A DNA stretch of 64,000 nt, taken from assembly GCA_025360345.1 (NCBI GenBank), contig JANYCJ010000137.1, forward strand, positions 768-64,767. The letters run 5' to 3'. The stretch comes from Alphaproteobacteria bacterium (GTDB taxonomy: Bacteria > Pseudomonadota > Alphaproteobacteria > Rickettsiales > SXRF01). The position numbers and the translations under genes are program-made. Positions 1 through 64,000 of the stretch are shown here, piece after piece. How positions within the stretch are numbered: the stretch's first letter is position 1; every line of letters begins with the position of its first letter. A model generated the notes under the pieces. It was not told the origin of the DNA and searched no databases. It worked only from the letters and a program-made list of their open reading frames with translations.

Positions 1-3000
1 AGCGTGAGGGTGGACGTGCGGCCTTGCCAGCTGTTTCCGCGCCCGGAGAAGCCCGACTGCTCCAGCGTATGCTTCATAGCGGCATCGGCGGTGGTGGAGA
101 ATATGGGGCCGGGATATTCCTCAGCGAGAGCATTTACGATTTTTTCGGACAGGGAGTGGCCGCGATGGGCGGGAGCTACAGCGATATAGCCGAGTTCGGC
201 GACATCGGCGGGGAAGGTAAAGCCACTGCGCTGCGCAATTTTTCCTTCATAGTCGGGGCGCGACCGCTTGATGGCGCCGATGCCGACCACTTCATTTCCC
301 TTATAGACCACGGCCACGCGCCGAGCCTTGAGCATTTCCTGCTCGACGCTGCGCATTTCTACGGTGGATTCAGCGGCGAGGAGCCGCAAAGCCTGCGGAA
401 GCGCGTCTACCACTGCGCCGGGCTCACAGACCCTTATGCTATACCCTTCCCCGATGTCGTTTGTTGCTGCCTGAACGGGTGCAGCGGCGGGCGCGGAAGC
501 CACCACATGCACGTAAGTATCTGCCACGAGGAATGTATCGGTTGCGCCCTGCATGGCCTCCAGTTGTTTGGGGGTAAAGGCGGAGCGCTCCGCGAAATAC
601 TGGTTGCGGGCGTTTTGCTTCCATGCGGGATGGACGGCGATATCCTGGCAGGTGCGGGCCAGAGCGGCCTGTGTTTCCTGCTTTTGCGCGGCGGCGGCCC
701 TTTGTTCGGCGCGCGCTGCGGACGCCATGCGCCGGGATGCCGCTTCGGCGATCATTGCATGAGCGGGCGCCTCTGCCGGCACGAAAATATAGCCAGAGGA
801 AATGACTGCGCCTGCATTTTTCAGCCTTCCCTGTTCGGGCTCCAGAAGCTCGGCACGGGGGATGCGATAGCCGTCGCTATTCCTGATCCATTTGGGATTG
901 CGCGCCGATTCGGCCAGCAACGCATTGGCGGCAACTCTGGCAAGGCCGCTCTCATTAATCATTGTGTCGAGGCGAGAGCCTTCGTTTACCACGAGGCGGC
1001 CATCTTCCTGCAGCATCACGTTATTGCCTTCTGCAAGCAGGGTATCGCGTATATCGTCTGGCAGGCTGGAGGCGCGGACATGCCAGCTATGGGTGCGCTG
1101 GTCGCGCTGCCAGTTCACTTCGCTGGCGGCGCGGGGCAGCATGGTATCAATATTACCGGCCAGAATGCGCTGGCGGTTCTGGACACTTTCAGACACCACG
1201 CGGTCCAGCGTGCTGTTTGGCTCGATGAAGGCGAAGGTGCTGGCAACGATCACGTCGCCGTTGACCCGCCGCATGGTCTGCACCTGTTGCGGCGTGAATT
1301 CTGTCAGGTTGCGGAAATAGCGGCCCTGAGCGTCGCGGTGCCAGTCGGGGAGGCCCGCCAGTTCCTGATAAACATCACTTAAGGTGGCGGGATTGATGCG
1401 CCCATCCTGGGCGGCCTGATCCTGCGCGGCGCGTTCTTCGCTGCGCCACTGGGCCATGGCCTCGCCCAGCGCCTGATGCAGGGTTGTGCCGGAGGTGACA
1501 AAGACATAGCTTGGCGTGCGCAGCAGCCCCGGATTTTCGATAACGCCCAGCGGTTGAAGGTTCAGGCTTCCGGCAGGAATATAATAATTGCCATCACGGT
1601 CACGGCTCCAGTCGCGGTGATTTTGCAGCTCGGCCAGAATACTGGCTTGGGAGGCCGTTCTTGCCTGCGGCTGTGGTTCGAGCGGGGCTTGCGGCACTGT
1701 GACCGGGCGGGGGGCGGGTGCATCGGCACCGATCATTTTTTCGGCGTGGTGCTGCAATTGTGTCGCTGCGCCGTTATATTGTATGGCCGCCCAGGATTCA
1801 TAGGACTCGCGGCGACTCAGGAAGCGCTCAAATTCCGTACGCAGCCACGGGGCGCTCAGGGATTTGGAGCGGATTTCCAGGTAGCCGGCGGTTTTTGCCG
1901 CATCCAGTATGAGGCAAGGTTGCTCGCCCGCGGCCAGATCAGCGCGCTTGCCGGGGGTGTAGTTCCCGCTAGGGTCAATGGCGCCGTGAAAGGTTGTGGT
2001 TTGGGTGCTTAGTGTTTCCAAAAGATAGGGGCCGAGTTCGCGCTTTACGAATTTTTCGCGCTCGGCTTCATCGCGGAAGCTCAGGACCATGTTGTTTTTT
2101 TGCTTATCCCCGGATATCCGAACGAATTTCAGGGCCAATTGCTGTTTCTGCGCGTGGAGGACGCGGTTGATGGTGTCCCATGAGGTGGTGGTGCGCAAGG
2201 CGGCGAGGGCGTATTCGTCTGGGGCTTCGCGGTTTACGGGCGAGACGAAGGCATCGTCGGGGTTGAGAAGCATCTGTCCGGCGAGGCGGTTAAACGTGCT
2301 GCGCCCGATCAGCCGCGGGAGGTCCTGCGCCAGAAGCAGGCGCTGGTTCAGGTAGGCGTGAACCGAGGCCTGCTCTATCTCGCCCTGCACCAGCCGGGTG
2401 CCGCCGCCAAGGGGAATGCTGCGCGGTGCCGGGCTGGCACTGCCCGTGGCGGGCGCCCAAAACGGCTGTCCGGGCGCGGGCTGGCTGAAGGGTGAGACAT
2501 AAGTGATGCCTTTGCTGCGTTCGGTGGCAAGCACGACGGAGGCGACATTGGCCATCATCACCAGATCGGGGTGCGCGTCCATGCCGCCATGGCGGACTTC
2601 GTAGCGTTTTGAGCCGTTTTCACCGACGATGCGGACGGCGTATTGCCCCTTTTCGGCCCTAGCTTCGAGCAATTTTGAAGCATAATCGCTGTGGGAGGCC
2701 CCGAAATTGCGGGTGAGGGCATTATCCGAGGGAAGGAAAAAGACCTGCGTTTCATCCAGCACCCGGATCAGACCCTGCTCTACATCGCGGGCAAATTCGT
2801 TGAGATTTCCATATTGGTCTACCAGCAGGTTTGCGCTGGCGGGCGGGGTTACGGTGACACGGCCATCGGCTATACTGGTATTGGCATTTATGTACTGGCT
2901 GATATCCTGATTATAGATACCCATATGCACATGAAAGCCGTTGCCATAGGCTGAGGGGGTAATTTTAGGCCGGAGATTGACAACCAGTCCCTGCTCCTGC

Positions 3001-3323
3001 GCCACCTGCTTAAAAATTTTCTTCAGCTTAACGGCCCATTCGCCGGCGACTACGGGGTCGGTGGTGCGCTGGGCCATTTCATACTGGCCGATGCCCGCGT
3101 CAGAGGTTTGCGAGACCAGCTTGATCCCCTGCTGCTCCGCCAGCTGCGCTACGCGGCGCTGGAAATTTTCAATGTCGGGGCCGGTGCGCTCGACCTTCTG
3201 GCCGTTTTTAAAGAGGTAATATTCCAGTTCGGGGCCGAAATAGAGATATACACCCTGCTCACGCAGCCAGGACACCATATGGCGGGTCACTGCCTGATTC
3301 TGACGTGTGGCTTCTTCGGACAT
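1..3323 (-). CDS. Large multidomain protein, 3' end cut by the window edge (at least 1107 codons). It has an N-terminal glutamine-synthetase-like catalytic (ATP-dependent amide ligase) domain, central degenerate W-x-R-D/N repeats and a C-terminal GNAT-like acetyltransferase domain.
   Basis: Absent from the ORF track because no stop codon lies inside the window. Hand translation from the ATG at 3323..3321 stays open down to position 3. The N-terminus (MSEEATRQNQ...YFGPELEYYLF...DAGIGQYEM...RPKITPSAYGNGFHVHMGIY...RYEVRHGGMDAHPDLVMMANVAS) follows the order of the glutamine synthetase catalytic motifs. The C-terminus (...AELGYIAVAPAHRGHSLSEKIVNAL...) resembles GNAT motif A. The plus-strand ORFs listed here (e.g. 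24..1382) have antisense-artefact composition. Confidence 0.75.
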   Translation of the reverse strand, partial: MSEEATRQNQAVTRHMVSWLREQGVYLYFGPELEYYLFKNGQKVERTGPDIENFQRRVAQLAEQQGIKLVSQTSDAGIGQYEMAQRTTDPVVAGEWAVKLKKIFKQVAQEQGLVVNLRPKITPSAYGNGFHVHMGIYNQDISQYINANTSIADGRVTVTPPASANLLVDQYGNLNEFARDVEQGLIRVLDETQVFFLPSDNALTRNFGASHSDYASKLLEARAEKGQYAVRIVGENGSKRYEVRHGGMDAHPDLVMMANVASVVLATERSKGITYVSPFSQPAPGQPFWAPATGSASPAPRSIPLGGGTRLVQGEIEQASVHAYLNQRLLLAQDLPRLIGRSTFNRLAGQMLLNPDDAFVSPVNREAPDEYALAALRTTTSWDTINRVLHAQKQQLALKFVRISGDKQKNNMVLSFRDEAEREKFVKRELGPYLLETLSTQTTTFHGAIDPSGNYTPGKRADLAAGEQPCLILDAAKTAGYLEIRSKSLSAPWLRTEFERFLSRRESYESWAAIQYNGAATQLQHHAEKMIGADAPAPRPVTVPQAPLEPQPQARTASQASILAELQNHRDWSRDRDGNYYIPAGSLNLQPLGVIENPGLLRTPSYVFVTSGTTLHQALGEAMAQWRSEERAAQDQAAQDGRINPATLSDVYQELAGLPDWHRDAQGRYFRNLTEFTPQQVQTMRRVNGDVIVASTFAFIEPNSTLDRVVSESVQNRQRILAGNIDTMLPRAASEVNWQRDQRTHSWHVRASSLPDDIRDTLLAEGNNVMLQEDGRLVVNEGSRLDTMINESGLARVAANALLAESARNPKWIRNSDGYRIPRAELLEPEQGRLKNAGAVISSGYIFVPAEAPAHAMIAEAASRRMASAARAEQRAAAAQKQETQAALARTCQDIAVHPAWKQNARNQYFAERSAFTPKQLEAMQGATDTFLVADTYVHVVASAPAAAPVQAATNDIGEGYSIRVCEPGAVVDALPQALRLLAAESTVEMRSVEQEMLKARRVAVVYKGNEVVGIGAIKRSRPDYEGKIAQRSGFTFPADVAELGYIAVAPAHRGHSLSEKIVNALAEEYPGPIFSTTADAAMKHTLEQSGFSGRGNSWQGRTSTLT

Positions 3324-3599
3324 GGCTGTTACATGGCTTTTGCACTCACTCAGGCCATTATATCTAAATAGAGCGCAGGCAATGTTAAGGTATTGTTAAC
3401 CTCGTTTTCATATTTAAGTCAGCACAGTCATTTTTCCATTTAATTATATCAACAACTTATCTACACGCTTGATTTCAGGCCTGCTCAGCGCAGTGGTTAT
3501 TATTACAGGTAGGGTTACTATTAGCCCGGTCAGCCCTTAGTGAAGGGGCGGGCCCGTATTGGCAACGGGACGTGTATATTCCCTTCTAAATATTGCCGC

Positions 3600-5084
3600 T
3601 TAGATGTGCGCGGAGGCCAGCACGGCGCGAAGGGGGGCCAATTCGGCGGCCACGGGCTGCCATGCGTTGAGCGAATCCGCGTAAAGAGGCCTGCGAACCT
3701 GGCTGGCGCTAGCGGTGGCCACGGTGCGGCGGGTGCGGTAGAATTTCATGCATTGCTCTTCCCATGGGAGCTGGCAATAGGACAGCAGGCCGCCGATGAC
3801 AGTTTCAGGATTTTCCACAAGGTTTTCATAGCTCACATCCAGGATGCGCCCGGGCAGCACATGGTGCCAGTGCCGCATGGTCTGCTGATAGCGGCGGTAA
3901 TAGCGGCCCAGGGTGACCTGATTATAGCAATAGGGCACGCTTCCTACAAAAAGCTGGCGGAACAAAGACCAGCAATTATCCATGGGGTCGCGCACACAGT
4001 GGATGATCGGGGCATGGGGAAAAAGGATGTGAATGAGGCCAATAAGGAAAAAATTGTTCGGCGTTTTATCAACGACGATGCGACGGCCATTGCTACAAAA
4101 CGAGCTGAGATGGTTCAGGTAATACCCGGCCATCTGGTGCACCGCGTCAGCGGTGAGGCCGCTTACCCCTTGGGGAAAAGGCTGCTGTATCATTTGCGGT
4201 ACAAGGGTTGATGCCACGGTGGACATGATATCTGCTTCACCCGCGCCGAACACGGAGGGGTGGGAAGCGAGGATTTGTTCAACCAGCGTTGTGCCGGAAC
4301 GCGGCATTCCCAGGATAAAGACGGGCGATATTTCATAACGCTGCGTGTTGAGCAGCTTGTCGAACAGGGCCCCGTCAAATACCCTCTCGATTTCGGACAG
4401 GGTGGCGAAATGGCGCTTTTCATCGTAATGGGAAAGGGTGAGCTGGAGGTCGTTGCCTTCTTCGAAATATCGGAAGGCCTTCGGGATCTCGCGCTGAAAT
4501 TCATATAATTTTGCCAGCGCGAAACAGGCGTAGACTCGGTCGGCTCCCTTGCAGGCTTCGGAGCTATAGATGGTATGGAGATGGTCTATGATGGTTTGAT
4601 CCGGGGATTCGATCAGCAGGTAATTGAAGATGAGCCGGACATTATATGGGTCGCTTAACAACGATTTCCTGTAATATTTGAGCGCCTCGGGGAATGCGCC
4701 CTCGACCATGCAGCAAATACCCAGCCCCTGAAGGCTCGCCGCGTTGCCGGGGGATTTTTTGAGGGCCAGCGTATAAGCTTTTCGGGCCAGATGAAACCGG
4801 CGCAACTCAAACAAGGTGTTGGCCAGGGAGTTAAGCAATAAGGGCTGGCCGGCATACTGGCGAATCAGACCTTCCAAAACAGCTACGGGGTTTTCCGCCA
4901 GGTTTCCGAGAATACAATTCTGTATCAACTCACGGGAAACCCGGCCTGCTGGGGCAACAGAAAAGGTAGCGGATGCGACGAACTGTGACAAAGTTTTATC
5001 AACCATACTGATAGCAGCCATGCATTCTTTACCGGAGGCTTCGCCACGCGATGCAAGATTTATTGTGCCATTCCAGTACGGCAT
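3600..5084 (-). CDS. TPR-repeat-containing sulfotransferase
   Basis: 494 aa. The N-terminal half is TPR-like (…ARKAYTLALKKSPGNAASLQGLGICCMVEGAFPEALKYYRKSL…). The C-terminal half has the PAPS 5'-phosphosulfate loop PRSGTTLVEQIL and an RDPMDNCWS 3'-phosphate-binding-like motif. Confidence 0.8.
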   Translation of the reverse strand: MPYWNGTINLASRGEASGKECMAAISMVDKTLSQFVASATFSVAPAGRVSRELIQNCILGNLAENPVAVLEGLIRQYAGQPLLLNSLANTLFELRRFHLARKAYTLALKKSPGNAASLQGLGICCMVEGAFPEALKYYRKSLLSDPYNVRLIFNYLLIESPDQTIIDHLHTIYSSEACKGADRVYACFALAKLYEFQREIPKAFRYFEEGNDLQLTLSHYDEKRHFATLSEIERVFDGALFDKLLNTQRYEISPVFILGMPRSGTTLVEQILASHPSVFGAGEADIMSTVASTLVPQMIQQPFPQGVSGLTADAVHQMAGYYLNHLSSFCSNGRRIVVDKTPNNFFLIGLIHILFPHAPIIHCVRDPMDNCWSLFRQLFVGSVPYCYNQVTLGRYYRRYQQTMRHWHHVLPGRILDVSYENLVENPETVIGGLLSYCQLPWEEQCMKFYRTRRTVATASASQVRRPLYADSLNAWQPVAAELAPLRAVLASAHI

Positions 5085-5304
5085 TGCGGAGATATTGTGA
5101 ATGACTTCACTAATTTATGAGCGAAATTTAATTCTATTCGCAGATGAATATCATTAAGAATACGGGAGTTTTTACTTTTCCCGCCTTTGGCTCAAGCGCC
5201 ATTGGTTTTAGCAGGCACCATAACCTGCGCACCCTTTCGCGGGCACACGGCTATATGCGCAGCGGCGAAAAACCGGAACGTACGAGTTTCTGCATCAGGG
5301 TGGG

Positions 5305-6042
5305 CTAATAAATCGGGATTACAGCGCTCCAGCGGCCATTGTTTCTGGCATCATCCAGCGGGCTTTCGATGTCGCACGGGGCAACCCAGTGTTTCAGGTC
5401 GTAGCGGAAGATCACGATGTCGCCAATATCCTGCGCGGCGCTGGTGTCGATAATGCTGCCATCGGGCGCCTCGAAGCCGGCGCCTCCTTCGCGGTAGTCG
5501 CGGCCTTGTTTAGAGAAACCGAGGATCAGCCCCAGTTTTTGCGGCTCCAGCAGGTGATGGTGGCTGGCGAACATGCCGCCCCCGGCGGGGTATTGGAAAA
5601 TCTGGGGGCGGAACTGCTTGCCACTGGCATGGGTACCGCTTAAGGGGAGCTGCTGGGCAGTGAGGCTGTTGTAAAACCCGGTGAGGGTATGAAACAGGCC
5701 GTGCACGCCCGGTTTTATGGGCGCGGGAATGTCTTCGGGCGCGTTGAACACATAGGCGTGGAAGTAATGCAGGGTTTTCTGGTAGGCGGAGACGCCTTTT
5801 TCTATGGAGTGGTAATTCTGGCGGGCGGTCTGGCCTTCGTAGCTGATTTTTACTTCGGGTATGAGCCGGTAATAGTCGAAGACCTGCTGGCGGAGCGTGT
5901 CGATCGCAGCGGGGTGGATGCCGCCTTTGATGCAATAGACCGTGCCGTTTTCCAGCACGTCCTGCCCGATGGTTTTATCCGCGCTGCCGAGGGTGAGGGT
6001 TTCGCCTATGCCGGTGGGGGTGGTTTGGATGATTTTAAGCAT
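5305..6042 (-). CDS. Uncharacterised protein, putative double-stranded beta-helix (cupin / Fe(II)-oxygenase-like) fold; paralog A
   Basis: 245 aa. A gapless hand alignment with the 6999..7736 product gives 126/245 identical positions. The conserved block is QYPxGGGMFAxHxHxLEP...KHWVxPCD, giving an H-x-H...H spacing like a metal-binding facial triad. The fold assignment is inferred. Confidence 0.55.
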   Translation of the reverse strand: MLKIIQTTPTGIGETLTLGSADKTIGQDVLENGTVYCIKGGIHPAAIDTLRQQVFDYYRLIPEVKISYEGQTARQNYHSIEKGVSAYQKTLHYFHAYVFNAPEDIPAPIKPGVHGLFHTLTGFYNSLTAQQLPLSGTHASGKQFRPQIFQYPAGGGMFASHHHLLEPQKLGLILGFSKQGRDYREGGAGFEAPDGSIIDTSAAQDIGDIVIFRYDLKHWVAPCDIESPLDDARNNGRWSAVIPIY

Positions 6043-6053
6043 GGGCGTTTCCT

Positions 6054-6998
6054 TCAGACCCTGACAAGGTATGTGGCCTGTTCAACTGCGCGCGCGCCAA
6101 ATTCTTCTTTCTGGCTGATGAGGCCTTCGTTCAGGAACTGGCCGCCGCGCTCGTTTGAGGTGCCGAAATCGAAATAGCGCTTCTGGGCATAAATGCGGTG
6201 GAGGAGTTCGTCAAAGACGGCGTCTAGCGCGCCACCAAGCCGGCCTTCGGGTGTGCTGGCGATGTATTGGACATGGGCCACTTGCGCGGATTCGAAGATA
6301 ATGCAGCCTGCGAGCATGTCGGCTTCCTGAAATGCGGCGAAGAGGCGGATATTTTGCGGAAAAGCGACGGCGAGGGACTGCATTTCCTGAAGGCTATGGG
6401 TGGGTTTGGTTGCGAATTTTTCATCCAGCAGGTTTTCAAGCATGGCGAAAAATGCGGGATAGTCCGTTGTTTCTTTTACGGCGATGCCTGATTTGGCGGC
6501 CTTTCGGATGCCGCGCTGCCTGCGCCCGGCAAGGCCGGGGGCATGTGCCGTGTCGATGACGGCGGTGACGCTGGAGGCGTGGAGCGTGGCGTTATGGCGA
6601 AACAGGGCGTAGCGGTCTTCCTCGGCAGGGATGTGGTGGTAGATATGGGGGATGCATTTGTAGTGCAGCTCGGCAATGCCGCTTGCGTGAAGATGTTCCA
6701 CCAGCTTGCTGAACAGGGTAAGCATGGTGGTGGTTTTCATAGCGCTATCGGTGAGCCAGCCGCCAAAGGTGAGTCCCTGATGGGTATGCAGTGTGGCGCC
6801 ATCGCGGTTTGCAGGGAGCAGGGCGACGGGCGTTTGCCCACAATAGGCGATGAGGGAATGGTCCTGGAAGCGGGAAGCGTGATACTCCATAAAGTCCCGA
6901 CAGAATAGGAACAAGCCGTTTTTTGAGGTGTTTACGAACTGGTCCCACATTGCTTTACCGGTAGGGGCGTAGGGTTTGAGGAGGATATCTTCGGTCAT
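6054..6998 (-). CDS. FemAB-like / two-lobed GNAT-fold acyl- or aminoacyl-transferase
   Basis: 314 aa. The pattern MWDQFVNTSKNGLFLFCRDFMEYHASRFQDHSL...HTHQGLTFGGWL recalls the GNAT/FemAB-like proteins found in sugar-modification clusters. The assignment is from memory of the family, not from a search. The gene abuts the next gene (stop of 6999..7736 directly follows). Confidence 0.5.
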   Translation of the reverse strand: MTEDILLKPYAPTGKAMWDQFVNTSKNGLFLFCRDFMEYHASRFQDHSLIAYCGQTPVALLPANRDGATLHTHQGLTFGGWLTDSAMKTTTMLTLFSKLVEHLHASGIAELHYKCIPHIYHHIPAEEDRYALFRHNATLHASSVTAVIDTAHAPGLAGRRQRGIRKAAKSGIAVKETTDYPAFFAMLENLLDEKFATKPTHSLQEMQSLAVAFPQNIRLFAAFQEADMLAGCIIFESAQVAHVQYIASTPEGRLGGALDAVFDELLHRIYAQKRYFDFGTSNERGGQFLNEGLISQKEEFGARAVEQATYLVRV

Positions 6999-7736
6999 TT
7001 AATATACCCCCATGATGGCAACCCAGCGGCCATCTTGCGCGGCGGGGTCGAGGGGATGTTTCAGGTCGCACGGGGTGACCCAGTGTTTCTGGTCTACGCG
7101 GAAGATGAGCAGGTCGCCGATGTCATGGGTTCCGGCGGTGTCAATGATGGTACCGTCAGGGGATTCGAAGCCGGCGGCGCCTTCGTTAAAATCGCGCCCG
7201 CGTTTGGACAGGCCGAGGATGAGGCTCATGCGGAAGGGTTCCAGCGGATGGGTGTGGGCGGCGAACATACCCCCTCCCCTCGGATATTGCACCACCTGCA
7301 GGTGGAAGCGCCTGCCATCGTGATGCGGCCCGATGAGGGGGCGGGATGACTGGGTAAGGCCATTATATATAGTGGTGAGATTGGTGAAGAGCCCTTTGAC
7401 ATCGCCGTGCAGGGATTGCGGGAGGGCATCGAGATCGTCGAAGACATAGGAATGGAAGTAATGCAGGCTTTTCTGGCCGAGGGAGACACCTTTTTCGATG
7501 CCGTGGTAATTGGCTTTCCAGTTTTCGCCGCCATAGTTTTTCACGGTGTGCGGCTGGGCGGCAAAATGGCGGAAGATGCGGGTGCGCAAGCTGTCAATTT
7601 CGGTGGGTGCGAAACAGTTTTTGGCGCAATAGACCGTGCCGTTTTGCATGATATCGGCGGCGATGGTGTTTATGTCCGCAGGCAAAGTAAGGGTTGCGGT
7701 GATGGGGATGGGCGTGTTGTGGAGGGTTTTGAGCAT
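6999..7736 (-). CDS. Uncharacterised protein, putative double-stranded beta-helix fold; paralog B
   Basis: 245 aa, colinear with the 5305..6042 product (126/245 identical by hand alignment). It has the same QYPRGGGMFAAHTHPLEP...KHWVTPCD motifs. Confidence 0.55.
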   Translation of the reverse strand: MLKTLHNTPIPITATLTLPADINTIAADIMQNGTVYCAKNCFAPTEIDSLRTRIFRHFAAQPHTVKNYGGENWKANYHGIEKGVSLGQKSLHYFHSYVFDDLDALPQSLHGDVKGLFTNLTTIYNGLTQSSRPLIGPHHDGRRFHLQVVQYPRGGGMFAAHTHPLEPFRMSLILGLSKRGRDFNEGAAGFESPDGTIIDTAGTHDIGDLLIFRVDQKHWVTPCDLKHPLDPAAQDGRWVAIMGVY

Positions 7737-7739
7737 GGG

Positions 7740-8654
7740 TTATGCGCTTTCGGCGTAGAGTATGCCGGTTCCGCCGTGGTCGTTGCCGTTGTAGAACAGG
7801 TAGGTTTTTCCTTGGGCAGTAAAGACGGCGCTGTAGCACATCATGTCTGAATCAGGGCCGGAGGGGGAGGGTTGCAGCTGCATGACTGCATCTTTGCGCT
7901 GCCAGCTTTTACCATCGGGGGATTCGGCGTAGCCGAGGCGGTATTTTTTGCTGTGGGTGCGGATGGAGTAATACATCTTATATATCCCATCCTCGCGGAT
8001 GACATAAGGCCTGCCGAAGCCGAACTCGTCGCCTTCCGGCTCGAAGCAGGGAGCGCCCGCGCCCGGCCAGTTCAGGCCATCGGCGGAGGTGAGGTATTTC
8101 ATGCTGTAATTGGGCAGCTGCTTACCGGGGCCGGGGTGCCAACTGCCGCCGGCAACATACCACATGTGCCAGGTATCCCCCTCGCGCAGGACATGGGCGG
8201 CGGTGCGGAAAAACGGCTCCCGGTCGTGCCGGTCGGTGATGGGGGTGCGCTGGTGGCGGGTAAAACTGTGGCCGCCATCGGTGCTGATGGCAAGGCCGCT
8301 CAGCATAGTGTAAGGGATTCTGGTGCCGAGCTGGAAACCGGCATAATAGAGGTAAAGCTCTTTTCCATTCTGCCAGAGGGAATGGGGCACGACACCATTG
8401 TCATCAAACATGCCGGGCTCGCCGATGTCGAGCACCGGGGTGGGGCTTACGGCGATGACCTCTTTAGGGTTTTCAGCGCGCACATCGACATAGCCGATGC
8501 GGCTTATGTTCTGGTCGGCGCGGAACGCGCAATAGATGCGGATCACATCCGGGTTTAACAGGTAGGGCGTGGGCAGGGCGGCATGGGAGCGGGCCCAGCC
8601 GGTGGCGCTGTTTGCGCAGTAGATGAGGCCTTTTTTGTTCCAGCGCATAGGCAT
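7740..8654 (-). CDS. Beta-propeller glycoside-hydrolase-like protein (GH32/43/130-type fold)
   Basis: 304 aa. It is rich in W/Y/G beta-strand repeats (…GMFDDNGVVPHSLWQNGKELYLYYAGFQ…, …GDTWHMWYVAGGSW…, …DGIYKMYYSIRT…, …GKTYLFYNGND…), as in five-bladed propellers. The gene abuts both neighbours, which suggests an operon. Confidence 0.45.
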   Translation of the reverse strand: MPMRWNKKGLIYCANSATGWARSHAALPTPYLLNPDVIRIYCAFRADQNISRIGYVDVRAENPKEVIAVSPTPVLDIGEPGMFDDNGVVPHSLWQNGKELYLYYAGFQLGTRIPYTMLSGLAISTDGGHSFTRHQRTPITDRHDREPFFRTAAHVLREGDTWHMWYVAGGSWHPGPGKQLPNYSMKYLTSADGLNWPGAGAPCFEPEGDEFGFGRPYVIREDGIYKMYYSIRTHSKKYRLGYAESPDGKSWQRKDAVMQLQPSPSGPDSDMMCYSAVFTAQGKTYLFYNGNDHGGTGILYAESA

Positions 8655-9383
8655 TTACTCAGGGACATCGAAATGGGCGCGGGCATCGGCGCGATAGGCG
8701 GTGACGGGGTTGCCGCGGTACATGGCATTTGCATCCAGCGAGCGGGTGACGGCGGTGGCGATGTTCAGGAACGCATCCCTGCCGATGGTCAGGCCATCGG
8801 CCACGGTACTATTGACGCCAAGGAAGCTGTTTTGCCCAATCTGGCAGGAACCGGAGATCACGACATGGGAGGAGATGAACACATTATCGGCGATGGCGGT
8901 GTGGTGGCCCACATGGTTGCCGCTCCACAGGATGACGTTTTCGCCTAATGATACGAAGGGCTGGAGCACGTTATTTTCGAAAATAAAACAATGCCTGCCC
9001 ATGGTCACATTCGGCCAGACGAAGGCGTGGCTGCTGACATAGCTTGCCAGGGTATAACCCTGCGCGTGCGCCTTGTGCATGAGGCGGGTGCGCAGGCGGT
9101 TCAGCTGGTTGAACACGATGGCCACATACACCTCATGGGACTCGGTCGGGAAATGCAGATGCGCGTCTTCCACCGGCACTACTGGCAAACCGAAAAGCGA
9201 TGTTCTGGTCAGGTAGTCCCGCTCAACGGCAAAGCCGGAGACTTCGTATGCTGAATCGCGGGTAAAGCACTCATAGGCCACTTCTGCGAAGAGGCGGTCG
9301 CCATAGATGACAAGTTTTTTTGTTTTCGCCTGGCTGGGCAGCTGCATCCGGTCTTTTCCCGAGGTGGTTGGCGGGGCCTGCAA
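8655..9383 (-). CDS. Hexapeptide-repeat (left-handed beta-helix) sugar acyltransferase, NeuD/PglD-like
   Basis: 242 aa. The N-terminal segment is Rossmann-like (KLVIYGDRLFAEVAYE). The C-terminus has imperfect hexapeptide repeats (GENVILWSGNHVGHHTAIADNVFISSHVVISGSCQIGQNSFLGVNSTVADGLTIGRDAF). Confidence 0.8.
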   Translation of the reverse strand: MQAPPTTSGKDRMQLPSQAKTKKLVIYGDRLFAEVAYECFTRDSAYEVSGFAVERDYLTRTSLFGLPVVPVEDAHLHFPTESHEVYVAIVFNQLNRLRTRLMHKAHAQGYTLASYVSSHAFVWPNVTMGRHCFIFENNVLQPFVSLGENVILWSGNHVGHHTAIADNVFISSHVVISGSCQIGQNSFLGVNSTVADGLTIGRDAFLNIATAVTRSLDANAMYRGNPVTAYRADARAHFDVPE

Positions 9384-9553
9384 CCATGGATATCGCCAGA
9401 TTATCAGCCCCTTATCAATAGTGACAAAGACGGGGCCGCGAATCCAGCGTAAAATGGAGCGAAATGGGGCGGGACATAAAATTCATATCTTATTAATACA
9501 TTAAATTATATAAATATAAGCAGATTTCTTGCTCTTTCAGGAAGGCCCGCCGC

Positions 9554-9961
9554 TTGCCACATGCCAAACTTATTGCACTTCACAGCGTGGACCACGGGGA
9601 GATGGGCACGCTGGGGGTGGCTGAACAGGGCAAGGACATTCCCTTTGCCATCCGGCGGGTTTTTTACCTGTATGGCATGAAAAAGGGCGCGGTGCGGGGC
9701 GACCATGCGCACAAGGCACAGGAGCAGTTCATTATCTGCCTGAGCGGAAGCATTTCCCTGAATACGATTGATGCCGAGCATGAGGAACATTTTACCCTGT
9801 CGCACCCAAGGCAGGGGGTTTATCTGCCTGCCATGACATGGGTGCGGGTACAGGCCGTTTCGGTTCCGGCGATCTACATGGTTGCCGCATCGGGGCTGTA
9901 TGACGAAGCCGATTATATCCGCGATTACGCGGTCTTTAAAACCCTGACTGGGGGCGCGTAA
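9554..9961 (+). CDS. WxcM/FdtA-like cupin, putative dTDP-4-keto-6-deoxyhexose 3,4-ketoisomerase
   Basis: 135 aa with a TTG start. The motifs …GTLGVAEQGKDIPFAIRRVFYLYG…VRGDHAHK…QFIICLSGS… match the FdtA/QdtA family pattern (PF..RR.YY, RG.HAHK). Confidence 0.7.
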   Translation: MPHAKLIALHSVDHGEMGTLGVAEQGKDIPFAIRRVFYLYGMKKGAVRGDHAHKAQEQFIICLSGSISLNTIDAEHEEHFTLSHPRQGVYLPAMTWVRVQAVSVPAIYMVAASGLYDEADYIRDYAVFKTLTGGA

Positions 9962-9965
9962 CCCT

Positions 9966-11072
9966 GTGCAGATACCGCTTAACGATTTGAAGCGCCATGT
10001 TACGCCGTTGATGGCGGAGCTGATGGGTGCGTGTGAGGCGGTGGTGGCCAGCGGGCAGTATGTGCTTGGCGCGCAGGGCGAGGCGTTTGAAGTGGCATTT
10101 GCGGCGTATTGCGGGGTGGCGCACTGCGCGGGCGTGGCCAACGGGACGGAGGCGCTGGAGCTTGCCGTGACCGCAGCTGGCTGCGGCGCGGGCGACGATA
10201 TTGTGACCGTGGCCAATGCCGGGGGGTATGCCAGCGCCGCTATTTTGCACGCGGGGGCCACACCGGTGTATGCGGATATCGACCCGCTGAGTTTTGTCAT
10301 GACGGCGGAGCATTTTCTTCAGGCGCGGACAGCAGCCACCAAGGCGGTGATTGTGACCCACCTTTACGGGCTGATGGCGGACATGCCTGCCATTTGCGAG
10401 GCGGCGGGGCGCTACGGCATCACGGTGATTGAAGACTGCGCGCAAGCGCACGGGGCAAGCCGGGACGGGCGCAAGGCCGGAAGCTGGGGGGCAATGGGCT
10501 GTTTCAGTTTTTATCCCACTAAAAACCTTGGCGCGCTGGGGGATGCGGGCTGCGTGGTGACGCGGGATGCACCGCTGGCGGCGCGGATCAAGAGCTTACG
10601 GCAGCATGGCTGGGGAGAAAAATATATTGTACCGCGTGAGGTGGGGCGCAATAGCCGCATGGACGAACTGCAGGCGGCGCTACTGCTGCGGATGCTGCCT
10701 TACCTCGACCGGTGGAATGAGGTGCGGCGAAATATTGCCCGGCGCTACCGGGAGGCGGGGATTACAGGCGTGCGTTTCCAGCAGGTTGGGCGGGAGGAAG
10801 GCTACGTCGCGCATTTATGCGTGGCTTTCAGCGAGCGCCGGGAGGAGATTATGGCGGGATTGCAGCGTGCCCAGATCGGTGCTGCGGTGCACTACCCGGT
10901 GGCGGATTACGCGCAGCCGGGCTTTCGCAAGCGCATGGGCGACGTTGCGCCCCTGCCGCATACTGAGCAGGCGCTGGGGGGTATCTTTAGCCTGCCGTGC
11001 TTCCCCGAAATGACGGATGACGACATTGAACAGGTGATCCGCGTTCTTCAACATCATGGACAGGCTTTATGA
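9966..11072 (+). CDS. DegT/DnrJ/EryC1/StrS-family PLP-dependent sugar aminotransferase
   Basis: 368 aa with a GTG start. It has the typical N-terminus IPLNDLKRH, the motifs …IEDCAQAHGA… and …FSFYPTKNLGALGDAG… (PLP lysine context). The gene overlaps the next gene by 4 nt. Confidence 0.9.
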   Translation: MQIPLNDLKRHVTPLMAELMGACEAVVASGQYVLGAQGEAFEVAFAAYCGVAHCAGVANGTEALELAVTAAGCGAGDDIVTVANAGGYASAAILHAGATPVYADIDPLSFVMTAEHFLQARTAATKAVIVTHLYGLMADMPAICEAAGRYGITVIEDCAQAHGASRDGRKAGSWGAMGCFSFYPTKNLGALGDAGCVVTRDAPLAARIKSLRQHGWGEKYIVPREVGRNSRMDELQAALLLRMLPYLDRWNEVRRNIARRYREAGITGVRFQQVGREEGYVAHLCVAFSERREEIMAGLQRAQIGAAVHYPVADYAQPGFRKRMGDVAPLPHTEQALGGIFSLPCFPEMTDDDIEQVIRVLQHHGQAL

Positions 11073-12019
11073 CCCCTCCCCTGCTCTCCATTATCGTGCC
11101 GGTTTATTATAATGCGGACTCGCTCAATGAGTTATTTGAGCGGCTGACTGCGCTTGAGAGCGAGCTTGCGGCGCGGGATGCGCGGATGGAGCTGATTTTC
11201 GTGGATGACGGCTCGGGCGACGATTCGTTCAAGGTGTTGCGCGGCCTGCAGGCGCGGAGGCCGGGAACGAAGATCATCAAGCTTACGCGCAATTTCGGCG
11301 GGGTTGCCAGCAGCTGGTCGGGCTTTCCTTACGCCACGGGCGACTGCGTGGCAGTGCTGGCGGCAGATTTACAAGACCCGCCGGAGCAGATATTGCCGAT
11401 GTTCGAGGCATGGAAAGAAGGGCACAAGCTAGTGTTTTCGCACCGGCGCACGCGGCACGACCCGTGGGTATCAAAGATGCTGGCGGGATTTTATTACCAA
11501 TTGCTCAACAGGCTGGTGGTGAAAGATTTCCCACAGGGCGGGGCGGATATGATTTTGATGGATAAATCCTATATTCCCTATGTACTGGGGGCGCAGCGGG
11601 GCGTAAATTATTCGGTGTACCTGGTGTGGCTGGGGTTTGAGGCCAAGCTGTTTCCCTATGACCGGCAGGAGCGCAAGCACGGCAAGTCGCGTTGGTCTTT
11701 CCGTAAAAAATTCCTGTATTTCCTCGATACTATCACCGGGTTTACCGCCACGCCGCTGCGGCTGATTTCACTGGTGGGGCTGGTGGTGTCGTTTATCTGC
11801 CTTGCTTACGGGATCAAGCTGATCGCATGGTCTATGATTAACGGGGTGGAGGTTCCGGGCTTTGTGACGCTGGCGGTGCTGATAAGTTTTTCGACGAGCG
11901 TGATCGTGACCATGCTCAGCATTATCGGGGAATATCTGTGGCGGATTTTCGAGATCGTGAGTAAGCACCCCAAGTCGGTGGTGGAAAAGGCCTATCTTGG
12001 GGATGGGGACGAGGGCTGA
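11069..12019 (+). CDS. Family-2 glycosyltransferase of the polyprenyl-phosphate sugar transferase type (ArnC/GtrB/Dpm1-like)
   Basis: 316 aa. Motifs: LSIIVPVYYNADSL, FVDDGSGDDS, AADLQDPPE. Two C-terminal transmembrane helices (…LISLVGLVVSFICLAYGIKLI… and …FVTLAVLISFSTSVIVTMLSII…) are typical of this subgroup. Confidence 0.85.
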   Translation: MTPPLLSIIVPVYYNADSLNELFERLTALESELAARDARMELIFVDDGSGDDSFKVLRGLQARRPGTKIIKLTRNFGGVASSWSGFPYATGDCVAVLAADLQDPPEQILPMFEAWKEGHKLVFSHRRTRHDPWVSKMLAGFYYQLLNRLVVKDFPQGGADMILMDKSYIPYVLGAQRGVNYSVYLVWLGFEAKLFPYDRQERKHGKSRWSFRKKFLYFLDTITGFTATPLRLISLVGLVVSFICLAYGIKLIAWSMINGVEVPGFVTLAVLISFSTSVIVTMLSIIGEYLWRIFEIVSKHPKSVVEKAYLGDGDEG

Positions 12020-14068
12020 TTATTCCGCCCCGCGCTCCAGCACCAGAATATTGCCGAATCGCAATGCTTCCTTATATCCTTCGAGGCGGGCTTTTTTTAC
12101 CAGCATGGCATAGCGCGGCTCGTCGTTTTTGCTGGCTATGAAGCGTGGCTGGCGGTGCAGGATGTCATCTATCTGCTCCTCGGGCGAGGTGGCCTTGCGA
12201 AGCAGCAGGGAGTTTTGCTTGTCCAGCAGCAGCGCGCGTGGGAAGACATGCAGGGTGACGATGGGGCTCTTCATATAATAAGGCAGGAGCGGCAGGTCGT
12301 AGGTAAATACAGGCTGCCCCCCGCCTCCCTGAAGCAGCATGAACTCGCTCAGCTTATAGACGCCGTCATGCTGCAGGGGCAGGTTATTATTCCATTTGGC
12401 GGCGAGCTCGAAGCCGCTCAGTGTATTGTCGCGGATATTATAAAGGGCGAATACCGTGACTGCGGCGACCAGAAGGGCGGTTATACGCCGGGTCATGAGC
12501 ACGGAGACGGCCGCGCCGAGCAGGATGGAAAAGGGCACGATCATTTGCAGCAGGTAATGCTCATGCTGGTAGACAAGGATGAAAGTGGCGCAGAAAACGC
12601 CCACGGTGATGACGAGAAGCTCCAGCATCTGGCGGCGCATGGGGCAATCGCGCCGCCCCAGCTGCACGGCGGCGGCCAGCAGCAATGCCAGCGGCAGCGC
12701 CCAGATGCGCCCGATTTCCGCGGCAAAGCGCGTGGCGGAGATGAGGTATTGGGAGGCGAGCGAAGGCAGGTTTTGCGATGCCACCTCCACCCCGGAGTCC
12801 GAAAAACCGGCAAAGGGGGCGAGCACCATGCCGTTTACCAAGGTGCGCACGTGGCCGATAGAGGCATATAAAGCGAATAGCACTATATAAGGAATAAGCG
12901 TGCCGCTGCCCAGCCAGAGGATGGGTTTTATACGGGCAGTGAGGGTTGGGGCTTTGCGCAGGAAAAGGACGAGGGCGAGGAAAGGCAATGCCACGATGAG
13001 GTTGGTACGGGTCAGGGTGGCGCAGGCGGCGAAAAGGCCTGCCAGGAGCATATCGCGGCTGGTTGCAGCTGGCTTCAGGGCGAAGTATAGCATCAGCGCT
13101 AAGGGGAGGCTGGCGGCCAGTTCGGTGAAGATGAAAGTGTTACCGTGGTCAAAGGTATAAGCAGGCACGCTGAAGGCGAGCAGGCCGAATGCGGCGCTGG
13201 CTATGCCCGCATAAGGCAATGCCATGTTCTTTCCAATACGGTAGAGCACGTAGCTGGTGAAACCCAGATAGAATGCCATCATCAGGCGGACACCCGGCAG
13301 GGAAGAGGCGAAGAGCTCGAAAAAGGCATAAATTACATTCACCAGCGGGGGCTTGTTCTCGAAAGTAGCAAGGTAGGGCCAGTTGCCCTGCAGCAGGTCA
13401 CGCCCTAGCAGAAGGAACGCGCCCTCATCGCCAGAGGCCCATTCACATAAATATGGCAGGCGCAGCACAACAGAAAAAAACAGGCACAGCGCAAGCACAG
13501 CATGATCGCGGCTGATGCGGGGGCGGTAGCGCAGGGCCAGCCCCCCGGCCACGCACAGCAGGCCGGATAGCAGGATGGCCGTTGTTTGCAGGCGGCCGGG
13601 AAGATGGGCGGCAACCGGTTCAAAGCGGAGGCCATAATAGGCGCCGCCGTTATCATCAATTTCAATATGGATCTTGTTGCTGCCTACATTCAGCACAGAC
13701 CGCAGCTCCACGATGAAGCCTTCCTTGTCGCATTTGTTGACATCTGCGGGGATGTTGAAATCGGCGCTGTTTACGCGCAGCACGGTAACGCAGTCATCGG
13801 GAATGACCTGAAATCGCGCCCGCTCACCCTTGTTGTAAAACAGGGTGATGTTAAAGCTGTAATGCCCTTTCTCTTTCACCTCGTTATGGATGTAGGGCAG
13901 CGAGGCCTCGACGGGGAAGCGATAGGTGTCGCCGGATACGACGACCTTGCCGATCGTGGGGATAAGGGATTGTGCATATACCGCCCACAGCCAAAATCCC
14001 AGCCAGAGGGCCGCGCCGAATGCGCAAAGGAGTGTGGATGGCTTTGTGGTATGGCGGAAACCGCGCAT
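12020..14068 (-). CDS. GT-C-type polytopic membrane glycosyltransferase (ArnT/PMT-like) with an extra N-terminal periplasmic domain
   Basis: 682 aa. It has an N-terminal anchor helix, a soluble segment of about 125 aa, then many hydrophobic helices and a C-terminal soluble domain. The gene is convergent with and directly abuts the GT2 gene. The family call rests on topology and context rather than on a strict motif. Confidence 0.6.
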   Translation of the reverse strand: MRGFRHTTKPSTLLCAFGAALWLGFWLWAVYAQSLIPTIGKVVVSGDTYRFPVEASLPYIHNEVKEKGHYSFNITLFYNKGERARFQVIPDDCVTVLRVNSADFNIPADVNKCDKEGFIVELRSVLNVGSNKIHIEIDDNGGAYYGLRFEPVAAHLPGRLQTTAILLSGLLCVAGGLALRYRPRISRDHAVLALCLFFSVVLRLPYLCEWASGDEGAFLLLGRDLLQGNWPYLATFENKPPLVNVIYAFFELFASSLPGVRLMMAFYLGFTSYVLYRIGKNMALPYAGIASAAFGLLAFSVPAYTFDHGNTFIFTELAASLPLALMLYFALKPAATSRDMLLAGLFAACATLTRTNLIVALPFLALVLFLRKAPTLTARIKPILWLGSGTLIPYIVLFALYASIGHVRTLVNGMVLAPFAGFSDSGVEVASQNLPSLASQYLISATRFAAEIGRIWALPLALLLAAAVQLGRRDCPMRRQMLELLVITVGVFCATFILVYQHEHYLLQMIVPFSILLGAAVSVLMTRRITALLVAAVTVFALYNIRDNTLSGFELAAKWNNNLPLQHDGVYKLSEFMLLQGGGGQPVFTYDLPLLPYYMKSPIVTLHVFPRALLLDKQNSLLLRKATSPEEQIDDILHRQPRFIASKNDEPRYAMLVKKARLEGYKEALRFGNILVLERGAE

Positions 14069-14225
14069 ATTTTTAGTGTGCTCCGGATATTTTTCCCGAG
14101 CGTAGCGGCAAACTGATAAATTTCCATGAAGAACATGGGCATGGTACGGCTGCCCCCCCTGCCCCGATAAGGGGCTTTAGGTATTATCCCTTATTCACCA
14201 GCATATTAGGCTTTCGGCTGCGCCA

Positions 14226-15317
14226 TTATGCGGAAATTTTGGATGACACCGGGACGGCTACCCGCAGCGGGGAATGCACAAGCTGATGGATGAAAGATAG
14301 CTTGGCGATGACATTCGGCGAAAGAATGAAAGGGTAAATATCGCTTAGCCCCATGCTGCGGTTCATGGCGTTCATGGCGTAGGTGAGCGGCAGCCAGACG
14401 TCGATGAACTCTTCGAAGCTTGTTAAGAGGTAGGGGTCGATAGTGGCGGTGGCGTGCAGCACCTTCTCATTGGTGATATTTGGGTGTACGGCAATGCCGT
14501 AGGCGTTTGAAGTTTCCAGGCTATCAACGATATGGAGGTAGTGCGCCCAGGTTTCGGCGAAGTCTTCCCAAGGATGGCTGGTGGCGTAGGTGCTGACGAA
14601 ATTTTCCTGCCAGTTGGCGGGGGCGCCTTCATTATAATGGCGTTTCAGGGCTTCGGCGTAATCCATCCGGTCGTCGCCGAATACGGCGCGGGATTCGTCC
14701 TGACGCTGCTGGTCGCGGATGAGGCGGTCCCAATAATAATGGCCGATTTCATGGCGGAAATGGCCGAGCAGCGTGCGGTACGGCTCATGCATCTGGGTGC
14801 GCATGGTTTCGCGCTGGGCGTCGTCGGCTTCTTTCAGGGCAAGGGTGATGATGCCTTCGTCATGGCCGGTGAGTACTTTTTTATCCGGGTCAGTGTCGGC
14901 GAGAAAGTCGAAAGCCAGACCATGCTCGGGATCATCGACACGGTTGGGAAGGGGCAGTTGCAGCCGCAGGAGGGTATAGAACAGGCGGTGCTTGGCGAAT
15001 TCCATTTTGCGCCAGTTTTCCATATTTTTTTCATCGGAAAGATCGGGTACGGTGCGGTTATGGCGACAGGCAATGCAGAATTTTTCATGGCTGGTAGCAG
15101 GAATGAGCCAGTTACAGGCGTCATATTTCGCGTTTTCACAGAATTTGGACAGCGCCCCGGGCAGCGCCATGAGCTGCCACAGGTCATTTCCGGCAGGCTG
15201 GAGGGCGCTTAGCTGGTTTTCCACTGGGAGGTAGCCAAGCACGCAGCCGCAGCGGGTGCAGTTACGGTTTTCAAAGAAAAGAATGAGTTCGCAGTTCTGG
15301 CATTTAAAGAGTTTCAT
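14226..15317 (-). CDS. Zinc-ribbon plus putative zinc metallopeptidase-domain protein
   Basis: 363 aa. The N-terminus has a CxxC...CxxC pattern (MKLFKCQNCELILFFENRNCTRCGC). There is an internal HExxH motif (FRHEIGHYYW). Confidence 0.7.
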   Translation of the reverse strand: MKLFKCQNCELILFFENRNCTRCGCVLGYLPVENQLSALQPAGNDLWQLMALPGALSKFCENAKYDACNWLIPATSHEKFCIACRHNRTVPDLSDEKNMENWRKMEFAKHRLFYTLLRLQLPLPNRVDDPEHGLAFDFLADTDPDKKVLTGHDEGIITLALKEADDAQRETMRTQMHEPYRTLLGHFRHEIGHYYWDRLIRDQQRQDESRAVFGDDRMDYAEALKRHYNEGAPANWQENFVSTYATSHPWEDFAETWAHYLHIVDSLETSNAYGIAVHPNITNEKVLHATATIDPYLLTSFEEFIDVWLPLTYAMNAMNRSMGLSDIYPFILSPNVIAKLSFIHQLVHSPLRVAVPVSSKISA

Positions 15318-15443
15318 AGGCCTTTTTCACATTTGGACGATTGCACGGCGGCGATCATCGCCATGGCGGCATAAAAATTCAATGCGTATGGCGATTGGTG
15401 GGGTTTGCTTGCTTTTTTACAGGGTTTGGGCTCTAGTTCAGCC

Positions 15444-16565
15444 ATGTCTACGACCTTGCAGCAACAACCGATTATTGCCGGGGCGGGCCCGGTTGGGCTG
15501 GCGGCCGGGGTTTTTTTGGCGCAGCAGGGCGTTTGTACGCGAATTATCGACGCTGCACCCCTGCCCTCGCCTTATTCCCGGGCGCTGGCGGTGAACCCCC
15601 GCACTTTAGAGCTGCTGGAGCCTACGGGCGTGACAGGAAGGATGCTGGAGCGGGGTATGCGCATACAGGATATATACCTGCACCATGACGCCGGGGTGCT
15701 TGCGCATTTTTCGCTGCGGAAGCTGAAGCACCGGTTTGCGTTCATGCTGGCGCTGTCGCAGGCGGCAACGGAAGAGCTGCTCTCGGATGCGCTTGGGGTG
15801 CTTGGCGGGCGGGTAGAGCGCGGGGTGCGGCTCACTGCGTGCAGCAGCAGCCGGAGCGCGGTGGAGGCGAGCATGGATACCGGCGGGCAGGCCCAAAATG
15901 CAAGTGTGCCGTGGCTGCTGGGGGCAGACGGGGCGCATAGCACGGTGCGGGCGCAGGCGGGGGTGGAGTTTGAAGGCAGCAGTTTCCCCGAGCCGTGGTT
16001 CCTGACCGATGTGGCGCTGGACACAGATTTGCAAGTGGATGCGGCGCATATCTGGTTTTTTGACGCGGGCGGTTTTGTGTTCATGCTGCCGGTGGTGGAC
16101 GACATACGCAAACCCGGCGCGCAGGTGTGGCGGGTGATGGGCACGGTAGAGAATATGTTTGAACGGCTGCCGGTGAAAATGGCGGGACAGCCGGTGTGGC
16201 AATCGCAGTTTCACGTGGCGCACCGCATTGTTTCTGCGATGCGCAAGGGGCAGCTTTACCTTGCGGGCGATGCGGCGCATATCCACTCGCCGATGGGGGC
16301 GCGGGGGATGAACCTTGGCATTGAAGACGCATGGCAATTCGCGGCGCTGCACAAGGCCGGGCGGCTGGAAGAATACGGGATAATACGGCGGGAGGTCGAC
16401 CAGCGGGTGGTGAAACGCGTGGAAATGATGACCAAGATGGCGCGGGGCGAGGCGGCGTGGCAGCGTGTGGCGCGGCGGCGGCTGGTGCCGGTGCTGGCAC
16501 GGCTGCCGTACGCATTTAGCCAGCTGGTGAAAACGGTCAACGGGCTGGACCATGCCGTTGGCTGA
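15444..16565 (+). CDS. FAD-dependent aromatic-ring monooxygenase family protein (UbiH/PheA-like)
   Basis: The N-terminus has IIAGAGPVGLAAGVFLAQQG (GxGxxG), and later LAGDAAHIHSPMGARGMNLGIEDA. The ATG at 15444 is preferred over the track's TTG at 15405. Confidence 0.85.
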   Translation: MSTTLQQQPIIAGAGPVGLAAGVFLAQQGVCTRIIDAAPLPSPYSRALAVNPRTLELLEPTGVTGRMLERGMRIQDIYLHHDAGVLAHFSLRKLKHRFAFMLALSQAATEELLSDALGVLGGRVERGVRLTACSSSRSAVEASMDTGGQAQNASVPWLLGADGAHSTVRAQAGVEFEGSSFPEPWFLTDVALDTDLQVDAAHIWFFDAGGFVFMLPVVDDIRKPGAQVWRVMGTVENMFERLPVKMAGQPVWQSQFHVAHRIVSAMRKGQLYLAGDAAHIHSPMGARGMNLGIEDAWQFAALHKAGRLEEYGIIRREVDQRVVKRVEMMTKMARGEAAWQRVARRRLVPVLARLPYAFSQLVKTVNGLDHAVG

Positions 16566-16632
16566 CAGCGGAGTAATTCTGGACTAAGGCATGAAACTTT
16601 GCTAAGACAGAGCCTTAATCAACCGGGGCGTT

Positions 16633-17226
16633 ATGAAGACCGAGATTACACACCCGCTATGGCTGCGCATTACCCACTGGCTGAACGCCGTTGCGGTGAT
16701 TATCATGGTGCTCAGCGGCTGGCAGATTTATAATGCCTCGCCGATTTTCGCGTTTAAGTTTCCCCATGACTGGGCGCTGGGCGGCTGGCTGGGGGGCGGG
16801 CTGCAATGGCATTTCGCGGCGATGTGGCTGCTGGTGTTCAACGGCGTGGTGTATCTTACCAGGAGCATTGTCACGGGGCGGATGAAAAAGAAATTTTTCC
16901 CGGTGAGCATCGGGGAAGCGGTGCGGGAGTTTTTCCTGGCGCTGAAGTTCAAGCTGTCGCACCAGGATTTGTCCCATTATAACATGCTGCAAAAAATCGC
17001 CTATCTGGTTGCCATCGCGGATTTGTTCGTGATCGTGGCTTCGGGGCTGGTGGTGTGGAAGCAGGTGCAGTTCCCGCTGTTGCGCGACCTGATGGGCGGG
17101 TATGATAATGCGCGGATCGTGCATTTCGCGGGCATGGCGGTGATGGTGGGTTTCATTGTGGTGCATGTGGCGCTTGTAGCCATTGTGCCGCGCACATTAC
17201 TGGGGATGATCCGTGGCCGATTCTAA
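16633..17226 (+). CDS. Membrane di-haem cytochrome b (Ni_hydr_CYTB / b561-like) subunit
   Basis: 197 aa with 4 predicted helices. The N-terminus LWLRITHWLNAVAVIIMVLSGWQIY is typical of the family, and the histidines in the helices are conserved. The gene overlaps the molybdoenzyme gene by 14 nt. Confidence 0.75.
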   Translation: MKTEITHPLWLRITHWLNAVAVIIMVLSGWQIYNASPIFAFKFPHDWALGGWLGGGLQWHFAAMWLLVFNGVVYLTRSIVTGRMKKKFFPVSIGEAVREFFLALKFKLSHQDLSHYNMLQKIAYLVAIADLFVIVASGLVVWKQVQFPLLRDLMGGYDNARIVHFAGMAVMVGFIVVHVALVAIVPRTLLGMIRGRF

Positions 17227-18007
17227 CAAATTCCCCCCTTCTCCGTTCCGGCAGAAAATTACGCTCGACCGTGAGATGATTATCAAGGACGCCGAAAAAC
17301 TGCTCAGCCCCTCGCGGCGGCTGTTTGGCAAGAAAATGCTCAGCCTTGGCGGGCTGGTGATGCTTACGGGCTGCAAGCTGGATGCGCCGGAATCAGTGGA
17401 AAAACTCCTTGAATCGGTGTCGCGGTTTAACGACAAGGCGCAGGCCTGGCTGTTTGACCCGACGAAGCTGGCGCCGGAATACCCGGAATCCATGATTACA
17501 CGCCCCTTCCCTTTCAACGCGTTTTACAGCGAAGACAAAGCCCCCGTGGTTGACCCGCGCAGCTATTCGCTGAAGCTGGCGGGCATGATCGACAACAAGA
17601 CGCCAGTGACGCTGGCGCAGTTGAACGCCATGCCGCAGCAGAGCCAGGTGACGCGCCATATCTGCGTGGAGGGCTGGAGCGCCATCGGCAAATGGGGCGG
17701 GGTGCGGTTCAGCGAGTTTTTGAAAATGGTGGGTGCGGATACCACACAGCCTTATGTGGGCTTTAAATGCGCCGATGATTATTATTTGAGCATAGACATG
17801 CCAACCGCGCTGCACCCGCAGACGATCATGGCGCTCACCTATGACGGCGAGACCCTGCCCACCAAGTATGGCTTCCCCATGAAGCTGCGTATGCCCACTA
17901 AGCTGGGGTATAAGAACCCTAAGCATATCACTGAAATCTCGGTGACCAATGTCAATCCCGGCGGTTACTGGGAAGACCAGGGCTATAACTGGTTCGGCGG
18001 CTCCTGA
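17213..18007 (+). CDS. Molybdopterin-binding oxidoreductase (sulfite-oxidase/YedY fold), probable Tat-exported lipoprotein
   Basis: 264 aa. It has a twin-arginine-like SRRLFGKK followed by the hydrophobic stretch LSLGGLVMLTGC (lipobox-like). The catalytic-domain motif is VTRHICVEGWSAIGKWGGVRFSEFL. Confidence 0.8.
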   Translation: MADSNKFPPSPFRQKITLDREMIIKDAEKLLSPSRRLFGKKMLSLGGLVMLTGCKLDAPESVEKLLESVSRFNDKAQAWLFDPTKLAPEYPESMITRPFPFNAFYSEDKAPVVDPRSYSLKLAGMIDNKTPVTLAQLNAMPQQSQVTRHICVEGWSAIGKWGGVRFSEFLKMVGADTTQPYVGFKCADDYYLSIDMPTALHPQTIMALTYDGETLPTKYGFPMKLRMPTKLGYKNPKHITEISVTNVNPGGYWEDQGYNWFGGS

Positions 18008-18697
18008 TTACTTGGTGAAAGAGGCTGCGCCGAGGATGGGCCCCTGATCGGGGGCTTGTGCCAGAATGGCCACACCGTCACCGGTGAGGGGTGGAATATT
18101 CAGTGACAGGCTCGGGGTTTGCGCGGAGAGAGTGCCGAGGCGCTTGAAGCTGGTGACGTTATTGACGCTTTCAAGGGTGCGCCCCCCGTTTTCACCGGAT
18201 TTCACATTCACTTTCGTATAGCGGTCGAAGCGCACTTCCCAAATATCGACTGGGCTTGAGGAGGTGGCCGTCACGGCCAGGTTTCCATCTGCGGGGGCTA
18301 TGGAAACCGTGGCCGGACGGGGCATCTGCCGCGCATTAGTGATAGCGGCGGATACGGCGGATTCGTCGTTACCCACCACGGAGGTTGCTCCATTTACGAT
18401 GAGTTGCGGCGTGAATACATGGCCCGAACCATGGGAATACACGGTTTGGCGCTGGGTGTTTGCGGGAGAGGAATAGGTATCTTTCCAGCTTAACTGGTCC
18501 CAGTAATCTACATGGAAGGAGAGCGGCAGCACGGTGCTATCGGATTCCGACAATTTTTTCATGAGCGCGTCCGCCGGCGGGCAGGAGGAGCAGCTTTGCG
18601 AGGTGAACAGCTCCAGCACCACGGGGCCCGTGGCGGCATTTGCGGGATTCAGGCCCGCGGCGAGGAAAAGCAAACCGATACTCCCTAATTTATGCAT
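18008..18697 (-). CDS. Secreted DUF1223-family thioredoxin-like protein (CxxC)
   Basis: It has a signal peptide (MHKLGSIGLLFLAAGLNPANA) and then ELFTSQSCSSCPPAD, the hallmark of DUF1223. The internal ATG at 18697 is preferred; the track start at 18718 would overlap msrA. Confidence 0.7.
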   Translation of the reverse strand: MHKLGSIGLLFLAAGLNPANAATGPVVLELFTSQSCSSCPPADALMKKLSESDSTVLPLSFHVDYWDQLSWKDTYSSPANTQRQTVYSHGSGHVFTPQLIVNGATSVVGNDESAVSAAITNARQMPRPATVSIAPADGNLAVTATSSSPVDIWEVRFDRYTKVNVKSGENGGRTLESVNNVTSFKRLGTLSAQTPSLSLNIPPLTGDGVAILAQAPDQGPILGAASFTK

Positions 18698-18701
18698 GGC
18701 C

Positions 18702-19319
18702 TTAGCTCCTTTTTTCAACGTAGAATTCTGGGAAATGCTTTTTCACCGCATCGATCAGCGGGGCATCATGGAACATGATATACGGCTCATGCGGGTGCAG
18801 GTCGGCATAATGCATATGATAGGCCTCGGCGGGATAAAACTGCTTAAGCGGCTCCAGCGTGGTGACGATGGGGGCGCTATAGGCATTGTCTTTTTTCAGC
18901 TGGGCCATGACGGATTCTGCTTCCTGCTTTTGCTCGGGCGTGGCGTAAAAAATGGAGGAGCGGTACTGCGTGCCGTGGTCCGGGCCCTGATAATTAAGCT
19001 CGGTTGGGTTATGGGCGGCGATGAAATAAATATCGAGCAGCTGAGCAAGTGGAATCACATCGGGGTCGTAGGTAACCTGAACGGATTCTGCGTGGCCGGT
19101 ATTGCCGCCGGCCACTTTTTCATATTCGGCGGTGCTGGCCTCGCCACCGGCATAGCCGGGGGTGGTGTTTTGCACGCCTTTGACATGCTCGAACACTGAT
19201 TCCATTCCCCAGAAGCAGCCCCCTGCCAGCACTATGGTCTGTGCGGGGGCAGCCATGGCAGCGGCGGGGATTAAGGTCAGGGCGGTTGCCGTCATCAGGC
19301 TAAGTACAAGCTTCTTCAT
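18702..19319 (-). CDS. msrA: Peptide-methionine (S)-S-oxide reductase MsrA with N-terminal signal peptide
   Basis: 205 aa. The signal peptide MKKLVLSLMTATALTLIPAAAMA is followed by the catalytic motif GGCFWGMESVF. Confidence 0.9.
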   Translation of the reverse strand: MKKLVLSLMTATALTLIPAAAMAAPAQTIVLAGGCFWGMESVFEHVKGVQNTTPGYAGGEASTAEYEKVAGGNTGHAESVQVTYDPDVIPLAQLLDIYFIAAHNPTELNYQGPDHGTQYRSSIFYATPEQKQEAESVMAQLKKDNAYSAPIVTTLEPLKQFYPAEAYHMHYADLHPHEPYIMFHDAPLIDAVKKHFPEFYVEKRS

Positions 19320-19521
19320 ATGCCATCCTATTTTGTTTGCCGCATCGGGCGGTATACCTATTTATTCGGAACCAACCGGGATAATAGTTACATTCCGGCA
19401 TCCGGTTGATTATCTAGCACAATTCGGCATCCGCACGGTGTCGGGGCGCGAATTGTCTATACTGGCCCAAGGTTTTGCCCTATAAAGATGTCTTCCCCGC
19501 ACGCAGTTTTCAACGGATTCC

Positions 19522-22257
19522 ATGGGCCAACCCAGCAGCCTGCCAAAAGAACCGCCGCTAAACCCTACCGATTTCGGATCGGTGTTCCGGGCTGCACCCG
19601 GTATGTACCTGCTTCTGCTGCCGGATGCGCCTAAGTATACCATTATTTCCGCAAGCGAAGCTTTTTCGCAGGCGATGCTGGTTAACGGCGCGGATATCGA
19701 ATCCAAAGGTATGTTCGATGTGTTTTTCCCTGAGGAAGCCAGTGAAAAGCCGGTCTCTATGGCGCTGCGCTCTTCGCTGCAACAGGTGCTGCACGGGCTG
19801 AAATCGCATGAGATGGAAGTGCAGAAATACGATTTGCACCGCAAGACCAGCAGTGGCACGGTGATAGAGGAAAAATACTGGAGCCCGCTGAATACGCCGG
19901 TGTTCGACATAGACGGAAAGCTGCAATACATCCTGCACCGCGTGCTCGACGTGACTGAGAAAATGACACTGGAAAAAGAGCGTGAGCGGTTTTTTACGCT
20001 GGGCACGGATATGCTGGTGGTGGCAGGCTATGATGGGTATTTCAAAAAAGTGAACCCCGCGTGGGAAGAAACGCTGGGCTGGACGCAGGAAGAAATGCTT
20101 AGCAGGCCGTGGATTGATTTTGTGCACCCCGATGATGTGCAGGCCACCCATGACGCCAAGGACAAGCTGGAAGCCAATATTCCCATCAAGAATTTTGAAA
20201 ACCGTTACCGCTGCAAAGACGGCAACTACCGCTGGCTCAGCTGGAAGACACATCCCTACCCGTTGGAAAAGCTGATTTACGGCGGGGCGACAGATATTAC
20301 AGAGCGCAAGAAGACCGAAGAGTCGCTACGCGCCAGCGAAAGAAAGTTCCGCCAGCTGGCCAATGCCATGCCGCAGGTGGTGTGGACCGCGATGCCCGAC
20401 GGGCAGCTGAATTACGTTAACGAACGCTGCTTCGAGTATTCCGGCACGCTGCGCACGGAAAATAACACCGTGGACTGGGCACCCATTATCCACCCTGAGG
20501 ATTTGCAGCATACGCTTTTCGTATGGAGCAACTGTGTGGCGTCGGGCAAGCCGTACGAAGTGCTCCAGCGCATCTTCCACGCGGCCAGCGGACACTACCG
20601 CTGGAACCTGACCAGGGCGCTGCCCGTGCACGACGAACTGGGCAACGTGACCAAATGGTATGGCACCAATACGGATATTGAAGACCAAAAAAGTACGGAA
20701 GACGCCTTACGCAAAAGTGAGCAATTCAACCAGAGCATTATCGACAGCAGCCCGGACTGCATTAAAGTGCTGGATATGGACGGCCATCTGCTTTCCATGA
20801 ATGAGGAAGGCTGCCGACAGATGGAGGTGGATGATTTCTCGGTCTGCATTAATAAACCGTGGATCGGCTTCTGGGACGGGGTGGAAAGGGCTGCTGCGGA
20901 ACAGGCGCTGCAGGCTGCGCGCAGAGGGGAAAAGGGTTTTTTCCAGGGTTTCTGCGCCACCATGAAAGGCACGCCGCGCTGGTGGGAAGTGATCGTAGCG
21001 CCGATACGGGGCAACGATGGAAAAACGGTGCAGATCTTATCCGTTTCACGCGATATCACCGAGCGCAAGAAGCTGGAAGATGCGACAAGGGACGCGCGGG
21101 AGCTGGCAGAAGCGGCAAATATCGCCAAGAGCGAGTTCCTTGCCAATATGAGCCATGAAATCCGCACACCGATGAACGCGGTGATCGGGCTGGCCAATAT
21201 CCTTGCCATGAGTCAGCCGTTATCGGCGCGGCAGAAAGAATACATCCAGACGTTGCAGATGTCGGCAGACAGCCTGCTTGCGCTGATTAACGACTTGCTC
21301 GATATTTCCAAGATCGAGGCACGCTCGATCGAGCTTGAGCATATTCCGTTCAACCTGAAGCAACTGCTGAACGAAGTGATTAGCATGATGTCTATGCGCG
21401 CTAAGGAAAAGGGACTTGAATTCAGCGTGCTGGGCGATTGCAGCCCGGATTATGTGGTAGTGGGCGACCCCACGCGGTTGCGCCAGATTTTGCTCAACCT
21501 TTGCAGCAACGCCATTAAATTTACGGAAAAAGGTGGGGTTTATGTGAGCATTGACTGCCACGCATCGGGGACGCAGGGTGTGGAAAATGTGTCTATCGCG
21601 GTGCGCGATAGCGGCATTGGTATTTCTCCCGAGCACCAGGAATCCATTTTCCATAAATTTATCCAGGCGGATTCAAGCATCACCCGCAAATATGGCGGGA
21701 CAGGGCTAGGGCTGGCCATTACCAAGACGCTCACTGAAATCATGGGCGGAACAATCTGGCTGACCAGCGCGGTGGGCAAAGGCTCCACCTTTACCGTGAA
21801 ACTGCCGATGAGGGTGGGCGGCGGCGAGGTGCAGGCCGAGGCGAATGTGCCCTTCGCCGCCGAGGCGTTTACCAAGCAAAGCTTCCGCGTGCTGCTGGTG
21901 GAGGATTATGCGGCCAATGTACTGGTGGCGGGAAGCTACCTTGAGCAATTCGGCTATGCTTATGACGTGGTGGATAATGGTTATGACGCGGTGGAAAAGG
22001 CCAAGTCTGGACAATATCTGGCCATATTGATGGATGTGCAAATGCATGGCATTAACGGGTTTGAGACGACACGGCTGATACGGGCGCATGAAAAATCAAC
22101 CGGGATGCCGCGGGTGCCGATCCTCGGCATGACCGCACATGCGCTGATGGGCGACCGGGAACGATGCCTCGAGGCAGACATGGACGATTACCTATCCAAG
22201 CCTTATAACCCCACGGAGCTGGAGCGAAAGCTGGCGGCTTACCGTGAAAAAAACTAG
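19522..22257 (+). CDS. Hybrid sensor histidine kinase (multiple PAS, HisKA-HATPase, C-terminal REC)
   Basis: 911 aa. H-box: [19 protein letters not shown]/G boxes: [19 protein letters not shown] and [23 protein letters not shown]…[11 protein letters not shown]…SKP. Confidence 0.95.
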   Translation: [911 protein letters not shown]

Positions 22258-22757
22258 CCCTCTTTTGCCGCTTTAAGGGCTGCTTCCGCCCGGACGAGAC
22301 CGATCTGGTCAATATTACCTTTGCTATCCACCAGCTGGTTTGCAGTAACGGCGCCGACAAGGGCGGCCACTTCGCGCTTTACTTTTTCGACATCGGTGGT
22401 GAGTTCGCTTACTGTGGCGCCGCCCCCTCCCCCGCTTTTCGGCGGTGGGGGTGGTGGCGGAGGCGGTGGCAGCGGGGCCGCGTTTTTATCCCCGGGTTTC
22501 GCGGGCTGGCCAGACGGGGGCTGTGCACGCGTGGCGGGAGTGCCTGCGGTTGCTGGGGAGAGAGTTTGCGCATCGGCTATAGATTGCGCGGGGGCCGTAA
22601 GATCCAGCTGCACAGCGGGGCCATGGGTGTCGCCCGTGGGTGCGGAGGCGGCGGGCGGGACGGTGGCGGCCTGTTTGGCGGCGGCTTCTTCAAGTTGCTG
22701 CAGGAGCGCGGTGGCTGCCTGGGTGGTGAGAGTGGTGGGTGGTGTGATACTGCTCAT
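22254..22757 (-). CDS. Hypothetical Ala/Pro/Thr-rich protein with poly-Pro and poly-Gly tracts and a helical C-terminal domain
   Basis: 167 aa. The sequence …NAAPLPPPPPPPPPPKSGGGGGATVSELTTDVEKVKREVAALVGAV… has an AAAGG element about 10 nt upstream of the ATG. The opposite-strand ORF 22321..22788 looks like an artefact. No family was recognised. Confidence 0.45.
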   Translation of the reverse strand: MSSITPPTTLTTQAATALLQQLEEAAAKQAATVPPAASAPTGDTHGPAVQLDLTAPAQSIADAQTLSPATAGTPATRAQPPSGQPAKPGDKNAAPLPPPPPPPPPPKSGGGGGATVSELTTDVEKVKREVAALVGAVTANQLVDSKGNIDQIGLVRAEAALKAAKEG

Positions 22758-22890
22758 AATGAGGGCCTTTGTGATTGCTACCTGCTGACCTTATTACAAC
22801 GTATAGGGGTGCAAAAAACTTACGCTATTGCAGCAAAAAAAATCTCCATCCGTTTAAATGTGCAAGATATGGCTATGATATTTCATTTTA

Positions 22891-24456
22891 TTATTCGGGC
22901 ATTACGTTGGCCAGCAGTGAGGTGACCTCTTCTAACTTCACAGGTTTGGTTAGGTGGTGGTTGAAGCCCGCCTCCTTTGCATCCCGGCGGTCTTTTTCCT
23001 GTCCCCAGCCGGTCTGGGCGATCATGACGGTTCTGGCGAAGCGCGGATCTTTGCGGAGGGTGCGGCACACTTCATAGCCGTTCATGCCGGGCAGGCCTAT
23101 GTCGAGCAGGATGACGTCGGGGTTCATATCCTGCGCTACTTTCACAGCCTCGATACCATCATGGGCGAGTATAGGCTGGTAGCCGATCAGCTCCAGCATC
23201 CAGCCGGTGGTTTTGGCGGAGGCGATATTATCATCCACGACAAGGACGCGCAGTGAGTGGTTTTCCCCGGTGGCGGGGGCGGCGGGCTGCGGGGCCGCGG
23301 GATGAGCGTGCATCTGCCCGGCCAGCGGCAGGCGGAAAGTGAAAATACTGCCTTTGCCTAGGCCTTGGCTTTCGGCAATGATGGCCCCGCCATGCATTTC
23401 CACCAGCCGCTTGACCAGCGCAAGGCCGATGCCGAGGCCGCCCTGCGAGCGTTCGAGGCTGCGGCCTACCTGCGTGAAAAGCTCGAACACTTTGGGCAGC
23501 ATGTCTGCGGGAATGCCCAGACCATTATCGGTGACGGAGACGATGACATCACTATCTTCCATATGGGCGGTCAGGTTTATCTTGCCGCCTTCGGGGGTAT
23601 ATTTAGCCGCGTTGTTGAGGAGATTGCTGATAATCTGGGAGAGGCGGGTGAGGTCGGCATCAAGCCAGATGGGGGTTTCGGGCACGTCCATGGTGAAGCT
23701 GTGCTTTCCGGCTTCGATCAGGGGAGTGCTGGCCTCCAATGCAGCCTGAATAGCGGATTGCAAGGTAATGGCGTCTTTGCGCAGGTCAATCTTGCCCTGG
23801 CTCACGCGCGAGACGTCGAGCAGGTCGTCGATAAGGCGGACGAGGTGGTTGAGCTGGCGATCCATCATGCCGCGCACCTCGTCGGACGTTTCGCCGGTGG
23901 GCTGCATTCGCAGCACCTGAAGGCCGTTGCGGATGGGGGCGAGCGGGTTCCTGAGCTCATGGGCGAGGGTTGCGAGGAATTCGTCCTTGCGGTGATCCGC
24001 TTCGCGCAGGGCATCGGCATACTGGCGCAGCTCGTCGCGCTGCTGGGCAAGCTGCTGCTGCTGGCGGTTCAACTCAAAAAACACCCCGGCCTTGCTGCGC
24101 AGGATATCCGGCTCGATGGGTTTATGAATGAAGTCCACGGCGCCGGCTTCATAACCGCGGAAACGGCGCTGGCGGTCAGCGCTGCCAGCGGTGAGGAAAA
24201 TGATGGGCACGCGGCGGGTGCGCTCGGTGCCGCGCATGAGTTCGGCCAGTTCAAAACCATCCATCCCGGGCATTTGCACGTCCAGCAAGGCAAGCGCCAC
24301 ATCGTATTTCAGCAATAGCTCCAGCCCTTCCCTGCCGGAGCGGGCCTTAAGCAGGACGAGGCCGTCGCGGCGCAGCAGCGCTTCAAGGGAAAGCAGGTTT
24401 TCCTCAAGGTCGTCTACCAGCAGAAAATAAACAGGCTGGGGCGTGGTGGCGGTCAT
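22891..24456 (-). CDS. Hybrid histidine kinase, REC-HisKA-HATPase-REC
   Basis: Start taken at MTATTPQPVYFLLVDD (ATGA overlap with the cheB stop). H-box: FLATLAHELRNPLAPI. G boxes: DNGLGI and GGLGIGLAL. The C-terminal REC is VLVVDDNIASA…LDIGLPGMNGY…TKP. Confidence 0.9.
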   Translation of the reverse strand: MTATTPQPVYFLLVDDLEENLLSLEALLRRDGLVLLKARSGREGLELLLKYDVALALLDVQMPGMDGFELAELMRGTERTRRVPIIFLTAGSADRQRRFRGYEAGAVDFIHKPIEPDILRSKAGVFFELNRQQQQLAQQRDELRQYADALREADHRKDEFLATLAHELRNPLAPIRNGLQVLRMQPTGETSDEVRGMMDRQLNHLVRLIDDLLDVSRVSQGKIDLRKDAITLQSAIQAALEASTPLIEAGKHSFTMDVPETPIWLDADLTRLSQIISNLLNNAAKYTPEGGKINLTAHMEDSDVIVSVTDNGLGIPADMLPKVFELFTQVGRSLERSQGGLGIGLALVKRLVEMHGGAIIAESQGLGKGSIFTFRLPLAGQMHAHPAAPQPAAPATGENHSLRVLVVDDNIASAKTTGWMLELIGYQPILAHDGIEAVKVAQDMNPDVILLDIGLPGMNGYEVCRTLRKDPRFARTVMIAQTGWGQEKDRRDAKEAGFNHHLTKPVKLEEVTSLLANVMPE

Positions 24457-25022
24457 GATGCTTCTACTTTCTGCAGATATGCTGCGATTTCCGCAAGACT
24501 GAGGCGGAGCGCCGTAGGACATGCCTTCAGGGCGGCCTCAGGCATGGGGGTTGACTGGGCGGTGGCGGGGTCCTGCACCAGGGCAGTGCCGCCTGCCGCC
24601 ACAATGGCTTTCAGGCCTTTTGCGCCGTCTTCATTGGCGCCGCTTAACACGATGCCGATAAGCGACTCACCGTAAGCGTCGGCAGCGGTTTCAAAAAGTA
24701 CATCAATTGCGGGACGGGAAAATAATACAGGCTCTTCGCTGGACAGTGACAACGACTGGTTTTTTTCTACCAGAAGATGGTAATCGGGCGGGGCGAAGTA
24801 GACAGAGGCTGGTTCTATGGCCACTTTGTCCTCAGCTTCAATGACCTTTACCTTGCACTTGTATTGAAAGAGGTCTGCGAGGATGCTTTTCTTGTCGGGA
24901 GGGACATGCACCACCACCATGACTGGCAAGGGGAAATCACCGGGGAGCGCGGGAAGGATGGCCGTAAGCGCTTCGACCGCGCCGGCGGAGGCTCCGATAA
25001 CAACAGCACGGGCAACGGTCAT
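24453..25022 (-). CDS. cheB: CheB-type protein-glutamate methylesterase, catalytic domain only (no REC)
   Basis: 189 aa. The sequence VVIGASAGAVEAL…VVVHVPP…SRPAIDVLFETAA…IVLSGANEDGAKGL carries the Ser-His-Asp esterase core. It begins directly with the catalytic domain. Confidence 0.9.
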   Translation of the reverse strand: MTVARAVVIGASAGAVEALTAILPALPGDFPLPVMVVVHVPPDKKSILADLFQYKCKVKVIEAEDKVAIEPASVYFAPPDYHLLVEKNQSLSLSSEEPVLFSRPAIDVLFETAADAYGESLIGIVLSGANEDGAKGLKAIVAAGGTALVQDPATAQSTPMPEAALKACPTALRLSLAEIAAYLQKVEAS

Positions 25023-25849
25023 TTGCTTCCCTTTTTCTGATAGAGGCGCTCCTCGCGGGAGAATTCGCTGAAATCATCGGCATTGGCGCTGAAGCGCAGG
25101 CTTTCCTTGCTACCAAGGCCGAGAAACCATTTGCGGATGAGGGAATCGCTGAACAGGCCAATAGCGCGGTCCTGCAATTCGCGGTCAAAATATATCAGGA
25201 CGTTGCGGCAGGAGATGAGATGCATTTCAGCGAAGACCGCGTCGCTGGCGAGGCTGTGGTCGGAGAACACGACACGCCTGCGCAGGGATTTATCGAAGGT
25301 GGCGTGGCCGTAGGCGGCAGTATAGTAATCGGAGAGCGACGATTTGCCGCCGGATTTCTGGTGATTTGCGGTGAAAAGCTGGATGCGGTCAAGATCGTAA
25401 ACGCCGGATTCAGCCTTGCGCAGGGCTTCGGTATTAATGTCGGTGGCGTAAAACATGGTGCGGTCTTCGAGCCCCTCTTCGCGGAAAAGAATGGCGAATG
25501 AATAGAGCTCTTCCCCGGTGGAGCAGCCCGCAACCCATATTTTGAGCGAAGGATAGGTGCGCAGATGGGGAACCACGCGCTCGCGGATGGTTTTGAAATA
25601 CTGCGGATCGCGGAAAAGCTCGCTGACCTGCACGGTGAGATAAGAGAGTAGTTCGGTAAAAATGGCGGGCTCGTGCAGCACGCGGTCCTGCAACTGCGAA
25701 TAGCTGCGGCAGCCGAATTTTTCCCGGGCAAGAGAGAGGCGGCGCTTGACCGAGGCCATAGAATAACCACGGAAATCATAGTGATACTTCTGGAAAAGGG
25801 CTTCCAGAAGCAGCTTCAGCTCCATATCATCGTTACGGTTATCCAACAC
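25019..25849 (-). CDS. cheR: CheR-type protein-glutamate O-methyltransferase
   Basis: 276 aa. Motifs: FRDPQYFKTIRERVVPHL, KIWVAGCSTGEELYSFAILF and ATDINTEALRKAESGVY. The gene overlaps cheB by 4 nt. Confidence 0.92.
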   Translation of the reverse strand: MLDNRNDDMELKLLLEALFQKYHYDFRGYSMASVKRRLSLAREKFGCRSYSQLQDRVLHEPAIFTELLSYLTVQVSELFRDPQYFKTIRERVVPHLRTYPSLKIWVAGCSTGEELYSFAILFREEGLEDRTMFYATDINTEALRKAESGVYDLDRIQLFTANHQKSGGKSSLSDYYTAAYGHATFDKSLRRRVVFSDHSLASDAVFAEMHLISCRNVLIYFDRELQDRAIGLFSDSLIRKWFLGLGSKESLRFSANADDFSEFSREERLYQKKGSK

Positions 25850-25858
25850 GGCTGCACC

Positions 25859-28800
25859 TCACCGTGGCATCCATACGCGGACGAGCGAAAGCAGCTTTTC
25901 CACATCCAGTGGCTTGGCCATATAGTCGTTTGCCCCCGCCTCCAGGCAGCGGTCCTGGTCGTCTTTCATGGCCTTGGCGGTGAGCATGATGACGGGCAGT
26001 TTTTTCCATTCTGGGCGCTTGCGGATTTCGCGAGTGGCAGTGAGGCCGTCCATTTCCGGCATCATGACATCCATCAGTACGAGGTCGATGGTCTTGTCGG
26101 GTGAGTCCATGCTGCTTTGAAGGAAGTCTAGCGCCTCGCGGCCATTGCGGGCAATTTCCACGATGGCGCCGCGCGGCTCGAAAATAGAGGTGACGGCGTA
26201 GACGTTTCGCACATCATCTTCGACCACTAGTATGCGGCGATTTTCCAATATGGCGTCGCGGTTGCGGGCCTGCTCCAACATGCGCTGCTGCTCGGCGGGA
26301 AGCTCGGCCACCACCTGATGCAGGAAGAGCGTGACTTCGTCGAGCAGGCGCTCGGGCGATTTGGCACCTTTGATGATGATGGACTTGGAATAGCGGCGCA
26401 GGCGCTGCTCCTGCTCTGCAGAAAGTTCACGCCCGGTATATACAATGACGGGGGGGAAGGAATAAGCGTCTTCACGGCTCAGGGTTTCGAGCAGCTCGTA
26501 GCCCGAGGCGTCGGGCAGGGAAAGGTCGAGCACCATGCAGTCGAACGTTTGTTCCTTTAGCCGTGCGAGCGTTTCGCTTACCGTGCCCACGCCCACCGTT
26601 TGCACATCATGGGAGGCGAGCAGGCGGCGGACGCTATCTTGCTGCACGGGATCATCTTCCACGATCAGCACACGGCGCATACGCTGCGATAAGCGGGTTT
26701 CCAGCTTCCGGAATGTATCGGCGAGGTCTTCGCGCTTGACGGGCTTTAGCATGTAACCCACGGCGCCGAGCGAGAGGGCGGTCTGCGCATAATCGCCAGC
26801 GGAGACGACATGCACGGGGATGTGGCGGGTGCGGGCGTCGTGTTTGAGGCGGTCGAGCACAGAGAGGCCTGAATTGTCGGGCAGGCCAACATCGAGCACC
26901 ACGGCGCTGGGCAGGTATTGCTGGGCTAGGGCCAGGGCTTCTTCAGCGGTGGTGGCGACAATGCACTGGAAGTCCAGCTCATGGGCAAGGTCGTTTAGTA
27001 TGCGGGCGAAAGGCACATCATCTTCTACGACGAGGATGACGCGGCTGTTGCCAGTGAGTTTCTCGCGGTCATCTTCCACACGATGGCGGCGCATGTAGTT
27101 TGCGGGCATGGCGGGTTTTTCCACGGGGGGCATTTCCACGGGCTCGAAGGGGGGGCGCTGGGCGACCAGCTCCGGATCGAAATCTTTCGGGATGGTGAGG
27201 GTAAAGTGGCTGCCCTGCCCCGGCGTGCTGGTAAGCTCGATCTGGCCGCCGAGCAGGCGGGAAAGCTGGCGCGAAATGGACAGGCCCAGCCCGGTGCCGC
27301 CATATTTGCGGCTGATGGTGCCATCTGCCTGGCGGAAGGCTTCGAAAATTGCCTGTTGCTGCTCCAGCGCAATGCCGATGCCGGTGTCACTCACGGTGAA
27401 GGCGACCTTATCCCCCGGGAGGAACCTGGCGATGATTTCCACGCTGCCCTGCTCGGTGAATTTCAGGGCATTGGATATAAGGTTCTTTAATACTTGCTCA
27501 AGGCGCTGGCGGTCGGTGTCGATATAAGTGGGGGAGCCGGGGGCGGCGGTTGCTTTGAACACGAGGCCTTTTTGTTTCGCCATCGGCTCGAAGCTGTGGG
27601 TGAGGTCTTTCATCAGGCGTTCCAGAGAAACCTGCTCGGGGCGGATTTCCATGTGCCCGGCTTCAATCTTGGAGAGGTCGAGGATGTCATTGATAAGCGA
27701 GAGGAGGTCATTGCCGGAGGACTGGATGGTCTGGGCGAACTTAACTTGCTCCTCGGACAGGTTTCCTGCCGGGTTATCGGCCAATAACTTGGCGAGGATA
27801 AGGGAGGAGTTGAGCGGGGTGCGAAGCTCATGGCTCATATTGGCGAGGAAGTCTGATTTATACTGGCTGGCCTGTTCCAGCTCGCTGGCCTTAGCCTGCA
27901 CGGCAGCTTTTGCGCGGACCAGATCATCCTTCTGGTTTTCGAGGATCTGGGCGGTTTCTTCGAGCTGGGAGTTGGTCTGCTCCATTTCGGCCTGCTGTAA
28001 TTCAAGGCGCGCCTGCGATTCTTTGAGCGCCCTGCTTTGCTCTTCGAGCTCTTCATTGGATACGCGCAGTTCTTCGCTTTGGGTTTGCAGCTCTTCGGAC
28101 TGGCGCTGGGTTTCTTCCAGCAGGTTCTGGAGGTGGGCACGGTAATTGGCGGATTTCACTGCCGTGGCGATGGTTGTGTTGACGCTATTGAGCAGTTCCA
28201 TGCTGCGCTCATCGACAGGATTCAGGAAGCCGATTTCCATTAATGCATTCACTTCGCCGTCCATGGCGATGGGAGCTACGATGAGGTAGCGCGGCTTATG
28301 ATGGCCCATGCCGCTGCCGATGGTCAGGTAGCCTTCGGGCACATCCCGCAGCAGGAAGGTTTTCTTTTCTTTCACCGCCTGCCCCAGTAGGCCCTCGGCG
28401 GTGTCAAAACGATCAGGCGTGCGGCCGGAAGAGCTGATGCCGTAGCTTGCGACCCGGCGGAAGTCCTTGCCTTCTTTTACATATAGCAATGCCGCGCTGG
28501 CGCTACAGTACCCGCAGATAAAGCTCAGGATGTTGTCGCCGAGTGGTTCCATGCGTTGCTCACCCACCATGGCAGTGCTTAAGCCCACCTGGCCAGATTG
28601 CATCCATTCCTGACGCTTGCGGGTGAGCAAATTGCGGCGCACAAGATGCGCTACCGCACCGGAGAGCAACACTCCTAAAAACCCGGTGAGCAAGCCGCTG
28701 ACGATGGCGATATGGTAGGCCGCCTGCATTTCCACAAGGCGCTTGGAGCGCAGCGAGGATTCTTCATCGCGCATGGCAGCAATCTGGGTACGGACAATGT

Positions 28801-29275
28801 CCATTTCCGCTTTGCCGCGGTCAGTGATGACTAGATCGCGGGCGAGGTTAAAACCTTTGGTTCGGCGCAGCTCAATGGATTCGGCAAGCTCAGCCAGCTT
28901 GGCGTGTATATGATTGCGAAGGGCAGGCACGCGTTGCTGCTGGGCCTCGTTATCCTTTGTGAGGGAATCAATCGCAGCGATCGTGTTATCGAGTTCGGTG
29001 ATGGCGATGTTATAGGGGGTGAGGTATTTTTCATCCCCGGTAATCAGGAAGCCGCGCTGACCGGTTTCGGCATCCTTGGTCTGGGAAATCAACTGCTCCA
29101 GCTTCAGTATCACCTCATGGGTGTGGGTCACCAAAGACGCATCGTTGCTGATAATGCGTATGTTCCAGTAGGATATAAACGAGCTGGCGACAAAAAACAA
29201 AACAACAGCCACCATGCCGAAAGTGATGGGGAGTTCGGGCTTGATATTACGTGGGCTGGCCTGATTTGCAGTCAT
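25859..29275 (-). CDS. Hybrid sensor kinase: TM-CHASE3-TM-GAF-coiled coil-HisKA-HATPase-REC-REC-REC
   Basis: 1138 aa. CHASE3 signature: VTHTHEVILKLEQL…DAETGQRGFLITGDEKYLTPY. A GAF-like segment follows. H-box: FLANMSHELRTPLNS. G boxes: DTGIGI and GGTGLGLSI. Three successive receiver domains are present (VLVVEDDVPFA…, VLIVEDDPVQQ…, ILVVEDDVRNV…). Confidence 0.93.
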   Translation of the reverse strand: MTANQASPRNIKPELPITFGMVAVVLFFVASSFISYWNIRIISNDASLVTHTHEVILKLEQLISQTKDAETGQRGFLITGDEKYLTPYNIAITELDNTIAAIDSLTKDNEAQQQRVPALRNHIHAKLAELAESIELRRTKGFNLARDLVITDRGKAEMDIVRTQIAAMRDEESSLRSKRLVEMQAAYHIAIVSGLLTGFLGVLLSGAVAHLVRRNLLTRKRQEWMQSGQVGLSTAMVGEQRMEPLGDNILSFICGYCSASAALLYVKEGKDFRRVASYGISSSGRTPDRFDTAEGLLGQAVKEKKTFLLRDVPEGYLTIGSGMGHHKPRYLIVAPIAMDGEVNALMEIGFLNPVDERSMELLNSVNTTIATAVKSANYRAHLQNLLEETQRQSEELQTQSEELRVSNEELEEQSRALKESQARLELQQAEMEQTNSQLEETAQILENQKDDLVRAKAAVQAKASELEQASQYKSDFLANMSHELRTPLNSSLILAKLLADNPAGNLSEEQVKFAQTIQSSGNDLLSLINDILDLSKIEAGHMEIRPEQVSLERLMKDLTHSFEPMAKQKGLVFKATAAPGSPTYIDTDRQRLEQVLKNLISNALKFTEQGSVEIIARFLPGDKVAFTVSDTGIGIALEQQQAIFEAFRQADGTISRKYGGTGLGLSISRQLSRLLGGQIELTSTPGQGSHFTLTIPKDFDPELVAQRPPFEPVEMPPVEKPAMPANYMRRHRVEDDREKLTGNSRVILVVEDDVPFARILNDLAHELDFQCIVATTAEEALALAQQYLPSAVVLDVGLPDNSGLSVLDRLKHDARTRHIPVHVVSAGDYAQTALSLGAVGYMLKPVKREDLADTFRKLETRLSQRMRRVLIVEDDPVQQDSVRRLLASHDVQTVGVGTVSETLARLKEQTFDCMVLDLSLPDASGYELLETLSREDAYSFPPVIVYTGRELSAEQEQRLRRYSKSIIIKGAKSPERLLDEVTLFLHQVVAELPAEQQRMLEQARNRDAILENRRILVVEDDVRNVYAVTSIFEPRGAIVEIARNGREALDFLQSSMDSPDKTIDLVLMDVMMPEMDGLTATREIRKRPEWKKLPVIMLTAKAMKDDQDRCLEAGANDYMAKPLDVEKLLSLVRVWMPR

Positions 29276-29384
29276 GCTTTTTTTCCGTATTTAGTGATAC
29301 CGATGTTCGCACAGCCCCGTTAAAAGCTGCTTAACCAGCCCATAAAGGGCTTACGGGTATAAAAAAGCAATAAAGATTACCTGT

Positions 29385-29422
29385 AAAATTTATTTAATTT
29401 AAAGGGAAAGCGGCATTTTCCC
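29385..29422 (-). terminator. Candidate rho-independent terminator downstream of 29458..29955
   Basis: The minus-strand transcript would read GGGAAA-ATGCCGC-TTTCCC followed by TTTAAATTAAATAAATTTT. That is a 6-bp stem with a U/A-rich tail. Confidence 0.45.
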
Positions 29423-29457
29423 ACTATGAAACAGGGGCGGCTTTCTCCCGGAAAGCA

Positions 29458-29955
29458 TTAAAGATCGTAGGCGTGGGGCTGGGCAGGATTTTTGCGCATC
29501 TGCTCCGCCCAGGTGGCGGGTGCTTCGGGATGCAGCTTTTCATGATGGCGGTCAAAATGCTGCATGGCACGGGCGGTATCCACCCCTCCCCTCAGCCCGG
29601 CATCGTAGCGGGTGGGAATGCGGACAAGCTGAATGGCCGTGGTAAGGCCTGTGGTTGCGAGCAACGTGATGAGCGCGGGTTTCGCGAAGGATTTTTCAGT
29701 ACTCATTTTAATGGCTACGCCCACAGCGGAGGCGAGGAGAAAGGATTCTCCCGTCCAACGGATAGGCTCATATACGTCAAGCTGGCGGCCGATGGCGCCG
29801 CGACGATGAATTTCACGGTCTATGCGGTGGCTGAGTTCGGGATCGGGCGCGCCATCGGCGTGCTTACCAAATTCCTCGGACCATTGCTTCGCGCGGCGAT
29901 CTACATGTTTGTCGAGATGGCGGTTGATAATGCCAGCGATGAAATTTTCCGTCAT
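29458..29955 (-). CDS. Hypothetical protein with central hydrophobic segments
   Basis: 165-aa ORF with normal composition. It has two hydrophobic stretches (…FLLASAVGVAIKM… and …ALITLLATTGLTTAIQLV…). No family was recognised. Confidence 0.5.
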   Translation of the reverse strand: MTENFIAGIINRHLDKHVDRRAKQWSEEFGKHADGAPDPELSHRIDREIHRRGAIGRQLDVYEPIRWTGESFLLASAVGVAIKMSTEKSFAKPALITLLATTGLTTAIQLVRIPTRYDAGLRGGVDTARAMQHFDRHHEKLHPEAPATWAEQMRKNPAQPHAYDL

Positions 29956-30055
29956 GGCATTACCATAAAACTGATTGAATCTGGTTTTGGCCTAGCATAT
30001 TGCACTCTTTGCTGCAAAATGCCACCAGTGGTCTGGTAGGCTGTATGATTATATT

Positions 30056-30214
30056 TTACGCGGGCTGGCGAGTTTCAAAACGCCGCTTTTCCGATTTTTC
30101 GACCTGCACAATCCGGGAATTATGGATGGTCACTTCCACGCTTCCAAAGTTTACATCTTTTATGGTGTTTAATATATAGCGTTCTACTTCATCCAGCTCG
30201 TTTTCCTTGCTCAT
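30056..30214 (-). CDS. YezD/DUF2292-like small protein (52 aa), below the ORF-track size cut-off
   Basis: Hand translation gives MSKENELDEVERYILNTIKDVNFGSVEVTIHNSRIVQVEKSEKRRFETRQPA. The core GSVEVTIHN.RIVQ.EK.EK is the DUF2292 pattern as I recall it. A GGGAG sits 6 nt upstream of the ATG, and the gene lies 31 nt downstream of the Rrf2 gene. Confidence 0.65.
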   Translation of the reverse strand: MSKENELDEVERYILNTIKDVNFGSVEVTIHNSRIVQVEKSEKRRFETRQPA

Positions 30215-30245
30215 CTCATCTCCCGTGGTTGTTAAAAGGGTTTCA

Positions 30246-30686
30246 TCACCAGAAAATATGCTCTTTCTGGCGACTGGAAAGTTGTTTCATATCAGCGATG
30301 GAGCGGTTGTCGAGCGCGCCTGCAATTGCGTTTCTCACCTGAATCATCATGTGGCGGATGATGCAATCCTGCTCGTGGGTGCAGTCGTCACATTTCTGGT
30401 AATTAGTGAGGCTGGCGCAGGGGATGGGGGCGAGCGTGCCGTCCATGGCGCGAATCACCTGCCCGGTCATTATTTCGGAGGCGGGGCGGGCAAGCAAATA
30501 GCCGCCGAAAATGCCGCGCTTGCTCTCAACAATACCATCGCGTTTCAGCTCCTGAAGGATGGTTTCAAGGAATTTGGCGGGCACGTCAGCGGCCTGCGCA
30601 ATCGCCTTACCCTGCATGGTTTTCTTTTCATGCAAAGACATAACCGTCAGGGCCCTTAGGGCATATTTGGCTTTCATTGATAGCAT
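30246..30686 (-). CDS. Rrf2-family transcriptional regulator (IscR/NsrR/CymR-like)
   Basis: 146 aa. The N-terminal wHTH is MKAKYALRALTVM…IAQAADVPAKFLETILQELKRDGIVESKRG. The Cys-containing C-terminal half is …PIPCASL…KCDDCTHEQDC. Confidence 0.88.
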   Translation of the reverse strand: MLSMKAKYALRALTVMSLHEKKTMQGKAIAQAADVPAKFLETILQELKRDGIVESKRGIFGGYLLARPASEIMTGQVIRAMDGTLAPIPCASLTNYQKCDDCTHEQDCIIRHMMIQVRNAIAGALDNRSIADMKQLSSRQKEHIFW

Positions 30687-30704
30687 AGTAAAGTTATATG
30701 CATT

Positions 30705-30718
30705 AATTTATATAAATT
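30705..30718. promoter_or_regulatory. Perfect 14-bp palindrome AATTTATATAAATT upstream of the Rrf2 gene (candidate operator)
   Basis: Self-complementary on direct reading. It lies 19-32 nt upstream of the annotated start at 30686. Its function is inferred only. Confidence 0.3.
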
Positions 30719-30993
30719 CAATAGGAATTATAATGCGCTGTTTTTTATAATTAATTGTATTTTTGATGTTACTAGGCTAAAGGCCTGAATATGAAGATTA
30801 CGTGTCTATGGTTGTTTTGGGTTTATCTGAGTAAAAAATTGCACCATACTTTAGAGTATAGTTTTGGCTTTTATCCGGTTGCACCAACCGCCCAAAGGTT
30901 AACGCTACATACGCTTTATTAACCCTTTTGGGGCATATAATAGACTATGACAGCCGTTGTTGAGCATCAGGGCAGAACTTTCGCAGGGCTATT

Positions 30994-31287
30994 TTGCTCA
31001 TGCGCTACCTTGTGCTGTTTTTCTGCTGTTACATCGAGCCGTCTTACGCGGGACCCAATATTCCTATCGGCAACACCCTATGCACCGTTGTGGGCTGGAT
31101 GGGCGGCAACCTTGGCAAAGGGCTTGAAGCCTGTTTTGTCAGCATCCTGGGGGTTGGCGCGCTTCTGGGCAAGGTGAGCTGGGGCACGGCGATGGTTGAA
31201 GGCATTGGAAGCGCGGCCATGATCGAGGCGGCCAGCATTGTGGACCATATGGGCGCGGGCGCGCCTGCGGGTTGCCCTACGGCTTAA
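30994..31287 (+). CDS. TrbC/VirB2-like type IV secretion pilin-family small membrane protein
   Basis: 97 aa. A signal-like N-terminus ends in …EPSYA|G. Two hydrophobic Gly/Ala-rich helices follow (LCTVVGWMGGNLGKGLEACFVSILGVGALLG and WGTAMVEGIGSAAMIEAASIV), an arrangement typical of VirB2/TrbC. Confidence 0.45.
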   Translation: MLMRYLVLFFCCYIEPSYAGPNIPIGNTLCTVVGWMGGNLGKGLEACFVSILGVGALLGKVSWGTAMVEGIGSAAMIEAASIVDHMGAGAPAGCPTA

Positions 31288-31353
31288 GCCGGTTTCATTA
31301 TAAAAATAAAAATACATGATTTTGGGTGGCGCAGGTTGCTATACTGTTTGCCT

Positions 31354-32547
31354 ATGTCCAAGAGTACGCTGCCAAGCCCTAAAGAACGCGCCGGTATATT
31401 AAATGAAAGACGCAACCTGAAAATGGCGCGCTCTGCACATGCCTATGTGCGCGGCAATACGCTTAATTTTTATGAATGGCTGGAATCGGTGAGTGGCAAA
31501 GCGGTGCCGCAAGGCCCGGCAGTATGGATCTGCGGGGATTGCCATATGAGCAACCTGGGGCCGCTGGCCGACACCAAGGGCCATATTCGTATCCAGATAC
31601 GCGACCTAGACCAGACGGTGATCGGCAACCCGGCGCATGACCTGATCCGGCTGGGACTTTCGCTGACAAGCGCGGCGCGGGGTTCGGATTTGTCGGGCAT
31701 TATCACGGTGAGAATGTGCGAGCAGCTGATGGAAGGCTATGAGCAGGCCTTTGCTAAGGATGCGCAGGACGAGATTGAGCTGCCTGAAGCAGTGGAAAAG
31801 GCGATGAAGACGGCGATCAAGCGCAAGTGGAAGCACCTGGCGCGGGAGCGCATCAAGGATGAGCGGCCCAGCATCCCGCTTGGGAACACGTTCTGGCCGC
31901 TTTCCAAAGATGAGCGCGAGGAAATCGTGGCGCTGTTCACAGAGGAAAAAGTGCGCAGGCTGGTGACCTCGCTGCGCTCGCGCGATAGTGACGCCAGCGT
32001 GGAAGTGCTGGACGCGGCCTACTGGGTGAAGGGATGCAGCTCACTCGGCAATTTACGCTACGCAGTGCTGCTGGGCGTGGGCGAAAAGGGCGAGGAGCAA
32101 TGCCTGATAGATATCAAGGAGGCGGTGAAGGCCGTGGCGCCGGCCTATGACAACGTGAAAATGCCGCGCAACAACGCCGAGCGGGTGGTGGAAGGCGCGT
32201 GGCATCTTTCCCCGGCGCTGGGCGAGCGGATGCTGGCGGCGAGCCTGCAAGGGCGAAGCGTGTTCATGAGGGAATTGCTACCGCAGGATCTAAAGCTGGA
32301 TATTGAGCACCTGACGCCGGATGAGGCCATGAAAGTCTCAAAATATTTGGGTGCAGTCGTGGGTAAGGCACATGCGCGCCAGATGGATGAAGAGACGCGC
32401 GCCGGCTGGCACAGGGAGCTGAACGCCAACCGCTCCAAAACGCTTAATGCCCCGAGCTGGTTATGGCGCAGCATCGTGGAACTGATCCTGAACCATGAGG
32501 GCGCTTATCTGGAACATTGCCGCAAATATGTGACGCTTGGCACTTAG
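31354..32547 (+). CDS. DUF2252-family protein
   Basis: About 397 aa from the ATG at 31354. The sequence …AHAYVRGNTLNFYEWL…VWICGDCHMSNLGP…IRDLDQTVIGNPAHDLIRLGLSL… matches my recollection of the DUF2252 core (CGD.H..N.G…D.D…DL.RL). Confidence 0.7.
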   Translation: MSKSTLPSPKERAGILNERRNLKMARSAHAYVRGNTLNFYEWLESVSGKAVPQGPAVWICGDCHMSNLGPLADTKGHIRIQIRDLDQTVIGNPAHDLIRLGLSLTSAARGSDLSGIITVRMCEQLMEGYEQAFAKDAQDEIELPEAVEKAMKTAIKRKWKHLARERIKDERPSIPLGNTFWPLSKDEREEIVALFTEEKVRRLVTSLRSRDSDASVEVLDAAYWVKGCSSLGNLRYAVLLGVGEKGEEQCLIDIKEAVKAVAPAYDNVKMPRNNAERVVEGAWHLSPALGERMLAASLQGRSVFMRELLPQDLKLDIEHLTPDEAMKVSKYLGAVVGKAHARQMDEETRAGWHRELNANRSKTLNAPSWLWRSIVELILNHEGAYLEHCRKYVTLGT

Positions 32548-35500
32548 GCCGGGGTGTTGAGCAGGAGAGCGATTTTCTGCCGCAGCTCCTCGGGATTGAA
32601 GGGTTTTGCGATGTAATCGTCCATACCTACGCCGAGGCAGCGCTCACGGTCTCCTGACAAGGCATGGGCAGTCATGCCAATGATGGGCAGATGATGCCCC
32701 TGCCCTTGCTGTTTTTCCTGCTCGCGAATGAGGCGGGTGGCTTCTAGGCCGTTCATACCGTGCATCTGCACGTCCATGAGCACCATGGCGAAGGACTCTT
32801 TTTTAATTTTTTCCAATGCTTCCAAGCCATTATGCGCTACTTCGCAGCGATAGCCGAATTCTTCGAGGAAGGCGGTGGCGACCATGACATTAGGTGCGTA
32901 GTCCTCGACCAGCAGGATGCGGGGCAGCAGATGATGGGCATTACTATTTTCCCTGCCGGAAGTCTCTTCTATTTCGGCTTCGGGGCGCGCATCCACTACC
33001 TGCAGGGGCACGGTGATTGCAAAACGAGACCCTTTGCCGGAGGTGCTGGTGACACTGATTTCACCGCCCATGATCTCGACCAGCGTTTTGGAAATGGCAA
33101 GGCCAAGGCCTGTGCCGCCGTATTTACGGTTGATTGAGGTATCTGCCTGCACGAATTTGTGGAAGATAGTGCCCAGTTTAGCCGTGGGGATGCCGATGCC
33201 GGTATCTTCCACGATCATGGTTACGTTTTCGACAGTGGGCTCGGCGGTTGGCTCGCAGGTGAATGAGACCAGCACGCTGCCGTGCTCCGTGAATTTTATG
33301 GCATTGCTGCACAGGTTCATGATGACCTGGCGGATGCGGGTGGGGTCGCCCAGATAGGTGCGGCCTTCGATACAGTGGGCTTCGCTGCGGAAGGAAAGGT
33401 GTTTTTCACGGGCACGCACTGACATGATACTGATGACTTCATGCATGAGTTGGTCAAGGCTGAAGGGAATTTTTTCCAGCTCGACGCTGCGCGACTCGAT
33501 TTTTGAAATATCAAGCAGGTCATTGATGAGGGAGAGCAGCGAGTCCGCAGAGAGTTGCAAGGTGCTGATAAATTCGACCTGACGGGGGGTGAGAGGCTGG
33601 CTCAGGGAAAGGATGTTGGCCAGCCCGATCACGGCATTCATGGGAGTGCGTATTTCATGGCTCATGTTGGCGAGAAACTCTGTTTTGGCAATGTTAGCGG
33701 CTTCGGCCTGCAGTTTTGCTTCTACGTTGTCCTGAATGTCGGTACAGGTGCCATACCAGGTGGTAATGCAGCCCTGAGGGTCGCGGATGGGCACACCACG
33801 GGTTTTGAACCAGCGGTAGGCGCCATCATGCCTACGGATACGGTATTCAAGGTTATAGTCCGCCCTGCCCTGCACGGCATTGGTCCATGCCTGCATAACG
33901 ATGTCGCGGTCTTCGGGGTGCAGCCACTGCACCCATGCAAAACCGAGCAGGTTTTCTACCGGCTCGCCAGTATATTGCTGCCAGCGGGAATTCATATATT
34001 CGCACTGGCCGTCTGAGGCGCGGCAGGTCCAGAGCAATTGCGGCATGGCATCTGCGAGGTTGCGCCAGCGCTCTTCACTGGCCTGAAGTGCGATGGCAGT
34101 TTCGCGCTCAGCAGTGATATCTATACCTACGCCGGGGAAGCGCACCGGATTGCCATTTTCATCGAACTGCACTTCCCCGCGCACCGACAGCCAGCGCACC
34201 ACGCCCGGCTTGGGGATAACACGGTATTCATCTACGTAGCGGCCACCTTCTTTAAGCACCTTAGTAATATGGGTGCCGATGCGGTCATAGTCTTCAGGAT
34301 GAATGGATTTGACTACGCGGCCAAGCTCCACACCCTGCTTCGCCTGCTCCGCGGTCAGGCCAAACAGCGCGCCAAAGCGTTCATCGGCTGTGAAGCGGTC
34401 ATTGACCACATCCCAGTCCCAGATACCGAAATCATGGCTGGCGGCGAGCGCGAGGCGCTGACGCTCTTCGTTTTTCTTTATCGCCGCTTCCTGCGCGCGT
34501 GCCTCTGTAATATCACGGGTGGTGCCGGCCACGAATTCTACTTCACCCTCCTCGTTGAGCACCGGCACAAAAATGTAATCATAGATACGACGGCCATTGG
34601 TTCCCGCGAATGGAACCTCGCCGCGAATAGGCTTTTTGGTTTTGACCACGGTGTCTATTTCGTCGTGGTGCATCTGGACATGCCAAGGCTCATATCCTAA
34701 TTCGGGGAAGCCTTTGTTCGTTGCCTCGCCACGGGTTTTTCCAAACATGGCAAGCAGCGACTCATTCAGGTATACAAACTTGTAATTCAGGTCGAAAATA
34801 TAGACGAAGTCCGGGGTGCTGGAGAGAATGGTTTCATACAGGCGGCGCTGCTTTTCATTAGCCTGAACGAGGCGGCCATTTTCAAGGCCGATGGCGGCCT
34901 GGCTTGCGATGGCTTTAGCGATACGCTCGGAGCGCTCAGTAAAAATTCCAGGCTGCGAATGGCCAAAAAACAAGCCCCCCAGCACTTCGCCGCCTTTAGT
35001 TACCACCGGGACTGCGAGGTAGCTTTTGACCGGGATATGGCCCTCGGGCATACCATGATAGGGGCTGTTCTTGCCATAGCGGGGATCGGTTGTGATATCA
35101 TCCGAACGTACCACGCCGGTGCCGTCGAAGGTGGGCGCAAAAATCTGGGTTTTACGCGGCATCGGGAAATCGGCGAAAGCCTGCAGCGGCGCACCGGACA
35201 GGGTGTAGAGCATGTATGATTCGCCGGTGGCGTTCTGGCTATTGTAAAAGAATGCGCCAAACTCCGCCTTGGTAAGTTCGGTGGCGATGTCGGTGGCATG
35301 TTGGACAGGTTCATGAGGATTCGATATGCGTGAGAATGCCTGACCAGTCCGGTAAATGGCATCCAGCATTTCCATTTCTTCACGGCGCTGGCTTTCACTG
35401 CGCTTACGTTCGGTGACATCGAGCAAAGTGCCCATGAGCCTGCCGTTATGGCCGCCGAATTTTTGCACGCGCCCCCGGGCGCTTACGCAGTAAAGGCGCC

Positions 35501-36203
35501 CGTCCCGCTCAACACGGTACTCAATTTTCAATCCCAAATCCGAAGATTGCTCAAAAACTTCAAGAAACTGCAACTCCGCCTGTGTGCGGTCTTCTTTATA
35601 AATTTTTTCAAGGAATATCGCGAAGGTTATGTCTTGCCCCGCCGCAAGGCCCATAATTTCTGCGCTGCGTTCGGAGCAATAGAAACGTTTTGCCCCGGGT
35701 TCATAACTCCACACGCCCAACTGAGAAGCTTCGATGGCCAGGCGATATTCTTCCTGCTTTTCCTGCAGATTTTGACTCAGGCGGAAGCGTTCGATCGCAT
35801 TATACACGGTGCGGACGAGCGGCTCTGGCTGCATACTTTCCTTAGTAATATAATCCTGAGCACCCAGAAAAATGGCTTCATTCGCCACTTGATTGCTCAA
35901 CTCCTCGTCGAGGCCAGAACCGGTGAGCATGATGACAGGAAGCGGTATGGTGCCGCCGCGGACCTCTTTCAGTGCCTTGAGGAAGTCAATGCCGTTGCGC
36001 AACGGCATGTGCATATCAAGGATCAGACAGTCGGGCAGCGGGTTTTTCTGGAGCCAGGCTAGTCCCTCTTCAGCGGTACTGCACTCGTTGAACTGGTATT
36101 TCTGGAATTTATTGGAACGAAGCTTGCCACGCACTAATGCACGGTCATCGGGATTATCATCGACAAGTAAAACTTCAAGTACACGGCGTGAAAGAGCGTT
36201 CAT
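32544..36203 (-). CDS. Giant hybrid sensor kinase: REC-PAS-GAF-PAS(x3)-HisKA-HATPase-REC
   Basis: Start taken at MNALSRRVLEVLLVDD (ATGA overlap with the upstream RR stop). H-box: FLANMSHEIRTPMNAVIG. G boxes: DTGIGI and GGTGLGLAI. The C-terminal REC is ILLVEDYAPNV…MDVQMHGMNGL…AKP. Confidence 0.93.
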   Translation of the reverse strand: MNALSRRVLEVLLVDDNPDDRALVRGKLRSNKFQKYQFNECSTAEEGLAWLQKNPLPDCLILDMHMPLRNGIDFLKALKEVRGGTIPLPVIMLTGSGLDEELSNQVANEAIFLGAQDYITKESMQPEPLVRTVYNAIERFRLSQNLQEKQEEYRLAIEASQLGVWSYEPGAKRFYCSERSAEIMGLAAGQDITFAIFLEKIYKEDRTQAELQFLEVFEQSSDLGLKIEYRVERDGRLYCVSARGRVQKFGGHNGRLMGTLLDVTERKRSESQRREEMEMLDAIYRTGQAFSRISNPHEPVQHATDIATELTKAEFGAFFYNSQNATGESYMLYTLSGAPLQAFADFPMPRKTQIFAPTFDGTGVVRSDDITTDPRYGKNSPYHGMPEGHIPVKSYLAVPVVTKGGEVLGGLFFGHSQPGIFTERSERIAKAIASQAAIGLENGRLVQANEKQRRLYETILSSTPDFVYIFDLNYKFVYLNESLLAMFGKTRGEATNKGFPELGYEPWHVQMHHDEIDTVVKTKKPIRGEVPFAGTNGRRIYDYIFVPVLNEEGEVEFVAGTTRDITEARAQEAAIKKNEERQRLALAASHDFGIWDWDVVNDRFTADERFGALFGLTAEQAKQGVELGRVVKSIHPEDYDRIGTHITKVLKEGGRYVDEYRVIPKPGVVRWLSVRGEVQFDENGNPVRFPGVGIDITAERETAIALQASEERWRNLADAMPQLLWTCRASDGQCEYMNSRWQQYTGEPVENLLGFAWVQWLHPEDRDIVMQAWTNAVQGRADYNLEYRIRRHDGAYRWFKTRGVPIRDPQGCITTWYGTCTDIQDNVEAKLQAEAANIAKTEFLANMSHEIRTPMNAVIGLANILSLSQPLTPRQVEFISTLQLSADSLLSLINDLLDISKIESRSVELEKIPFSLDQLMHEVISIMSVRAREKHLSFRSEAHCIEGRTYLGDPTRIRQVIMNLCSNAIKFTEHGSVLVSFTCEPTAEPTVENVTMIVEDTGIGIPTAKLGTIFHKFVQADTSINRKYGGTGLGLAISKTLVEIMGGEISVTSTSGKGSRFAITVPLQVVDARPEAEIEETSGRENSNAHHLLPRILLVEDYAPNVMVATAFLEEFGYRCEVAHNGLEALEKIKKESFAMVLMDVQMHGMNGLEATRLIREQEKQQGQGHHLPIIGMTAHALSGDRERCLGVGMDDYIAKPFNPEELRQKIALLLNTPA

Positions 36204-36622
36204 GCACCCGCCATAATGGTCACGGCATCGCACAGCCAATAGGTGGCGATGCGTTGGACAGTTTCATGGAAAACCGGAGTTTCCAGAGGCTTTACATGGA
36301 ACGCACTCGCACCTGCGCGGTAGGAATTAAGGATGTCGTTAGGATTGGTGGAGGTGGTAAGCACCACTAGCGGCACAAGATTGAGCTGCGGATGGTTCTT
36401 GAATTTTTTGATAAGGCTCATGCCTCCTTCGCCCGGGATGTTGAGGTCCAGAAGTACGAAGGCGGCTTTTTCGTTATTGGCCTCTAGCCAGCGGCAGGCC
36501 GCTTCGGTGTCGGTCAGGTGTACCACGTTATTTTTTAGGCCAAGCTTTTTCAGCCCGTGGCAAATCATATCGAAATCTTCTTCATTATCCTCGACCACCA
36601 GTAACTTTAGATCCCTAAGCAT
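36200..36622 (-). CDS. Single-domain response regulator (phytochrome-associated, Rcp-like)
   Basis: 140 aa with the REC motifs LLVVEDNEEDF…LLDLNIPGEGG…VVLTTS…HVKP. The gene overlaps bphP by 8 nt. Confidence 0.9.
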   Translation of the reverse strand: MLRDLKLLVVEDNEEDFDMICHGLKKLGLKNNVVHLTDTEAACRWLEANNEKAAFVLLDLNIPGEGGMSLIKKFKNHPQLNLVPLVVLTTSTNPNDILNSYRAGASAFHVKPLETPVFHETVQRIATYWLCDAVTIMAGA

Positions 36623-38882
36623 GAGAGTTCTCCGAGTTAAGAGTGAAGTAAAATACCGTGCCTATTCCGCTTTGCGGAGTTTCCACCCAGATGCGACCAT
36701 TATGCTGTTCAACGATTTTCTTAACGATGGCTAAGCCTACTCCACTGCCGCCGCCGAACTGGTCTTTGGCGTGCAAGCGCTTAAAAATAGAAAAAATGGC
36801 AGAGCGATTTTCCGGTGCTATGCCGATGCCGTTATCGGATACGAAGTAGGCATTTTTAGCCATGTCGAACCCTATGTCAATCACAGGTATTTCTTTGTTA
36901 TATTTCACAGCATTACCGATTATGTTCAACCATAATTCACGCAACCGCTGGGGATTTCCTTTTGCAGGCGGCAGCGAGTTCATCATACGGATTTCAGGCT
37001 TTAGTTCCGCGCGGCTGGCGCGAAGGATGTCTATGGATTCTTCTACGAGCTCCCGCATGTCAACTGGTTCGGGGATGAAGCTGCCGCGCCCCAACCGTGA
37101 GAAATGCAGCAGTGACTCAATCAGCGAGTCCATGCGTTTTGTGAGGCGCAGCAGGCTCTCGCTACGTTTTTCGGATTCTTCATCCTGACGCTGCGTAGCA
37201 TCTTCTTTCAGGTAATGGGCATAATGGTAAATGCCACGCAGGGGCTCGCGCAGGTCGTGGGAGGTAACATAGGCGAAAGCATCCAGCTCCTCATTACTGG
37301 CGGCAAGTTCGCGGTTAAGGCGCGAGACATTTTCGCTGGTGGCCACCACCACTTCCATAATAGCAAGGCGAAGGCGGCGGGCAGCCTCGACTTCAAGGGC
37401 TTTCCACGGCAAGGAGTGGCCGCGCAGCTTTTCCTGCCAGAGGGCGAAGGAGGAGCGCGGCATTAGCCGCTCGCCGCCGGGGCTGTCCACCACTTTTTTG
37501 CTGTAAGGGTCACCGGCCCAATTCACAGTTTGAACCACTTCACCACGGAACCATAAAATGAGGCGGTCATTACTGCGGGAAATGGGCACGGCTAAAAGGC
37601 CGCTGGCGGTGTCTTTGCAGATAGACGCAGCAGGCAGGCGCTCTGAAAGGGCATGGGTATGAAGGATTTCGGTGCCTAGCGGGGCGGTGCTAAATGATTG
37701 CTTCACCCATTCGGCAATCGCTTGCAACATGCCCTGATTGGGTACTGCACCCTGGGTGTGCCATTTGCCGTTTTGCAGCAGTGCCACGCCGTCTGCCTCC
37801 ATAAAGCCTGACAGGCCCAAATTGATAAGTTCGGGCAGTTCACGGCCTTCGGCGAGCATTTGCTCCATCAGCCCCTGAGCCGATTCTTCAAGACGGGCGC
37901 GATAGCCGGCGAATTCGTTTTGCTCTATCGCTGAAAGTTGCAATGAGGCAGTTTGAGCCAGAAGTTCGCACACGGCACGCAGCGGCCAGGGAATGATTTT
38001 GGGAGAGTAATGATGGCAGGCGACAAGGCCCCAGAGCTTTCCCTCCACAACGATGGAAAGGGTAAAGGCCATTTCCACGCCCATGTTTTTCAAATAGTCC
38101 GTGTACATGACACTTGCCCCGCGCAGAAAGCTGTATGTCATGTCCAGCGGCTTTTGGGTGATAGGGTTTACCAGCGGTATGATTTCCGACTGGATATAGG
38201 AGACGGAGGGAAGCGGGCGCACCCAGATTTTGCGGAAGATGTCGCGGGCAGGCTGGGGAATATCTTCCGAGGGGTAGTGCAGGCCCAGATAGGGGTGCAG
38301 GTCTTCACGCTTGGCCTCGGCATAGACCTCACCGCTTAAATCTTCCATGAAGCGGTATATCATGACACGGTCGAGGCCGGTGAGCTTGCGGATTTCGGTA
38401 GACAAGGTGCGGCAAAACTCCCTGAGACCGGGAGACTTCTGGAGCCGGGCAATAATTCGGTTTGCGTCGCTATAGGCCTGTTCACGGCTTATGGACATGG
38501 GGATGTCGGCGTCTTCACATTCCATGATAAGCACACCGTTATGCAGGTGCAGAAGAGCATCGAGCTTTTTATCATGCGGCGTGAAGCTGAAAAGGTAGCG
38601 TGGATTGGTTTCGATACTGTCTTCTTCCAACGCTGTGCGCAGGAGCGTGGCATTTTCCTCGCCCACGAGCGCCATGAGGGGCTGGCCCACCACATCGCCG
38701 GGGGCTTTATTCAGCCATTCCTGAGCATTGTCGCTAACCTGAATAACGGTGAGGTTCTGCGGGTTCAGGGCAAGCAGGCAGCCAAAGGGCTGGATGCAGC
38801 CCGGGATATGCACGGGCTCACGGTCGCAGTTGGTAAGGGTAACTTCGTTGTTCTTCAGGGAATAAGCGTAGGAGAAACCCAT
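36615..38882 (-). CDS. bphP: Bacteriophytochrome histidine kinase
   Basis: 755 aa. The N-terminus TLTNCDREPVHIPGCIQPFGCLL carries the biliverdin-binding Cys context. PAS-GAF-PHY follows, then the H-box YVTSHDLREPLRGI and an HATPase domain (DNGIGI, GGSGVGLAI). Confidence 0.93.
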   Translation of the reverse strand: MGFSYAYSLKNNEVTLTNCDREPVHIPGCIQPFGCLLALNPQNLTVIQVSDNAQEWLNKAPGDVVGQPLMALVGEENATLLRTALEEDSIETNPRYLFSFTPHDKKLDALLHLHNGVLIMECEDADIPMSISREQAYSDANRIIARLQKSPGLREFCRTLSTEIRKLTGLDRVMIYRFMEDLSGEVYAEAKREDLHPYLGLHYPSEDIPQPARDIFRKIWVRPLPSVSYIQSEIIPLVNPITQKPLDMTYSFLRGASVMYTDYLKNMGVEMAFTLSIVVEGKLWGLVACHHYSPKIIPWPLRAVCELLAQTASLQLSAIEQNEFAGYRARLEESAQGLMEQMLAEGRELPELINLGLSGFMEADGVALLQNGKWHTQGAVPNQGMLQAIAEWVKQSFSTAPLGTEILHTHALSERLPAASICKDTASGLLAVPISRSNDRLILWFRGEVVQTVNWAGDPYSKKVVDSPGGERLMPRSSFALWQEKLRGHSLPWKALEVEAARRLRLAIMEVVVATSENVSRLNRELAASNEELDAFAYVTSHDLREPLRGIYHYAHYLKEDATQRQDEESEKRSESLLRLTKRMDSLIESLLHFSRLGRGSFIPEPVDMRELVEESIDILRASRAELKPEIRMMNSLPPAKGNPQRLRELWLNIIGNAVKYNKEIPVIDIGFDMAKNAYFVSDNGIGIAPENRSAIFSIFKRLHAKDQFGGGSGVGLAIVKKIVEQHNGRIWVETPQSGIGTVFYFTLNSENSHA

Positions 38883-38883
38883 A

Positions 38884-39480
38884 TCAGCGTTTTCCTACCC
38901 AGTTGCGAAATGCCTCGAACATCATGCTGGCAGCCTCCACACATGCATCCTGTTCGGGTTGAGTGGTGATATTGCGGCTTAGCTCGCTGCTGAATTCGCG
39001 CCAGTTGGGGCCGATATCCTTGCCTGCGCCAATGAAAAAGCTGGCTCCGCTGGAGGCATCCCAGCCTTTTTTTGCAGCTTCCCGGGCGATAATCTGGCCG
39101 CCAAGGGATGCGCCTTCAATCACATAGCGGCAACCCCACCAGCTGGAAGGAGATTCCATGGAAGGAATTGCCGCGCATTGCGGAAGCGCACGAATATTTT
39201 CCATGTTCATGCCCAAGGATAGCAGGTCGGCCATCAAGAGCGGTGTTTTGCTGATGCACTGCACATCCCCGGGTGCATGGGCTGAAAAGGCTTTGTCGGC
39301 GGGCGCATAAAAGCCATAGAAACGGCTTAGCATGTCGCGATACCGTTCTAAGGAAGACATATTTCTCAGTATATCCACCTGCTGTTCTGTGGCCTCGTGC
39401 TGGGCAGCGGTTTCTGCGCGGAGGCGGAACATGATATCGGGGCCGTTATCTGGTTTTGGCTTGGCAGCGGGCGGCGTCAT
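38884..39480 (-). CDS. bphO: Haem oxygenase (biliverdin-producing)
   Basis: 198 aa. The sequence …LRAETAAQHEATEQ…FYGFYAP… is haem-oxygenase-like. Its stop lies 1 nt before the bphP start. Confidence 0.8.
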   Translation of the reverse strand: MTPPAAKPKPDNGPDIMFRLRAETAAQHEATEQQVDILRNMSSLERYRDMLSRFYGFYAPADKAFSAHAPGDVQCISKTPLLMADLLSLGMNMENIRALPQCAAIPSMESPSSWWGCRYVIEGASLGGQIIAREAAKKGWDASSGASFFIGAGKDIGPNWREFSSELSRNITTQPEQDACVEAASMMFEAFRNWVGKR

Positions 39481-39502
39481 TCACTTTACCTTGGTCTTTT
39501 CT

Positions 39503-39537
39503 GCTATCAGGTTTTTACAATTAATTTTATTGATAGC
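39503..39537. promoter_or_regulatory. 7-bp inverted repeat GCTATCA-N21-TGATAGC upstream of bphO
   Basis: Read directly from the sequence. It lies 23-57 nt upstream of the bphO ATG in an AT-rich spacer. Its role is unknown. Confidence 0.2.
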
Positions 39538-39785
39538 GAGATAAATTATATTTTGTTTTGATGGCCGTAAATATTCCATAATGAATAGAAGCACTTCCGG
39601 TAAGAAATCACCCCTTTATACAGGGATTTCGTCTATCAAAGGGTGGAGAAACCCTTAGTTTACCCTCTTCTAAATGGTTGAAATTGCTGCGCAGAAGGGT
39701 TTTTGATGTTTTTTGTCATGGAAGTGTCACTTCATGGCGGGCCGAATATGGTATAGACTTATCGTGTAATGATTTGGGGAACTTC

Positions 39786-40046
39786 ATGCTGATAATGAAT
39801 TTCGATGATGAGGCTTATGTTATCGATGTGCCGCGCACCCATGATAATGATAACTGGCGCATCTGCGCGGCGTGGACAAACCCAGTTGAGATGCTGCAGG
39901 CCATACGCCAGCGCAAACAACAGCTGAAGCGCGAGCTGATGGCTGATTTTCGTTTGCGCAGCTGCCCGGAGCACAGGATCACGTGGGACATTGCCCAGGC
40001 CATGGAGCGTTGCGCGCTGCTGCATCTCTACGCGATGCGCCAATAG
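39786..40046 (+). CDS. Hypothetical small protein
   Basis: The ORF 39678..40046 is shortened to the internal ATG (MLIMNFDDEAYVIDVPR…). No family was recognised and the start is uncertain. Confidence 0.35.
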   Translation: MLIMNFDDEAYVIDVPRTHDNDNWRICAAWTNPVEMLQAIRQRKQQLKRELMADFRLRSCPEHRITWDIAQAMERCALLHLYAMRQ

Positions 40047-40092
40047 TTTTTTCTTAGTGACGCTACGCGCCTGCGGCGTTATGGTGTGGCGC

Positions 40093-40530
40093 ATGAAAAC
40101 AACACGCCCCGCACTTTTCCTATTCGGACTGATGTGTACCGCCCTGCCCTTGCGCGGCCAAGCGGCGGACTCCAAGGGTTTGTACCAGACACTTTATTAC
40201 ATCCCCTGTTCGACCTATGCCGAAGACCGCAAAGAGCCGGAAAATTCCGGCAAGAACGCGGTGGACAAGATTTACGTTAGCGGATGGCTCTCAGGATATA
40301 ATTACCTGACGCCCAACACGTTTGACATTGCGCCCGACCATAATGTGGACAAGGCGCTGGAGTGGCTCGACGGTTTTTGTGCAAAGAAGCCGCAGAGCAG
40401 CCTTGAGGCAGGGCTGCTGCAGCTAACGGATGAGCTATACCCCAACCGCATGAAGGAAGCGCCCTCTGCTAAGCCGAAAGCGCCGGAAACGCCTTTCGAC
40501 GATATCCATTTCCACATTCAGGATAAATAA
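40093..40530 (+). CDS. Hypothetical secreted protein
   Basis: The signal peptide MKTTRPALFLFGLMCTALPLRGQA is followed by a soluble domain of about 120 aa with 2 Cys. No family was recognised. Confidence 0.55.
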   Translation: MKTTRPALFLFGLMCTALPLRGQAADSKGLYQTLYYIPCSTYAEDRKEPENSGKNAVDKIYVSGWLSGYNYLTPNTFDIAPDHNVDKALEWLDGFCAKKPQSSLEAGLLQLTDELYPNRMKEAPSAKPKAPETPFDDIHFHIQDK

Positions 40531-41342
40531 CGACGCTTTGCTTTGAGGGCCGCGGTGAGACAGAAAAACACCACGATACCCAGCAACGGCAATGACAGCG
40601 ACCAGAGCGCGCTGTGCATGATATAAGCCGTGTCACCATAGGCGATATAGGCGATAGTGAAGGCGGTGCCGGACCAGAGCAGCGCTTCGCTGCGAAGGCG
40701 GAAAGCAGCGGTAAAGCCAGCGGCAATGGCGGCGACATAAGCGATTTCAGCCCAAGAGCCGCGAACGAGATTGAACAAGGTGGCATAGAACAGGCAGCAG
40801 CCAAGCACATATGCAGCGGGGCTTAAAGCATATGCCACGGTGCGGCGCAGGCCGTGGCCCACCAGCAGAAGGGACACGCCAAGGCAAAGCAGTACGGCGC
40901 GCTCTTCACCGCCCAGCATATGCAGCAGGATGAATGCGAAGCCATACAGAAAAATAATGGGGGCGGTGAGGATGAATGGAATGCGATATTGCATGTAAAC
41001 GGCGGTTTCCTGCGCGGCCATGAAAAGCATGACAGCGAGGCTTGCGGCGCTGCCTAAAGCGAGCTGGGGGAAGATTTGCGCGACGAGGACATAGAGTCCC
41101 ACCGCCTCAAGAAAGGCGGCGGCGGCGAACAGGCAGCAGCCCGGAAGGCGGGTGGGCAGGGCGGCAGACTGCCATGCCATCATGGCCAGCACATGGAACA
41201 GCATACCGCCACCCAGCGTTGCGATGATGCGTGTGTTGCCACCCATGTTCTGCCAGAAGGCAGCAAAGAACGCGGCTAAGCCGACATAGCCCAGAAAGGC
41301 GGCGAAATAGAGAATCGCTTCTGCTTTGGTGATACGGGTCAT
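40518..41342 (-). CDS. Polytopic inner-membrane protein of unknown function
   Basis: 274 aa, almost entirely hydrophobic helices (about 8). It overlaps the upstream gene by 4 nt. Confidence 0.6.
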   Translation of the reverse strand: MTRITKAEAILYFAAFLGYVGLAAFFAAFWQNMGGNTRIIATLGGGMLFHVLAMMAWQSAALPTRLPGCCLFAAAAFLEAVGLYVLVAQIFPQLALGSAASLAVMLFMAAQETAVYMQYRIPFILTAPIIFLYGFAFILLHMLGGEERAVLLCLGVSLLLVGHGLRRTVAYALSPAAYVLGCCLFYATLFNLVRGSWAEIAYVAAIAAGFTAAFRLRSEALLWSGTAFTIAYIAYGDTAYIMHSALWSLSLPLLGIVVFFCLTAALKAKRRYLS

Positions 41343-41929
41343 GGCACGATCCAGCCTAGGAAAAGCGGAGTGGGCCTGCCTGCGCCGGGAGGGGCTGGAA
41401 TGGGAAATTGTTTTGGCCCGCGCATAATATAGGCAAAGGCGTCGTTGTCCCCTTCCCAGAGGGTGAAGGGCGAGCTGCGATTTTCTCCGGTGCGGAAAAG
41501 ATAGTGATCGGGCGCGAGGGTGGCGGGATCAATCTTCAGGTTGTCCACCCCGGGCAGCGGCACGGGATGGGCGGGCTCTTGCTTGCTATCGGAATCGGGG
41601 CGGTTATAGGGGCGCACCAGCGGCACATCACGCGGGCGGGGAATGGGGATTTCCTCGGAAAGACCGGTTTTGGCGTGGAAGCGGTAAAGCTGGGGCCAGC
41701 CATAGCCGAAATTTTCGCCTACGAAAGTGGCGGCCACGCGATTATGCAGCACATCGACATGCAGGGTGTTTACCGCACCGCTGGCATAATTAGTGAGATA
41801 CAGCATATCGTATTGCGGGTCAGGCACGGCGAGGCGCGGCAGGTAGTGGGTGAGGCACAGCCAGCCCGCCAGCACCGCCGGCAGGGCAATGCCTGCGAAC
41901 AGGCTGGGATTGCCGCGCCAAGCGAGCAT
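41339..41929 (-). CDS. Membrane-anchored protein of unknown function
   Basis: 196 aa. It has an N-terminal helix (LFAGIALPAVLAGWLCL) and then a Pro-rich soluble domain. Its start shares a TGATG overlap with the ogt stop. Confidence 0.55.
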   Translation of the reverse strand: MLAWRGNPSLFAGIALPAVLAGWLCLTHYLPRLAVPDPQYDMLYLTNYASGAVNTLHVDVLHNRVAATFVGENFGYGWPQLYRFHAKTGLSEEIPIPRPRDVPLVRPYNRPDSDSKQEPAHPVPLPGVDNLKIDPATLAPDHYLFRTGENRSSPFTLWEGDNDAFAYIMRGPKQFPIPAPPGAGRPTPLFLGWIVP

Positions 41930-42423
41930 CAGCTTTGCGCTTCGTGCTTGAGCAAGAATTCTTTCACATGCATACCGCCCGCATATCCGGTGAGTGCGCC
42001 GCTGGCGCCGATGACACGGTGGCAGGGCACGATGATGGACACCGGGTTCCTGCCATTGGCCATGCCCACGGCGCGGGCTTTTTTGGCGTCCCCTACCCTG
42101 CCTGCCTGTTCAGCATAAGAAATGGTCTGACCATAGGGGATGTTCTGCAATTCTTTCCACGCCATGAGCTGGAACACGGTACCGCGCAGGTCGAGCTTGA
42201 GGTCGAATGTTTTGCGCTTAGCCGCGAAATATTCGCCCAGCTGCTTTTCTGCGCGCAGCAGCAGCGGGTGGTTATCGTTTTCAGCCAAGGGCAGGCCGCT
42301 GAAATATTTCATATGGCTCGCTTCTGGAAACAGCACCGCGGCGAGGCCTTTGTCTGAAGCGATGAGTTTCAGCCTGCCGAAGGGCGCGGCGACTTCTTTA
42401 GACTGGAAAGGCTGCTGCAACAT
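41929..42423 (-). CDS. ogt: Methylated-DNA--protein-cysteine methyltransferase
   Basis: The active-site motif is IIVPCHRVIGASGALTGYAGG. The start is set at the internal ATG (MLQQPFQSKEV…) with a GGAGCC element upstream; the longer track ORF adds an implausible N-terminus. Confidence 0.88.
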   Translation of the reverse strand: MLQQPFQSKEVAAPFGRLKLIASDKGLAAVLFPEASHMKYFSGLPLAENDNHPLLLRAEKQLGEYFAAKRKTFDLKLDLRGTVFQLMAWKELQNIPYGQTISYAEQAGRVGDAKKARAVGMANGRNPVSIIVPCHRVIGASGALTGYAGGMHVKEFLLKHEAQS

Positions 42424-42480
42424 GGGGGCTCCTGCTTTTTTTACGGTTATAGCGGATTCCGGGGCGGGGTTAAACATTAA

Positions 42481-42508
42481 AAAAGGCCGGTGGTGAGACC
42501 GGCCTTTT
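42481..42508. terminator. Bidirectional rho-independent terminator downstream of sbp
   Basis: AAAAGGCCGGT-GGTGAG-ACCGGCCTTTT. The stem is GC-rich and flanked by A-run and T-run sequences. It lies 37 nt after the sbp stop. Confidence 0.8.
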
Positions 42509-42544
42509 TCTTTTTCCCTATTATAACTTAGCGGCGGATCAACG

Positions 42545-43549
42545 CTACTTGGCGTAAATCTGATCGAAAGTTCCTTTGTCGTCAAAGTGTTTTTTCTGCG
42601 CTTCTTTCCAGCCACCGAAATCCTTGATGGTTACCATATTGATTTTTTTGAAAGTGGAAGCAAATTTCGCAGCTACGTCCTTATCGGACGGGCGGTAGAA
42701 ATTCTTTGCGGCCAGTTCCTGCGCTTCGGGTGAGTAGAGGTATTGCAGGTAGGCAGTTGCTACATCGGTCGCGTTTTTGCGGTCGGTGTTTTTATTGACC
42801 ACGGCTACCGGGGGTTCGGCAAGGATGCTCAGGCTGGGGTACACGATTTCATACTGTCCGGGCGCTTGCTTCTGGGCAAGGAAGGCTTCGTTTTCCCATG
42901 CGATCAGCACATCACCGATGCCGCGCTGGACGAAGGTGGTGGTGGAGCCGCGGGCGCCGGTGTCAAGCACGGGCACGTTTTTGAATACGGTGCCGATGAA
43001 GTCCAGTGATTTGGCCTCGTCGCCAGCGAATTTCTTGTCGGCATAAGCCCAGAGAGCGAGGTAATTCCAGCGTGCGCCGCCGGAGGTTTTAGGGTTGGGG
43101 GTGATGACCTTCACGCCGGACTTGGCCAGATCATCCCAATCCTTGATGGCTTTGGGATTACCTTTTTTCACCAACAGGACGATGGTGGAGGTATAGGGCG
43201 AGCTATTATTGGGGAATTTGCTCTGCCAGTCCTGCGGCAAGAGCTTGCTTTTTTCGGCGATAGCGTCGATGTCATAAGCCAGCGCGAGGGTGACGACATC
43301 GGCCGGGAGGCCGTCGATCACGGAGCGCGCCTGCTTACCTGAGCCGCCATGCGACTGGGTGATCTTCACGTCCTGACCGGTTTTCTTTTTCCAGTATTCG
43401 GTGAAGAGTTTATTATAGTCGTCATACAGTTCGCGGGTGGGATCGTAGGACACGTTGAGCAGTTCTACGGGGTCGGCGGCGAAAGACGGCACGGCGTGAG
43501 CGGTGACGGCCAGTGCGCCGATCAGCGCGAGGGTTTTGAAAATCTTCAT
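42545..43549 (-). CDS. sbp: Sulfate/thiosulfate ABC-transporter periplasmic binding protein
   Basis: 334 aa with a signal peptide. The motifs …[13 protein letters not shown]…[27 protein letters not shown]… are typical of Sbp/CysP. Confidence 0.88.
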
Positions 43550-43573
43550 GTGAACTCCTTATGCGTGTGAATA

Positions 43574-45082
43574 TTAGAAGCGGAACTGGACTTCGGTGAG
43601 CAGGGCATTTTCAGACTCGCGGTCACCGCCGTTTGCAGCGCCACCGTCGAAGGTGGTGTGGGCATAATCAACATTGAGCTTTACGGCATTGTTCAGGTAC
43701 CAGTTGACACCGACGGCTTCTTCAAAGGCACTTTTGGCCGACGTGGAGGCGGTGGCGAAGACCCCGCCAGTAAACGTGTCTGGATCAACATGCAATGCGC
43801 CTACGCGGCCAGTGAGTTCGACTGCGCCCCAATGACCATGGGCCGGATCGAAAGGAGAGGTTGTGCGAACGCCATTGAAATTCGCGTCTTCGCCGGTCAC
43901 TACGTAAGTTGTAATGGCGGTCCAGGCATCATGCTTCAGGTCGCGGTTAGTGTTTAAGGTTGCATTGCGGACTTCCTGGCCTTCGAGCACATATTCGCCG
44001 AGGAGGCTGAAGGGGCCCTTGTAATACCAGGCCTGCGGGTTGGCGCGCCACTGGGTGCCATTGGTGCCGGTGTTGGCATTATAGGCGAAATAACGAGACT
44101 GGCCGATGGTCACGAAGCCGGTGCTCAGGCCGCCATTGGCGACGGTGCCGTTGTTATGCGTGCCGTAAGTGCCCGCCACGCCGAGGCCGATGCCCGAAAA
44201 CCACGGGTTGCCGATCCAGCGGAAGGGCTGGGCGAAGATGCGGCCATCCACATCGCGGTGGTTGTCGGTGTCGCCGTTGCTGTCAACAAGGTCGGGAGAG
44301 CCGTTGGTATAGGCGATCTGGTATTCGAGCTGGTCGGGGATGATTTCACCCAGCAGCATGGCGCCATGGTCGCGGAAGGGCACGAGGTTGGTGGTCTGGC
44401 CGCGCTCGGCGAAGAGAAGTTCCTGCTCAGATTCCCAACGTTCCAGCCCCACGGGGGATTTGAATTTGCCGAGGCGGAGGTTTACCAGACGCGAATCGGG
44501 CATGGGGTGGGTATCTACATAGGCGTCGAGCACACGGGCGTTGCCGCCGCTGAAATCAAGCATAATGCGGCCATTGAAATAGTCGGTCATCTTGGTTTCG
44601 ATGATGGGGCGTGCGCTACGCAGCAGGATATTGTTGGTGGTGCTGGTTCCGTTGTCGAAGAAGTTGCGGCTTTCGGCCTGCGCGTAAGCAGCGAAGCGCA
44701 ATTGCCACTGTTTGTCCGGCGAGGTGACAGAAAGGCCCTTGCCGTTACCGATTTCGATGGCGGGAGTTTTTTCGGCGAGGGACTTGGCATTATCATCGGC
44801 CACTTCCTGCTTACGCTCGACGATGGCGAGGCGCTCGTTTACGCTGGAAGCAGGCACGGCTGCAGATTTGGTTTTCTTACCGGCGGCAGGAGCGAGATTC
44901 GCATCGGCGCTGGCGTCGGCGGCGGCGAGTTTTTTCTGGGCCTTTTCGCGGGCTTCCATCTGGTTGAGGCGCTGCTCAAGCATTTTGACTTCTTTGCGCA
45001 GCGCCTCTGTTTCGGCATCGGCATGGGCAAGTGCGGGGGCGGCCACGCTGAGCAGCGTGGTGGCGAGGAGGAGTTTTTTCAT
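43574..45082 (-). CDS. OprO/OprP-family anion-selective porin with N-terminal coiled coil
   Basis: Start set at MKKLLLATTLLSVAAPALAHA. A coiled-coil segment follows (EALRKEVKMLEQRLNQMEAREKAQKK), then beta-barrel-type alternating sequence ending in …LLTEVQFRF (C-terminal Phe). Confidence 0.75.
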   Translation of the reverse strand: MKKLLLATTLLSVAAPALAHADAETEALRKEVKMLEQRLNQMEAREKAQKKLAAADASADANLAPAAGKKTKSAAVPASSVNERLAIVERKQEVADDNAKSLAEKTPAIEIGNGKGLSVTSPDKQWQLRFAAYAQAESRNFFDNGTSTTNNILLRSARPIIETKMTDYFNGRIMLDFSGGNARVLDAYVDTHPMPDSRLVNLRLGKFKSPVGLERWESEQELLFAERGQTTNLVPFRDHGAMLLGEIIPDQLEYQIAYTNGSPDLVDSNGDTDNHRDVDGRIFAQPFRWIGNPWFSGIGLGVAGTYGTHNNGTVANGGLSTGFVTIGQSRYFAYNANTGTNGTQWRANPQAWYYKGPFSLLGEYVLEGQEVRNATLNTNRDLKHDAWTAITTYVVTGEDANFNGVRTTSPFDPAHGHWGAVELTGRVGALHVDPDTFTGGVFATASTSAKSAFEEAVGVNWYLNNAVKLNVDYAHTTFDGGAANGGDRESENALLTEVQFRF

Positions 45083-45264
45083 GGGGGTTTTTCCTAATGA
45101 TGACATGGGTTCCGTGTTCCCTTTCTTTAAGTTGCTTATGCAGTGAGGGGTGGTTACGGCCCAGTGTTCTGGTTGCGTAATTCCTCTGTAACATAAATTC
45201 ATATAGAATCAATAGGGATTTCGCAGCTATTGTTTCTAAGCGGTTTTTCGCCTATAGATGACGT

Positions 45265-45738
45265 ATGTATAAAGTCCTTTTTGTATGCACGGGAAATATC
45301 TGCCGCTCCCCCACCGCCGAGGGCGTGCTGCGCCGCGCGGTGGGCGTGGCGGGGCTGGATAAACAGGTGCAGGTGGATTCTGCGGGTACTTCCGCTTTTC
45401 ATGCTGGCGATGCGCCGGACATGCGCTCGGTGGCACATGCGAAAAAGCGCGGCATCATGATCGAGGGTTTGCGCGCGCGCAAAATTGCGCCGGGAGATTT
45501 TGACGAATTCGATTTGATCCTCGCTCTCGACCATGAGCATTTAAATTATTTGCGGCGCGCGAAACCGGAGGGCGCGCGGGCGGAAGTGGCATTGTTCCTT
45601 GCCTATGCGGGTGTGGAAAGCGCCTCGGACGTGCCCGATCCTTATTACGGTGACGCGCATCATTTCGAATATGTGCTTGACTTGATTGAGTCTGGTGTCA
45701 AACCTCTTATGGATAAACTTCAACAACAAATACGGTAG
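45265..45738 (+). CDS. Low-molecular-weight protein-tyrosine phosphatase
   Basis: 157 aa. It has the P-loop VLFVCTGNICRSP and a downstream DPYYG. Confidence 0.9.
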   Translation: MYKVLFVCTGNICRSPTAEGVLRRAVGVAGLDKQVQVDSAGTSAFHAGDAPDMRSVAHAKKRGIMIEGLRARKIAPGDFDEFDLILALDHEHLNYLRRAKPEGARAEVALFLAYAGVESASDVPDPYYGDAHHFEYVLDLIESGVKPLMDKLQQQIR

Positions 45739-45741
45739 GAT

Positions 45742-47208
45742 ATGCTGCACCCTGTTGCCTTGCTCACTGCGGAAGAAACACGTAACGCCGATGCGGCCGC
45801 CATTACCGGCTCCACCTCCGGCGAGACGCTGATGGAAAATGCCGGACGCGCCATCGTCGACCTTATCACGCAGGAGTATAAGCCCTGCAAGGCGCTGGTG
45901 GTGTGCGGCACGGGCAATAACGGCGGCGACGGTTTCGTGACCGCGCGGCTGCTGAAAGAGCGCGGCTGGGATGTGGCGCTGGTGAATGTAGGTAATATCG
46001 AAGACATCAAGGGCGATGCGAAGGCCGCCAAGGACAAATGGAACATGGCAGGCGGGGCCACGCTTACCTTTCACAAGGAAATGCTGCGCGAAGCGCAGCT
46101 GGTGGTGGATGCGATGTTCGGCACAGGGCTTGCGCGCGATATCGAGGGCGCGGCCAAAGATGCCATCGTCGCCATTAACGACAGCAAAGTGCCCGTGGTT
46201 TCGATTGACGTGCCGAGCGGCATCAACACCGACACGGGCGCGATCATGGGCGTGGCCATACGCGCTTCGAACACGGTTACTTTCGTGCGGCCCAAGCCGG
46301 GGCATGTGCTGCTGCCGGGCAAGGCGCATACCGGGCAGTTGCATGTGTATGACATCGGCATTTCCGGCGACAAGGTGAAGCCGAAACTGTTCCTGAACGC
46401 CCCTGCCCTGTGGAAGCATTTGATGCCTTTCCCTAACCCGGATTCCAATAAATACAGCCGGGGGCACACGGTGATTTTTGGCGGTGGCATGACGAGCACT
46501 GGCGCGTCGCGCCTTGCCGCCATGGCGGCGCTGCGTGTTGGCTCCGGTTTGGTGAGCGTGGCCTCTTCACAGGATGCCCTTCCCATTTACGCCATGACGC
46601 TCACGGCGGTGATGACCAAGCTGGCCGATAGTACGGCGCAGCTGGCCGCGCTTTTGGAAGACAAGCGTATCAGCGCGGTTTTGATTGGCCCCGGGGCTGG
46701 GCTTTCCGATAAGACGCGGGATTACACGCTGCAAATCCTCAACAGCAAAAAGGCTTGCGTGGTGGATGCGGACGCGTTGTCGATTTTCCAATCCAATACC
46801 AAGCCGCTGTTCGATGCCATCAGCGCGCCGACGGTACTCACGCCGCATGAGGGCGAGTTCGAACGCCTGTTTGCCACCAAGGGTGTGAAAACGGAACGCG
46901 CAAAGGATGCCGCCAAGCAAAGCGGCGCAGTGATCGTGCTCAAAGGCAATGACACGGTGATCGCCGCCCCGGATGGGCGGGTCAGCATCAACGCCAACGC
47001 GCCTGTATGGCTGGCGACAGCCGGCTCGGGCGATGTACTGGCCGGAATTATCACCGGGCTGATGGGCCAGGGTATGCCTGCTTATGAAGCAGCCTGCGCG
47101 GGCACATGGATTCAGGGAGAAGTGGCCAACCGCTTCGGCCCCGGCCTGATTGCCGAAGATTTACATACCACTATGCCCGCCACCCTTAAAAGCCTATACG
47201 ATGCGTAA
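45742..47208 (+). CDS. nnr: Bifunctional NAD(P)H-hydrate repair enzyme (epimerase / ADP-dependent dehydratase)
   Basis: 488 aa. The YjeF_N part is …VVCGTGNNGGDGFV…. The C-terminal carbohydrate-kinase part is …KYSRGH…GGGMTSTGA…TAGSGDVLAG…. Confidence 0.9.
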   Translation: MLHPVALLTAEETRNADAAAITGSTSGETLMENAGRAIVDLITQEYKPCKALVVCGTGNNGGDGFVTARLLKERGWDVALVNVGNIEDIKGDAKAAKDKWNMAGGATLTFHKEMLREAQLVVDAMFGTGLARDIEGAAKDAIVAINDSKVPVVSIDVPSGINTDTGAIMGVAIRASNTVTFVRPKPGHVLLPGKAHTGQLHVYDIGISGDKVKPKLFLNAPALWKHLMPFPNPDSNKYSRGHTVIFGGGMTSTGASRLAAMAALRVGSGLVSVASSQDALPIYAMTLTAVMTKLADSTAQLAALLEDKRISAVLIGPGAGLSDKTRDYTLQILNSKKACVVDADALSIFQSNTKPLFDAISAPTVLTPHEGEFERLFATKGVKTERAKDAAKQSGAVIVLKGNDTVIAAPDGRVSINANAPVWLATAGSGDVLAGIITGLMGQGMPAYEAACAGTWIQGEVANRFGPGLIAEDLHTTMPATLKSLYDA

Positions 47209-47479
47209 TGTGCTACGGGTCATGATCTCCGGCCGCGTGCAGGGGGTGGGTTATCGTGCCTGGGCGGTGACGAAGGCAACGCATCTGGGCCTTCAGGGCT
47301 GGGTGCGCAACCTGAAAGACGGACAGGTGGAAGCGGTGTTTGCCGGAGAGCAGGCTATGATCGAGCAAATGATCGAGGCGTGCAAGGAAGGCCCCGACCA
47401 TGCGCGGGTGGAAGCCATTGAGGTATTTACCCATAAGGATGCGGTGGAAGGACCGTTTGCCGCGCGCCAGACGGTATAG
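47201..47479 (+). CDS. acyP: Acylphosphatase
   Basis: Start at MRNVLRVMISGRVQGVGYRAW…GWVRNLKDGQVEAV…, the canonical acylphosphatase signature. The gene overlaps nnr by 8 nt. Confidence 0.88.
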   Translation: MRNVLRVMISGRVQGVGYRAWAVTKATHLGLQGWVRNLKDGQVEAVFAGEQAMIEQMIEACKEGPDHARVEAIEVFTHKDAVEGPFAARQTV

Positions 47480-47481
47480 TG

Positions 47482-48321
47482 TTAGCGGGTCAGCACGGCG
47501 TCGGTCGCGGGGGTTTCGTTTTTCTCGAGAATATTGGTAAGGCTGAAGCGGGTTTCACGCGTGGCGAAGCTGCGGGTCTGGGTTTCGGACATGTTTGGTT
47601 CGGCGTTCAGGGCGGGTGCAGGCTTTTCCGGCGCGGGCGCGGCAAGAGCGGGCTCCGGCGCGGGGGCGTTTTCTTTTTCAAAATAATGCCCCTTGAGCAA
47701 TTTGCCGTAGCTTTGGGCAAGTTTGCTGGTGAGGTGCGGGAAGTTCACGCCCATGGTGGTGCCAAACAGGCCGAGCACGGTTGCCGAGCCGATGATGGCC
47801 GCAGCGCTGCCCGCCTTGAAGCCGAGCATGGCCACGCCTACGGCAGTGATGGGATTTATGGCAATGAGCGCCCCGAAGGTTGCGAATATAGCAGCTGCAG
47901 CCAGTGAGACTTTCCAGTTCAGCAGCGGGGATTTTTTAGCCGGGGCTGCCTGAGTAGGCTCTGCAGCGGCGGGGGATTTGCCTTCGCGCTTTTCTTTTTC
48001 TTCAATGGTGGCCTGTGCCACGCCGGCATTTGCCCCGACATCGGCGCCGATGGCCATGCCGAGCCATGCTGCGGCACCGCCGAAGAGGGCGGCATTCGAG
48101 GCAACGGCGATGGCGCTGGGCAAGGCCACCGAAGCCGCACCCGAAACCCCAAGCGCGCCCAGCAAGGGCGGAAGGAACGAGGCAATTACACCCCCTGCCA
48201 TACCGAAACCACCGAGCACGGTTGCGCCCGCCAGAAAACCTGCCGTGCGGCGCGACCACGTTTTCTTGTGGAGCGTCTCGTATAGCTGGTCGGACTTCTG
48301 GTTTTCCTCAGTGGTTGCCAT
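47482..48321 (-). CDS. Hypothetical Gly/Ala-rich membrane protein
   Basis: 279 aa. Several Gly-zipper-like helices are present (…GFLAGATVLGGFGMAGGVIASFL…, …AAAAIFATFGALIAI…). The C-terminus is Pro/Ala-rich. No family was recognised. Confidence 0.55.
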   Translation of the reverse strand: MATTEENQKSDQLYETLHKKTWSRRTAGFLAGATVLGGFGMAGGVIASFLPPLLGALGVSGAASVALPSAIAVASNAALFGGAAAWLGMAIGADVGANAGVAQATIEEKEKREGKSPAAAEPTQAAPAKKSPLLNWKVSLAAAAIFATFGALIAINPITAVGVAMLGFKAGSAAAIIGSATVLGLFGTTMGVNFPHLTSKLAQSYGKLLKGHYFEKENAPAPEPALAAPAPEKPAPALNAEPNMSETQTRSFATRETRFSLTNILEKNETPATDAVLTR

Positions 48322-48466
48322 ATTAGCTAAAAGGCCTGTTTTCGGTCATAGTTTGTCACCTTACAGGATAGATCAGCGGCTGGCATGGGGAAAGTTAAGA
48401 TTGCGTGACAGCGGGCAAAGTCTATCCATCTGTTTTTTTAGGATATTTTTTTAGATGGAATGCTAT

Positions 48467-48709
48467 TTACTGGTAATCCGGAGGGACTGGCACGTAGCGG
48501 TATGGGTGGTGGCGGTTTTTCTCTTCTTCTTCCACGCACCAGTCATAGCTGGCATCACCACGCATGGAGCCCATTGCCATGCAGCTGGCATCGGTGCCGG
48601 AGTCATTGCGGTATTGCTCGGTATTTGTGCGGAAAAACGAGGCGTATTGGCAGGATGTGACGGCTGGCAGCAAGGACAGCGCAAGCAGCGCCCGGTAACG
48701 TGACAACAT
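48467..48709 (-). CDS. Small putative lipoprotein
   Basis: 80 aa. The signal sequence has a lipobox-like LPAVTSC. The mature part has 2 further Cys and an acidic run. Confidence 0.5.
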   Translation of the reverse strand: MLSRYRALLALSLLPAVTSCQYASFFRTNTEQYRNDSGTDASCMAMGSMRGDASYDWCVEEEEKNRHHPYRYVPVPPDYQ

Positions 48710-48720
48710 AATCCCCTCCC

Positions 48721-48969
48721 CTATGGCTTGGTGTTATCGGTGATTTCGGTAAATACCCCTTCAATGACCTGCGTGCGGCCTGAAGCGGGTTCATCACGGT
48801 TCTGGCGGAGAAACTGCCAGCGCATCCAGTATTGGCGGCCCACAAGGTATACGGTGATGACCACGCCCAGCAAAGTGAACCAGATAAGCAAAGAGAAGCC
48901 GATGGTGAAGGCGGCAATCACGATAAGCCCAATAAATATAAAAGAAAATACGCTTAAAACAAATTCCAT
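48721..48969 (-). CDS. Small two-helix membrane protein
   Basis: 82 aa. MEFVLSVFSFIFIGLIVIAAFTIGFSLLIWFTLLGVVITVYLVG is followed by a charged tail. Confidence 0.5.
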   Translation of the reverse strand: MEFVLSVFSFIFIGLIVIAAFTIGFSLLIWFTLLGVVITVYLVGRQYWMRWQFLRQNRDEPASGRTQVIEGVFTEITDNTKP

Positions 48970-49024
48970 TAACGAAACCCTTACCTCTCTTTGTTATCTT
49001 ATACCATAAACTTGCGAAAAATAT

Positions 49025-49831
49025 ATGAACGAAGTGCTGGAGGATGTATTCGAGCGCACCCGCAGGCTGCTGTATTACGGCATCGGGGGGTGGTTGCTTG
49101 GACTGGTCATGATGCTCCGGCTGCCTGACGCGGACGATATTGACCCGCGACTGATACAAGAGCCGATACAGGGGCCCACATCGCGCGGTGAAATCCATTT
49201 CAAATATGAGGGCCAGGAAATCCGGGTGGTTCCTGTGCTGAGCTATGAAATTAACGGGCTGGTCGTGTCGCATAACGATCCGGGGGAATGGTACCGTTTC
49301 GATCTGATCCATGACAGCCAATCCATAAACACACGCGATATCTGCCTGATCTGGGGGGACAACCTGAAGACCAATGCGTTTCACCATGTCAGTTTTTCAA
49401 ACGATGACCGGATGTGCAACTGGAGCTACGGCTCCAGCGTGCGCATGATAAAGGATAATGAAATCTCCAATAATCACCTGATTACGGCGAACGACGATAT
49501 ACGCGAGCAAATCGCCAATCTTCATGTGGGTGACCAGGTGGCGATCAAAGGCAGGCTGGCTTATTATGCCGAGGAACGCTGGGGACTGGCGAGCCTCCGC
49601 AGCAGCAGCCTGACACGCGATGATACGGGCGTGGATTCCGGCGAAATCATTTTCGTTGAGTCACTGACCGTGCTTCATTCCTATAATTACTTCTGGGCAT
49701 TACTGCACCAGATCGGATACTGGATTTGCGTGGGCATGATTTCGCTCAGGGCGGCGGTTTTCGCGGTGCCGAAACAGGGGCTGCACCTGCCGGGTTTCGT
49801 GAAGCGCATTATTGCAATGTATAAGCCTTAG
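49025..49831 (+). CDS. Hypothetical protein with N- and C-terminal membrane helices
   Basis: 268 aa. The N-terminal helix is GIGGWLLGLVMML and the C-terminal helix is IGYWICVGMISL. The central soluble domain has conserved-looking His/Cys/Asp residues. No family was recognised. Confidence 0.55.
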   Translation: MNEVLEDVFERTRRLLYYGIGGWLLGLVMMLRLPDADDIDPRLIQEPIQGPTSRGEIHFKYEGQEIRVVPVLSYEINGLVVSHNDPGEWYRFDLIHDSQSINTRDICLIWGDNLKTNAFHHVSFSNDDRMCNWSYGSSVRMIKDNEISNNHLITANDDIREQIANLHVGDQVAIKGRLAYYAEERWGLASLRSSSLTRDDTGVDSGEIIFVESLTVLHSYNYFWALLHQIGYWICVGMISLRAAVFAVPKQGLHLPGFVKRIIAMYKP

Positions 49832-50580
49832 ACGGTTCCAAAGCTTTTGATGAGGCTGCCACAGACCATGTACCAGCCATCGACCAGCACGAAGAAAATC
49901 AGCTTGAACGGCAGCGATATCATCACCGGGGGAAGCATCATCATGCCCATGGCCATGAGCACGGAGGCGACCAGCATATCAATGATGACGAAGGGAATGA
50001 AGATGAGGAAGCCGATTTCAAAAGCGCGTTTCAGCTCCGAGATCATGAAGGCGGGAATGAGCACCCGGAAGGGGGTGTCTTCGGGCGTTTCGATGGTAAG
50101 GCCGGGGGACATGGAGACGAAAAGCTCAAGGTCCTTGGCGCGGACATGGGTAAGCATGAAGGCGTGGAACGGCGCGCTGATCTTTTCTATGGCTTCTTCC
50201 TGCGTGATTTCGTTATCCATCAGGGGGCGGAAGCCATCGTCGTATGACTGCTGGAAGACAGGGGCCATGACGAACAGGGTGAGGAAAAGCGCCAGTGAAA
50301 TGAGGACCTGATTTGGCGGCGTCTGCTGAAGGCCGAGGGCGCTGCGCAGGAAAGACAGCACGATCACCATGCGCATGAAAGAGGTGGTCATCATCAGGAT
50401 GGAGGGCGCGAGGGTGATGACGGTCATGAGCACGACGAGCTGGATCATACGGGCGGCGGCAGAGCCACCGGCATTGCTGTTCAGGTCCACGGTCATGGTC
50501 TGGGCGAAGGCGAGATGCGGGCATAATAGCGCAGCGGCCAGAAGGGCGCGGGCGAACCATTTAGACATTGGGCACCTCAA
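49828..50580 (-). CDS. fliP: Flagellar export apparatus protein FliP
   Basis: 250 aa. Motifs …LTLAPSILMMTTSFMRMVIVLSFLRSALGLQQTPPNQVL… and …FMISELKRAFEIGFLIFIPFVIIDMLVASVLMAMGMMMLPP…. Confidence 0.95.
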   Translation of the reverse strand: MRCPMSKWFARALLAAALLCPHLAFAQTMTVDLNSNAGGSAAARMIQLVVLMTVITLAPSILMMTTSFMRMVIVLSFLRSALGLQQTPPNQVLISLALFLTLFVMAPVFQQSYDDGFRPLMDNEITQEEAIEKISAPFHAFMLTHVRAKDLELFVSMSPGLTIETPEDTPFRVLIPAFMISELKRAFEIGFLIFIPFVIIDMLVASVLMAMGMMMLPPVMISLPFKLIFFVLVDGWYMVCGSLIKSFGTV

Positions 50581-50839
50581 AGCTTTCGATCACGGTTTCG
50601 CGGCCATCGGCCAATAGCAGCAGGTGCTGCTTCTGGTCGCGCTTGATGAGGACGAGGCGGCGCTTGGCGTCGATATAGCGGGTTTCCACCACATCGAGTC
50701 GGCCTTCGCCGGGCTTGGTATTCATGTAAGTAAACTTACCTGAAGACGAGAGAGCCTTGAGAGCAAGATACATCAGCCCGATCAGGCCGAGCACCAGCAC
50801 GGAGGCAAAGATAAAGCGTGACGGATCTACCGTGTCCAT
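50561..50839 (-). CDS. fliO: Flagellar protein FliO-like
   Basis: 92 aa. It has a single helix followed by …RLDVVETRYIDAKRRLVLIKRDQKQHLLLLADG…, and sits immediately upstream of fliP. Confidence 0.7.
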   Translation of the reverse strand: MDTVDPSRFIFASVLVLGLIGLMYLALKALSSSGKFTYMNTKPGEGRLDVVETRYIDAKRRLVLIKRDQKQHLLLLADGRETVIESFEVPNV

Positions 50840-50842
50840 GGG

Positions 50843-51193
50843 CTAATCTTCGTCGCCGTCGCGCTTGCCATAGGCATCGCTGGCATCGGCGACCTTGTAT
50901 GCCTTGGCGGCTTTTTTCTGGCTGGAAAGCGAGCGGATCTGGTCGGCGAGCTGGTCGCGGGTGGCAACCATGTCTTCACCCAGTGTTTTCAACTCATTCA
51001 GCAGCTTCTGCATACGGACAGAGGCGGCGAGGCGCTCCTGTTGCGACAGGCTAAGCACGGTTTCACACAGGCTGCGCACCTGGTCTTCGAGGCCCTGCAT
51101 TTCCATCATGGCGCCGGCATCGAGCAGGGTACGGCTATCGCTAATGAATTGTTCGATCTCATCGAAAAGTGCTTCGGTCGATTTGGCGGTCAT
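50843..51193 (-). CDS. Hypothetical acidic coiled-coil protein within the flagellar operon
   Basis: 116 aa, helical and acidic (…QGLEDQVRSLCETVLSLSQQERLAASVRMQKLLNELKTLGEDM…). It overlaps the upstream gene by 4 nt. No family was recognised. Confidence 0.55.
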   Translation of the reverse strand: MTAKSTEALFDEIEQFISDSRTLLDAGAMMEMQGLEDQVRSLCETVLSLSQQERLAASVRMQKLLNELKTLGEDMVATRDQLADQIRSLSSQKKAAKAYKVADASDAYGKRDGDED

Positions 51194-51486
51194 TTCCTGC
51201 TCCCAGCTTTAGCATTGGCCTTATACACGTAGGCGAGAATTTCAGCAACGGCGGCGTATGCCTCCAGGGGGATGGGCATGTCGATATCGAGCTTAGCGAG
51301 CAGCGTCACCAGGTCGGGGTCTTCACGCACCTCGATGTTATGCTCAAGGGCCAGCTTGATGATTTGCTCCGCCATGAGGCCCTTACCCTTAGCGGCGAGG
51401 CGGGGGGCTTCATCCTTGCCCCGCTCATAGGTGAGGGCTACGGCAAGCTTGTCTTTATCGGGCGGCGTTTCATTACTGGCCGCCAT
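51190..51486 (-). CDS. Stand-alone FlhB C-terminal-domain-like protein (EscU/YscU/FlhB family fragment-type paralog)
   Basis: 98 aa. KLAVALTYERGKDEAPRLAAKGKGLMAEQIIKLALEHNIEVREDPDLV aligns by eye with the segment after NPTH in the full-length FlhB at 54221..55294 ([47 protein letters not shown]). Confidence 0.75.
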   Translation of the reverse strand: MAASNETPPDKDKLAVALTYERGKDEAPRLAAKGKGLMAEQIIKLALEHNIEVREDPDLVTLLAKLDIDMPIPLEAYAAVAEILAYVYKANAKAGSRK

Positions 51487-51736
51487 CGGGCTTATCTTTC
51501 TCCGGGGCGTTGACGTCGACTGTGAATTCGAGGTCTAGCAGTTCGGCTGCGCCCACCGTGGCGGCGGCGATGTTCTGCTCCATGATTTTCTGGTGTAGTT
51601 CCTTGCGCAGGATGGTGGCTTCCTTGGGAAAAAGAAAGCCGAGTTTGACCGTCTTGCCGCGGACTTCGACCACGGTCAGTTCAATATTATTGTTGATAAT
51701 AATCGATTCGCCGATTTTCCGTGTTAAATACAGCAT
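51473..51736 (-). CDS. csrA: Carbon storage regulator CsrA-family RNA-binding protein with extended C-terminus
   Basis: 87 aa. MLYLTRKIGESIIINNNIELTVVEVRGKTVKLGFLFPKEATILRKELHQKI matches the CsrA consensus. About 33 further residues follow. Confidence 0.88.
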   Translation of the reverse strand: MLYLTRKIGESIIINNNIELTVVEVRGKTVKLGFLFPKEATILRKELHQKIMEQNIAAATVGAAELLDLEFTVDVNAPEKDKPDGGQ

Positions 51737-51903
51737 TTAGGCGATTGCTCCACCCATGGCCCGCTCCCGTTTTATCCACAGTATTACTGGCGCAAATTCG
51801 CAACGAACGCAATGTTTATCCTTAAATACCTCTGGTCAGGCTATGAAATTTGGGGTATCCTTGCGGTTATGTAGGAAATTATTGCCGATTAGGCTTGTTT
51901 TAT

Positions 51904-52329
51904 ATGGATTACGCGTCGATTCCACTATTTAACCTTATGAAAACTAAGCTCAGTTTCCTTTCTGAGCGGCAGCAGGTGCTGGCACAGAACGTGGCCAATG
52001 CCGACACACCCGGATATAAGGCCAAGGACATCGCCGCCCCCGATTTCAGCAAGATTCTTGCAGGAACGCAGGGACAGTCGGCACAGAACTTGCCCATGGC
52101 CGTTACGCATGAGGGGCATATGATGCCTGTCACGTCTGGAGGGGACATGAAGGTGATTACCCGTAAAAAGACGGATGAGCTTAACCCCAACGGCAATAAC
52201 GTGGTGATCGAGGAAGAAATGTCCAAGGTCGCGGCTAACCAGGGTGAGTATACCATGGCGCTGAATTTATATAGCAAGACGCTGGCGATGTTCAAAACCG
52301 CCATCGGCAATCCGAGCGGCGGAGGTTAA
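51904..52329 (+). CDS. flgB: Flagellar basal-body rod protein FlgB
   Basis: The ATG at 51904 gives …LSFLSERQQVLAQNVANADTPGYKAKD…, the rod-protein N-terminal signature. Confidence 0.9.
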   Translation: MDYASIPLFNLMKTKLSFLSERQQVLAQNVANADTPGYKAKDIAAPDFSKILAGTQGQSAQNLPMAVTHEGHMMPVTSGGDMKVITRKKTDELNPNGNNVVIEEEMSKVAANQGEYTMALNLYSKTLAMFKTAIGNPSGGG

Positions 52330-52338
52330 GGCTAGGTT

Positions 52339-52746
52339 ATGAGTCTGGGTGATACATTACTTATTTCGGCGGCGGGTATGCGGGCGCAAAGCGATCGGTT
52401 ACGCGTGGTGGCCGAAAACCTGGCCAATGCCAGTTCCACGGCAAAGGATGCTTCAACCGACCCGTACCGGCGCAAGCTGCTTACTTTCCAGAATGTGCTG
52501 GACAAGGAAACGGGCGTGGAGCAGGTGAAGGTGGTCAAGCGCAGCTACGACCCCTCGCCTTTCAACCTGAAATACGACCCGTCGCACCCGGCGGCGGATG
52601 CGCAGGGCTATGTTAAATACCCGAATGTGAACACCATCGTGGAAATGATGGATATGCGCGAGGCGAGGCGCGGGTATGAGGCGAACCTCAATATTGTTGA
52701 AGTGTCCAAGGCGCTGCTGACGCAGACGCTTGGGCTGTTACGTTAG
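52339..52746 (+). CDS. flgC: Flagellar basal-body rod protein FlgC
   Basis: 135 aa. Motifs …GMRAQSDRLRVVAENLANASST…DPYRRK… and C-terminal …EANLNIVEVSKALLTQTLGLLR. Confidence 0.93.
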   Translation: MSLGDTLLISAAGMRAQSDRLRVVAENLANASSTAKDASTDPYRRKLLTFQNVLDKETGVEQVKVVKRSYDPSPFNLKYDPSHPAADAQGYVKYPNVNTIVEMMDMREARRGYEANLNIVEVSKALLTQTLGLLR

Positions 52747-52755
52747 GAGTAGGCT

Positions 52756-53070
52756 ATGGCGGATATGCTTTCGGCGGTAAACGCCTATAAGAGCCAGATG
52801 AAGATGATGGACAATGCCAAGAAGCCTTCGGGCGACGAGGATATTGGCCAGCCTTCCTTCGCGGGTATGGTGGAAAAGGCTCTGGGCGGCGCGGCGGATG
52901 CGGCTAAGACAGGCGAAGCCACAGAAATTCAGGCGCTGACTGGCGGGAAGGTAGACCTCTCCAATCTCGTTACCGCAGTAGCCAACGCTGAGCTTTCGCT
53001 CAACACCGTAGTGGCGGTGCGCGACCGGGTGATAAATGCCTATAACGACATCATCCGGATGGCGATTTAA
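52756..53070 (+). CDS. fliE: Flagellar hook-basal body protein FliE
   Basis: 104 aa. The C-terminus …AELSLNTVVAVRDRVINAYNDIIRMAI is typical of FliE. Confidence 0.88.
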   Translation: MADMLSAVNAYKSQMKMMDNAKKPSGDEDIGQPSFAGMVEKALGGAADAAKTGEATEIQALTGGKVDLSNLVTAVANAELSLNTVVAVRDRVINAYNDIIRMAI

Positions 53071-53161
53071 GCCCCTTCCCTGCCCGGCATTTTCGTTTCA
53101 GTTTGTTGTCGCATTTTAGGCTTGCGGGCAGTAGAGTTCGTTTAACTTACAGGGAGCGGCC

Positions 53162-53428
53162 ATGGAAGCGGCGGAAGTCATTGATTTAATACGGCAGGGC
53201 ATCTGGGTGCTTATCCTGATTTCTGCGCCGCTGATGGTGGTGGCGCTGGTGGTGGGTTTGGCGATTGCCATTTTGCAGGCGCTGACGCAGATCCAGGAAT
53301 CCACGCTGACCTTTGTTCCCAAGGTACTGGCGATGCTGCTGATGATGGCATTTACGCTGCCCTACATGCTGCAGACGCTTACCGATTTTACCAATAAGTT
53401 GCAGGACAAGATTGTGCATATAGAATAA
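53162..53428 (+). CDS. fliQ: Flagellar export apparatus protein FliQ
   Basis: 88 aa. …LILISAPLMVVALVVGLAIAILQALTQIQESTLTFVPK…. Confidence 0.93.
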   Translation: MEAAEVIDLIRQGIWVLILISAPLMVVALVVGLAIAILQALTQIQESTLTFVPKVLAMLLMMAFTLPYMLQTLTDFTNKLQDKIVHIE

Positions 53429-53437
53429 GGACAGGCC

Positions 53438-54211
53438 ATGAACCCTTCCTTTTTGTCGCAATTCCTGACCACCGAAATTTTTTCGTTCCTGCTGATTTTC
53501 TGCCGGGTGGGCTCGGCCATCATGCTGATGCCGGGATTCGGGGAAAGCTATGTGACGGTGCGGGCGCGGCTGTTTCTTGCGCTGACGTTCAGCCTGATAC
53601 TGGTTCCCGCGCTGGGGCACATGCCCGCTTCGCCCGCGTCGGTCGGGGGCACGTTCATCCTGATTTTTGGCGAGATCCTAATCGGGTTGATGATTGGCGG
53701 CATGGCGCGGATGCTGATTTCAGGCGTGCACACGGCGGGCAGCATCATCGCCTACCAGTCGAGCCTTGCCTCGGCGCTTACGGCCAATATCGCGGGGTTT
53801 TCCGGACAGGACACGTCGCTGGGCAATTTGCTGAGCATGAGCACGATTGTGCTGATTTTCGTGACCGACCTGCACCATATCATGCTGCGCGGGCTGATGG
53901 ATAGTTACAACCTGTTCGCGCCCGGGCAGATTCCGCTGATGGGCGATATCGCCAAGCACGCCACGGACACCATGAGCAACACTTTCCGAATCGCCATGCA
54001 GATGTCGGCGCCGCATTTAGTGGTGGGTATGATGCTGTACCTCGCGGCGGGCATTCTGGCGCGGCTGATGCCGAATTTGCAAATTTTCTTTATCATGATG
54101 GCACCGCAGCTGCTTATCAGCTTCTGCATCCTGATGATAAGCTTCAGCGCGATCATGCTGTGGTATCTCGATTATATCAAGGAAGCTTTAAGCAGCTTCC
54201 TCGCACCGTAG
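53438..54211 (+). CDS. fliR: Flagellar export apparatus protein FliR
   Basis: 257 aa, polytopic. …FLLIFCRVGSAIMLMPGFGE… and its position between fliQ and flhB support the call. Confidence 0.9.
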   Translation: MNPSFLSQFLTTEIFSFLLIFCRVGSAIMLMPGFGESYVTVRARLFLALTFSLILVPALGHMPASPASVGGTFILIFGEILIGLMIGGMARMLISGVHTAGSIIAYQSSLASALTANIAGFSGQDTSLGNLLSMSTIVLIFVTDLHHIMLRGLMDSYNLFAPGQIPLMGDIAKHATDTMSNTFRIAMQMSAPHLVVGMMLYLAAGILARLMPNLQIFFIMMAPQLLISFCILMISFSAIMLWYLDYIKEALSSFLAP

Positions 54212-54220
54212 GGGCCGCGC

Positions 54221-55294
54221 ATGGCAGACGGCGAACAGGACCAGGAACAAAAAACAGAACAACCTACACAAAAGCGGCTTGATGAGGCGCTTAAAAAAGG
54301 CAACGTGCCGGTTTCCAAAGAGGTGGCGAATTTCTTCGTGCTTTCGGCGCTGGCCGCCATTGTGGCGTGGTGCACACCGAACATGCTGCGCCAGACCGGG
54401 CGATTACTGACCCCTCTTCTGGCCGATGCCGACAGCCTGCCGGTGGATGCGAACGGGATTGGGAAACTGCTGCTGCATATCGTGCTGGGGGGCATGGGCA
54501 TTGTGGCAGTGCCGATGCTGATGGGCATTGTGGCGGTGCTGGCGGCGAGCTTCCTGCAAAACGGTTTCGTGGTTTCTTCCGAACCGGTGATGCCGAAATT
54601 CTCGCGGTTGTCCCCGCTGGAAGGTATTAAGCGGATGTTTTCGATGCGCTCGGTGATTGAGCTGGTCAAGAGCCTAGCCAAGCTTGGCATCGTGGGATAT
54701 GTGGCGTTTTTAGCGGTGTACCCGGAGCTTACAAACATCAAGCGGCTGCCTAACAGCAATACCGAGGCGATGCTGATGTTCCTGCTGATGCTGGCCAGCC
54801 GCATGACGCTGGGCGTGGCCATCGCCATGTTCATCATCGCCATTCTGGACACGCTGTACCAGCGCTTCCAGTATTTCAAATCCCTGCGCATGACGCGGCA
54901 GGAAATCAAGGATGAATACAAACAGGCCGAAGGCGACCCGATGGTAAAGCAGCGCCTGAGGCGGTTGCGCATGGAGAGAGCCAAGAACCGGATGATGAGC
55001 AACGTGCCCAAGTCCGACGTGGTGATTACCAACCCGACCCATTTCGCGGTGGCGCTGCAATATGACTCGGCCAGTATGAAGGCACCAAAGGTGGTGGCCA
55101 AGGGGCAAGACCTGATCGCGCTTAAAATCCGTGAGCTGGCCAAGGCCAACGATGTGCCCATCGTGGAAAACCCGCCGCTGGCGCGGGCGCTGTTCGACGC
55201 GGCGGACATTGACGAGGAAATTCCCACCGCGCAATACGAGGCGGTGGCGAAGGTTATCTCTTATGTGTACCAGCTCAAGGGCAGGCGGCGTTAG
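54221..55294 (+). CDS. flhB: Flagellar export switch protein FlhB
   Basis: 357 aa. The N-terminus is EKTEQPTQKRLDEALKKGNVPVSKE. The autocleavage motif is VVITNPTHFAVAL. Confidence 0.95.
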   Translation: MADGEQDQEQKTEQPTQKRLDEALKKGNVPVSKEVANFFVLSALAAIVAWCTPNMLRQTGRLLTPLLADADSLPVDANGIGKLLLHIVLGGMGIVAVPMLMGIVAVLAASFLQNGFVVSSEPVMPKFSRLSPLEGIKRMFSMRSVIELVKSLAKLGIVGYVAFLAVYPELTNIKRLPNSNTEAMLMFLLMLASRMTLGVAIAMFIIAILDTLYQRFQYFKSLRMTRQEIKDEYKQAEGDPMVKQRLRRLRMERAKNRMMSNVPKSDVVITNPTHFAVALQYDSASMKAPKVVAKGQDLIALKIRELAKANDVPIVENPPLARALFDAADIDEEIPTAQYEAVAKVISYVYQLKGRRR

Positions 55295-55369
55295 GGGCCA
55301 AAAAAACTGTTGTTTATTTTCCCTAAATTCACCATGTTACGATAGCTTCCAGTCTATTTTCCGGTTCCC

Positions 55370-56395
55370 ATGGCTATTCGATACAGCGATTTCAGCAAAC
55401 GCAATGAAAAGACGGCGGATTTCGTCAGCCGCAAGTATAACCCCAGTCTTGTGAAGCTGGTGGCGCTGTTTTTCCTCGCGCTGGCCTGCGGCATCGTCAT
55501 CACCGGGTTTTTGCTGCCGCCATTCTATTTCGTGGTGATGCTCACCGTCGTCATGGGCGGGCTGGGAACCTATGTGATCGTGGAAATCCAGCGCACGCGC
55601 GACCTAGTGGTGGCCACCGAATACCAGAACGCCATGTTCGCCTCGGCGCTGGGCTATAACAGCCGCTTTACCATGATTATCAAGCGCGAAGGCACGATTA
55701 TTTACATGGATAACGGGCTGCAGAAATTATTTCCCGACCTGATGAAGGAGCGGCAGTTTTCCATGTCAAACCTGCTGAAAATGGCGAAGGTGGGAGCAAC
55801 AGAGCGCGAGAAAATTCTTGATGTTGTGCAGCGCGGCAACCCGGACAAGATGATGTTCGACATGCGTGCCGGGGACGGGCGCATCCACCCCATCGTGCTT
55901 TCGGTGCAGCCGATCATGCGGCCCAGCGGGTTTTTGCTGTTACGCGGGCGTGACTATGTAGAAGACCGCAACGGCGCGCCGATTCCGAAGACGTCGCAGG
56001 CGCCCATGACCAACCCGCTACTGTCTAAATCCAGCATCGCCATGTTCGCGCACATCATGGACCGCATGGGCATGGGGCTGTATATGATCGATATGGGCGG
56101 CAATATCCTTTATGTGAACCCGGTGCTGGAGCAGTGGCTTTCCTTCGGGCAGGGCGAAATTACCAGCGGCAAATTCACCATGCGCGACGTGGTGCACGGG
56201 GTGAGCGTGGAAGACGCGCTGAACCCCGGCGATTTTGAAGGCGAGAATTCGTTGCTAAAAAAGGAAGGCGGGCTTATCAAGGCTTACATCAACCAGAAGA
56301 TCATTTATGGTGACAACAATAAGCCGCTCGGCTGTGTGGCGCTGATTACCAATATGATCGAGACGGATTCAGAATCTAAAAAGAAATTATGGTAG
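55370..56395 (+). CDS. Membrane-anchored PAS-like sensory protein; possible N-terminal part of a split CckA-like kinase
   Basis: 341 aa. Two N-terminal helices are present (LVALFFLALACGIVITGFLL and FYFVVMLTVVMGGLGTYVIV), followed by two PAS-like segments. Its TAG is followed 1 nt later by the ATG of the kinase ORF. Confidence 0.7.
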   Translation: MAIRYSDFSKRNEKTADFVSRKYNPSLVKLVALFFLALACGIVITGFLLPPFYFVVMLTVVMGGLGTYVIVEIQRTRDLVVATEYQNAMFASALGYNSRFTMIIKREGTIIYMDNGLQKLFPDLMKERQFSMSNLLKMAKVGATEREKILDVVQRGNPDKMMFDMRAGDGRIHPIVLSVQPIMRPSGFLLLRGRDYVEDRNGAPIPKTSQAPMTNPLLSKSSIAMFAHIMDRMGMGLYMIDMGGNILYVNPVLEQWLSFGQGEITSGKFTMRDVVHGVSVEDALNPGDFEGENSLLKKEGGLIKAYINQKIIYGDNNKPLGCVALITNMIETDSESKKKLW

Positions 56396-56396
56396 C

Positions 56397-57980
56397 ATGA
56401 ACGCACATTCCCCCGACCCCGCCTCCCAGCTGACGCTGGCCAGTTTTATCGAAAATTCGCCCATCGCCATTGTGGGGCTAGATACGGACGGCACCATCGT
56501 GCAGGGCAACCGCGCCTTCCACTCGCTGACACAGCACACGCTGGCCTCCAAGCTTCCGATGCCGTTCAACGACCTGCTTACGCCAGCGAAGAAAAGCGAG
56601 GCCGAAGCGCTGCTGAAGCGGGCGCAGGCCGGGGATATCCCCTCTGAAGCCCAGCACCTGGAACTGACGCTTCCTAACGGGGTGGAGCTGATCGTTTCAG
56701 CCCTGCTCAGCCCATTTAATTCGCAAGCCGCGGGCGGGCCGCTGATTATCCACCTGATTGACATCACCGAGCAGAAAAACCTTGAGCTACGGTTTGCACA
56801 TTCACAAAAAATGCAGGCTGTGGGCCAGCTTGCGGGCGGTGTGGCGCATGATTTCAATAACCTGCTCACCGCCATGATCGGGTTTTGCGACCTGCTGCTA
56901 ATGCGCCACCCGGCGGGCGACCAGTCGTTTGCCGATATCATGCAGATCAAGCAAAACGCCAACCGGGCGGCTAACTTAGTGCGGCAGTTGCTGGCTTTCT
57001 CACGCCGGCAGACGTTGCAGCCGAAGGTGCTGGACCTGACGGACGTGCTGGCCGAGCTTTCAAACCTGATCCGCCGCCTGATCGGGGAAAATATTGAGCT
57101 GAAGATGGTGCATGGGCGCGAGATCGGCCATGTGCGCGCCGACCAGGGGCAGCTGGAGCAGGTGCTAATCAACCTCGCCGTGAACGCGCGCGACGCGATG
57201 ACGGGGGGCGGTTCGCTTTCCATCCGCACCAGCAAGACGCTGATTGACCGGGCGCACCCCCTGCCCCGCGACCTGATGGCGCCGGCGGAGGAAGATTCCA
57301 CGATTCCCAACGGCGAGTATGTGCTGGTGGAAGTGGTGGATTCGGGCTGTGGGATTCCCAAGAATATCCTGCCAAAGATTTTTGAGCCGTTTTTCTCCAC
57401 CAAGGCGGTGGGCAGCGGCACGGGGCTTGGGCTTTCCACCGTATATGGCATCATCAAGCAGTCCGGCGGATATGTGTATGTAGCCAGCAAGGAAAACGAG
57501 GGCACGAATTTCAGCTTGTTCTTCCCCAGCGTAGGCCAGCAGGAAGCAGCCACGGCGGTGGCGGCGGAAGCAGCGGAAAAGACGGAGAGCCATATTTCGG
57601 GCGATTTGACCGGCAAAGGGACGATTTTGCTGGTGGAAGACGAAACGCCGGTGCGGATTTTTGCCGCGCGGGCATTGCGCAACAAAGGCTACACTATCCT
57701 TGAAGCCGATTGCGGGGAGACCGGGATTGAGCTGATGGAAAAGCACGGGCAGGAAGTGGAAGTGATCGTGACGGATGTCATCATGCCGGGCATGAACGGG
57801 CCGACGATGATTGACAAAATCACGCCGCAATACCCCAATGTGAAGGTGATTTTCATCTCGGGCTATGCGGAAGATATTTTCGTGAATAACTATGGCACCG
57901 AGCGCAGTTTCAATTTCCTTGCCAAGCCGTTTACGCTCAAGCAGCTAGCCAGCAAAATTAAAGAAGTGCTGGGCAAATAG
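56397..57980 (+). CDS. Soluble PAS-HisKA-HATPase-REC hybrid kinase, CckA-like
   Basis: 527 aa. H-box: VGQLAGGVAHDFNNLLTAMIGF. N/G boxes: NLAVNARDAM, DSGCGI and GTGLGLSTV. REC: ILLVEDETPVR…TDVIMPGMNG…AKP. There is no membrane segment of its own. Confidence 0.85.
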   Translation: MNAHSPDPASQLTLASFIENSPIAIVGLDTDGTIVQGNRAFHSLTQHTLASKLPMPFNDLLTPAKKSEAEALLKRAQAGDIPSEAQHLELTLPNGVELIVSALLSPFNSQAAGGPLIIHLIDITEQKNLELRFAHSQKMQAVGQLAGGVAHDFNNLLTAMIGFCDLLLMRHPAGDQSFADIMQIKQNANRAANLVRQLLAFSRRQTLQPKVLDLTDVLAELSNLIRRLIGENIELKMVHGREIGHVRADQGQLEQVLINLAVNARDAMTGGGSLSIRTSKTLIDRAHPLPRDLMAPAEEDSTIPNGEYVLVEVVDSGCGIPKNILPKIFEPFFSTKAVGSGTGLGLSTVYGIIKQSGGYVYVASKENEGTNFSLFFPSVGQQEAATAVAAEAAEKTESHISGDLTGKGTILLVEDETPVRIFAARALRNKGYTILEADCGETGIELMEKHGQEVEVIVTDVIMPGMNGPTMIDKITPQYPNVKVIFISGYAEDIFVNNYGTERSFNFLAKPFTLKQLASKIKEVLGK

Positions 57981-57998
57981 CCGCGGGGCGGCTTTTTT
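57980..57998 (+). terminator. Rho-independent terminator after the kinase gene
   Basis: GCCGC-GGG-GCGGC followed by TTTTTT. The stem begins in the stop codon. Confidence 0.7.
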
Positions 57999-58010
57999 AA
58001 AGGATAGCAT

Positions 58011-58649
58011 GTGGATTGGTTTGCGCCGGTGGATTTGTATTGCGAGCGGCTGGGTCCGGCATTCTGGGCAGAGCCGGTCAATGCGCTGAGCAATATTGCC
58101 TTCCTGATTGCTTCGGGAATCTTATTTGGTCAAAGCCGCGCGCGGCCAGCGGATGGCGAGGTGCGTGCATTGAGCGCGCTGGTGGGCGTGGTGGGCATCG
58201 GTAGCTTCCTGTTCCACAGTTTTGCAAACCCGCTTGCGGAATTAGCGGATGTACTGCCCATCGCGCTCTTCGTGCTCACTTATATATGGGTGTCGTTTCG
58301 CCGTTTCCTCGGCTGGGGCACGGGCAAGACGCTACTTGCGATGGGGGTTTTCCTTGGGCTTGGGCCCGTGATGGCGCGGCTGCCCGAAGGGTGGCAGATG
58401 AACGGTTCGGTTTCCTACCTGCCCTGCCTGGGAATGCTGCTATTCCAATGGACGCAGATACGGCGCGCCCAGCCGCTGGCTGCGCGGCGGGTGTTAGTGG
58501 CAGCACTGACTTTTGTTTTGTCGCTTACTTTGCGCAGCCTCGATATGCAGCTCTGCTCACTGTTTCCCCTAGGCACGCATTTCCTGTGGCATTGTTTCAA
58601 CGGGCTGGTGCTGTATCTGCTGGTGCTGGCAGTGATGCGCAAGGATTAA
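58011..58649 (+). CDS. Ceramidase-family (alkaline ceramidase-like) membrane protein
   Basis: 212 aa with a GTG start. The N-terminus DLYCERLGPAFWAEPVNALSNIAFLIA and seven hydrophobic helices with conserved His residues (FHSF, HFLWH) match the bacterial ceramidase-domain pattern as I recall it. Confidence 0.6.
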   Translation: MDWFAPVDLYCERLGPAFWAEPVNALSNIAFLIASGILFGQSRARPADGEVRALSALVGVVGIGSFLFHSFANPLAELADVLPIALFVLTYIWVSFRRFLGWGTGKTLLAMGVFLGLGPVMARLPEGWQMNGSVSYLPCLGMLLFQWTQIRRAQPLAARRVLVAALTFVLSLTLRSLDMQLCSLFPLGTHFLWHCFNGLVLYLLVLAVMRKD

Positions 58650-58724
58650 TAAATAATTGCACGCCGCATAATTCGGTGTAGAGTGCTGGTAATGATTTCT
58701 TTACTTTAATGACAGGGAATAGAC

Positions 58725-59762
<1,038 letters not shown>

Positions 59763-59777
59763 CAGCGGAAAAGGATT

Positions 59778-60221
59778 ATGGGTAAAATTCTTAAGCCTGA
59801 AGACCTTGAGCGGTTCAAAAAAGACGTGGACGGGCCTTCAAATGAAGCGGCGCGGCGCGTTGCAAGGGAAAAGCTCGATGAGCGCTTTCCTTTACGCGAA
59901 GGACAGGCGGAAGCTGTTTTACCTAATGGAACGCGGGCACGGATGCGCCCACATGCCACTGATCCTTATGATATTGATGTTGATGCGACGAAAAAAGGCG
60001 GCGACCCGGTGGATATGCGCAAGGCTACCGGCAGGAAACCCAATGATGACGGCAGCGTGCGGATTGACCCGCGCCATGTGATCGACACGCTGGGCGAACT
60101 GGGCGGGGTGGATCTGAATCCGCCCCTGCCCGCTCCCGGCTCGGGAAGGGGAAGTGGTGGCACGCCCATTTTTTCGGAGCGGACGGACATCCTTCGCGGC
60201 GGTGGCAAGCACATCACCTGA
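59778..60221 (+). CDS. Hypothetical basic/Gly-Pro-rich protein downstream of recA
   Basis: 147-aa ORF starting 16 nt after the recA stop. No family was recognised, and it is not RecX-like by eye. Confidence 0.45.
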   Translation: MGKILKPEDLERFKKDVDGPSNEAARRVAREKLDERFPLREGQAEAVLPNGTRARMRPHATDPYDIDVDATKKGGDPVDMRKATGRKPNDDGSVRIDPRHVIDTLGELGGVDLNPPLPAPGSGRGSGGTPIFSERTDILRGGGKHIT

Positions 60222-60250
60222 TACCAAACATTTACGTGAAAGCAGCGGGA

Positions 60251-60544
60251 ATGCAATTTTTGATTTTGGCTTATGACGCGAAAGACGCGGGTGCGCCTGC
60301 CCGGCGGCTGGAGGCGCGGGAGGCGCATCTGGCGCTGATTGCGAAATATAAGGCCAGCGGGAATATGAAAATCGGGGCAGCCATACTGGATGAGGCGGGG
60401 AATATGGCAGGTTCTTGCATTATTGCGGATTTCCCCTCACGCGCGGCGCTGGACGCGTGGCTGGCGGAGGAGCCGTATATTTTGCAGAAAGTCTGGGGGG
60501 ATGTGACAATCCAGGGGTGCAAAATCGCCCCTTCTTTCACCTAG
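60251..60544 (+). CDS. YciI-family protein
   Basis: MQFLILAYDAKD…REAHLALIAKYKASGNMKIGAAILDE…FPSRAALDAWLAEEPY… matches the YciI-like pattern. Confidence 0.75.
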   Translation: MQFLILAYDAKDAGAPARRLEAREAHLALIAKYKASGNMKIGAAILDEAGNMAGSCIIADFPSRAALDAWLAEEPYILQKVWGDVTIQGCKIAPSFT

Positions 60545-60649
60545 TTAAAGCATTTATTGCGAGCGCCTGAAATTTGCGATACAAGCGTATGTCGCTTTGC
60601 TTTAGCGATTTGATTATCTTACATTATCACCTCCACCGGGAGAATTTTC

Positions 60650-60943
60650 ATGAAAAAACTGCTTGTAACTGCATCCATCATTTTGTTCAGCGCCAGCGCC
60701 GCCATGGCAGCCCCCCACAGCTACCAGGTCACCGGGCAGGTTCTGGATATCAGCGATAAATCTGTCATCATTTCCAAAGGCAAGGAAAACTGGGAAATCA
60801 TGCGCAACGCCGAGAGCAAAATCCCCACTTCGGTGAAGGTTGGCTCCAAGGTGACGATTGAATACACCATGACGGCGCTGGAAGTGACGGACAAGACCCC
60901 CAAATCCGCCGACACCCCGACCCCGCCCAAGAAAAAGAAATAA
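60650..60943 (+). CDS. Small secreted protein of unknown function
   Basis: 97 aa. The signal peptide is MKKLLVTASIILFSASAAMA. A GGAG sits upstream of the ATG. The C-terminus is Pro/Lys-rich. Confidence 0.6.
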   Translation: MKKLLVTASIILFSASAAMAAPHSYQVTGQVLDISDKSVIISKGKENWEIMRNAESKIPTSVKVGSKVTIEYTMTALEVTDKTPKSADTPTPPKKKK

Positions 60944-60973
60944 TTGCGGCAACCCGCACCAAAAACGCATGAA

Positions 60974-61003
60974 GCCGGGGCCTGATGCCCCGGTTTCTTG
61001 TTA
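60974..61003 (+). terminator. Rho-independent terminator upstream of alaS
   Basis: CCGGGGC-CTGAT-GCCCCGG followed by TTTCTTGTTATTT. Confidence 0.7.
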
Positions 61004-61027
61004 TTTCCAGTACCCAACAGGCATAGC

Positions 61028-63853
61028 ATGACAAAGACCAGCGTAAACGACGTCCGAACCGGTTTCCTCGATTTCTTCAAGGCCAACGGCCATGAAGTGC
61101 AGCCCAGCTCCTCGCTGGTGCCGCATAACGACCCGACCCTGATGTTTTCAAATGCCGGGATGAACCAGTTTAAAAACGTGTTTACGGGCGCGGAGAAACT
61201 GCCCTTTTCCCGGGCAGCCACCAGCCAGAAATGCGTGCGCGCGGGCGGCAAACATAACGACCTTGACAATGTGGGCTACACGGCGCGTCACCACACGTTT
61301 TTTGAAATGCTGGGAAATTTTTCCTTCGGGGATTATTTCAAGGAAACAGCCATTGAGCTGGCGTGGAAGCTGCTGACCCAAGATTACGGGCTGGATAAGA
61401 GCAAGCTCAGCTTCACGGTGTACCACACCGATGACGAAGCGTTTACCTTATGGAAGAAGATTACGGGCTGCGACGACAGCCGTATTTTGCGCATTCCCAC
61501 CAAGGATAATTTCTGGGCGATGGGCGATACGGGGCCGTGCGGGCCGTGCTCGGAGATTTTCTACGACCACGGGGCACAGGCCGGCAACGGTGAATGGGCG
61601 CTCAATGCCGATGGCTCCGACCGCTTCGACGCGCGGTTCGTAGAAATCTGGAACTTAGTATTCATGCAGTATGAGCAGGTAGACGCGGCTACGCGGATTG
61701 ACTTGCCGAAACCTTCGATTGATACCGGCATGGGGCTAGAGCGGATTTCGGCGGTGATGCAGGGCGTGCACGACAATTACGATATTGATTTGTTCCGCCA
61801 TATTATCACCGCGATCAAAGATGAGGCGGCGAAACTCGGGGCCGGGGTTTCCAAAGACCCCGCGCCGTATAAGGTGCTGGCAGACCATTTGCGCTCCAGC
61901 TGTTTCCTGATTGCCGATGGGGTGATGCCTTCCAACGAAGGGCGCGGTTATGTGCTGCGCCGGATTATGCGCAGGGCGATGCGCTATGCACACCAACTGG
62001 GCTGCAAAGACCCGCTGATGTTCCGGCTTGTGCCTGCGCTGGTGGCGGAAATGGGCGGGCAGTATCCGGAGCTCAAGCGCGCGGAGGCTGCGATTGCCGA
62101 TAACCTGAAGCAGGAAGAAGAGCGCTTCAAGCAGACGCTGGAACGCGGCCTGAAGCTGCTGGACGAGGAAACCTCCAAGCTTAATCTTGAGAAACGAGGC
62201 ATCAAAGCATTTTACGGAAAAGAGGAAAAAATGTCTCTTTTCCCCGGTGATGTTGCCTTTAAGCTTTATGACACCTATGGGTTTCCGCTGGACCTGACGC
62301 AGGATATTTTGCGGCAGCGCGGCATGGAGGTGGACACCGAAGGGTTTGAAAAAAGCATGGAGGGGCAGCGCGACATGGCGCGGGCCGCGCATAAAGGTTC
62401 GGGCGATGTGGCGACAGACCGCATCTGGTTCGATTTAAAGGAAAAAATCGGCGCGACGCCTTTCCTTGGCTATGACAAGGACGAGGCGGATGCTGAAGTG
62501 CTTTCGATTGTGAAGGACAATGCGCTGGTGGAAAGCGCCTCCGCGGGTGACGAAGCATTCGTGGTGCTTTCGCACACGCCGTTTTACGGCGAGTCTGGCG
62601 GGCAGGTTGGCGATATGGGCCAGCTGCTGGTGGGCGGAACGCCTGTGGCGGTAGTGGTGGATACGCAAAAACCGCTTGAGGGGTTCCACGTGCATAAGGT
62701 GAAGCTTTCCGCGGCGCTTAAGCGCGGGGACAAGGTGCACGGCGCCATTGACGTGGCGAACCGCGGGAAAATCCGCGCCAACCATTCGGCGACGCATTTG
62801 CTGCACAAGGCTTTGCGCGACACGCTGGGAGAGCATGTGACGCAGAAGGGTTCGCAGGTTGCGCCGGACCGCTTACGGTTCGACTTCAGCCATTCGAAGC
62901 CGGTTTCCAAGGAAGATATCGCGGCGATTGAGCGGAAGGTGAACAAGGTGATCTGGAAAAAGACGCCGGTGAGCACCAAGGAAATGACGCCGGACGAGGC
63001 CATTGCCGCAGGCGCCATGGCGCTATTCGGAGAAAAATACGGCGATTCGGTGCGGGTGCTTTCCATGGGCGACGATGAGGGCAAGCATTACTCTATCGAG
63101 CTTTGCGGCGGTACGCATGTGCACAATACGGGCGATATTGCGCTATTCAAGGTGACATCCGAAGGCTCGGTTGCCTCCGGCATCCGCCGCATTGAGGCGG
63201 TGACGGGTGAAGCGGTGCGCGGGTTTATGGCAGAGGAAGCCAGCAAACTGCGCGAGCAGGTAGAGAAGCTGCACGGCGACCAGTTGCAGCTTGTGGCTTC
63301 GCTGAAGGCAGCGGGCGGCAAAGCCGCAGACACCCCTGCCCTGACCGCTTTTTCCACCCGCGAACTAGGCTCAGCTCCGGCGGAGCAACTTCTGGATTTG
63401 TTCGACGCCATGGTGGCGCGGCAGAAAGATGCGGCCGCCACGCTGGTGGAAGAAAACAAGAAACTCACCAAGCAACTGGCTGAGGCGCGCAAAAGCCAGG
63501 CCATGTCTGCGGCTGGCGAGGCTGTAGCCAAGGAGATGGTGGGCAATGTCGGATTTATCGGAAAGGCCTTTGAAGGGCTGGACCCCAAAGAATTGCGCGG
63601 CATGGCTGAGGGATACCTGAAGCAGGCCGACGTGGTTGCGGTTGGCACTTCGGTGGAAGGGAAAGCCTCCGTGGTGGTGGCGGTGAGCAAGGCGCTGGCT
63701 GACAAAATCTCTGCCGTCACGCTGATCCAGGCGGCGGTAAGCGAGCTGGGCGGCAAGGGCGGTGGCGGAAGGCCGGACATGGCGCAAGGCGGCGGCCCGG
63801 ATGCCGACAAGCTGGACGCGGCGCTGGCCAAGGTTAAATCGCTGCTTTCCTAG
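61028..63853 (+). CDS. alaS: Alanine--tRNA ligase
   Basis: The start is set at MTKTSVNDVRTGFLDFFKANGHE, after the terminator. Motifs: FTNAGMNQFK-like (FSNAGMNQFKNVF), RAGGKHNDLDNVG, the editing-domain HSATHLLH and the C-terminal GGKGGGRPDMAQGGG. Confidence 0.97.
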   Translation: MTKTSVNDVRTGFLDFFKANGHEVQPSSSLVPHNDPTLMFSNAGMNQFKNVFTGAEKLPFSRAATSQKCVRAGGKHNDLDNVGYTARHHTFFEMLGNFSFGDYFKETAIELAWKLLTQDYGLDKSKLSFTVYHTDDEAFTLWKKITGCDDSRILRIPTKDNFWAMGDTGPCGPCSEIFYDHGAQAGNGEWALNADGSDRFDARFVEIWNLVFMQYEQVDAATRIDLPKPSIDTGMGLERISAVMQGVHDNYDIDLFRHIITAIKDEAAKLGAGVSKDPAPYKVLADHLRSSCFLIADGVMPSNEGRGYVLRRIMRRAMRYAHQLGCKDPLMFRLVPALVAEMGGQYPELKRAEAAIADNLKQEEERFKQTLERGLKLLDEETSKLNLEKRGIKAFYGKEEKMSLFPGDVAFKLYDTYGFPLDLTQDILRQRGMEVDTEGFEKSMEGQRDMARAAHKGSGDVATDRIWFDLKEKIGATPFLGYDKDEADAEVLSIVKDNALVESASAGDEAFVVLSHTPFYGESGGQVGDMGQLLVGGTPVAVVVDTQKPLEGFHVHKVKLSAALKRGDKVHGAIDVANRGKIRANHSATHLLHKALRDTLGEHVTQKGSQVAPDRLRFDFSHSKPVSKEDIAAIERKVNKVIWKKTPVSTKEMTPDEAIAAGAMALFGEKYGDSVRVLSMGDDEGKHYSIELCGGTHVHNTGDIALFKVTSEGSVASGIRRIEAVTGEAVRGFMAEEASKLREQVEKLHGDQLQLVASLKAAGGKAADTPALTAFSTRELGSAPAEQLLDLFDAMVARQKDAAATLVEENKKLTKQLAEARKSQAMSAAGEAVAKEMVGNVGFIGKAFEGLDPKELRGMAEGYLKQADVVAVGTSVEGKASVVVAVSKALADKISAVTLIQAAVSELGGKGGGGRPDMAQGGGPDADKLDAALAKVKSLLS

Positions 63854-64000
63854 CGGCGCTTTGCTGACTTACTTTCCAATCTTCCTTGCGGGCGGCGGCG
63901 ATGCCCAGTTTCGTAGCTTCGTTGATTGCTTCGGCAAGGTGGCGCACGGCGGGGAGTTCCGGCTCATGAAGCGGGCTGTGTGAGGCCATGGGTTCGGCCT

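Follow-up and report, generated by a model that had tools for sequence, protein, structure and literature searches.

A giant predicted protein from an uncultured alphaproteobacterial lineage combines a glutamine-synthetase-type domain and a GNAT domain with an array of repeat modules

Enzymes with the glutamine synthetase (GS) fold bind ATP and two divalent metals and phosphorylate a carboxylate to an acyl-phosphate, which is attacked by an amine to give an amide. Bona fide GS is a ring oligomer, a dodecamer or a decamer, with active sites between the subunits, in which the beta-grasp domain of the neighbouring subunit builds the ammonium pocket and a Glu flap closes the active site. With few exceptions, GS-fold ligases are metabolic enzymes that form rings and need the neighbouring subunit's beta-grasp. 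In the enterobacterial enzyme, the metal ligands are E129, E131, E212, E220, H269 and E357, and the Glu327 flap and Asn264 belong to the glutamate/ammonium site. PafA, the GS-fold Pup ligase, acts on proteins, namely on a protein lysine, and to our knowledge the Pup ligase is the only well-known protein-directed relative within the fold. Iyer and colleagues are said to have described in 2009 the Pup ligase family PafA/Dop and the gamma-glutamylcysteine ligases (GCS) as other GS-fold carboxylate-amine ligases. The second system of interest is that of the polyvalent proteins of phages and conjugative elements (Iyer, Burroughs, Anand, de Souza, Aravind 2017, PMC5512222), in which stand-alone GNATs have time and again been added to giant proteins with several enzyme domains; of three mentions of a ligase examined there, none concerns a GS-type ligase.

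The locus described here lies at the left end of the window, by which we mean the whole stretch of 64,000 nucleotides that was analysed, and its features are listed in Table 1. The uninterrupted minus-strand frame of 1107 codons, which had first been translated by hand, was recovered without a stop over 1..3323, as opposed to a maximum of 340 codons in any frame in 200 shuffles of the same DNA. Its first possible start is the ATG at 3323, with no earlier ATG, GTG or TTG after the in-frame TAA 25 codons upstream. Extension of the contig leftwards on a DNA-identical MAG contig (L001, NCBI GCA_043763375.1) adds 256 codons, so that the frame, still without a stop, reaches 1363 codons or more, the 3' end lying beyond the contig. 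The DNA is identical across all domain junctions in three assemblies, i.e., the window, the NCBI MAG contig and a Logan contig; all sequences of the giant ORF represent one population, and the three assemblies may stem from related samples. The ORFs on the plus strand that overlap 1..3323 gave no family matches and are probably shadow ORFs. The giant ORF is a real gene, and it is not a recent import, since its GC3 of 0.69 is genome-typical.

Table 1. Positions of the features of the giant gene and of its upstream spacer in the window.
Feature	Position	Strand	Basis or remark
Visible part of the giant ORF, codons 1-1107	1..3323	-	Open frame, no stop, continues past the left edge of the window
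GS-type catalytic domain, aa 12-335, without beta-grasp	2319..3290	-	Pfam, alignment to GS proteins, tblastn
Region X, aa 336-555, ~220 residues, with C-terminal Pro/Ala/Gln-rich linker	1659..2318	-	Between ligase head and modules
W-module 1, aa 562-632, DWSRDRDGNYY...	1428..1640	-	Leave-one-out HMM 24.8 bits, shuffles at most 5.7
W-module 2, aa 651-722, DWHRDAQGRYF...FTPQQVQTM	1158..1373	-	Leave-one-out HMM 41.5 bits; copy modelled
W-module 3, aa 728-801, NWQRDQRTHSW...	921..1142	-	Leave-one-out HMM 7.2 bits, marginal
W-module 4, aa 802-872, KWIRNSDGYRI...	708..920	-	Leave-one-out HMM 28.3 bits
W-module 5, aa 891-962, AWKQNARNQYF...FTPKQLEAM	438..653	-	Leave-one-out HMM 41.2 bits
GNAT acyltransferase, aa ~959-1107 visible, end at ~aa 1113 just beyond the window	1..449	-	Pfam, exhaustive search
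AT-rich intergenic spacer, 276 bp, 5' of the ATG	3324..3599	-	In-frame stop 25 codons upstream, no alternative start

The full-length architecture comprises a GS-type ligase, a GNAT and at least two repeat types within at least 1363 residues. The visible protein contains no transmembrane segment (maximum hydropathy 1.21), and its N-terminus, MSEEATRQNQ..., is unlike a signal peptide as judged by eye. The locus is best explained as encoding a single, very large and soluble protein (at least 1363 residues, no Sec signal) in which a repeat array bears two enzyme heads. No Shine-Dalgarno sequence is obvious before the ATG at 3323, and neither a consensus sigma-70 promoter nor a terminator was found on the minus strand of the spacer; the GC content drops to 0.51 in the 3001-3500 bin.

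At the N-terminus, the sequence-only reading had placed a GS catalytic domain with an end at residue ~285 and no room for a beta-grasp domain. All of the motifs it quoted are present and the lack of room is borne out by the position of the start, while the end has to be moved to residue ~335. The Pfam profile Gln-synt_C (PF00120) matches residues 12-263 over its positions 7-260 of 344 with 72.6 bits (E=4e-20), above the curated cut-off of 24 bits, which places the head in the GS catalytic-domain superfamily. In tblastn searches against plasmid-borne GS family proteins, residues ~10-329 were covered at ~25% identity. The closest sequence relatives are ordinary "glutamine synthetase family proteins", and further matches are to PDB entry 4hpp and to the gamma-glutamylputrescine synthetase model of NCBIfam. 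With type I/III GS, PuuA, GlnA3 and PA5508 (4hpp), the head shares a common catalytic-domain fold family, and the motifs GPExE, GQxE, NGxHxH, NxxxR and RxExR follow in the same order. In the alignment to ordinary GS, the metal-ligand positions correspond to E32, E34, D75, E82, H131 and E242, so that all six are kept with one exchange of Glu for Asp (D75), and the predicted phosphoryl-transfer residues H133, R205, R222, R240 and R244 are conserved. Because the motifs and metal ligands are kept, ATP-dependent acyl-phosphate chemistry would be expected, and judged by its sequence, the segment of residues 12-335 is a true, highly divergent GS catalytic domain.

The head differs from the GS family in several respects. 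The Glu-flap segment has GASHS in place of GYEAP, Tyr126 is the counterpart of Asn264, and a 21-residue insertion is found at residues ~150-172. The beta-grasp domain PF03951, present in 12 of the 12 retrieved GS relatives, is missing, and the domain heads a protein of at least 1363 residues, whereas GS is a subunit of ~450 residues in a ring oligomer. The scores against the NCBIfam GS equivalogs (37.3, 36.5 and 27.6 bits) lie far below their cut-offs of 469.6, 429 and 650 bits. An assignment as a bona fide glutamate-ammonia ligase of the GSI or GSIII type was rejected on these scores, on the missing PF03951 and on the lack of equivalents of Glu327 and Asn264. Membership in the PafA/Dop or GCS families was likewise rejected, as no such family appeared in the Pfam and NCBIfam scans of the giant protein, and no Pup-like gene was seen. 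The likeness to PafA/Dop is one of analogy only, in that it offers a GS-fold precedent for joining a carboxylate to a macromolecular amine without the ring architecture. An intact-looking GS domain that lacks the beta-grasp and heads a giant modular protein would extend the known roles of the GS fold; the generality is low for now, because the protein is known from one uncultured lineage only and the available contigs stop short of the 3' end of its gene.

The second head had been read as a GNAT tethered at the far end of the scaffold. The domain itself is confirmed by a match of Acetyltransf_1 (PF00583) to residues 999-1072 with 23.9 bits, above the curated cut-off of 20.7 bits, but its terminal position is not, because the frame continues past it to at least 1363 codons and thus places the GNAT internally, between W-modules 5 and 6. 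Among the best 150 matches of the exhaustive search, 149 cover the GNAT stretch only, with E-values down to 1.3e-26 and 29-50% identity, and most are stand-alone proteins of ~160 residues. The whole domain can be aligned to this stand-alone family (e.g., P0001, P0003 and WP_153516992.1 from Agrobacterium pAt2) at 31-47% identity, and all of the family's invariant and nearly invariant positions (AIK, ELGY, HRG..LS, TT and two Trp) are kept in the giant protein. Its HRGHSLS segment is predicted from sequence to take the usual place of the pyrophosphate-binding loop. On the alignment, the GNAT is a full-length member of an uncharacterised stand-alone GNAT family, from which it differs in being embedded in a giant protein, and it ties this large, unstudied acetyltransferase family to a multi-enzyme context.

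No member of the family with a known substrate or a solved structure was found. Some of the relatives occur as fusions to Schlafen/AlbA_2 (PADLOC PDC-S50 was matched weakly), and some as fusions to a trypsin-like peptidase region (a weak, sub-threshold match). On conjugative plasmids, they adjoin a TIR-domain protein, an AAA ATPase together with an S8 peptidase, a phospholipase D, a RES NAD+ phosphorylase and an SSB.

The stretch between the two heads consists of region X, which has no match in Pfam, NCBIfam, PHROG, PADLOC or the PDB and whose single-sequence AlphaFold model is unusable (pLDDT 39.9), and of the W-modules. Of the five W-x-R-D/N modules proposed earlier, four are statistically real in leave-one-out HMM comparisons: the copies at residues 562, 651, 802 and 891 score 24.8-41.5 bits, as opposed to 9.2 bits or less for shuffles (1000 per copy). 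The copy at residue 728 is the most divergent and remains marginal at 7.2 bits, with 1 of 1000 shuffles scoring as well. A sixth module, past the GNAT, is contributed by the contig extension with 36.5 bits, and a second repeat type is also present there. The modules are connected by Ala/Gln-rich helical linkers, and in W-module 5 a Pro/Ala linker takes the place of the last helix and leads directly into the GNAT. The AlphaFold2 model of W-module 2, built from a 5-row alignment, reaches a pLDDT of 87.7 and a pTM of 0.72 with the predicted order alpha-beta-beta-alpha-beta-beta-alpha, and a structure search with it gave no significant fold match in the PDB or among the predicted viral proteins of BFVD. 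The W-module represents a previously unseen domain of ~72 residues with a confidently predicted alpha/beta fold; no sequence or structural relatives were detectable, which makes it the one new domain among known parts.

An exhaustive HMMER scan of 1.84 billion representative proteins returned relatives of the GNAT only, plus ordinary GS enzymes, and none of the whole architecture. Such a relative was also absent from the word-indexed set of 5.8 billion, from GTDB genomes and JGI metagenomes, and from IMG/VR and the plasmid and phage collections. The earlier statement that no characterised protein has this combination therefore holds across protein, genome, metagenome and viral sets. The architecture is one of known parts in a new arrangement with one new domain, and since no similar whole protein was found in large public collections, its function can only be inferred.

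A further comparison is with the polyvalent proteins. As in PMC5512222, a giant polypeptide carries several catalytic domains and non-catalytic modules, and the included GNAT is also widespread as a stand-alone version. Two catalytic domains, the GS-type ligase and the GNAT, are found in the one polypeptide, in line with the two or more that define the polyvalent type. It differs in that MuF, ArdC, the LPD families and the like were not found in a Pfam scan with E-values up to 1, that the codon usage is native and that the 60-kb right flank contains no phage or conjugative genes. We tentatively favour, with a probability of about 0.38, a multi-weapon protein of the polyvalent or effector type that would act against, or on, another macromolecule or cell and would not take part in glycan building. 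In terms of chemistry, this protein of the polyvalent or effector kind would tentatively be an enzyme with two heads that modifies amines and is directed at macromolecules. Head 1, a putative ATP-dependent carboxylate-amine ligase judging from its conserved residues, would bind ATP and two divalent metals and make an acyl-phosphate for amine attack. Without a beta-grasp and a Glu flap, it presumably takes as its amine (or carboxylate) substrate something bulky and not ammonia; candidates are a protein side chain, a peptide, a polyamine or an amino-polymer, for which PafA may serve as precedent by analogy. The sequence-only reading had also proposed modification of a polymer or another protein; no result speaks clearly for or against it. 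Head 2, predicted from its GNAT signature, would use acyl-CoA to acylate an amine. It may have been acquired from the pool of stand-alone GNATs also present in defence-island and plasmid contexts. The array of five or six 72-residue modules would act as a spacer between the heads or else attach to a target that is repetitive or multivalent. A more specific version appears unlikely, namely that head 1 is the first true GS-family (not PafA-family) domain without a beta-grasp, working as a macromolecule-directed amide ligase, e.g., glutamylating or cross-linking a protein or amino-polymer, in a new chromosomal class of multi-headed effectors built on W-modules.

Head 1 could also be inactive or act on a small molecule. 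Observations suggestive of a conflict or effector role are the large size, the alternation of catalytic and repeat domains, the orphan status, the fusions and conjugative-plasmid neighbours of the GNAT relatives, the GNAT accretion described in PMC5512222 and the 276-bp AT-rich gap upstream. Counting against it are the ordinary chromosomal right flank of 60 kb, the native GC3, the lack of a PADLOC match and the lack of a polyvalent accessory domain. PADLOC gave no match for the giant protein, and in PHROG only a GS-like family whose function is unknown was matched. The right flank of 60 kb is ordinary chromosome with alaS, flhB, histidine kinases and a solute-binding protein beside a porin, and no secretion-system, phage, plasmid or immunity genes were seen there except for the flagellar flhB, 50 kb away.

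The giant gene lies on the same strand as, and directly downstream of, a glycan-type gene set, which contains a TPR-sulfotransferase, a Fem-like Acetyltransf_6 protein, a hexapeptide acyltransferase, a weak, sub-threshold GH43/BNR-like match, an 11-TM protein and divergent DegT and GT2 proteins. It might be functionally part of this locus, a link first suggested in the sequence-only reading, as a tailoring enzyme of an envelope glycan or another self-polymer, with the GS-type head amidating or aminoacylating sugar carboxylates or amines, the GNAT N-acylating the amino sugar from the DegT aminotransferase, and the repeats holding the growing repetitive polymer. We consider this doubtful. The native codon usage agrees with it, amino-sugar polymers offer the carboxylates and amines on which both heads act, and a repetitive polymer suits a multivalent repeat array. 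However, the 276-bp AT-rich gap to the sulfotransferase suggests that the giant gene is transcribed separately from the glycan genes, nothing similar to the giant gene was found next to 11 distant sulfotransferase relatives (28-37% identity), and neither observation gave evidence of a functional link. Furthermore, no relatives of the giant gene were found with which co-occurrence could be followed, a glycan context was not found around the GNAT relatives in the two plasmid loci examined, and we know of no glycan-locus enzyme of such size or architecture.

The two heads might instead handle small-molecule amines, for example by using both known ways to neutralise polyamines, namely gamma-glutamylation (GS-like enzyme) and N-acetylation (GNAT), while the repeats serve only as a scaffold for oligomerisation or localisation. 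The nearest relatives of the ligase head, the matches to 4hpp and the gamma-glutamylputrescine synthetase model, and the use of primary amines by GS-like (PuuA/GlnA3) and GNAT (SpeG) enzymes count for this explanation. It is nevertheless quite improbable, given the ~25% identity, the 37 bits as opposed to equivalog cut-offs of 430-650, the missing beta-grasp, which all such enzymes need for their inter-subunit active site, and the repeats and unknown regions, which exceed 1000 residues and would be hard to account for in a metabolic enzyme. A mosaic of GS and GNAT gene fragments joined to repetitive filler, be it decaying, non-functional or an artefact of assembly, would fit an orphan of a single population with a GS domain that lacks a domain essential in its relatives, no obvious Shine-Dalgarno sequence and assemblies from possibly related samples, but is very improbable in view of the length of the stop-free frame relative to the shuffles, the identity of the DNA across the junctions in all three assemblies, the apparently intact catalytic residues of both heads and the W-modules, which, though diverged, are still confidently predicted to fold and would therefore point to selection on structure.

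The minus-strand frame that fills the first 3.3 kb of the window is one real giant ORF. On translation it comprises 1107 sense codons and zero stops, as the sequence-only reading had it, and in shuffled DNA of the same stretch (n=200) no frame held an open run of more than 340 codons. Its absence from the ORF track, also pointed out in that reading, is due solely to the frame leaving the window without a stop. The ATG at 3323 is the earliest ATG, GTG or TTG downstream of an in-frame TAA located 25 codons upstream, so the N-terminus stands where it had been placed and, as previously proposed, no beta-grasp domain is hidden in front of it. The codon-position GC is 0.66/0.46/0.69, with a GC3 (0.69) typical of the genome; the three plus-strand ORFs over the gene, which gave zero protein family matches, are regarded as shadow ORFs of a GC3-rich gene. 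The 276-bp spacer to the sulfotransferase gene is markedly AT-rich for the genome and holds several in-frame stops; no consensus promoter or terminator was called in it, no Rfam match was obtained in the window including this spacer, and no clear Shine-Dalgarno sequence precedes the ATG. Transmembrane segments were not found in the giant protein, and its N-terminus was judged by eye to be unlike a signal peptide.

The sequence-only reading had called for a leftward extension to recover the 3' end. Looking up the adjacent sulfotransferase by exact match led to two public contigs, L001 (JAYULS010000132.1 of the NCBI MAG GCA_043763375.1, 7140 bp) and L002 (from the Logan assembly of SRR23617308), both with 100% identity to the window across the overlaps. 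In L001 the frame lengthens to 1363 codons with no stop by the contig end; the 3' end was thus still not reached. No further stretch of the gene was found in GTDB genomes, queried with the extension, or in JGI metagenomes, and a clustered protein collection does not contain the partial products. Since this frame continues past the GNAT domain with a sixth W-module (one of the ~72-residue repeats) and a second repeat type, the GNAT domain is internal: it is complete and embedded in the giant protein, and not the protein's end.

The N-terminal ligase head is assigned to the glutamine synthetase (GS) superfamily as a catalytic domain with intact-looking catalytic residues and no beta-grasp. Pfam Gln-synt_C matched residues 12-263 with 72.6 bits against a cut-off of 24, which together with the alignment upholds the ordered GS motifs reported earlier, and tblastn aligned ~residue 10 to 329 with plasmid-borne “glutamine synthetase family” genes at ~25% identity. 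Weak matches in the PDB were to glutamine synthetases and the PA5508-like 4hpp. The head was aligned with 12 relatives, the whole return of a word-indexed search, all of which (12/12) are ordinary enzymes of 445-447 residues with PF03951 and PF00120. The conserved residues are listed in the table; by motif equivalence in enterobacterial GS numbering, we take them to be the six metal ligands and the phosphoryl-transfer arginines and histidine, and because these are present, ATP-dependent acyl-phosphate formation is probably intact. In contrast to GS enzymes, the head lacks the beta-grasp, has GASHS in place of the flap GYEAP and Tyr126 as the equivalent of Asn264, and contains a 21-residue insertion. 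Its NCBIfam scores are more than ten-fold under every equivalog cut-off. Judged from these features, the head belongs to the GS catalytic-domain superfamily without being a glutamine synthetase.

The GNAT domain proposed earlier for the last visible residues was confirmed by an Acetyltransf_1 match just over the Pfam threshold and by the retention of all invariant or nearly invariant family columns (AIK, ELGY, HRG..LS, TT, M, F, G and two Trp). The Glu of ELGY is E1058. HMMER, run exhaustively against 1.84 billion representatives, returned 565 matches at E≤0.001 and zero at E≤1e-30; 149 of the best 150 of these were confined to residues ~935-1107, and the proteins concerned are mostly 150-190 residues long with 29-50% identity. 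No solved or named members of this family were found. Fusions occur in part of the family: to Schlafen/AlbA_2, where PADLOC gave a weak PDC-S50 match, to a weak, sub-threshold trypsin-like peptidase match and to other regions without annotation. Relatives are located on conjugative plasmids of Agrobacterium tumefaciens and Sphingomonas morindae, in neighbourhoods (table) that are suggestive of conflict systems, and there are hints that the family may belong to defence or anti-defence gene sets. A GNAT toxin of the TacT/AtaT type was rejected, as the domain matched none of the solved GNATs in sequence, and a 1272-aa protein near the relative on the Sphingomonas plasmid is unrelated to the giant protein.

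The W-module is a new repeated domain. Copies of the motif W-x-[RQ]-[DN] lie at residues 572, 661, 738, 812 and 901, with another at 1170 in the extension. Each copy was scored with an HMM built from the remaining copies and compared with 1000 shuffles of itself (table). Four of the five modules first described hold up, whereas the copy at 728 is marginal; a candidate copy at residue 1253 is unsupported (0.6 bits, 110/1000 shuffles as good). The linkers measure 0-18 residues, both 18-residue linkers being Ala/Gln-rich, and module 5 lacks the last helix and continues into the GNAT domain. Module 2 with two residues on each flank (residues 649-724) was modelled with AlphaFold2 from an alignment of the four other window copies, giving a mean pLDDT of 87.7 and a pTM of 0.72, and is predicted to consist of a helix, a hairpin carrying W..RD..G.Y, a helix, a hairpin and a long helix. 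Foldseek with this model found nothing at E<0.4 in the PDB or at E<0.04 in BFVD (TM ≤0.5); recurrent weak matches to CRP and MotA were treated as noise. The module profile had zero matches in a 5.8-billion protein set or elsewhere in the window and noise only against PDB sequences, where a W-R-R-D..G resemblance to GATA fingers was put down to chance. Region X, between the ligase head and the modules, had no family or structure match, and its single-sequence model was unusable (pLDDT 39.9). The second repeat type reached a local score of 50, with 39 as the highest value among 1000 shuffles; L001 stops directly behind the second copy, so further copies probably follow in the rest of the gene.

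Positions of the features in the giant protein (aa), the window, the extending contig L001 and the plasmid loci L003 and L004
Feature	Position	Details
Giant gene	window 1..3323 (-), visible part
GPELEY motif	E32, E34	ligase-head alignment
HHEV glutamate replaced	D75	ligase-head alignment
GQYE motif	E82	ligase-head alignment
GNGFHVHM motif	G127, G129, H131, H133	ligase-head alignment
Also conserved	N201, R205, R222	ligase-head alignment
RYEVR motif	R240, E242, R244	ligase-head alignment
Region X	aa 336-555
W-module	aa 562	24.8 bits; shuffles never above 9.9
W-module	aa 651	41.5 bits; shuffles never above 9.9
W-module	aa 728	7.2 bits, marginal; 1/1000 shuffles as good
W-module	aa 802	28.3 bits; shuffles never above 9.9
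W-module	aa 891	41.2 bits; shuffles never above 9.9
GNAT end	L001, past window's left end	final ~six residues (…LTLWQRDA), then Ala/Gln-rich linker
Sixth W-module	aa 1160, in L001	LAWQRDGNNNLF…FNEAQLETL; 36.5 bits; shuffles never above 9.9
Second repeat type (start)	L001:6750-7139, aa ~1234-1363	GxxIAxAAGxRTV twice, RQTVAEGQRIARAAGFRTV and QQAIRTGEQIAHAAGSRTV, ~105 residues apart
Plus-strand ORFs	window 24..1382, 1476..2012, 2089..2355 (+)
Spacer	window 3324-3599
245-residue paralogues	window 5305-6042 (-), 6999-7736 (-)	51% identical, gapless
Fem-like Acetyltransf_6	window 6054-6998	bracketed by the paralogues
264-residue ORF	window 9506-10300 (-)	overlaps DegT gene
DegT aminotransferase	window 9966-11072 (+)	well supported
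682-residue protein	window 12020-14068 (-)	~11 hydrophobic segments; adjoins DegT and GT2 genes
Putative metallopeptidase	window 14226-15317 (-)	Zn_ribbon_DZR_6 + Peptidase_Mx, E=2e-112
Four hybrid histidine kinases	window 19522-38882	911, 543, 1138, 1231 residues
Bacteriophytochrome kinase	window 36615-38882
GNAT relative, A. tumefaciens pAt2	L003:5512-8000 (NZ_CP048568.1)	adjoins second GNAT, TIR-domain protein, AAA ATPase + S8 peptidase pair
GNAT relative, S. morindae p1	L004:2621-6900 (NZ_CP084932.1)	adjoins phospholipase D, RES NAD+ phosphorylase, DUF736, SSB

Word-indexed search with the whole protein returned nothing beyond GS or GNAT. No relatives were found in GTDB genomes, queried first with the in-window part and afterwards with the extension, or in JGI metagenomes and IMG/VR; plasmid megablast gave no match to the gene, and the plasmid and phage tblastn hits were confined to ordinary GS genes plus a small number of GNATs. 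No GS-plus-GNAT fusion was found in the literature either, and the initial statement that no characterised protein has this combination stands. The catalytic superfamilies are already known; the architecture, the GS head without beta-grasp and the W-module are new. The protein, seen in a single uncultured lineage and incomplete in sequence, is unusual and cleanly documented. P0029, a 4424-residue metagenomic protein with an N-terminal region, six GS units and a hexapeptide-repeat-like tail, was rejected as an architectural relative, being merely six tandem complete GS units, each with beta-grasp and catalytic domain.

Both heads would be active and would have amines or carboxylates as substrates. 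Without the beta-grasp and flap, the ligase site may be accessible to a bulky substrate, by analogy with PafA, the GS-fold Pup ligase, and the repeat array would provide spacing or multivalent binding. We tentatively favour a polyvalent or effector-type protein (probability roughly 0.38) because of the accretion pattern, which matches that published for polyvalent proteins (PMC5512222), the conflict-type company of the GNAT relatives and the protein's orphan status.

The main rival, an enzyme that tailors a polymer of the cell's own, be it the adjacent glycan or another, is rather unlikely. The genes upstream in the same orientation form a glycan-type set with a TPR-sulfotransferase, the two 245-residue paralogues, a Fem-like Acetyltransf_6 protein, a hexapeptide acyltransferase and a weak, sub-threshold GH43/BNR-like match; DegT and GT2 genes are divergent, and an 11-TM protein also belongs to the set. 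Eleven distant sulfotransferase homologues have nothing similar adjoining, and the giant gene has no relatives. A role in small-molecule amine metabolism ranks below this and is improbable, and a non-functional mosaic, also ranked below, is highly improbable. An adhesin or autotransporter was rejected (AIDA match E=0.27, no apparent signal peptide), as was an NRPS-like megasynthase, since Pfam showed no carrier or condensation domains in the giant protein.

The window otherwise is ordinary alphaproteobacterial chromosome with alaS, flhB, many hybrid histidine kinases and a bacteriophytochrome, its AlaRS being ~55% identical to those of Sinorhizobium, Sphingomonas and Azospirillum. Neither 245-residue paralogue has a Pfam family. 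The 682-residue protein, without a Pfam or NCBIfam match, may, at a guess, be an ArnT/GT-C-like membrane glycosyltransferase. The listed 264-residue ORF is probably not a gene, because it is low-complexity, Ala/Ser/Pro-rich and without a family match. The putative metallopeptidase gene has the glycan genes on one side and an FAD monooxygenase on the other, and the bacteriophytochrome kinase lies within the dense series of large hybrid histidine kinases.

What the first reader, a model, noticed from the sequence alone, without database searches (positions are those of the whole stretch)
3600..14068. Divergent glycan-decoration locus: a 3-amino-3,6-dideoxyhexose lipid-carrier route plus an unassignable accessory operon
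On the plus strand are an FdtA-like 3,4-ketoisomerase, a DegT aminotransferase and an ArnC/GtrB-type GT2. The latter two are translationally coupled. They face a convergent GT-C (ArnT/PMT-like) transferase. This follows the logic of periplasmic decoration via a polyprenyl-phosphate sugar (Arn, Gtr and, as I recall, the Xanthomonas wxcK-wxcN region). Here it would presumably carry an acylated 3-amino-3,6-dideoxyhexose.

I see no RmlA/RmlB and no GtrA-type flippase in the window.

The divergent minus-strand operon contains an LbH acyltransferase, a beta-propeller, a DSBH-like protein, a FemAB-like protein and a second DSBH-like protein. After a 220-nt gap there is a TPR-sulfotransferase. This does not correspond to any pathway I can name. 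It could specify an unusual N-acyl or aminoacyl, hydroxylated and/or sulfated substituent.
Basis: partly seen in the sequence, partly recalled or inferred. Interest (0 to 1): 0.55.

Follow-up and report, generated by a model that had tools for sequence, protein, structure and literature searches.

The report
Conserved amino-sugar decoration cassette, chemistry unknown
This locus looks like a kit for making an unusual modified amino-sugar and attaching it to the cell surface through a lipid carrier, and its "unassignable" half is a three-gene module that recurs, uncharacterised, with the same sugar pathway across bacteria and an archaeon.

Summary
These are the FdtA isomerase, a C-3-type DegT aminotransferase, an ArnC/GtrB-type GT2, a PglD/PerB-type LbH acetyltransferase, a five-bladed beta-propeller, a Fem-like double-GNAT, two paralogous 2OG-oxygenase-fold proteins and a TPR-sulfotransferase. 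The 682-aa membrane protein is only indirectly supported as a GT-C.

LbH-propeller-Fem is not an idiosyncratic accessory operon. It is a conserved trio that travels with FdtA and DegT in 24 of 27 well-flanked metagenome loci. It also occurs in Geoglobus (an archaeon), Nostoc and a Ruegeria megaplasmid. The oxygenase is a rarer add-on, and the sulfotransferase is unique to this genome.

My best reading is as follows. A dTDP-3-amino-3,6-dideoxyhexose receives a tailored N-substituent, possibly an aminoacyl group added by the Fem-like enzyme, capped by LbH and hydroxylated. The sugar is loaded on polyprenyl phosphate by GT2 and transferred outside the cytoplasm by the membrane protein.

No flippase and no RmlA/RmlB are in the window. 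I found no paper describing this cassette. It is a new variant of a known kind; the chemistry and the acceptor remain unknown.

The parts
3600..5084 (-). TPR-sulfotransferase, cytoplasmic and PAPS-type. Its membership in the system is doubtful.
   Evidence: Sulfotransfer_3 7e-47, TPR repeats and a weak NoeE hit. It has a PRSGTT 5'-PSB motif and no N-terminal TM. It lies 220 nt from the operon. It has no homolog next to the cassette in any other locus.
5305..6042 (-). 2OG/Fe(II)-oxygenase-fold protein, paralog A. This copy is the ortholog of the single copy found in relatives.
   Evidence: It is 67% identical to the L003 copy. The AF2 model has pLDDT 93.9, and the Foldseek top hits are P4H and 2OG oxygenases. 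H161, H163 and H218 are invariant and R237 is nearly invariant. Position 163 is His in 114 and Asp in 14 of 128 relatives.
6054..6998 (-). Fem-like double-GNAT transferase; a possible aminoacyl-tRNA-dependent N-aminoacyl transferase.
   Evidence: Acetyltransf_6 2.7e-9, and TIGR03019 FemAB-type aligned over residues 17-288. Of 30 orthologs, 26 hit Acetyltransf_6 and 9 hit FemAB. There is a weak PDB hit to an aminoacyl-tRNA-dependent peptide synthase, 9wqy. K297 is invariant in the motif GLxxxKExFGA.
6999..7736 (-). 2OG/Fe(II)-oxygenase-fold protein, paralog B. This extra copy is specific to this genome.
   Evidence: It is 51% identical to paralog A. Relatives carry only one copy.
7740..8654 (-). 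Five-bladed beta-propeller of the GH130/GH43/GH32/GH137 fold. It is the conserved core member of the trio, and its role is unknown.
   Evidence: More than 2000 homologs, about 50% identical across bacteria and archaea. A profile against the PDB gives GH130 at 1e-14. The AF2 model plus Foldseek gives TM up to 0.76. It is flanked by LbH and Fem in most loci.
8655..9383 (-). LbH acetyltransferase of the NeuD/PglD/PerB/VioB type. The probable start is the ATG at 9347.
   Evidence: TIGR03570 scores 160.3 bits over the full length. The nearest PDB entries are PerB, PglD and VioB. The homolog alignment begins at 9347, and L001 annotates 230 aa.
9384..9553 (.). Divergent intergenic region, AT-rich at its right end. 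It presumably holds the promoters of both operons.
   Evidence: Sequence. Two promoter-like matches lie on the minus strand, but the count is no better than in shuffled sequence.
9554..9961 (+). FdtA/QdtA-type dTDP-4-keto-6-deoxyhexose 3,4-ketoisomerase.
   Evidence: PF05523 7.9e-40. The RGDHAHK His-x-His motif is present.
9966..11072 (+). PLP-dependent sugar aminotransferase, C-3 type.
   Evidence: DegT 1e-91. The nearest named solved structures, DesV (2oga), QdtB (3frk) and WbpE, are C-3 aminotransferases; they score above ArnB and PerA.
11069..12019 (+). Polyprenyl-phosphate glycosyltransferase of the ArnC/GtrB/PgfS/DPMS type (GT2). It is translationally coupled to DegT.
   Evidence: PgfS 2e-51 and ArnC 6e-40 over the full length, both below the curated cut-offs. 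It has the FVDDGSGD and ADLQDPPE motifs and a C-terminal TM hairpin at about 222-290. It is 71% and 64% identical to the cassette GT2 of L003 and L005.
12020..14068 (-). Polytopic membrane protein and candidate GT-C transferase. It has an N-terminal TM, a soluble domain of about 130 aa, about 10 TM segments with a DEGAF loop motif, and a C-terminal soluble domain.
   Evidence: Topology. P0018 (44% identical) hits PMT_2 at 31.6 bits against a cut-off of 26.1, and P0019 hits it sub-threshold. The DEGAFL motif is shared with P0019. A 42%-identical full-length homolog sits directly downstream of GT2 in L152.

Best explanation
The locus is a self-contained cassette that makes a tailored 3-amino-3,6-dideoxyhexose and delivers it to an envelope acceptor by a lipid-carrier, 'three-component'-type route.

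Proposed steps:
1. dTDP-4-keto-6-deoxyglucose is supplied by RmlA/RmlB encoded outside the window. This is inferred.
2. The FdtA-type enzyme isomerises it, and the DegT enzyme aminates it at C-3. These assignments are by homology.
3. The conserved trio LbH-propeller-Fem builds the N-substituent. My preferred order is that the Fem-like double-GNAT puts an aminoacyl residue on the sugar's 3-amine, possibly from aminoacyl-tRNA, and the PglD/PerB-type LbH then acetylates the new alpha-amine. The propeller's step is unknown. All of this is inferred.
4. The two His-x-His...His/Arg 2OG-oxygenase paralogs hydroxylate the substituent or the sugar. This is inferred.
5. The ArnC/GtrB-type GT2 loads the finished sugar onto polyprenyl phosphate.
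6. After flipping by an unidentified protein, the 682-aa candidate GT-C transfers the sugar to an acceptor on the outer face of the membrane. The acceptor could be LPS, another glycan or a protein, and is unknown.

The neighbouring TPR-sulfotransferase may sulfate a hydroxyl that relatives instead methylate. That link is speculative.
For: Gene identities.

Folds.

Operon structure: both operons are tightly packed.

Co-occurrence in close relatives: FdtA-DegT-GT2 lies opposite LbH-propeller-Fem-oxygenase in L003, L004, L005, L151 and L152. L006 and L153 carry only parts of it.

The trio across lineages: of 27 metagenome loci with at least 3 kb on each side, 24 have LbH, Fem, FdtA and DegT. The same set occurs in Geoglobus acetivorans, Nostoc, L067 (with GtrA plus GT2) and the Ruegeria TM1040 megaplasmid.

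The lipid-carrier step:
- GT2 has ArnC/GtrB-type motifs and a TM hairpin.
- An ArnC-like GT2 recurs in 13 of 83 propeller loci.
- The 682-aa family sits in the GT2 operon in L152. An unrelated polytopic family (L003_615 and L151_610, 38% identical) takes its place elsewhere. This is the pattern expected for acceptor-specific GT-C enzymes.

The N-substituent:
- The LbH is the class that in solved examples acts on amines other than the C-3 amine (plus my recollection of the Holden-lab classification). That leaves room for a Fem-added amine.
- Other loci have PhyH dioxygenase, FkbM and TylF methyltransferases inserted inside the trio, which points to a tailorable substituent.

Published precedents:
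- A Fem-like, Gly-tRNA-dependent enzyme, Orf11, acts on an amino sugar (PMC12945691).
- C. difficile flagellin carries Fuc3N-Gly-Ala-taurine (PMC5207245).
- wxc region 3 of Xanthomonas is needed for the FucNAc O-antigen branches (PMC4878081).
- Three-component periplasmic glycosylation systems are well described (PMC11127046).

Diderm host: the window encodes a Porin_O_P protein.
Against: - No flippase (GtrA, ArnE/F or MATE) and no RmlA/RmlB are in the window.
- The 682-aa protein itself matches no GT-C model and no solved structure by sequence.
- GT2 scores are far below the curated ArnC and PgfS cut-offs.
- Use of aminoacyl-tRNA by the Fem-like protein is untested. Most of its orthologs hit only the generic Acetyltransf_6 model.
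- The propeller has no assigned step.
- In Cytophagales, distant oxygenase and propeller homologs sit together in clusters without DegT, FdtA, LbH or Fem. That pair may therefore act on the sugar itself rather than on an aminoacyl group.
- The sulfotransferase never accompanies the cassette elsewhere.
Confidence: 0.5

Rival explanations
1. The pathway chemistry is different. The LbH simply N-acetylates the 3-amino sugar, giving Fuc3NAc or Qui3NAc. The Fem-like protein is an acyl-CoA-dependent GNAT, or an O-acyl or aminoacyl transferase acting elsewhere. The propeller is a glycoside-phosphorylase or glycosyltransferase-like enzyme that adds or trims a second sugar.
For: The LbH is a bona fide nucleotide-sugar N-acetyltransferase type. 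The propeller's best sequence relatives are GH130 beta-1,2-mannoside phosphorylases. Most Fem orthologs hit only Acetyltransf_6. Distant propeller-oxygenase pairs occur without any aminotransferase.
Against: The LbH is not the FdtC/QdtC type. The propeller scores below every GH family threshold. A strict three-gene linkage to FdtA and DegT across phyla argues for steps on the same nucleotide sugar rather than on a polymer. Nine of 30 Fem orthologs do hit FemAB.
Confidence: 0.25
2. The machinery is the same, but the acceptor is a protein rather than LPS. This would be a Pgf- or PMT-like O-glycosylation system, or glycosylation of flagellin, pilin or an S-layer protein.
For: The best NCBIfam hit of GT2 is PgfS, the protein-glycosylation GT2 of S. 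mutans. The homologs' Pfam hit is PMT_2, the protein mannosyltransferase-like family. TPR-containing enzymes recur beside the cassette: TPR-GT41 in Ruegeria and Nostoc, TPR-GT61 in L073, and TPR-sulfotransferase here. Fuc3N-peptide is a known flagellin glycan (PMC5207245).
Against: PMT_2 also covers ArnT-like lipid and glycan transferases. No target protein is evident near the cassette. The flagellar genes in the window lie more than 35 kb away. The cassette also occurs in Nostoc and in an archaeon.
Confidence: 0.15
3. There is no lipid-carrier route. GT2 is an ordinary cytoplasmic glycosyltransferase that uses the dTDP-sugar. The 682-aa protein is an unrelated membrane protein, such as a polymerase, ligase or acyltransferase-like protein, that merely abuts the operon.
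For: No flippase was found. The 682-aa ORF is convergent, not co-transcribed. It has no direct GT-C hit. In most propeller loci the ArnC-like GT2 is absent (present in 5 of 27).
Against: GT2 aligns end to end with ArnC and PgfS and has the C-terminal TM hairpin and the DLQDPPE motif typical of polyprenyl-phosphate GT2s. The 682-aa family lies in the same operon directly after GT2 in L152. L067 has GtrA next to the cassette GT2.
Confidence: 0.1

Closest known systems
Three-component periplasmic glycosylation systems: Gtr (GtrA/GtrB/Gtr*), Arn (ArnB/C/T/E/F) and the pentofuranose system of Citrobacter (PMC11127046)
   Same: There is a polyprenyl-phosphate GT2 of the GtrB/ArnC type and a large, poorly conserved polytopic transferase encoded beside it. 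As in Arn, a DegT aminotransferase is coupled to the GT2. The cassette sits in different flanking contexts in different genomes.
   Different: No flippase gene is present. The donor would be a dTDP-derived, heavily tailored 3-amino-3,6-dideoxyhexose rather than Glc, Gal, Ara4N or a pentofuranose. Five extra cytoplasmic tailoring genes are present. GT-C status is not proven.
Xanthomonas campestris wxc region 3 (wxcK...wxcN), needed for the FucNAc side branches of the O antigen (PMC4878081)
   Same: An aminotransferase for a dTDP-amino-deoxyhexose lies together with membrane components needed to attach the sugar as a branch. WxcM is the namesake of the FdtA Pfam family (PF05523, 'WxcM-like').
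   Different: wxc has a small membrane protein, WxcN, which is missing here. I recall WxcM as an LbH-isomerase fusion, but I did not check this. wxc is not reported in the papers read here to have a propeller, a Fem-like protein, an oxygenase or a sulfotransferase; I did not inspect the locus itself.
FdtA/FdtB/FdtC and QdtA/QdtB/QdtC pathways to dTDP-Fuc3NAc and dTDP-Qui3NAc
   Same: The isomerase and the C-3 aminotransferase are clear homologs.
   Different: The acetyltransferase is of the PglD/PerB/VioB architecture, not FdtC/QdtC. Two further invariant partners, the propeller and the Fem-like protein, have no counterpart.
FemABX-type aminoacyl-tRNA-dependent transferases, including Orf11, which glycylates an amino sugar in BD-12 biosynthesis (PMC12945691)
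   Same: It shows double-GNAT-size (314 aa) Fem-superfamily similarity. It has an invariant Lys close to the C-terminus, where FemX Lys305 and DhpH Lys329 lie. FemX also acts on a nucleotide-linked acceptor.
   Different: Similarity is remote (E about 1e-9 to the family models). Use of tRNA is untested. No Fem-type enzyme is known to act on a dTDP-sugar.
C. difficile type B flagellin glycan, Fuc3N N-acylated with taurinyl-Ala-Gly (PMC5207245), and amide-linked amino acids in E. coli O antigens (PMC7685785)
   Same: These are natural examples of the product class proposed here: an aminoacyl or peptidyl amide, sometimes sulfur-containing, on an amino sugar. The C. difficile glycan carries it on a 3-amino-3,6-dideoxyhexose.
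   Different: The C. difficile genes are described as an acyltransferase, a D-Ala-ligase-like enzyme and an alanine-dehydrogenase-like enzyme, which is not this cassette. The sulfur there is a sulfonate from taurine, not a PAPS-derived sulfate.

Membership tests
Three-component periplasmic glycosylation (Gtr/Arn type) | Polyprenyl-phosphate sugar synthase: a GT2 of the GtrB/ArnC/DPMS type with C-terminal TM helices. | tested here: met
   PgfS 2e-51 and ArnC 6e-40, aligned over about 300 of 316 residues but below the curated equivalog cut-offs. DxD and DLQDPPE motifs and a TM hairpin at 222-290 are present.
Three-component periplasmic glycosylation (Gtr/Arn type) | Dedicated small flippase (GtrA, ArnE/F, SMR or MATE) encoded with the system. 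| tested here: not met
   No unassigned coding space exists in 3600-14225. The window has no ORF of 90-180 aa with three or more TM segments, and a GtrA query finds nothing. A relative, L067, does have GtrA.
Three-component periplasmic glycosylation (Gtr/Arn type) | GT-C fold transferase. | tested here: inconclusive
   The protein has about 10 TM segments, a DEGAF loop motif and a C-terminal soluble domain. Homolog P0018 passes PMT_2 and P0019 is sub-threshold. The protein itself has no Pfam or PDB hit. No structure model was made.
Three-component periplasmic glycosylation (Gtr/Arn type) | A lipid-linked donor and extracytoplasmic transfer demonstrated. | not testable with these tools
   This needs membrane biochemistry and genetics.
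dTDP-Fuc3NAc/Qui3NAc pathway (Fdt/Qdt) | RmlA and RmlB supplying dTDP-4-keto-6-deoxyglucose. | tested here: not met
   Neither is among the window's ORFs of 180 aa or more that were scanned against Pfam. They are presumably encoded elsewhere in the genome.
dTDP-Fuc3NAc/Qui3NAc pathway (Fdt/Qdt) | 3,4-ketoisomerase with the catalytic His-x-His motif. | tested here: met
   PF05523 at 136 bits; RGDHAHK motif. Whether the product is gluco or galacto cannot be told.
dTDP-Fuc3NAc/Qui3NAc pathway (Fdt/Qdt) | C-3 aminotransferase (FdtB/QdtB type). | tested here: met
   DesV 1.6e-67, QdtB 2.3e-66 and WbpE 6e-58 rank above ArnB and PerA.
dTDP-Fuc3NAc/Qui3NAc pathway (Fdt/Qdt) | FdtC/QdtC-type LbH N-acetyltransferase. 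| tested here: not met
   The full-length match is to NeuD/PglB/VioB (TIGR03570). PerB, PglD and VioB are the best PDB hits. QdtC matches only through the hexapeptide repeats, at 2.7e-7.
FemABX aminoacyl-tRNA-dependent transferases | Double-GNAT architecture recognised by Fem-family models. | tested here: inconclusive
   Acetyltransf_6 2.7e-9, and TIGR03019 aligned over 17-288 at 36 bits against a cut-off of 260. Nine of 30 orthologs hit PF02388 FemAB, the best at 9.5e-8. PDB entry 9wqy hits at 5e-4.
FemABX aminoacyl-tRNA-dependent transferases | C-terminal catalytic Lys (FemX K305). | tested here: inconclusive
   K297 is invariant in GLxxxKExFGA. It was not aligned residue by residue to FemX.
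FemABX aminoacyl-tRNA-dependent transferases | Use of aminoacyl-tRNA as donor. | not testable with these tools
   This needs an enzyme assay.
Fe(II)/2-oxoglutarate oxygenases | DSBH fold. | tested here: met
   The AF2 model has pLDDT 93.9. Foldseek gives probability 1.0 to P4H, PHD, FtmOx1 and others, with TM about 0.5-0.6.
Fe(II)/2-oxoglutarate oxygenases | His-x-Asp/Glu...His facial triad and a basic residue for 2OG. | tested here: inconclusive
   The motif here is H161-x-H163...H218 plus R237. Position 163 is Asp in 14 and His in 114 of 128 relatives, which places it at the triad carboxylate site. A three-His variant is unusual for this superfamily. Neither paralog hits any Pfam model. Only the distant relative P0016 hits 2OG-FeII_Oxy_3.
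GH130/GH43/GH32 five-bladed propeller glycosidases and phosphorylases | Five-bladed propeller fold. | tested here: met
   Foldseek TM is 0.73-0.76 to GH137 BT_0996 and to GH130 phosphorylases.
GH130/GH43/GH32 five-bladed propeller glycosidases and phosphorylases | Passes a family model, or conserves the family's catalytic residues. | tested here: not met
   GH43 scores 23.7 bits against a cut-off of 32.2. BNR_2 scores 21.5 against 31.4. The GH130 equivalog scores 37 against 450. Homologs scatter over GH32N, BNR_2, GH43, GH130 and DUF4185. Catalytic residues were not mapped.

The most novel reading that the evidence does not exclude
LbH-propeller-Fem would be an ancient, widespread and so far undescribed pathway, found in bacteria and archaea. 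In it, a nucleotide-activated 3-amino-3,6-dideoxyhexose is aminoacylated by a Fem-type enzyme using aminoacyl-tRNA, and a glycosidase-fold propeller is recruited to a biosynthetic step. In this genome the pathway would be elaborated by two three-His 2OG oxygenases and a PAPS sulfotransferase. The product would be a hydroxylated or sulfated aminoacyl-amido sugar, exported on polyprenyl phosphate.
Probability: 0.2. Interest if true: 0.75.

Novelty: new variant of a known kind. Interest (0 to 1): 0.6.

Why it matters
Amide-linked amino acids and peptides on amino sugars are well known from structural studies of O antigens and flagellin glycans. For most of them the enzymes that install the substituent are unassigned. 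A three-gene module that accompanies FdtA and DegT in hundreds of genomes from bacteria to archaea is a concrete and testable candidate for that chemistry. One carrier is a cultured bacterium with a complete megaplasmid sequence (Ruegeria sp. TM1040).

The module would also add three things:
- a new donor sugar to the lipid-carrier ('three-component') glycosylation repertoire;
- a biosynthetic role for a glycosidase-fold propeller;
- a small unmodelled 2OG-oxygenase family with a His-x-His...His site.

If the chemistry turns out to be plain N-acetylation, the locus is an ordinary serotype-type decoration cassette.

Tried and rejected
- Sequence searches of the 682-aa protein, and of a 3-sequence profile of it, against the PDB found nothing. 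Pfam at E up to 10 also found nothing for the protein itself.
- The polytopic proteins next to GT2 in different loci are mostly not alignable with each other. Only two families could be defined.
- The cassette methyltransferase seen in relatives has no PDB match at E 0.01 or better. I therefore dropped the idea that it is a TylM1/DesVI-type sugar N,N-dimethyltransferase, which would make this a mycaminose-like pathway.
- I dropped the idea that the propeller is a glutaminyl-cyclase-type enzyme making a pyroglutamyl substituent. No cyclase appears among the top 50 structural matches.
- A DNA-level search of a low-GC trio (L125) against 5,426 complete E. coli genomes found nothing.
- Literature searches found no description of this cassette. 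The terms combined FdtA with FemAB, DUF377 with O-antigen, aminoacyl-tRNA with dTDP and ketoisomerase, and related pairs.
- The promoter and terminator scan gave counts no better than in shuffled sequence.
Taxonomy stays unknown beyond MAG GCA_043763375.1.

Full report
**1. What is in the sequence**

Plus strand:
- 9554-9961 is an FdtA/WxcM-type cupin (PF05523, 136 bits). It carries the RGDHAHK His-x-His motif.
- 9966-11072 is a DegT-family aminotransferase (308 bits). Among its nearest named solved relatives are the C-3 aminotransferases DesV, QdtB and WbpE, which score well above the C-4 enzymes ArnB and PerA.
- 11069-12019 overlaps the DegT stop by 4 nt and is a GT2. It aligns over its whole length with PgfS (2e-51) and ArnC (6e-40). 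It has the FVDDGSGD and ADLQDPPE motifs and a C-terminal pair of TM helices. These scores are far below NCBI's equivalog cut-offs, so it is of the ArnC/GtrB/DPMS type and is not an ortholog of any named enzyme.

Minus strand, with 0-11 nt between genes:
- LbH acetyltransferase, 8655-9383, with a probable start at 9347.
- A 304-aa propeller, 7740-8654.
- A 245-aa protein, 6999-7736.
- A Fem-like protein, 6054-6998.
- A second 245-aa protein, 5305-6042.

After a 220-nt gap comes a TPR-sulfotransferase, 3600-5084 (Sulfotransfer_3 at 161 bits, PRSGTT PAPS motif, no TM). The 682-aa ORF, 12020-14068, converges on GT2 with no spacer.

**2. The proteins without a family**

*The two 245-aa proteins.*
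- They are paralogs, 51% identical.
- They have no Pfam or PDB sequence hit.
- An AF2 model built on 16 homologs is confident (pLDDT 93.9). Its best structural matches are prolyl-4-hydroxylases and other Fe(II)/2OG oxygenases.
- H161, H163 and H218 are invariant and R237 is nearly invariant.
- In a wider set of 128 relatives, position 163 is His in 114 and Asp in 14. This is what is expected if it occupies the carboxylate position of the facial triad. The site is therefore His-x-His...His plus Arg, an unusual variant.
- A full HMM search of 1.84 billion representatives finds 306 cluster representatives at E of 1e-10 or better. The family is small and unmodelled.

*The propeller.*
- It has more than 2000 homologs that stay about 50% identical from Gemmataceae and cyanobacteria to Geoglobus and Bathyarchaeota.
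- Its model (pLDDT 93.3) is a five-bladed propeller. Its nearest structures are GH137 BT_0996, GH130 beta-1,2-mannoside phosphorylases, GH43 and GH32.
- It passes no glycoside-hydrolase family threshold.

*The Fem-like protein.*
- It hits Acetyltransf_6 and aligns over residues 17-288 with the FemAB-type model TIGR03019.
- Of 30 orthologs, 26 hit Acetyltransf_6 and 9 hit FemAB.
- It gives a weak PDB match to an 'aminoacyl-tRNA-dependent peptide synthase'.
- It keeps an invariant Lys (K297) in GLxxxKExFGA near the C-terminus. This is roughly where the review PMC12945691 places the catalytic Lys of FemX and DhpH. I did not align it residue by residue.

*The LbH.* It matches NeuD/PglB/VioB (TIGR03570) end to end. 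It is closest to PerB, PglD and VioB, not to QdtC or FdtC.

*The 682-aa protein.*
- It has an N-terminal TM, a soluble domain of about 130 residues, about ten further TM segments and a C-terminal soluble domain.
- Only three database relatives were found. One is a 44%-identical fragment that passes Pfam PMT_2. Another is sub-threshold for PMT_2 and shares a DEGAFL loop motif.
- The protein itself hits nothing.
- GT-C is the best guess but is not shown.

**3. Which genes travel together**

This is the main result.

*Close relatives of the oxygenase (48-67% identity).* They lie in the same divergent arrangement, FdtA-DegT-GT2 opposite (methyltransferase)-LbH-propeller-Fem-oxygenase. This holds in five further loci whose flanking genes are unrelated to one another; two more loci, L006 and L153, carry only parts of it. 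One locus sits next to an integrase and a Hachiman defence pair.

*Searching with the propeller instead.*
- Geoglobus acetivorans has FdtA-LbH-propeller-Fem-MTase-DegT-GT2.
- A Nostoc has MTase-LbH-propeller-Fem-FdtA-DegT.
- A 3.6-Mb contig has the same set plus GtrA and GT2.
- The Ruegeria sp. TM1040 megaplasmid has acetyltransferase, hypothetical protein and GNAT facing GT2-DegT-FdtA, beside a TPR-GT41 enzyme.
- Among 80 metagenome loci:
  - LbH lies directly upstream of the propeller in 45 of 61 informative cases.
  - Fem is present downstream in 47 of 51.
  - 24 of the 27 loci with at least 3 kb on both sides carry LbH, Fem, FdtA and DegT together.

LbH-propeller-Fem is thus a conserved trio that belongs to the 3-amino-sugar pathway itself. 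It is not an accessory of this one locus.

*Variable parts.*
- A class-I methyltransferase.
- PhyH dioxygenase with an FkbM methyltransferase, inserted between propeller and Fem.
- TylF-like methyltransferases.
- A TPR-GT61 enzyme.
- An ArnC-like GT2, in 13 of 83 loci.
- The 245-aa oxygenase, in 3 of 27 loci.
- Large polytopic membrane proteins.

*The membrane partner.* The 682-aa family recurs at 42% identity over 667 residues directly after GT2 in L152. A second, unrelated family (L003_615 and L151_610) takes the membrane-protein slot elsewhere. This swapping is what one sees for the acceptor-specific GT-C of Gtr-type systems.

*The sulfotransferase.* It has no homolog next to the cassette in any other locus.

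*Distant oxygenase homologs (30-38% identity).* These are mostly in Spirosoma and other Cytophagales. A distant propeller homolog lies directly upstream in 48 of 55 cases. The clusters hold epimerase/dehydratases, an AsnB-type amidotransferase, an ArnC-like GT2 and a weak GT-C-like protein, but no FdtA, DegT, LbH or Fem. One alphaproteobacterial MAG has oxygenase, propeller and LbH inside a NeuB-type nonulosonate cluster. Propeller and oxygenase therefore form a pair of their own.

**4. How it most likely works**

*Shown by homology.* The locus has an isomerase and a C-3 aminotransferase that would give a dTDP-3-amino-3,6-dideoxyhexose, and a polyprenyl-phosphate-type GT2.

*Inferred.*
- The trio builds the N-substituent. 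I favour aminoacylation of the 3-amine by the Fem-like enzyme, followed by N-acetylation of the new amine by the LbH. There are four reasons:
  1. The LbH is of the architecture that, in the solved examples I recall (PglD, PerB, VioB), does not act on C-3 amines.
  2. Fem-type enzymes are amide-forming. One, Orf11, is documented on an amino sugar (PMC12945691).
  3. N-acetyl-aminoacyl amides on amino sugars are common in nature but genetically unexplained. E. coli O antigens carry N-acetyl-L-serine, N-acetylglycine and related groups (PMC7685785). C. difficile flagellin carries Fuc3N-Gly-Ala-taurine (PMC5207245).
  4. Oxygenases and methyltransferases are repeatedly inserted into the trio, as expected if there is a side chain to tailor.
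- The propeller's step is unknown. Its many invariant Arg and Asp residues would suit an anionic nucleotide-sugar substrate, but I could not map them onto the model.
- The finished sugar would be loaded on polyprenyl phosphate, flipped by an unidentified protein, and transferred by the 682-aa protein to an unknown acceptor.
- The host is diderm, since the window encodes a phosphate-porin family protein. LPS is therefore a natural acceptor. A protein acceptor is a live alternative, given the PgfS and PMT_2 affinities and the recurrent TPR enzymes.

*Speculative.* This genome lacks the cassette methyltransferase but has a second oxygenase and a sulfotransferase. A hydroxyl that relatives methylate might be sulfated here.

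**5. Against this reading**

- No flippase and no RmlA/RmlB are in the window.
- GT-C status is indirect.
- tRNA dependence is untested, and most Fem orthologs hit only the generic GNAT model.
- The propeller-oxygenase pair works in Cytophagales without any aminotransferase. The oxygenase may therefore act on the sugar ring rather than on an aminoacyl group.

**6. Comparison with what is known, and novelty**

- The overall logic is that of three-component extracytoplasmic glycosylation (PMC11127046) and of Xanthomonas wxc region 3, where wxcK and wxcN mutants lose the FucNAc branches (PMC4878081).
- The isomerase and aminotransferase are ordinary Fdt/Qdt-type enzymes.
- Three things have no described counterpart in the papers I could search:
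  - the invariant LbH-propeller-Fem trio;
  - the three-His oxygenase family;
  - the combination of these with a lipid-carrier GT2.
- The search library lacks most subscription-journal papers, so prior characterisation cannot be excluded.
- I rate the locus a new variant of a known kind. It is moderately interesting in itself. It is more interesting for the widespread trio it exposes, which can be tested in a cultured organism.

Noticed in passing
window 3-3323 (-), running off the window start: A very large ORF of more than 1107 aa starts at the ATG at 3323. It has an N-terminal glutamine-synthetase catalytic domain (Gln-synt_C, 4e-20), a long central region with recurring 'RD..G.Y' segments, and a C-terminal GNAT domain. 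This is an unusual architecture. The ORF listing does not show it because it runs off the end of the window.
   Followed up: partly
L007-L064 (Spirosoma, Fibrella and other Cytophagales), about 8.7-10.7 kb in each locus: Distant homologs of the propeller (about 35% identical) and the oxygenase (about 33%) are adjacent in 48 of 55 loci. In the one locus annotated in detail (L007) the cluster also holds two epimerase/dehydratases, a weak GT22-like membrane protein, an ArnC-like GT2, an AsnB amidotransferase, a TauD oxygenase and an aldo-keto reductase. None of these loci shows a DegT, FdtA, LbH or Fem homolog. The propeller-oxygenase pair seems to be a module in its own right.
   Followed up: partly
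L038 (alphaproteobacterial MAG JAPKDV010000010.1), 4-17.5 kb: The oxygenase, propeller and LbH homologs sit inside a nonulosonic-acid-type cluster. That cluster holds NeuB, a CMP-transferase, two DegT genes, WbqC, KAS III, an AMP-ligase and a GNAT. The same tailoring proteins may therefore be used on a different amino sugar.
   Followed up: no
L149 = Ruegeria sp. TM1040 megaplasmid NC_008043.1, 445.5-452.5 kb: A cultured roseobacter with a complete megaplasmid sequence carries the core cassette: TM1040_RS02555 (LbH), RS02550 (propeller), RS02545 (GNAT/Fem), RS19680 (GT2), RS02535 (DegT) and RS02530 (FdtA). It lies next to a TPR-GT41 (OGT-like) enzyme, RS02560. It is a possible organism in which to test the function.
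   Followed up: partly
L071, L075, L086, L104 and L127, between the propeller and Fem genes: A PhyH-family dioxygenase (about 276 aa) and an FkbM-family methyltransferase (about 390 aa) are inserted as a pair inside the trio in several unrelated metagenome loci. Other loci carry a TylF-like methyltransferase or a TPR-GT61 there. The cassette appears to be a platform for hydroxylation and methylation tailoring.
   Followed up: partly
L005 (JGI Ga0574471_47790), flanks of the cassette: Here the cassette lies between an integrase fragment with an HTH gene and a Hachiman-type pair (HamA plus a DEAD/ResIII helicase). This suggests carriage on a genomic island. The flanks of the cassette differ completely among the window, L003, L005, L151 and L152.
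   Followed up: no
window 36615-39480 (-) and 19522-36239: The window holds a bacteriophytochrome histidine kinase (PAS_2-GAF-PHY-HisKA) with a small 198-aa ORF downstream. Nearby is a dense run of hybrid histidine kinases (CHASE3/GAF, PAS/GAF) with CheR. None of this is related to the finding.
   Followed up: no
L066 (Geoglobus acetivorans CP009552.1), 12721-14355; L005, 1011-2510: In the archaeal cassette the gene after GT2 is a soluble Phosphodiest/sulfatase-superfamily protein (544 aa), not a polytopic protein. L005 has a 5-TM protein with a weak sulfatase-like domain in that position. This might indicate a phospho-sugar or phosphodiester-type transfer in some variants.
   Followed up: no

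Follow-up and report, generated by a model that had tools for sequence, protein, structure and literature searches.

Covalent sensory adaptation is regarded as a hallmark of chemoreceptor arrays. The closest described relatives of the locus studied here are clusters built around hybrid histidine kinases. In Pseudomonas putida, the first gene of the cluster cfcABCDE (PP_3761–PP_3757) encodes CfcA, a kinase that activates the diguanylate cyclase CfcR; the counterpart kinase in P. alkylphenolica is BmsA, and the known outputs of the cfc/bms clusters are CfcR-dependent c-di-GMP synthesis, biofilm formation and motility, and the salt response. Residue H496 of CfcA is needed for CfcR activity, and, according to an unpublished statement in the same paper, the CfcR-dependent crinkly phenotype is retained in mutants of the other cfc genes (PMC4951495). 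In Bacillus cereus, the CheR-type methyltransferase RsbM methylates the S-helix of the sensor kinase RsbK in vitro and in vivo (PMC4574943). This methylation holds RsbK off before stress, involves no esterase and operates without a gene like the fourth one of our locus, the partner of RsbK being the REC–PP2C protein RsbY. Our literature search found only the methyltransferase half characterized, in Bacillus alone, and neither reversal of the methylation nor a role for CheB; what has been shown so far is one-way methylation without an esterase, in B. cereus RsbK/RsbM. An earlier note on this DNA knew of no mechanistic description of gene sets of this kind, a view that is outdated because RsbK/RsbM has been described since 2012/2015 and the Pseudomonas cluster has already been named (cfcABCDE/bmsA) and studied genetically.

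The window, the whole 64-kb stretch of DNA that was analyzed, contains four tightly packed minus-strand genes at 22891–29275, in the order HK1, cheR, cheB and HK2. Pfam searches and an ORF check confirmed the packing and domains that the earlier note had described, with a 9-nt spacer between HK1 and cheR and 4-nt ATGA overlaps at both the cheR/cheB and the cheB/HK2 junctions. HK1 (25859–29275, 1,138 aa) is a membrane hybrid histidine kinase of the CfcA/BmsA/RsbK type in which a transmembrane segment, a periplasmic CHASE3 domain, a second transmembrane segment, a GAF domain and a long coiled coil precede HisKA, HATPase and three REC domains. The CHASE3 sensor domain (aa 46–179, 28739–29140; PF05227, 1e-40) is predicted to be periplasmic because a hydrophobic segment lies on each side of it (aa ~15–37 and ~187–210). 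It is followed by the GAF domain (aa 245–373, 28157–28543; PF13185, GAF_2, 3.4e-10), the coiled coil or S-helix (aa 374–470, 27866–28156), the HisKA (DHp) domain (aa 473–540, 27656–27859; PF00512, 7e-20), which bears the phospho-acceptor His482 (codon 27830–27832), and the HATPase_c catalytic domain (aa 588–697, 27185–27514; PF02518, 3e-30). The receivers REC-A (~aa 746–860, D795), REC-B (~868–985, D917) and REC-C (~1014–1135, D1069) together span 25871–27040 and match Response_reg in three stretches (2e-64). H482 is invariant in 75/75 orthologues, as are the three acceptor aspartates among the orthologues.

In content and order, these genes match the first four of cfcABCDE/bmsA, namely a CHASE3/GAF hybrid kinase, cheR, cheB and a protein with an N-terminal REC domain, and the phospho-acceptor histidine lies at a similar position in CfcA and HK1 (H496 versus H482). 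This likeness is one of gene content and order, HK1 being set beside CfcA and BmsA by their descriptions rather than their sequences. In contrast to cfcABCDE, the cluster here stops at four genes and has no GGDEF response regulator linked to it; no GGDEF gene was found among the window ORFs scanned. Judged from domain content and gene order, the quartet is a single signaling unit whose organization is orthologous to that of Pseudomonas cfcABCD/bmsA-cheR-cheB-HK and related to that of Bacillus RsbK–RsbM, and the locus is an unexceptional example of a cluster type that already has a name. As in B. cereus RsbK–RsbM, a CHASE3–GAF–S-helix–HisKA–HATPase–REC kinase adjoins a CheR-type methyltransferase. 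The module nevertheless differs from that of RsbK in having a dedicated REC-less CheB, a partner that is a REC-kinase (80/80 loci) rather than the REC–PP2C protein RsbY, and no sigB/RsbV/RsbW context in the window, where the ORFs scanned include no PP2C, STAS or sigB-type genes. HK1 itself differs from RsbK in carrying three receivers instead of one, in lacking a HAMP domain detectable by Pfam and in having a coiled coil longer by 21 residues (three heptads).

To place the quartet among its relatives, we gathered the 80 loci with the closest CheB relatives from a scan of species-representative genomes through CheB, a set that includes none from Pseudomonas. The order HK1–cheR–cheB–REC-kinase is kept in 80/80 of these loci, which span at least six phyla, with members in Alphaproteobacteria, Planctomycetota, Verrucomicrobiota, Armatimonadota, Nitrospirota and Beta/Gammaproteobacteria; independent gene calls gave the same order on two further contigs. 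The conserved linkage that the earlier note had proposed searching for is found throughout this set. HK1 orthologues measure ~1,140–1,200 aa in all 80 loci, and no other conserved gene family flanks the quartet in this set. The module is very common, with at least 573 quartet loci confirmed in species-representative genomes and at least 7,805 clusters (90% identity) of short REC-less CheB-like proteins.

Both enzymes are, by their alignments, intact in their catalytic residues and divergent in sequence from the chemotaxis families. The cheR product (25019–25849, 276 aa from a GTG start, with an alternative ATG at 25825) is a predicted CfcB/RsbM-like SAM-dependent protein-glutamate O-methyltransferase that matches CheR_N (6e-10) and CheR (9e-35) in Pfam and has 5FTW as its best PDB match (1.7e-28). 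Its catalytic and SAM-binding motifs (R80, GCSTGEE, D137 and Y220) are conserved across 80 orthologues, yet it scores 70 bits against the 435-bit cut-off of the NCBIfam chemotaxis CheR model. The CfcC-like cheB product (24453–25022, 189 aa) is a predicted methylesterase/deamidase that comprises the catalytic domain only: its sole Pfam match is CheB_methylest (PF01339, 4.5e-55), with no REC domain, it aligns with residues 157–334 of CheB in 1A2O and it scores 141 bits against the NCBIfam chemotaxis cut-off of 293. The alignment shows no variation at S12, H39 and D132, which we take to be the catalytic triad by analogy with S164/H190/D286 of Salmonella CheB. An isolated CheB catalytic domain is, as a rule, constitutively active. 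A CheB without REC is likewise the defining mark of the F3 chemotaxis class in Campylobacterota, and the suggestion that the five receivers of the operon control CheB in trans finds no support.

Which protein, then, do these enzymes modify? The S-helix of HK1 is the proposed methyl-accepting segment, on the grounds of its conservation, heptad pattern and homology. Its core (aa 386–448, 27932–28120) contains 17 Glu and 12 Gln in 63 residues, including the Glu pairs 387/388, 394/395, 401/402, 408/409, 411/412 and 439/440 and the single residues E425, E432 and E446. Taking the Leu and the column-5 residue as the a/d core, the EE pairs occupy non-core heptad positions. Among 72 orthologues, 60% of the columns of the S-helix core are at least 95% identical; the corresponding share is 7% in GAF, 13% in CHASE3, 41% in the ATPase domain and 70% in DHp. 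In this conservation the helix resembles a surface that is recognized, and the comparison names a near-invariant 63-residue target segment with ~10 candidate Glu residues. A six-frame search of the window found the triple EE heptad in the HK1 S-helix alone, and the motif is absent from the four other kinases of the window.

A plasmid sigB cluster of B. thuringiensis contains an RsbK-like kinase, and we compared HK1 with this paralogue as the representative of RsbK-type kinases. Its GAF domain and coil share 35% identity with HK1 over 212 aa (E = 1e-31), and the EELQTQSEEL heptads are common to both proteins ('TEELQTQSEELQIQSEEL' in the B. thuringiensis kinase and 'SEELQTQSEELRVSNEEL' in HK1). 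On this alignment, the HK1 helix is homologous to the S-helix of the RsbK-like kinase. Three-gene variants linked to CheR keep the EE heptads, whereas the first Glu is degenerate in two GAF kinases without an adjoining CheR. An HK1-like gene of Caballeronia that has no adjoining cheR or cheB keeps half of the motif, so the motif alone is no proof of CheR dependence.

We consider it probable that the CheR/CheB pair modifies the S-helix of HK1 rather than a chemoreceptor, as set-point control of a two-component sensor. The earlier note's proposal that methylation acts on one of the kinases is well supported by comparison, through the unit kept in 80/80 loci, the near-invariant EE helix and the RsbK homology and precedent; its demonstration belongs to Bacillus and not to this locus. 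In the mechanism that we propose, HK1 would be a dimeric membrane sensor in which periplasmic CHASE3 and cytoplasmic GAF feed a ~95-residue parallel coiled coil, the S-helix, that continues into the DHp helix bearing His482. The CheR-like enzyme would use SAM to methyl-esterify exposed Glu residues of the heptad-spaced EE pairs in the S-helix, which is very acidic, and the REC-less CheB-like enzyme would hydrolyze these esters and possibly deamidate neighboring Gln residues. Neutralizing the charge of the helix would alter coiled-coil packing and reset the balance between the kinase and phosphatase activities of HK1, so that the gain or set point of a two-component sensor would be under covalent control. 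Phosphoryl groups from His482 would pass to the receivers of HK1 and most probably also to the N-terminal receiver of HK2, which is invariant; the kinase core of HK2 may then act on an unlinked response regulator; the output of CfcA in P. putida is the diguanylate cyclase CfcR. We infer that HK1 is the CheR substrate at this locus, at particular Glu residues, that CheB reverses the modification and that HK1 phosphorylates REC1 of HK2.

The scheme has clear parallels in canonical chemosensory adaptation, with which it shares the two enzyme folds, their conserved catalytic residues and a likely substrate whose coiled coil is acidic and rich in Gln/Glu, the sites being seven residues apart. It departs from the canonical pathway in that the ORFs scanned in the window include no MCP, CheA or CheW, that CheB lacks the receiver phosphorylated by CheA and that the segment proposed as substrate would form a parallel coiled coil running into DHp in place of an antiparallel four-helix bundle. 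The sequence around the sites, S/N-E-E-L-x-x-Q, also differs from the MCP consensus, in which small residues follow the Glu pair, and among 76 orthologues E and Q almost never replace each other at the Glu positions, an exchange that is common at MCP methylation sites; both points argue against methylation of the S-helix. A Tsr signaling-domain probe showed no similarity to the HK1 helix by tblastn. REC docking or a constraint from signaling might equally account for the invariance of the helix. Che3 of Rhodospirillum centenum has a similar relay from a hybrid kinase to a kinase with an N-terminal receiver (CheA3 to CheS3) in an operon with CheR and CheB; Che3 relies on a kinase of the CheA type together with CheW and an MCP, whereas the upstream kinase here is a HisKA sensor and no MCP is present.

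Whether such a cycle adapts is a separate matter. Tentatively, the quartet might be a self-contained adapting two-component system, with CheR and CheB reversibly methylating the S-helix of a HisKA kinase, carried as a mobile four-gene cassette in at least six phyla; feedback would then come through kinase conformation or through docking of REC-less CheB on phosphorylated receivers. Such a module would provide chemotaxis-style memory and adaptation for a non-motility output, and covalent adaptation would reach ordinary two-component signaling if a CheR/CheB cycle worked directly on a histidine kinase. The adaptation invoked in the earlier note goes beyond the precedent, since methylation in B. 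cereus represses constantly and has no esterase as its counterpart, and we regard true adaptation through the methylation cycle as possible but doubtful. An equally tentative reading has HK1 as the substrate and methylation as a static repression like that of RsbK, with CheB setting its steady-state level or maturing Gln to Glu. RsbM holds RsbK off before stress with no esterase, three-gene variants without CheB occur and the CheB here lacks a receiver by which kinase activity might act back on it. The systems of B. cereus and of the three-gene variants do without a CheB, and reversibility is therefore not general to the family. Against a static role, cheB is kept in 80/80 quartet loci with an intact triad, which argues that turnover of the modification matters. 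Chemotaxis feedback can, moreover, come from conformation-dependent substrate availability, with no need for CheB phosphorylation.

A much less probable alternative is that the enzymes have their target elsewhere in the unit than in the HK1 S-helix, either in the linker between REC1 and DHp of HK2 or in a receiver domain. HK2 (22891–24456, 521 aa) is a soluble, CfcD-like 'hybrid response regulator' of REC–HisKA–HATPase–REC architecture by Pfam, unlike the membrane-bound HK1; its ORF extends over 22891–24522, with ATG at 24456 as the likely start, and its key residues are D59 (REC1), H166 (H-box) and D452 (REC2). The linker is Gln/Glu-rich ('RQQQQLAQQRDEL') and partly conserved, with Q132, R140, D141 and L143 at least 90% conserved, and cheB overlaps the start of HK2 by 4 nt. 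The same six-frame motif search found no heptad EE series in HK2, however, and the fourth gene, which encodes an N-terminal REC and a kinase core in 80/80 loci, has HisKA/HATPase in 65/80 and an unrelated HWE/HisKA_2 core in 14/80. Furthermore, the demonstrated precedent is S-helix methylation of a CHASE3–GAF kinase, and RsbK/RsbM works with a REC–PP2C partner and no HK2-like gene. All invariant columns of HK2 lie within REC1 and the following linker, making REC1 the part of the fourth gene that co-varies with the quartet. Kinases with an N-terminal REC have been described as phosphorylated by another histidine kinase (PMC9239204).

Pfam found no MCPsignal, CheW, Hpt or H-kinase_dim domain in 68 ORFs across the window (a greedy choice of the longest non-overlapping ORFs, with a minimum length of 100 aa, to which a few overlapping alternates were added), and tblastn with the Tsr signaling domain, which recovered MCPs in four control loci, found no MCP in the window. 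The absence of MCP, CheA and CheW noted earlier therefore stands for the ORFs scanned in this window. The window also contains the flagellar genes fliP, flgB, flgC, fliE, fliR and flhB, so the organism is probably motile and probably has MCPs elsewhere. Although these flagellar genes, and the function of REC-less CheB in genuine Campylobacterota chemotaxis, would suit a pair that serves classical chemoreceptors encoded elsewhere and lies between the kinases through shared regulation only, we consider this very unlikely given that the pair stays with HK1 and the REC-kinase in 80/80 loci from different phyla, that no MCP, CheA or CheW is linked to the quartet, that both enzymes score far under the chemotaxis cut-offs and that at least one quartet genome (locus L047) has a separate canonical REC-CheB/MCP cluster nearby. 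MCP genes occur in the flanks of 4/80 loci, distant from the quartet.

The relatives that lack CheB or CheR provide natural comparators for the S-helix proposal. Some Asticcacaulis loci carry a fifth gene encoding a single REC domain, as cfcE does.

The four genes of the quartet lie on the minus strand, with junctions of 9, −4 and −4 nt. The first, HK1 (25859–29275 (−), 1138 aa), encodes a kinase with CHASE3 (residues 46–179), GAF (245–373), a long helical linker, HisKA (473–540), HATPase_c (588–697) and three Response_reg stretches. It is followed by cheR (25019–25849 (−), 276 aa; CheR_N and CheR), cheB (24453–25022 (−), 189 aa; CheB_methylest only) and HK2 (22891–24456 (−), 521 aa; REC-HisKA-HATPase-REC). 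The HK2 ORF reaches 24522, and the ATG at 24456, which forms an ATGA overlap with the cheB stop codon, is its likely start. ORFs and Pfam content are exactly as the earlier note described them, and its four-gene observation is borne out in every detail. Two hydrophobic segments flank the CHASE3 domain of HK1, so this domain is probably periplasmic; HK2 has no such segments. The phospho-acceptor His482 of HK1 and the acceptor Asp residues of its three receivers (D795, D917 and D1069) are invariant among orthologues. The HK1 C terminus (...LVRVWMPR; last six codons, window 25862–25879 (−)) is found as an exact tail in ~70 of 76 orthologues, which span several phyla. Some chemoreceptors tether CheR and CheB through an xWxxF pentapeptide, which this conserved, Trp-containing terminus loosely recalls; equally, it may simply be the end of a well-conserved C-terminal receiver. 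In a promoter and terminator scan, matches were no commoner than in shuffled sequence.

Pfam found no MCPsignal, CheW, Hpt or H-kinase_dim domain in 68 window ORFs. These were chosen greedily as the longest non-overlapping ones of 100 aa or more, with a few overlapping alternates added. A tblastn probe with the Tsr signalling domain detected no MCP in the window; because it recovers MCP genes in four control loci, the probe works. Both results uphold the earlier statement that the 64 kb contain no MCP, CheA or CheW.

To place the quartet among other genomes, one genome per species was scanned with a CheB alignment, and 573 relatives were confirmed among the 600 pattern matches listed (total at least 573). 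The best 80 of these at least 573 relatives were taken with 10-kb flanks. All 80 loci retain the order that the earlier note had proposed to look for: a ~1140–1200-aa CHASE3-GAF-coil-HK-REC×3 kinase, cheR, a short cheB and a REC-first gene. Among the hosts are Rhizobium, Brucella/Ochrobactrum, Asticcacaulis, Brevundimonas, sphingomonads, Azospirillum, Singulisphaera, Fimbriiglobus, Schlesneria, Haloferula, Oleiharenicola, Fimbriimonas, Nitrospira, Dyella, Bordetella and Aquabacterium. The same arrangement appears in Azorhizobium and in the closest relative, whose proteins are 80–85% identical, when genes are called independently and read with precomputed Pfam matches. All-against-all clustering of flank ORFs yielded no other conserved neighbor, save shadow ORFs within the four genes and, in Asticcacaulis, a single-REC gene. 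Identity of this kind between phyla suggests that the four genes may travel horizontally as a cassette. In the Metarhizobium album locus (L047), a canonical REC-CheB and MCP-like genes (421–4377) lie 5–9 kb from the quartet; a single genome can thus hold a chemotaxis CheB plus a kinase-linked short CheB.

The cheB product aligns with residues 157–334 of Salmonella CheB (1A2O) and with the isolated catalytic domains 1CHD and 3SFT. Its S12, H39 and D132, which we take to be the catalytic triad on the model of the Salmonella enzyme, are invariant in 22 diverse homologues. The best structural match of the cheR product is Bacillus subtilis CheR (5FTW), and the CheR proteins of the 80 orthologous loci retain the ELFRD Arg, the GCSTGEE and ATD SAM motifs and the NVLIYF Tyr. 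Against the NCBIfam chemotaxis models, CheR scores 70 bits (cut-off 435) and CheB 141 (cut-off 293). Judged by sequence, both are real enzymes but not chemotaxis-grade ones, that is, divergent paralogues. The short CheB family comprises at least 7805 clusters (90% identity) at E ≤ 1e-10, and the 120 short-CheB clusters among the matches listed are all 183–207 aa long with PF01339 only. A CheB–CheR fusion in one comparison locus (L004) was rejected, its 790-aa ORF being merely over-extended and ending in a canonical CheB. Two points bear on the earlier suggestion that receivers acting in trans might govern CheB. The isolated CheB catalytic domain is constitutively active, and feedback without CheB phosphorylation is possible through conformation-dependent substrate access. 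A REC-less CheB is also the defining feature of the F3 chemotaxis class.

The candidate substrate is the coiled coil of HK1 between GAF and HisKA (S-helix). From GAF to the H-box, ~95 residues of the window's sequence contain no Pro or Gly. Written in rows of seven, column 1 is Leu (L396, L403, L410 ... L466), the other core position holds Asn407 and Asn435, and the first four heptads carry Glu-Glu in columns 6–7 (387/388, 394/395, 401/402 and 408/409). A second Glu track occupies columns 2–3 (411/412, 425, 432, 439/440 and 446), and the 63-residue core contains 17 Glu, 12 Gln and 5 Lys/Arg. The triple EE-heptad occurs in the HK1 S-helix only, in any frame of the window, and is absent from the four other window kinases. 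Across 72 full-length orthologues, 60% of columns in the S-helix core (aa 386–448) are at least 95% identical, as are 70% in the DHp, 41% in the ATPase domain, 32–46% in the receivers, 13% in CHASE3 and 7% in GAF. A linker conserved like the catalytic center points to a surface that would be read by other proteins. The Tsr probe had no similarity to the HK1 helix, and we therefore make no claim of MCP-like sequence for it. Residue 414 (codon 28034–28036), between the two Glu tracks, is Gly in 41 of 76 orthologues and Ser in 34; Gly at a core position midway along so long a coiled coil could indicate a hinge or stutter.

A precedent for methylation of such a helix comes from Bacillus cereus, where RsbK (CHASE3-HAMP-GAF-S-helix-HK-REC) is methylated on its S-helix by the co-transcribed methyltransferase RsbM (PMC4574943). 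The RsbK–CheR genomic association had been noted earlier by de Been and colleagues, and 127 RsbK-like kinases have been counted in 10 phyla (PMC4574943). Methylation holds sigma-B signalling off, and RsbM has no paired esterase (PMC4574943; PMC12848376). Searching PLSDB with HK1 aa 1–470 matched 204 plasmid records, one of which is Bacillus thuringiensis plasmid pBMB0231, where the kinase has an RsbY-like REC-phosphatase, a STAS protein, RsbW and SigB as neighbors. This module (L081, strain YBT-1518, 6962–12587) is a second sigB module on a plasmid and adjoins genes for general stress proteins; next to its kinase, no RsbM-like methyltransferase is listed. HK1 and the pBMB0231 kinase are 35% identical over 212 aa of GAF-coil (E 1e-31) and 52% identical in the kinase core. 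Before the H-box, the plasmid kinase reads ...MTEELQTQSEELQIQSEELQAVNNQLEE... and HK1 ...QSEELQTQSEELRVSNEELEEQS..., and the HK1 coil is exactly three heptads longer, a difference consistent with one continuous parallel coiled coil. In the first two EE pairs of the pBMB0231 kinase, the second Glu is 66 and 59 residues N-terminal to the phospho-His. Chen et al. are said to have placed the RsbK methyl sites, in 2012, at E439 and E446; with the RsbK phospho-His at H505, these agree with the distances in the plasmid paralogue.

Among Gram-negatives, the corresponding cluster of Pseudomonas putida is cfcABCDE (PMC4951495), and the kinase of Pseudomonas alkylphenolica is BmsA; next to its Pseudomonas orthologues come CheR, CheB and then a hybrid kinase (PMC8175716). 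Salt sensing has been connected with the CHASE3 domain of CfcA (PMC10950880), and mutants in the other cfc genes are stated, as unpublished work, to have kept the crinkly phenotype (PMC4951495). In the literature searched, no paper described action of the CheR/CheB pair on the kinase in any Gram-negative, and phrase searches on the methylation of kinases by enzymes of the CheR type returned nothing beyond RsbK/RsbM. Papers on HmrABCX of Caulobacter and on Agrobacterium tumefaciens chemotaxis proved unrelated. The window locus adds one more member to the cfc/bms cluster type and to the wider RsbK/RsbM family. On this analogy and the features of the helix, the HK1 S-helix is probably the substrate of the quartet CheR/CheB pair; a true feedback (adaptation) cycle we consider rather unlikely. 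The earlier proposal that CheR and CheB act on a kinase is in line with the best evidence at hand but is not new, given RsbK/RsbM and cfc/bms. The near-invariant helix and its candidate Glu residues make the esterase half, the methyl sites and adaptation directly testable.

Natural variants offer a comparison. Plasmids of Paracoccus (L083, 2668–8436), Sphingobium (L084, 5758–11580) and Ketogulonicigenium (L086, 5716–11490) carry a three-gene version that encodes a cytoplasmic, CHASE3-less GAF-coil-HK-REC×3 kinase with the EE heptads kept, CheR and a ~610-aa REC-first protein, with no cheB annotated. The Paracoccus ~610-aa protein has a REC1 63% identical to that of HK2 and no CheB segment. Multi-HAMP GAF kinases of Azospirillum (L085) and Mesorhizobium (L088), with no adjoining CheR, have a homologous helix in which several pairs lack the first Glu (AEL, ERL, SEL, TEL), and an HK1-like gene of Caballeronia (L082) without adjacent cheR/cheB keeps the first half of the motif. 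The cases are few, and this pattern of EE pairs versus CheR adjacency is only suggestive.

The fourth gene begins with a receiver followed by a kinase core in 80 of 80 versions. This core is of the HisKA/HATPase type in 65 of the 80 and of the unrelated HWE/HisKA_2 type in 14, and the C-terminal REC is optional. All invariant columns of the alignment fall in REC1 and the linker after it, which identifies REC1 as the portion that goes with the unit. Kinases with an N-terminal REC have been described as phosphorylated by another kinase (PMC9239204), and in P. putida the CfcR REC is a demonstrated CfcA target, with the CfcD REC noted as its closest paralogue (PMC4951495). For these reasons, we infer that HK1 would relay phosphoryl groups to REC1 of HK2.

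The window is chromosomal, with recA, alaS, a flagellar export and rod cluster, a bacteriophytochrome operon and several further hybrid kinases. Its RecA points to an uncultured alphaproteobacterium, the best named matches (84–90% identity) being MAGs labelled Rickettsiales or Alphaproteobacteria. The bacteriophytochrome operon (32544–39480 (−)) comprises heme oxygenase (38884–39480 (−)), BphP (PAS_2-GAF-PHY-HisKA-HATPase; 36615–38882 (−)), a single REC (36200–36622 (−)) and a 1231-aa GAF-PAS-PAS-HisKA-HATPase-REC-REC kinase (32544–36239 (−)). A PAS-PAS-HisKA-HATPase-REC hybrid kinase (19522–22257 (+)) separates the quartet from the PMSR/DUF1223 genes. The latter come after the quartet with no intervening hybrid kinase in the closest relative (L089 and L090), so the kinase looks like an insertion here or a loss in the relative. 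Two same-strand ORFs without a family match flank the quartet, a downstream Pro/Ala-rich one of 167 aa (22254–22757 (−); 44% identity in the closest relative) and an upstream one of 165 aa (29458–29955 (−); 76%), neither of them conserved across the 80 wider loci. A polysaccharide-modification cluster (3600–12019) encodes a TPR-sulfotransferase, a GNAT-like protein, a hexapeptide acyltransferase, an FdtA-like isomerase, a DegT aminotransferase and a family-2 glycosyltransferase.
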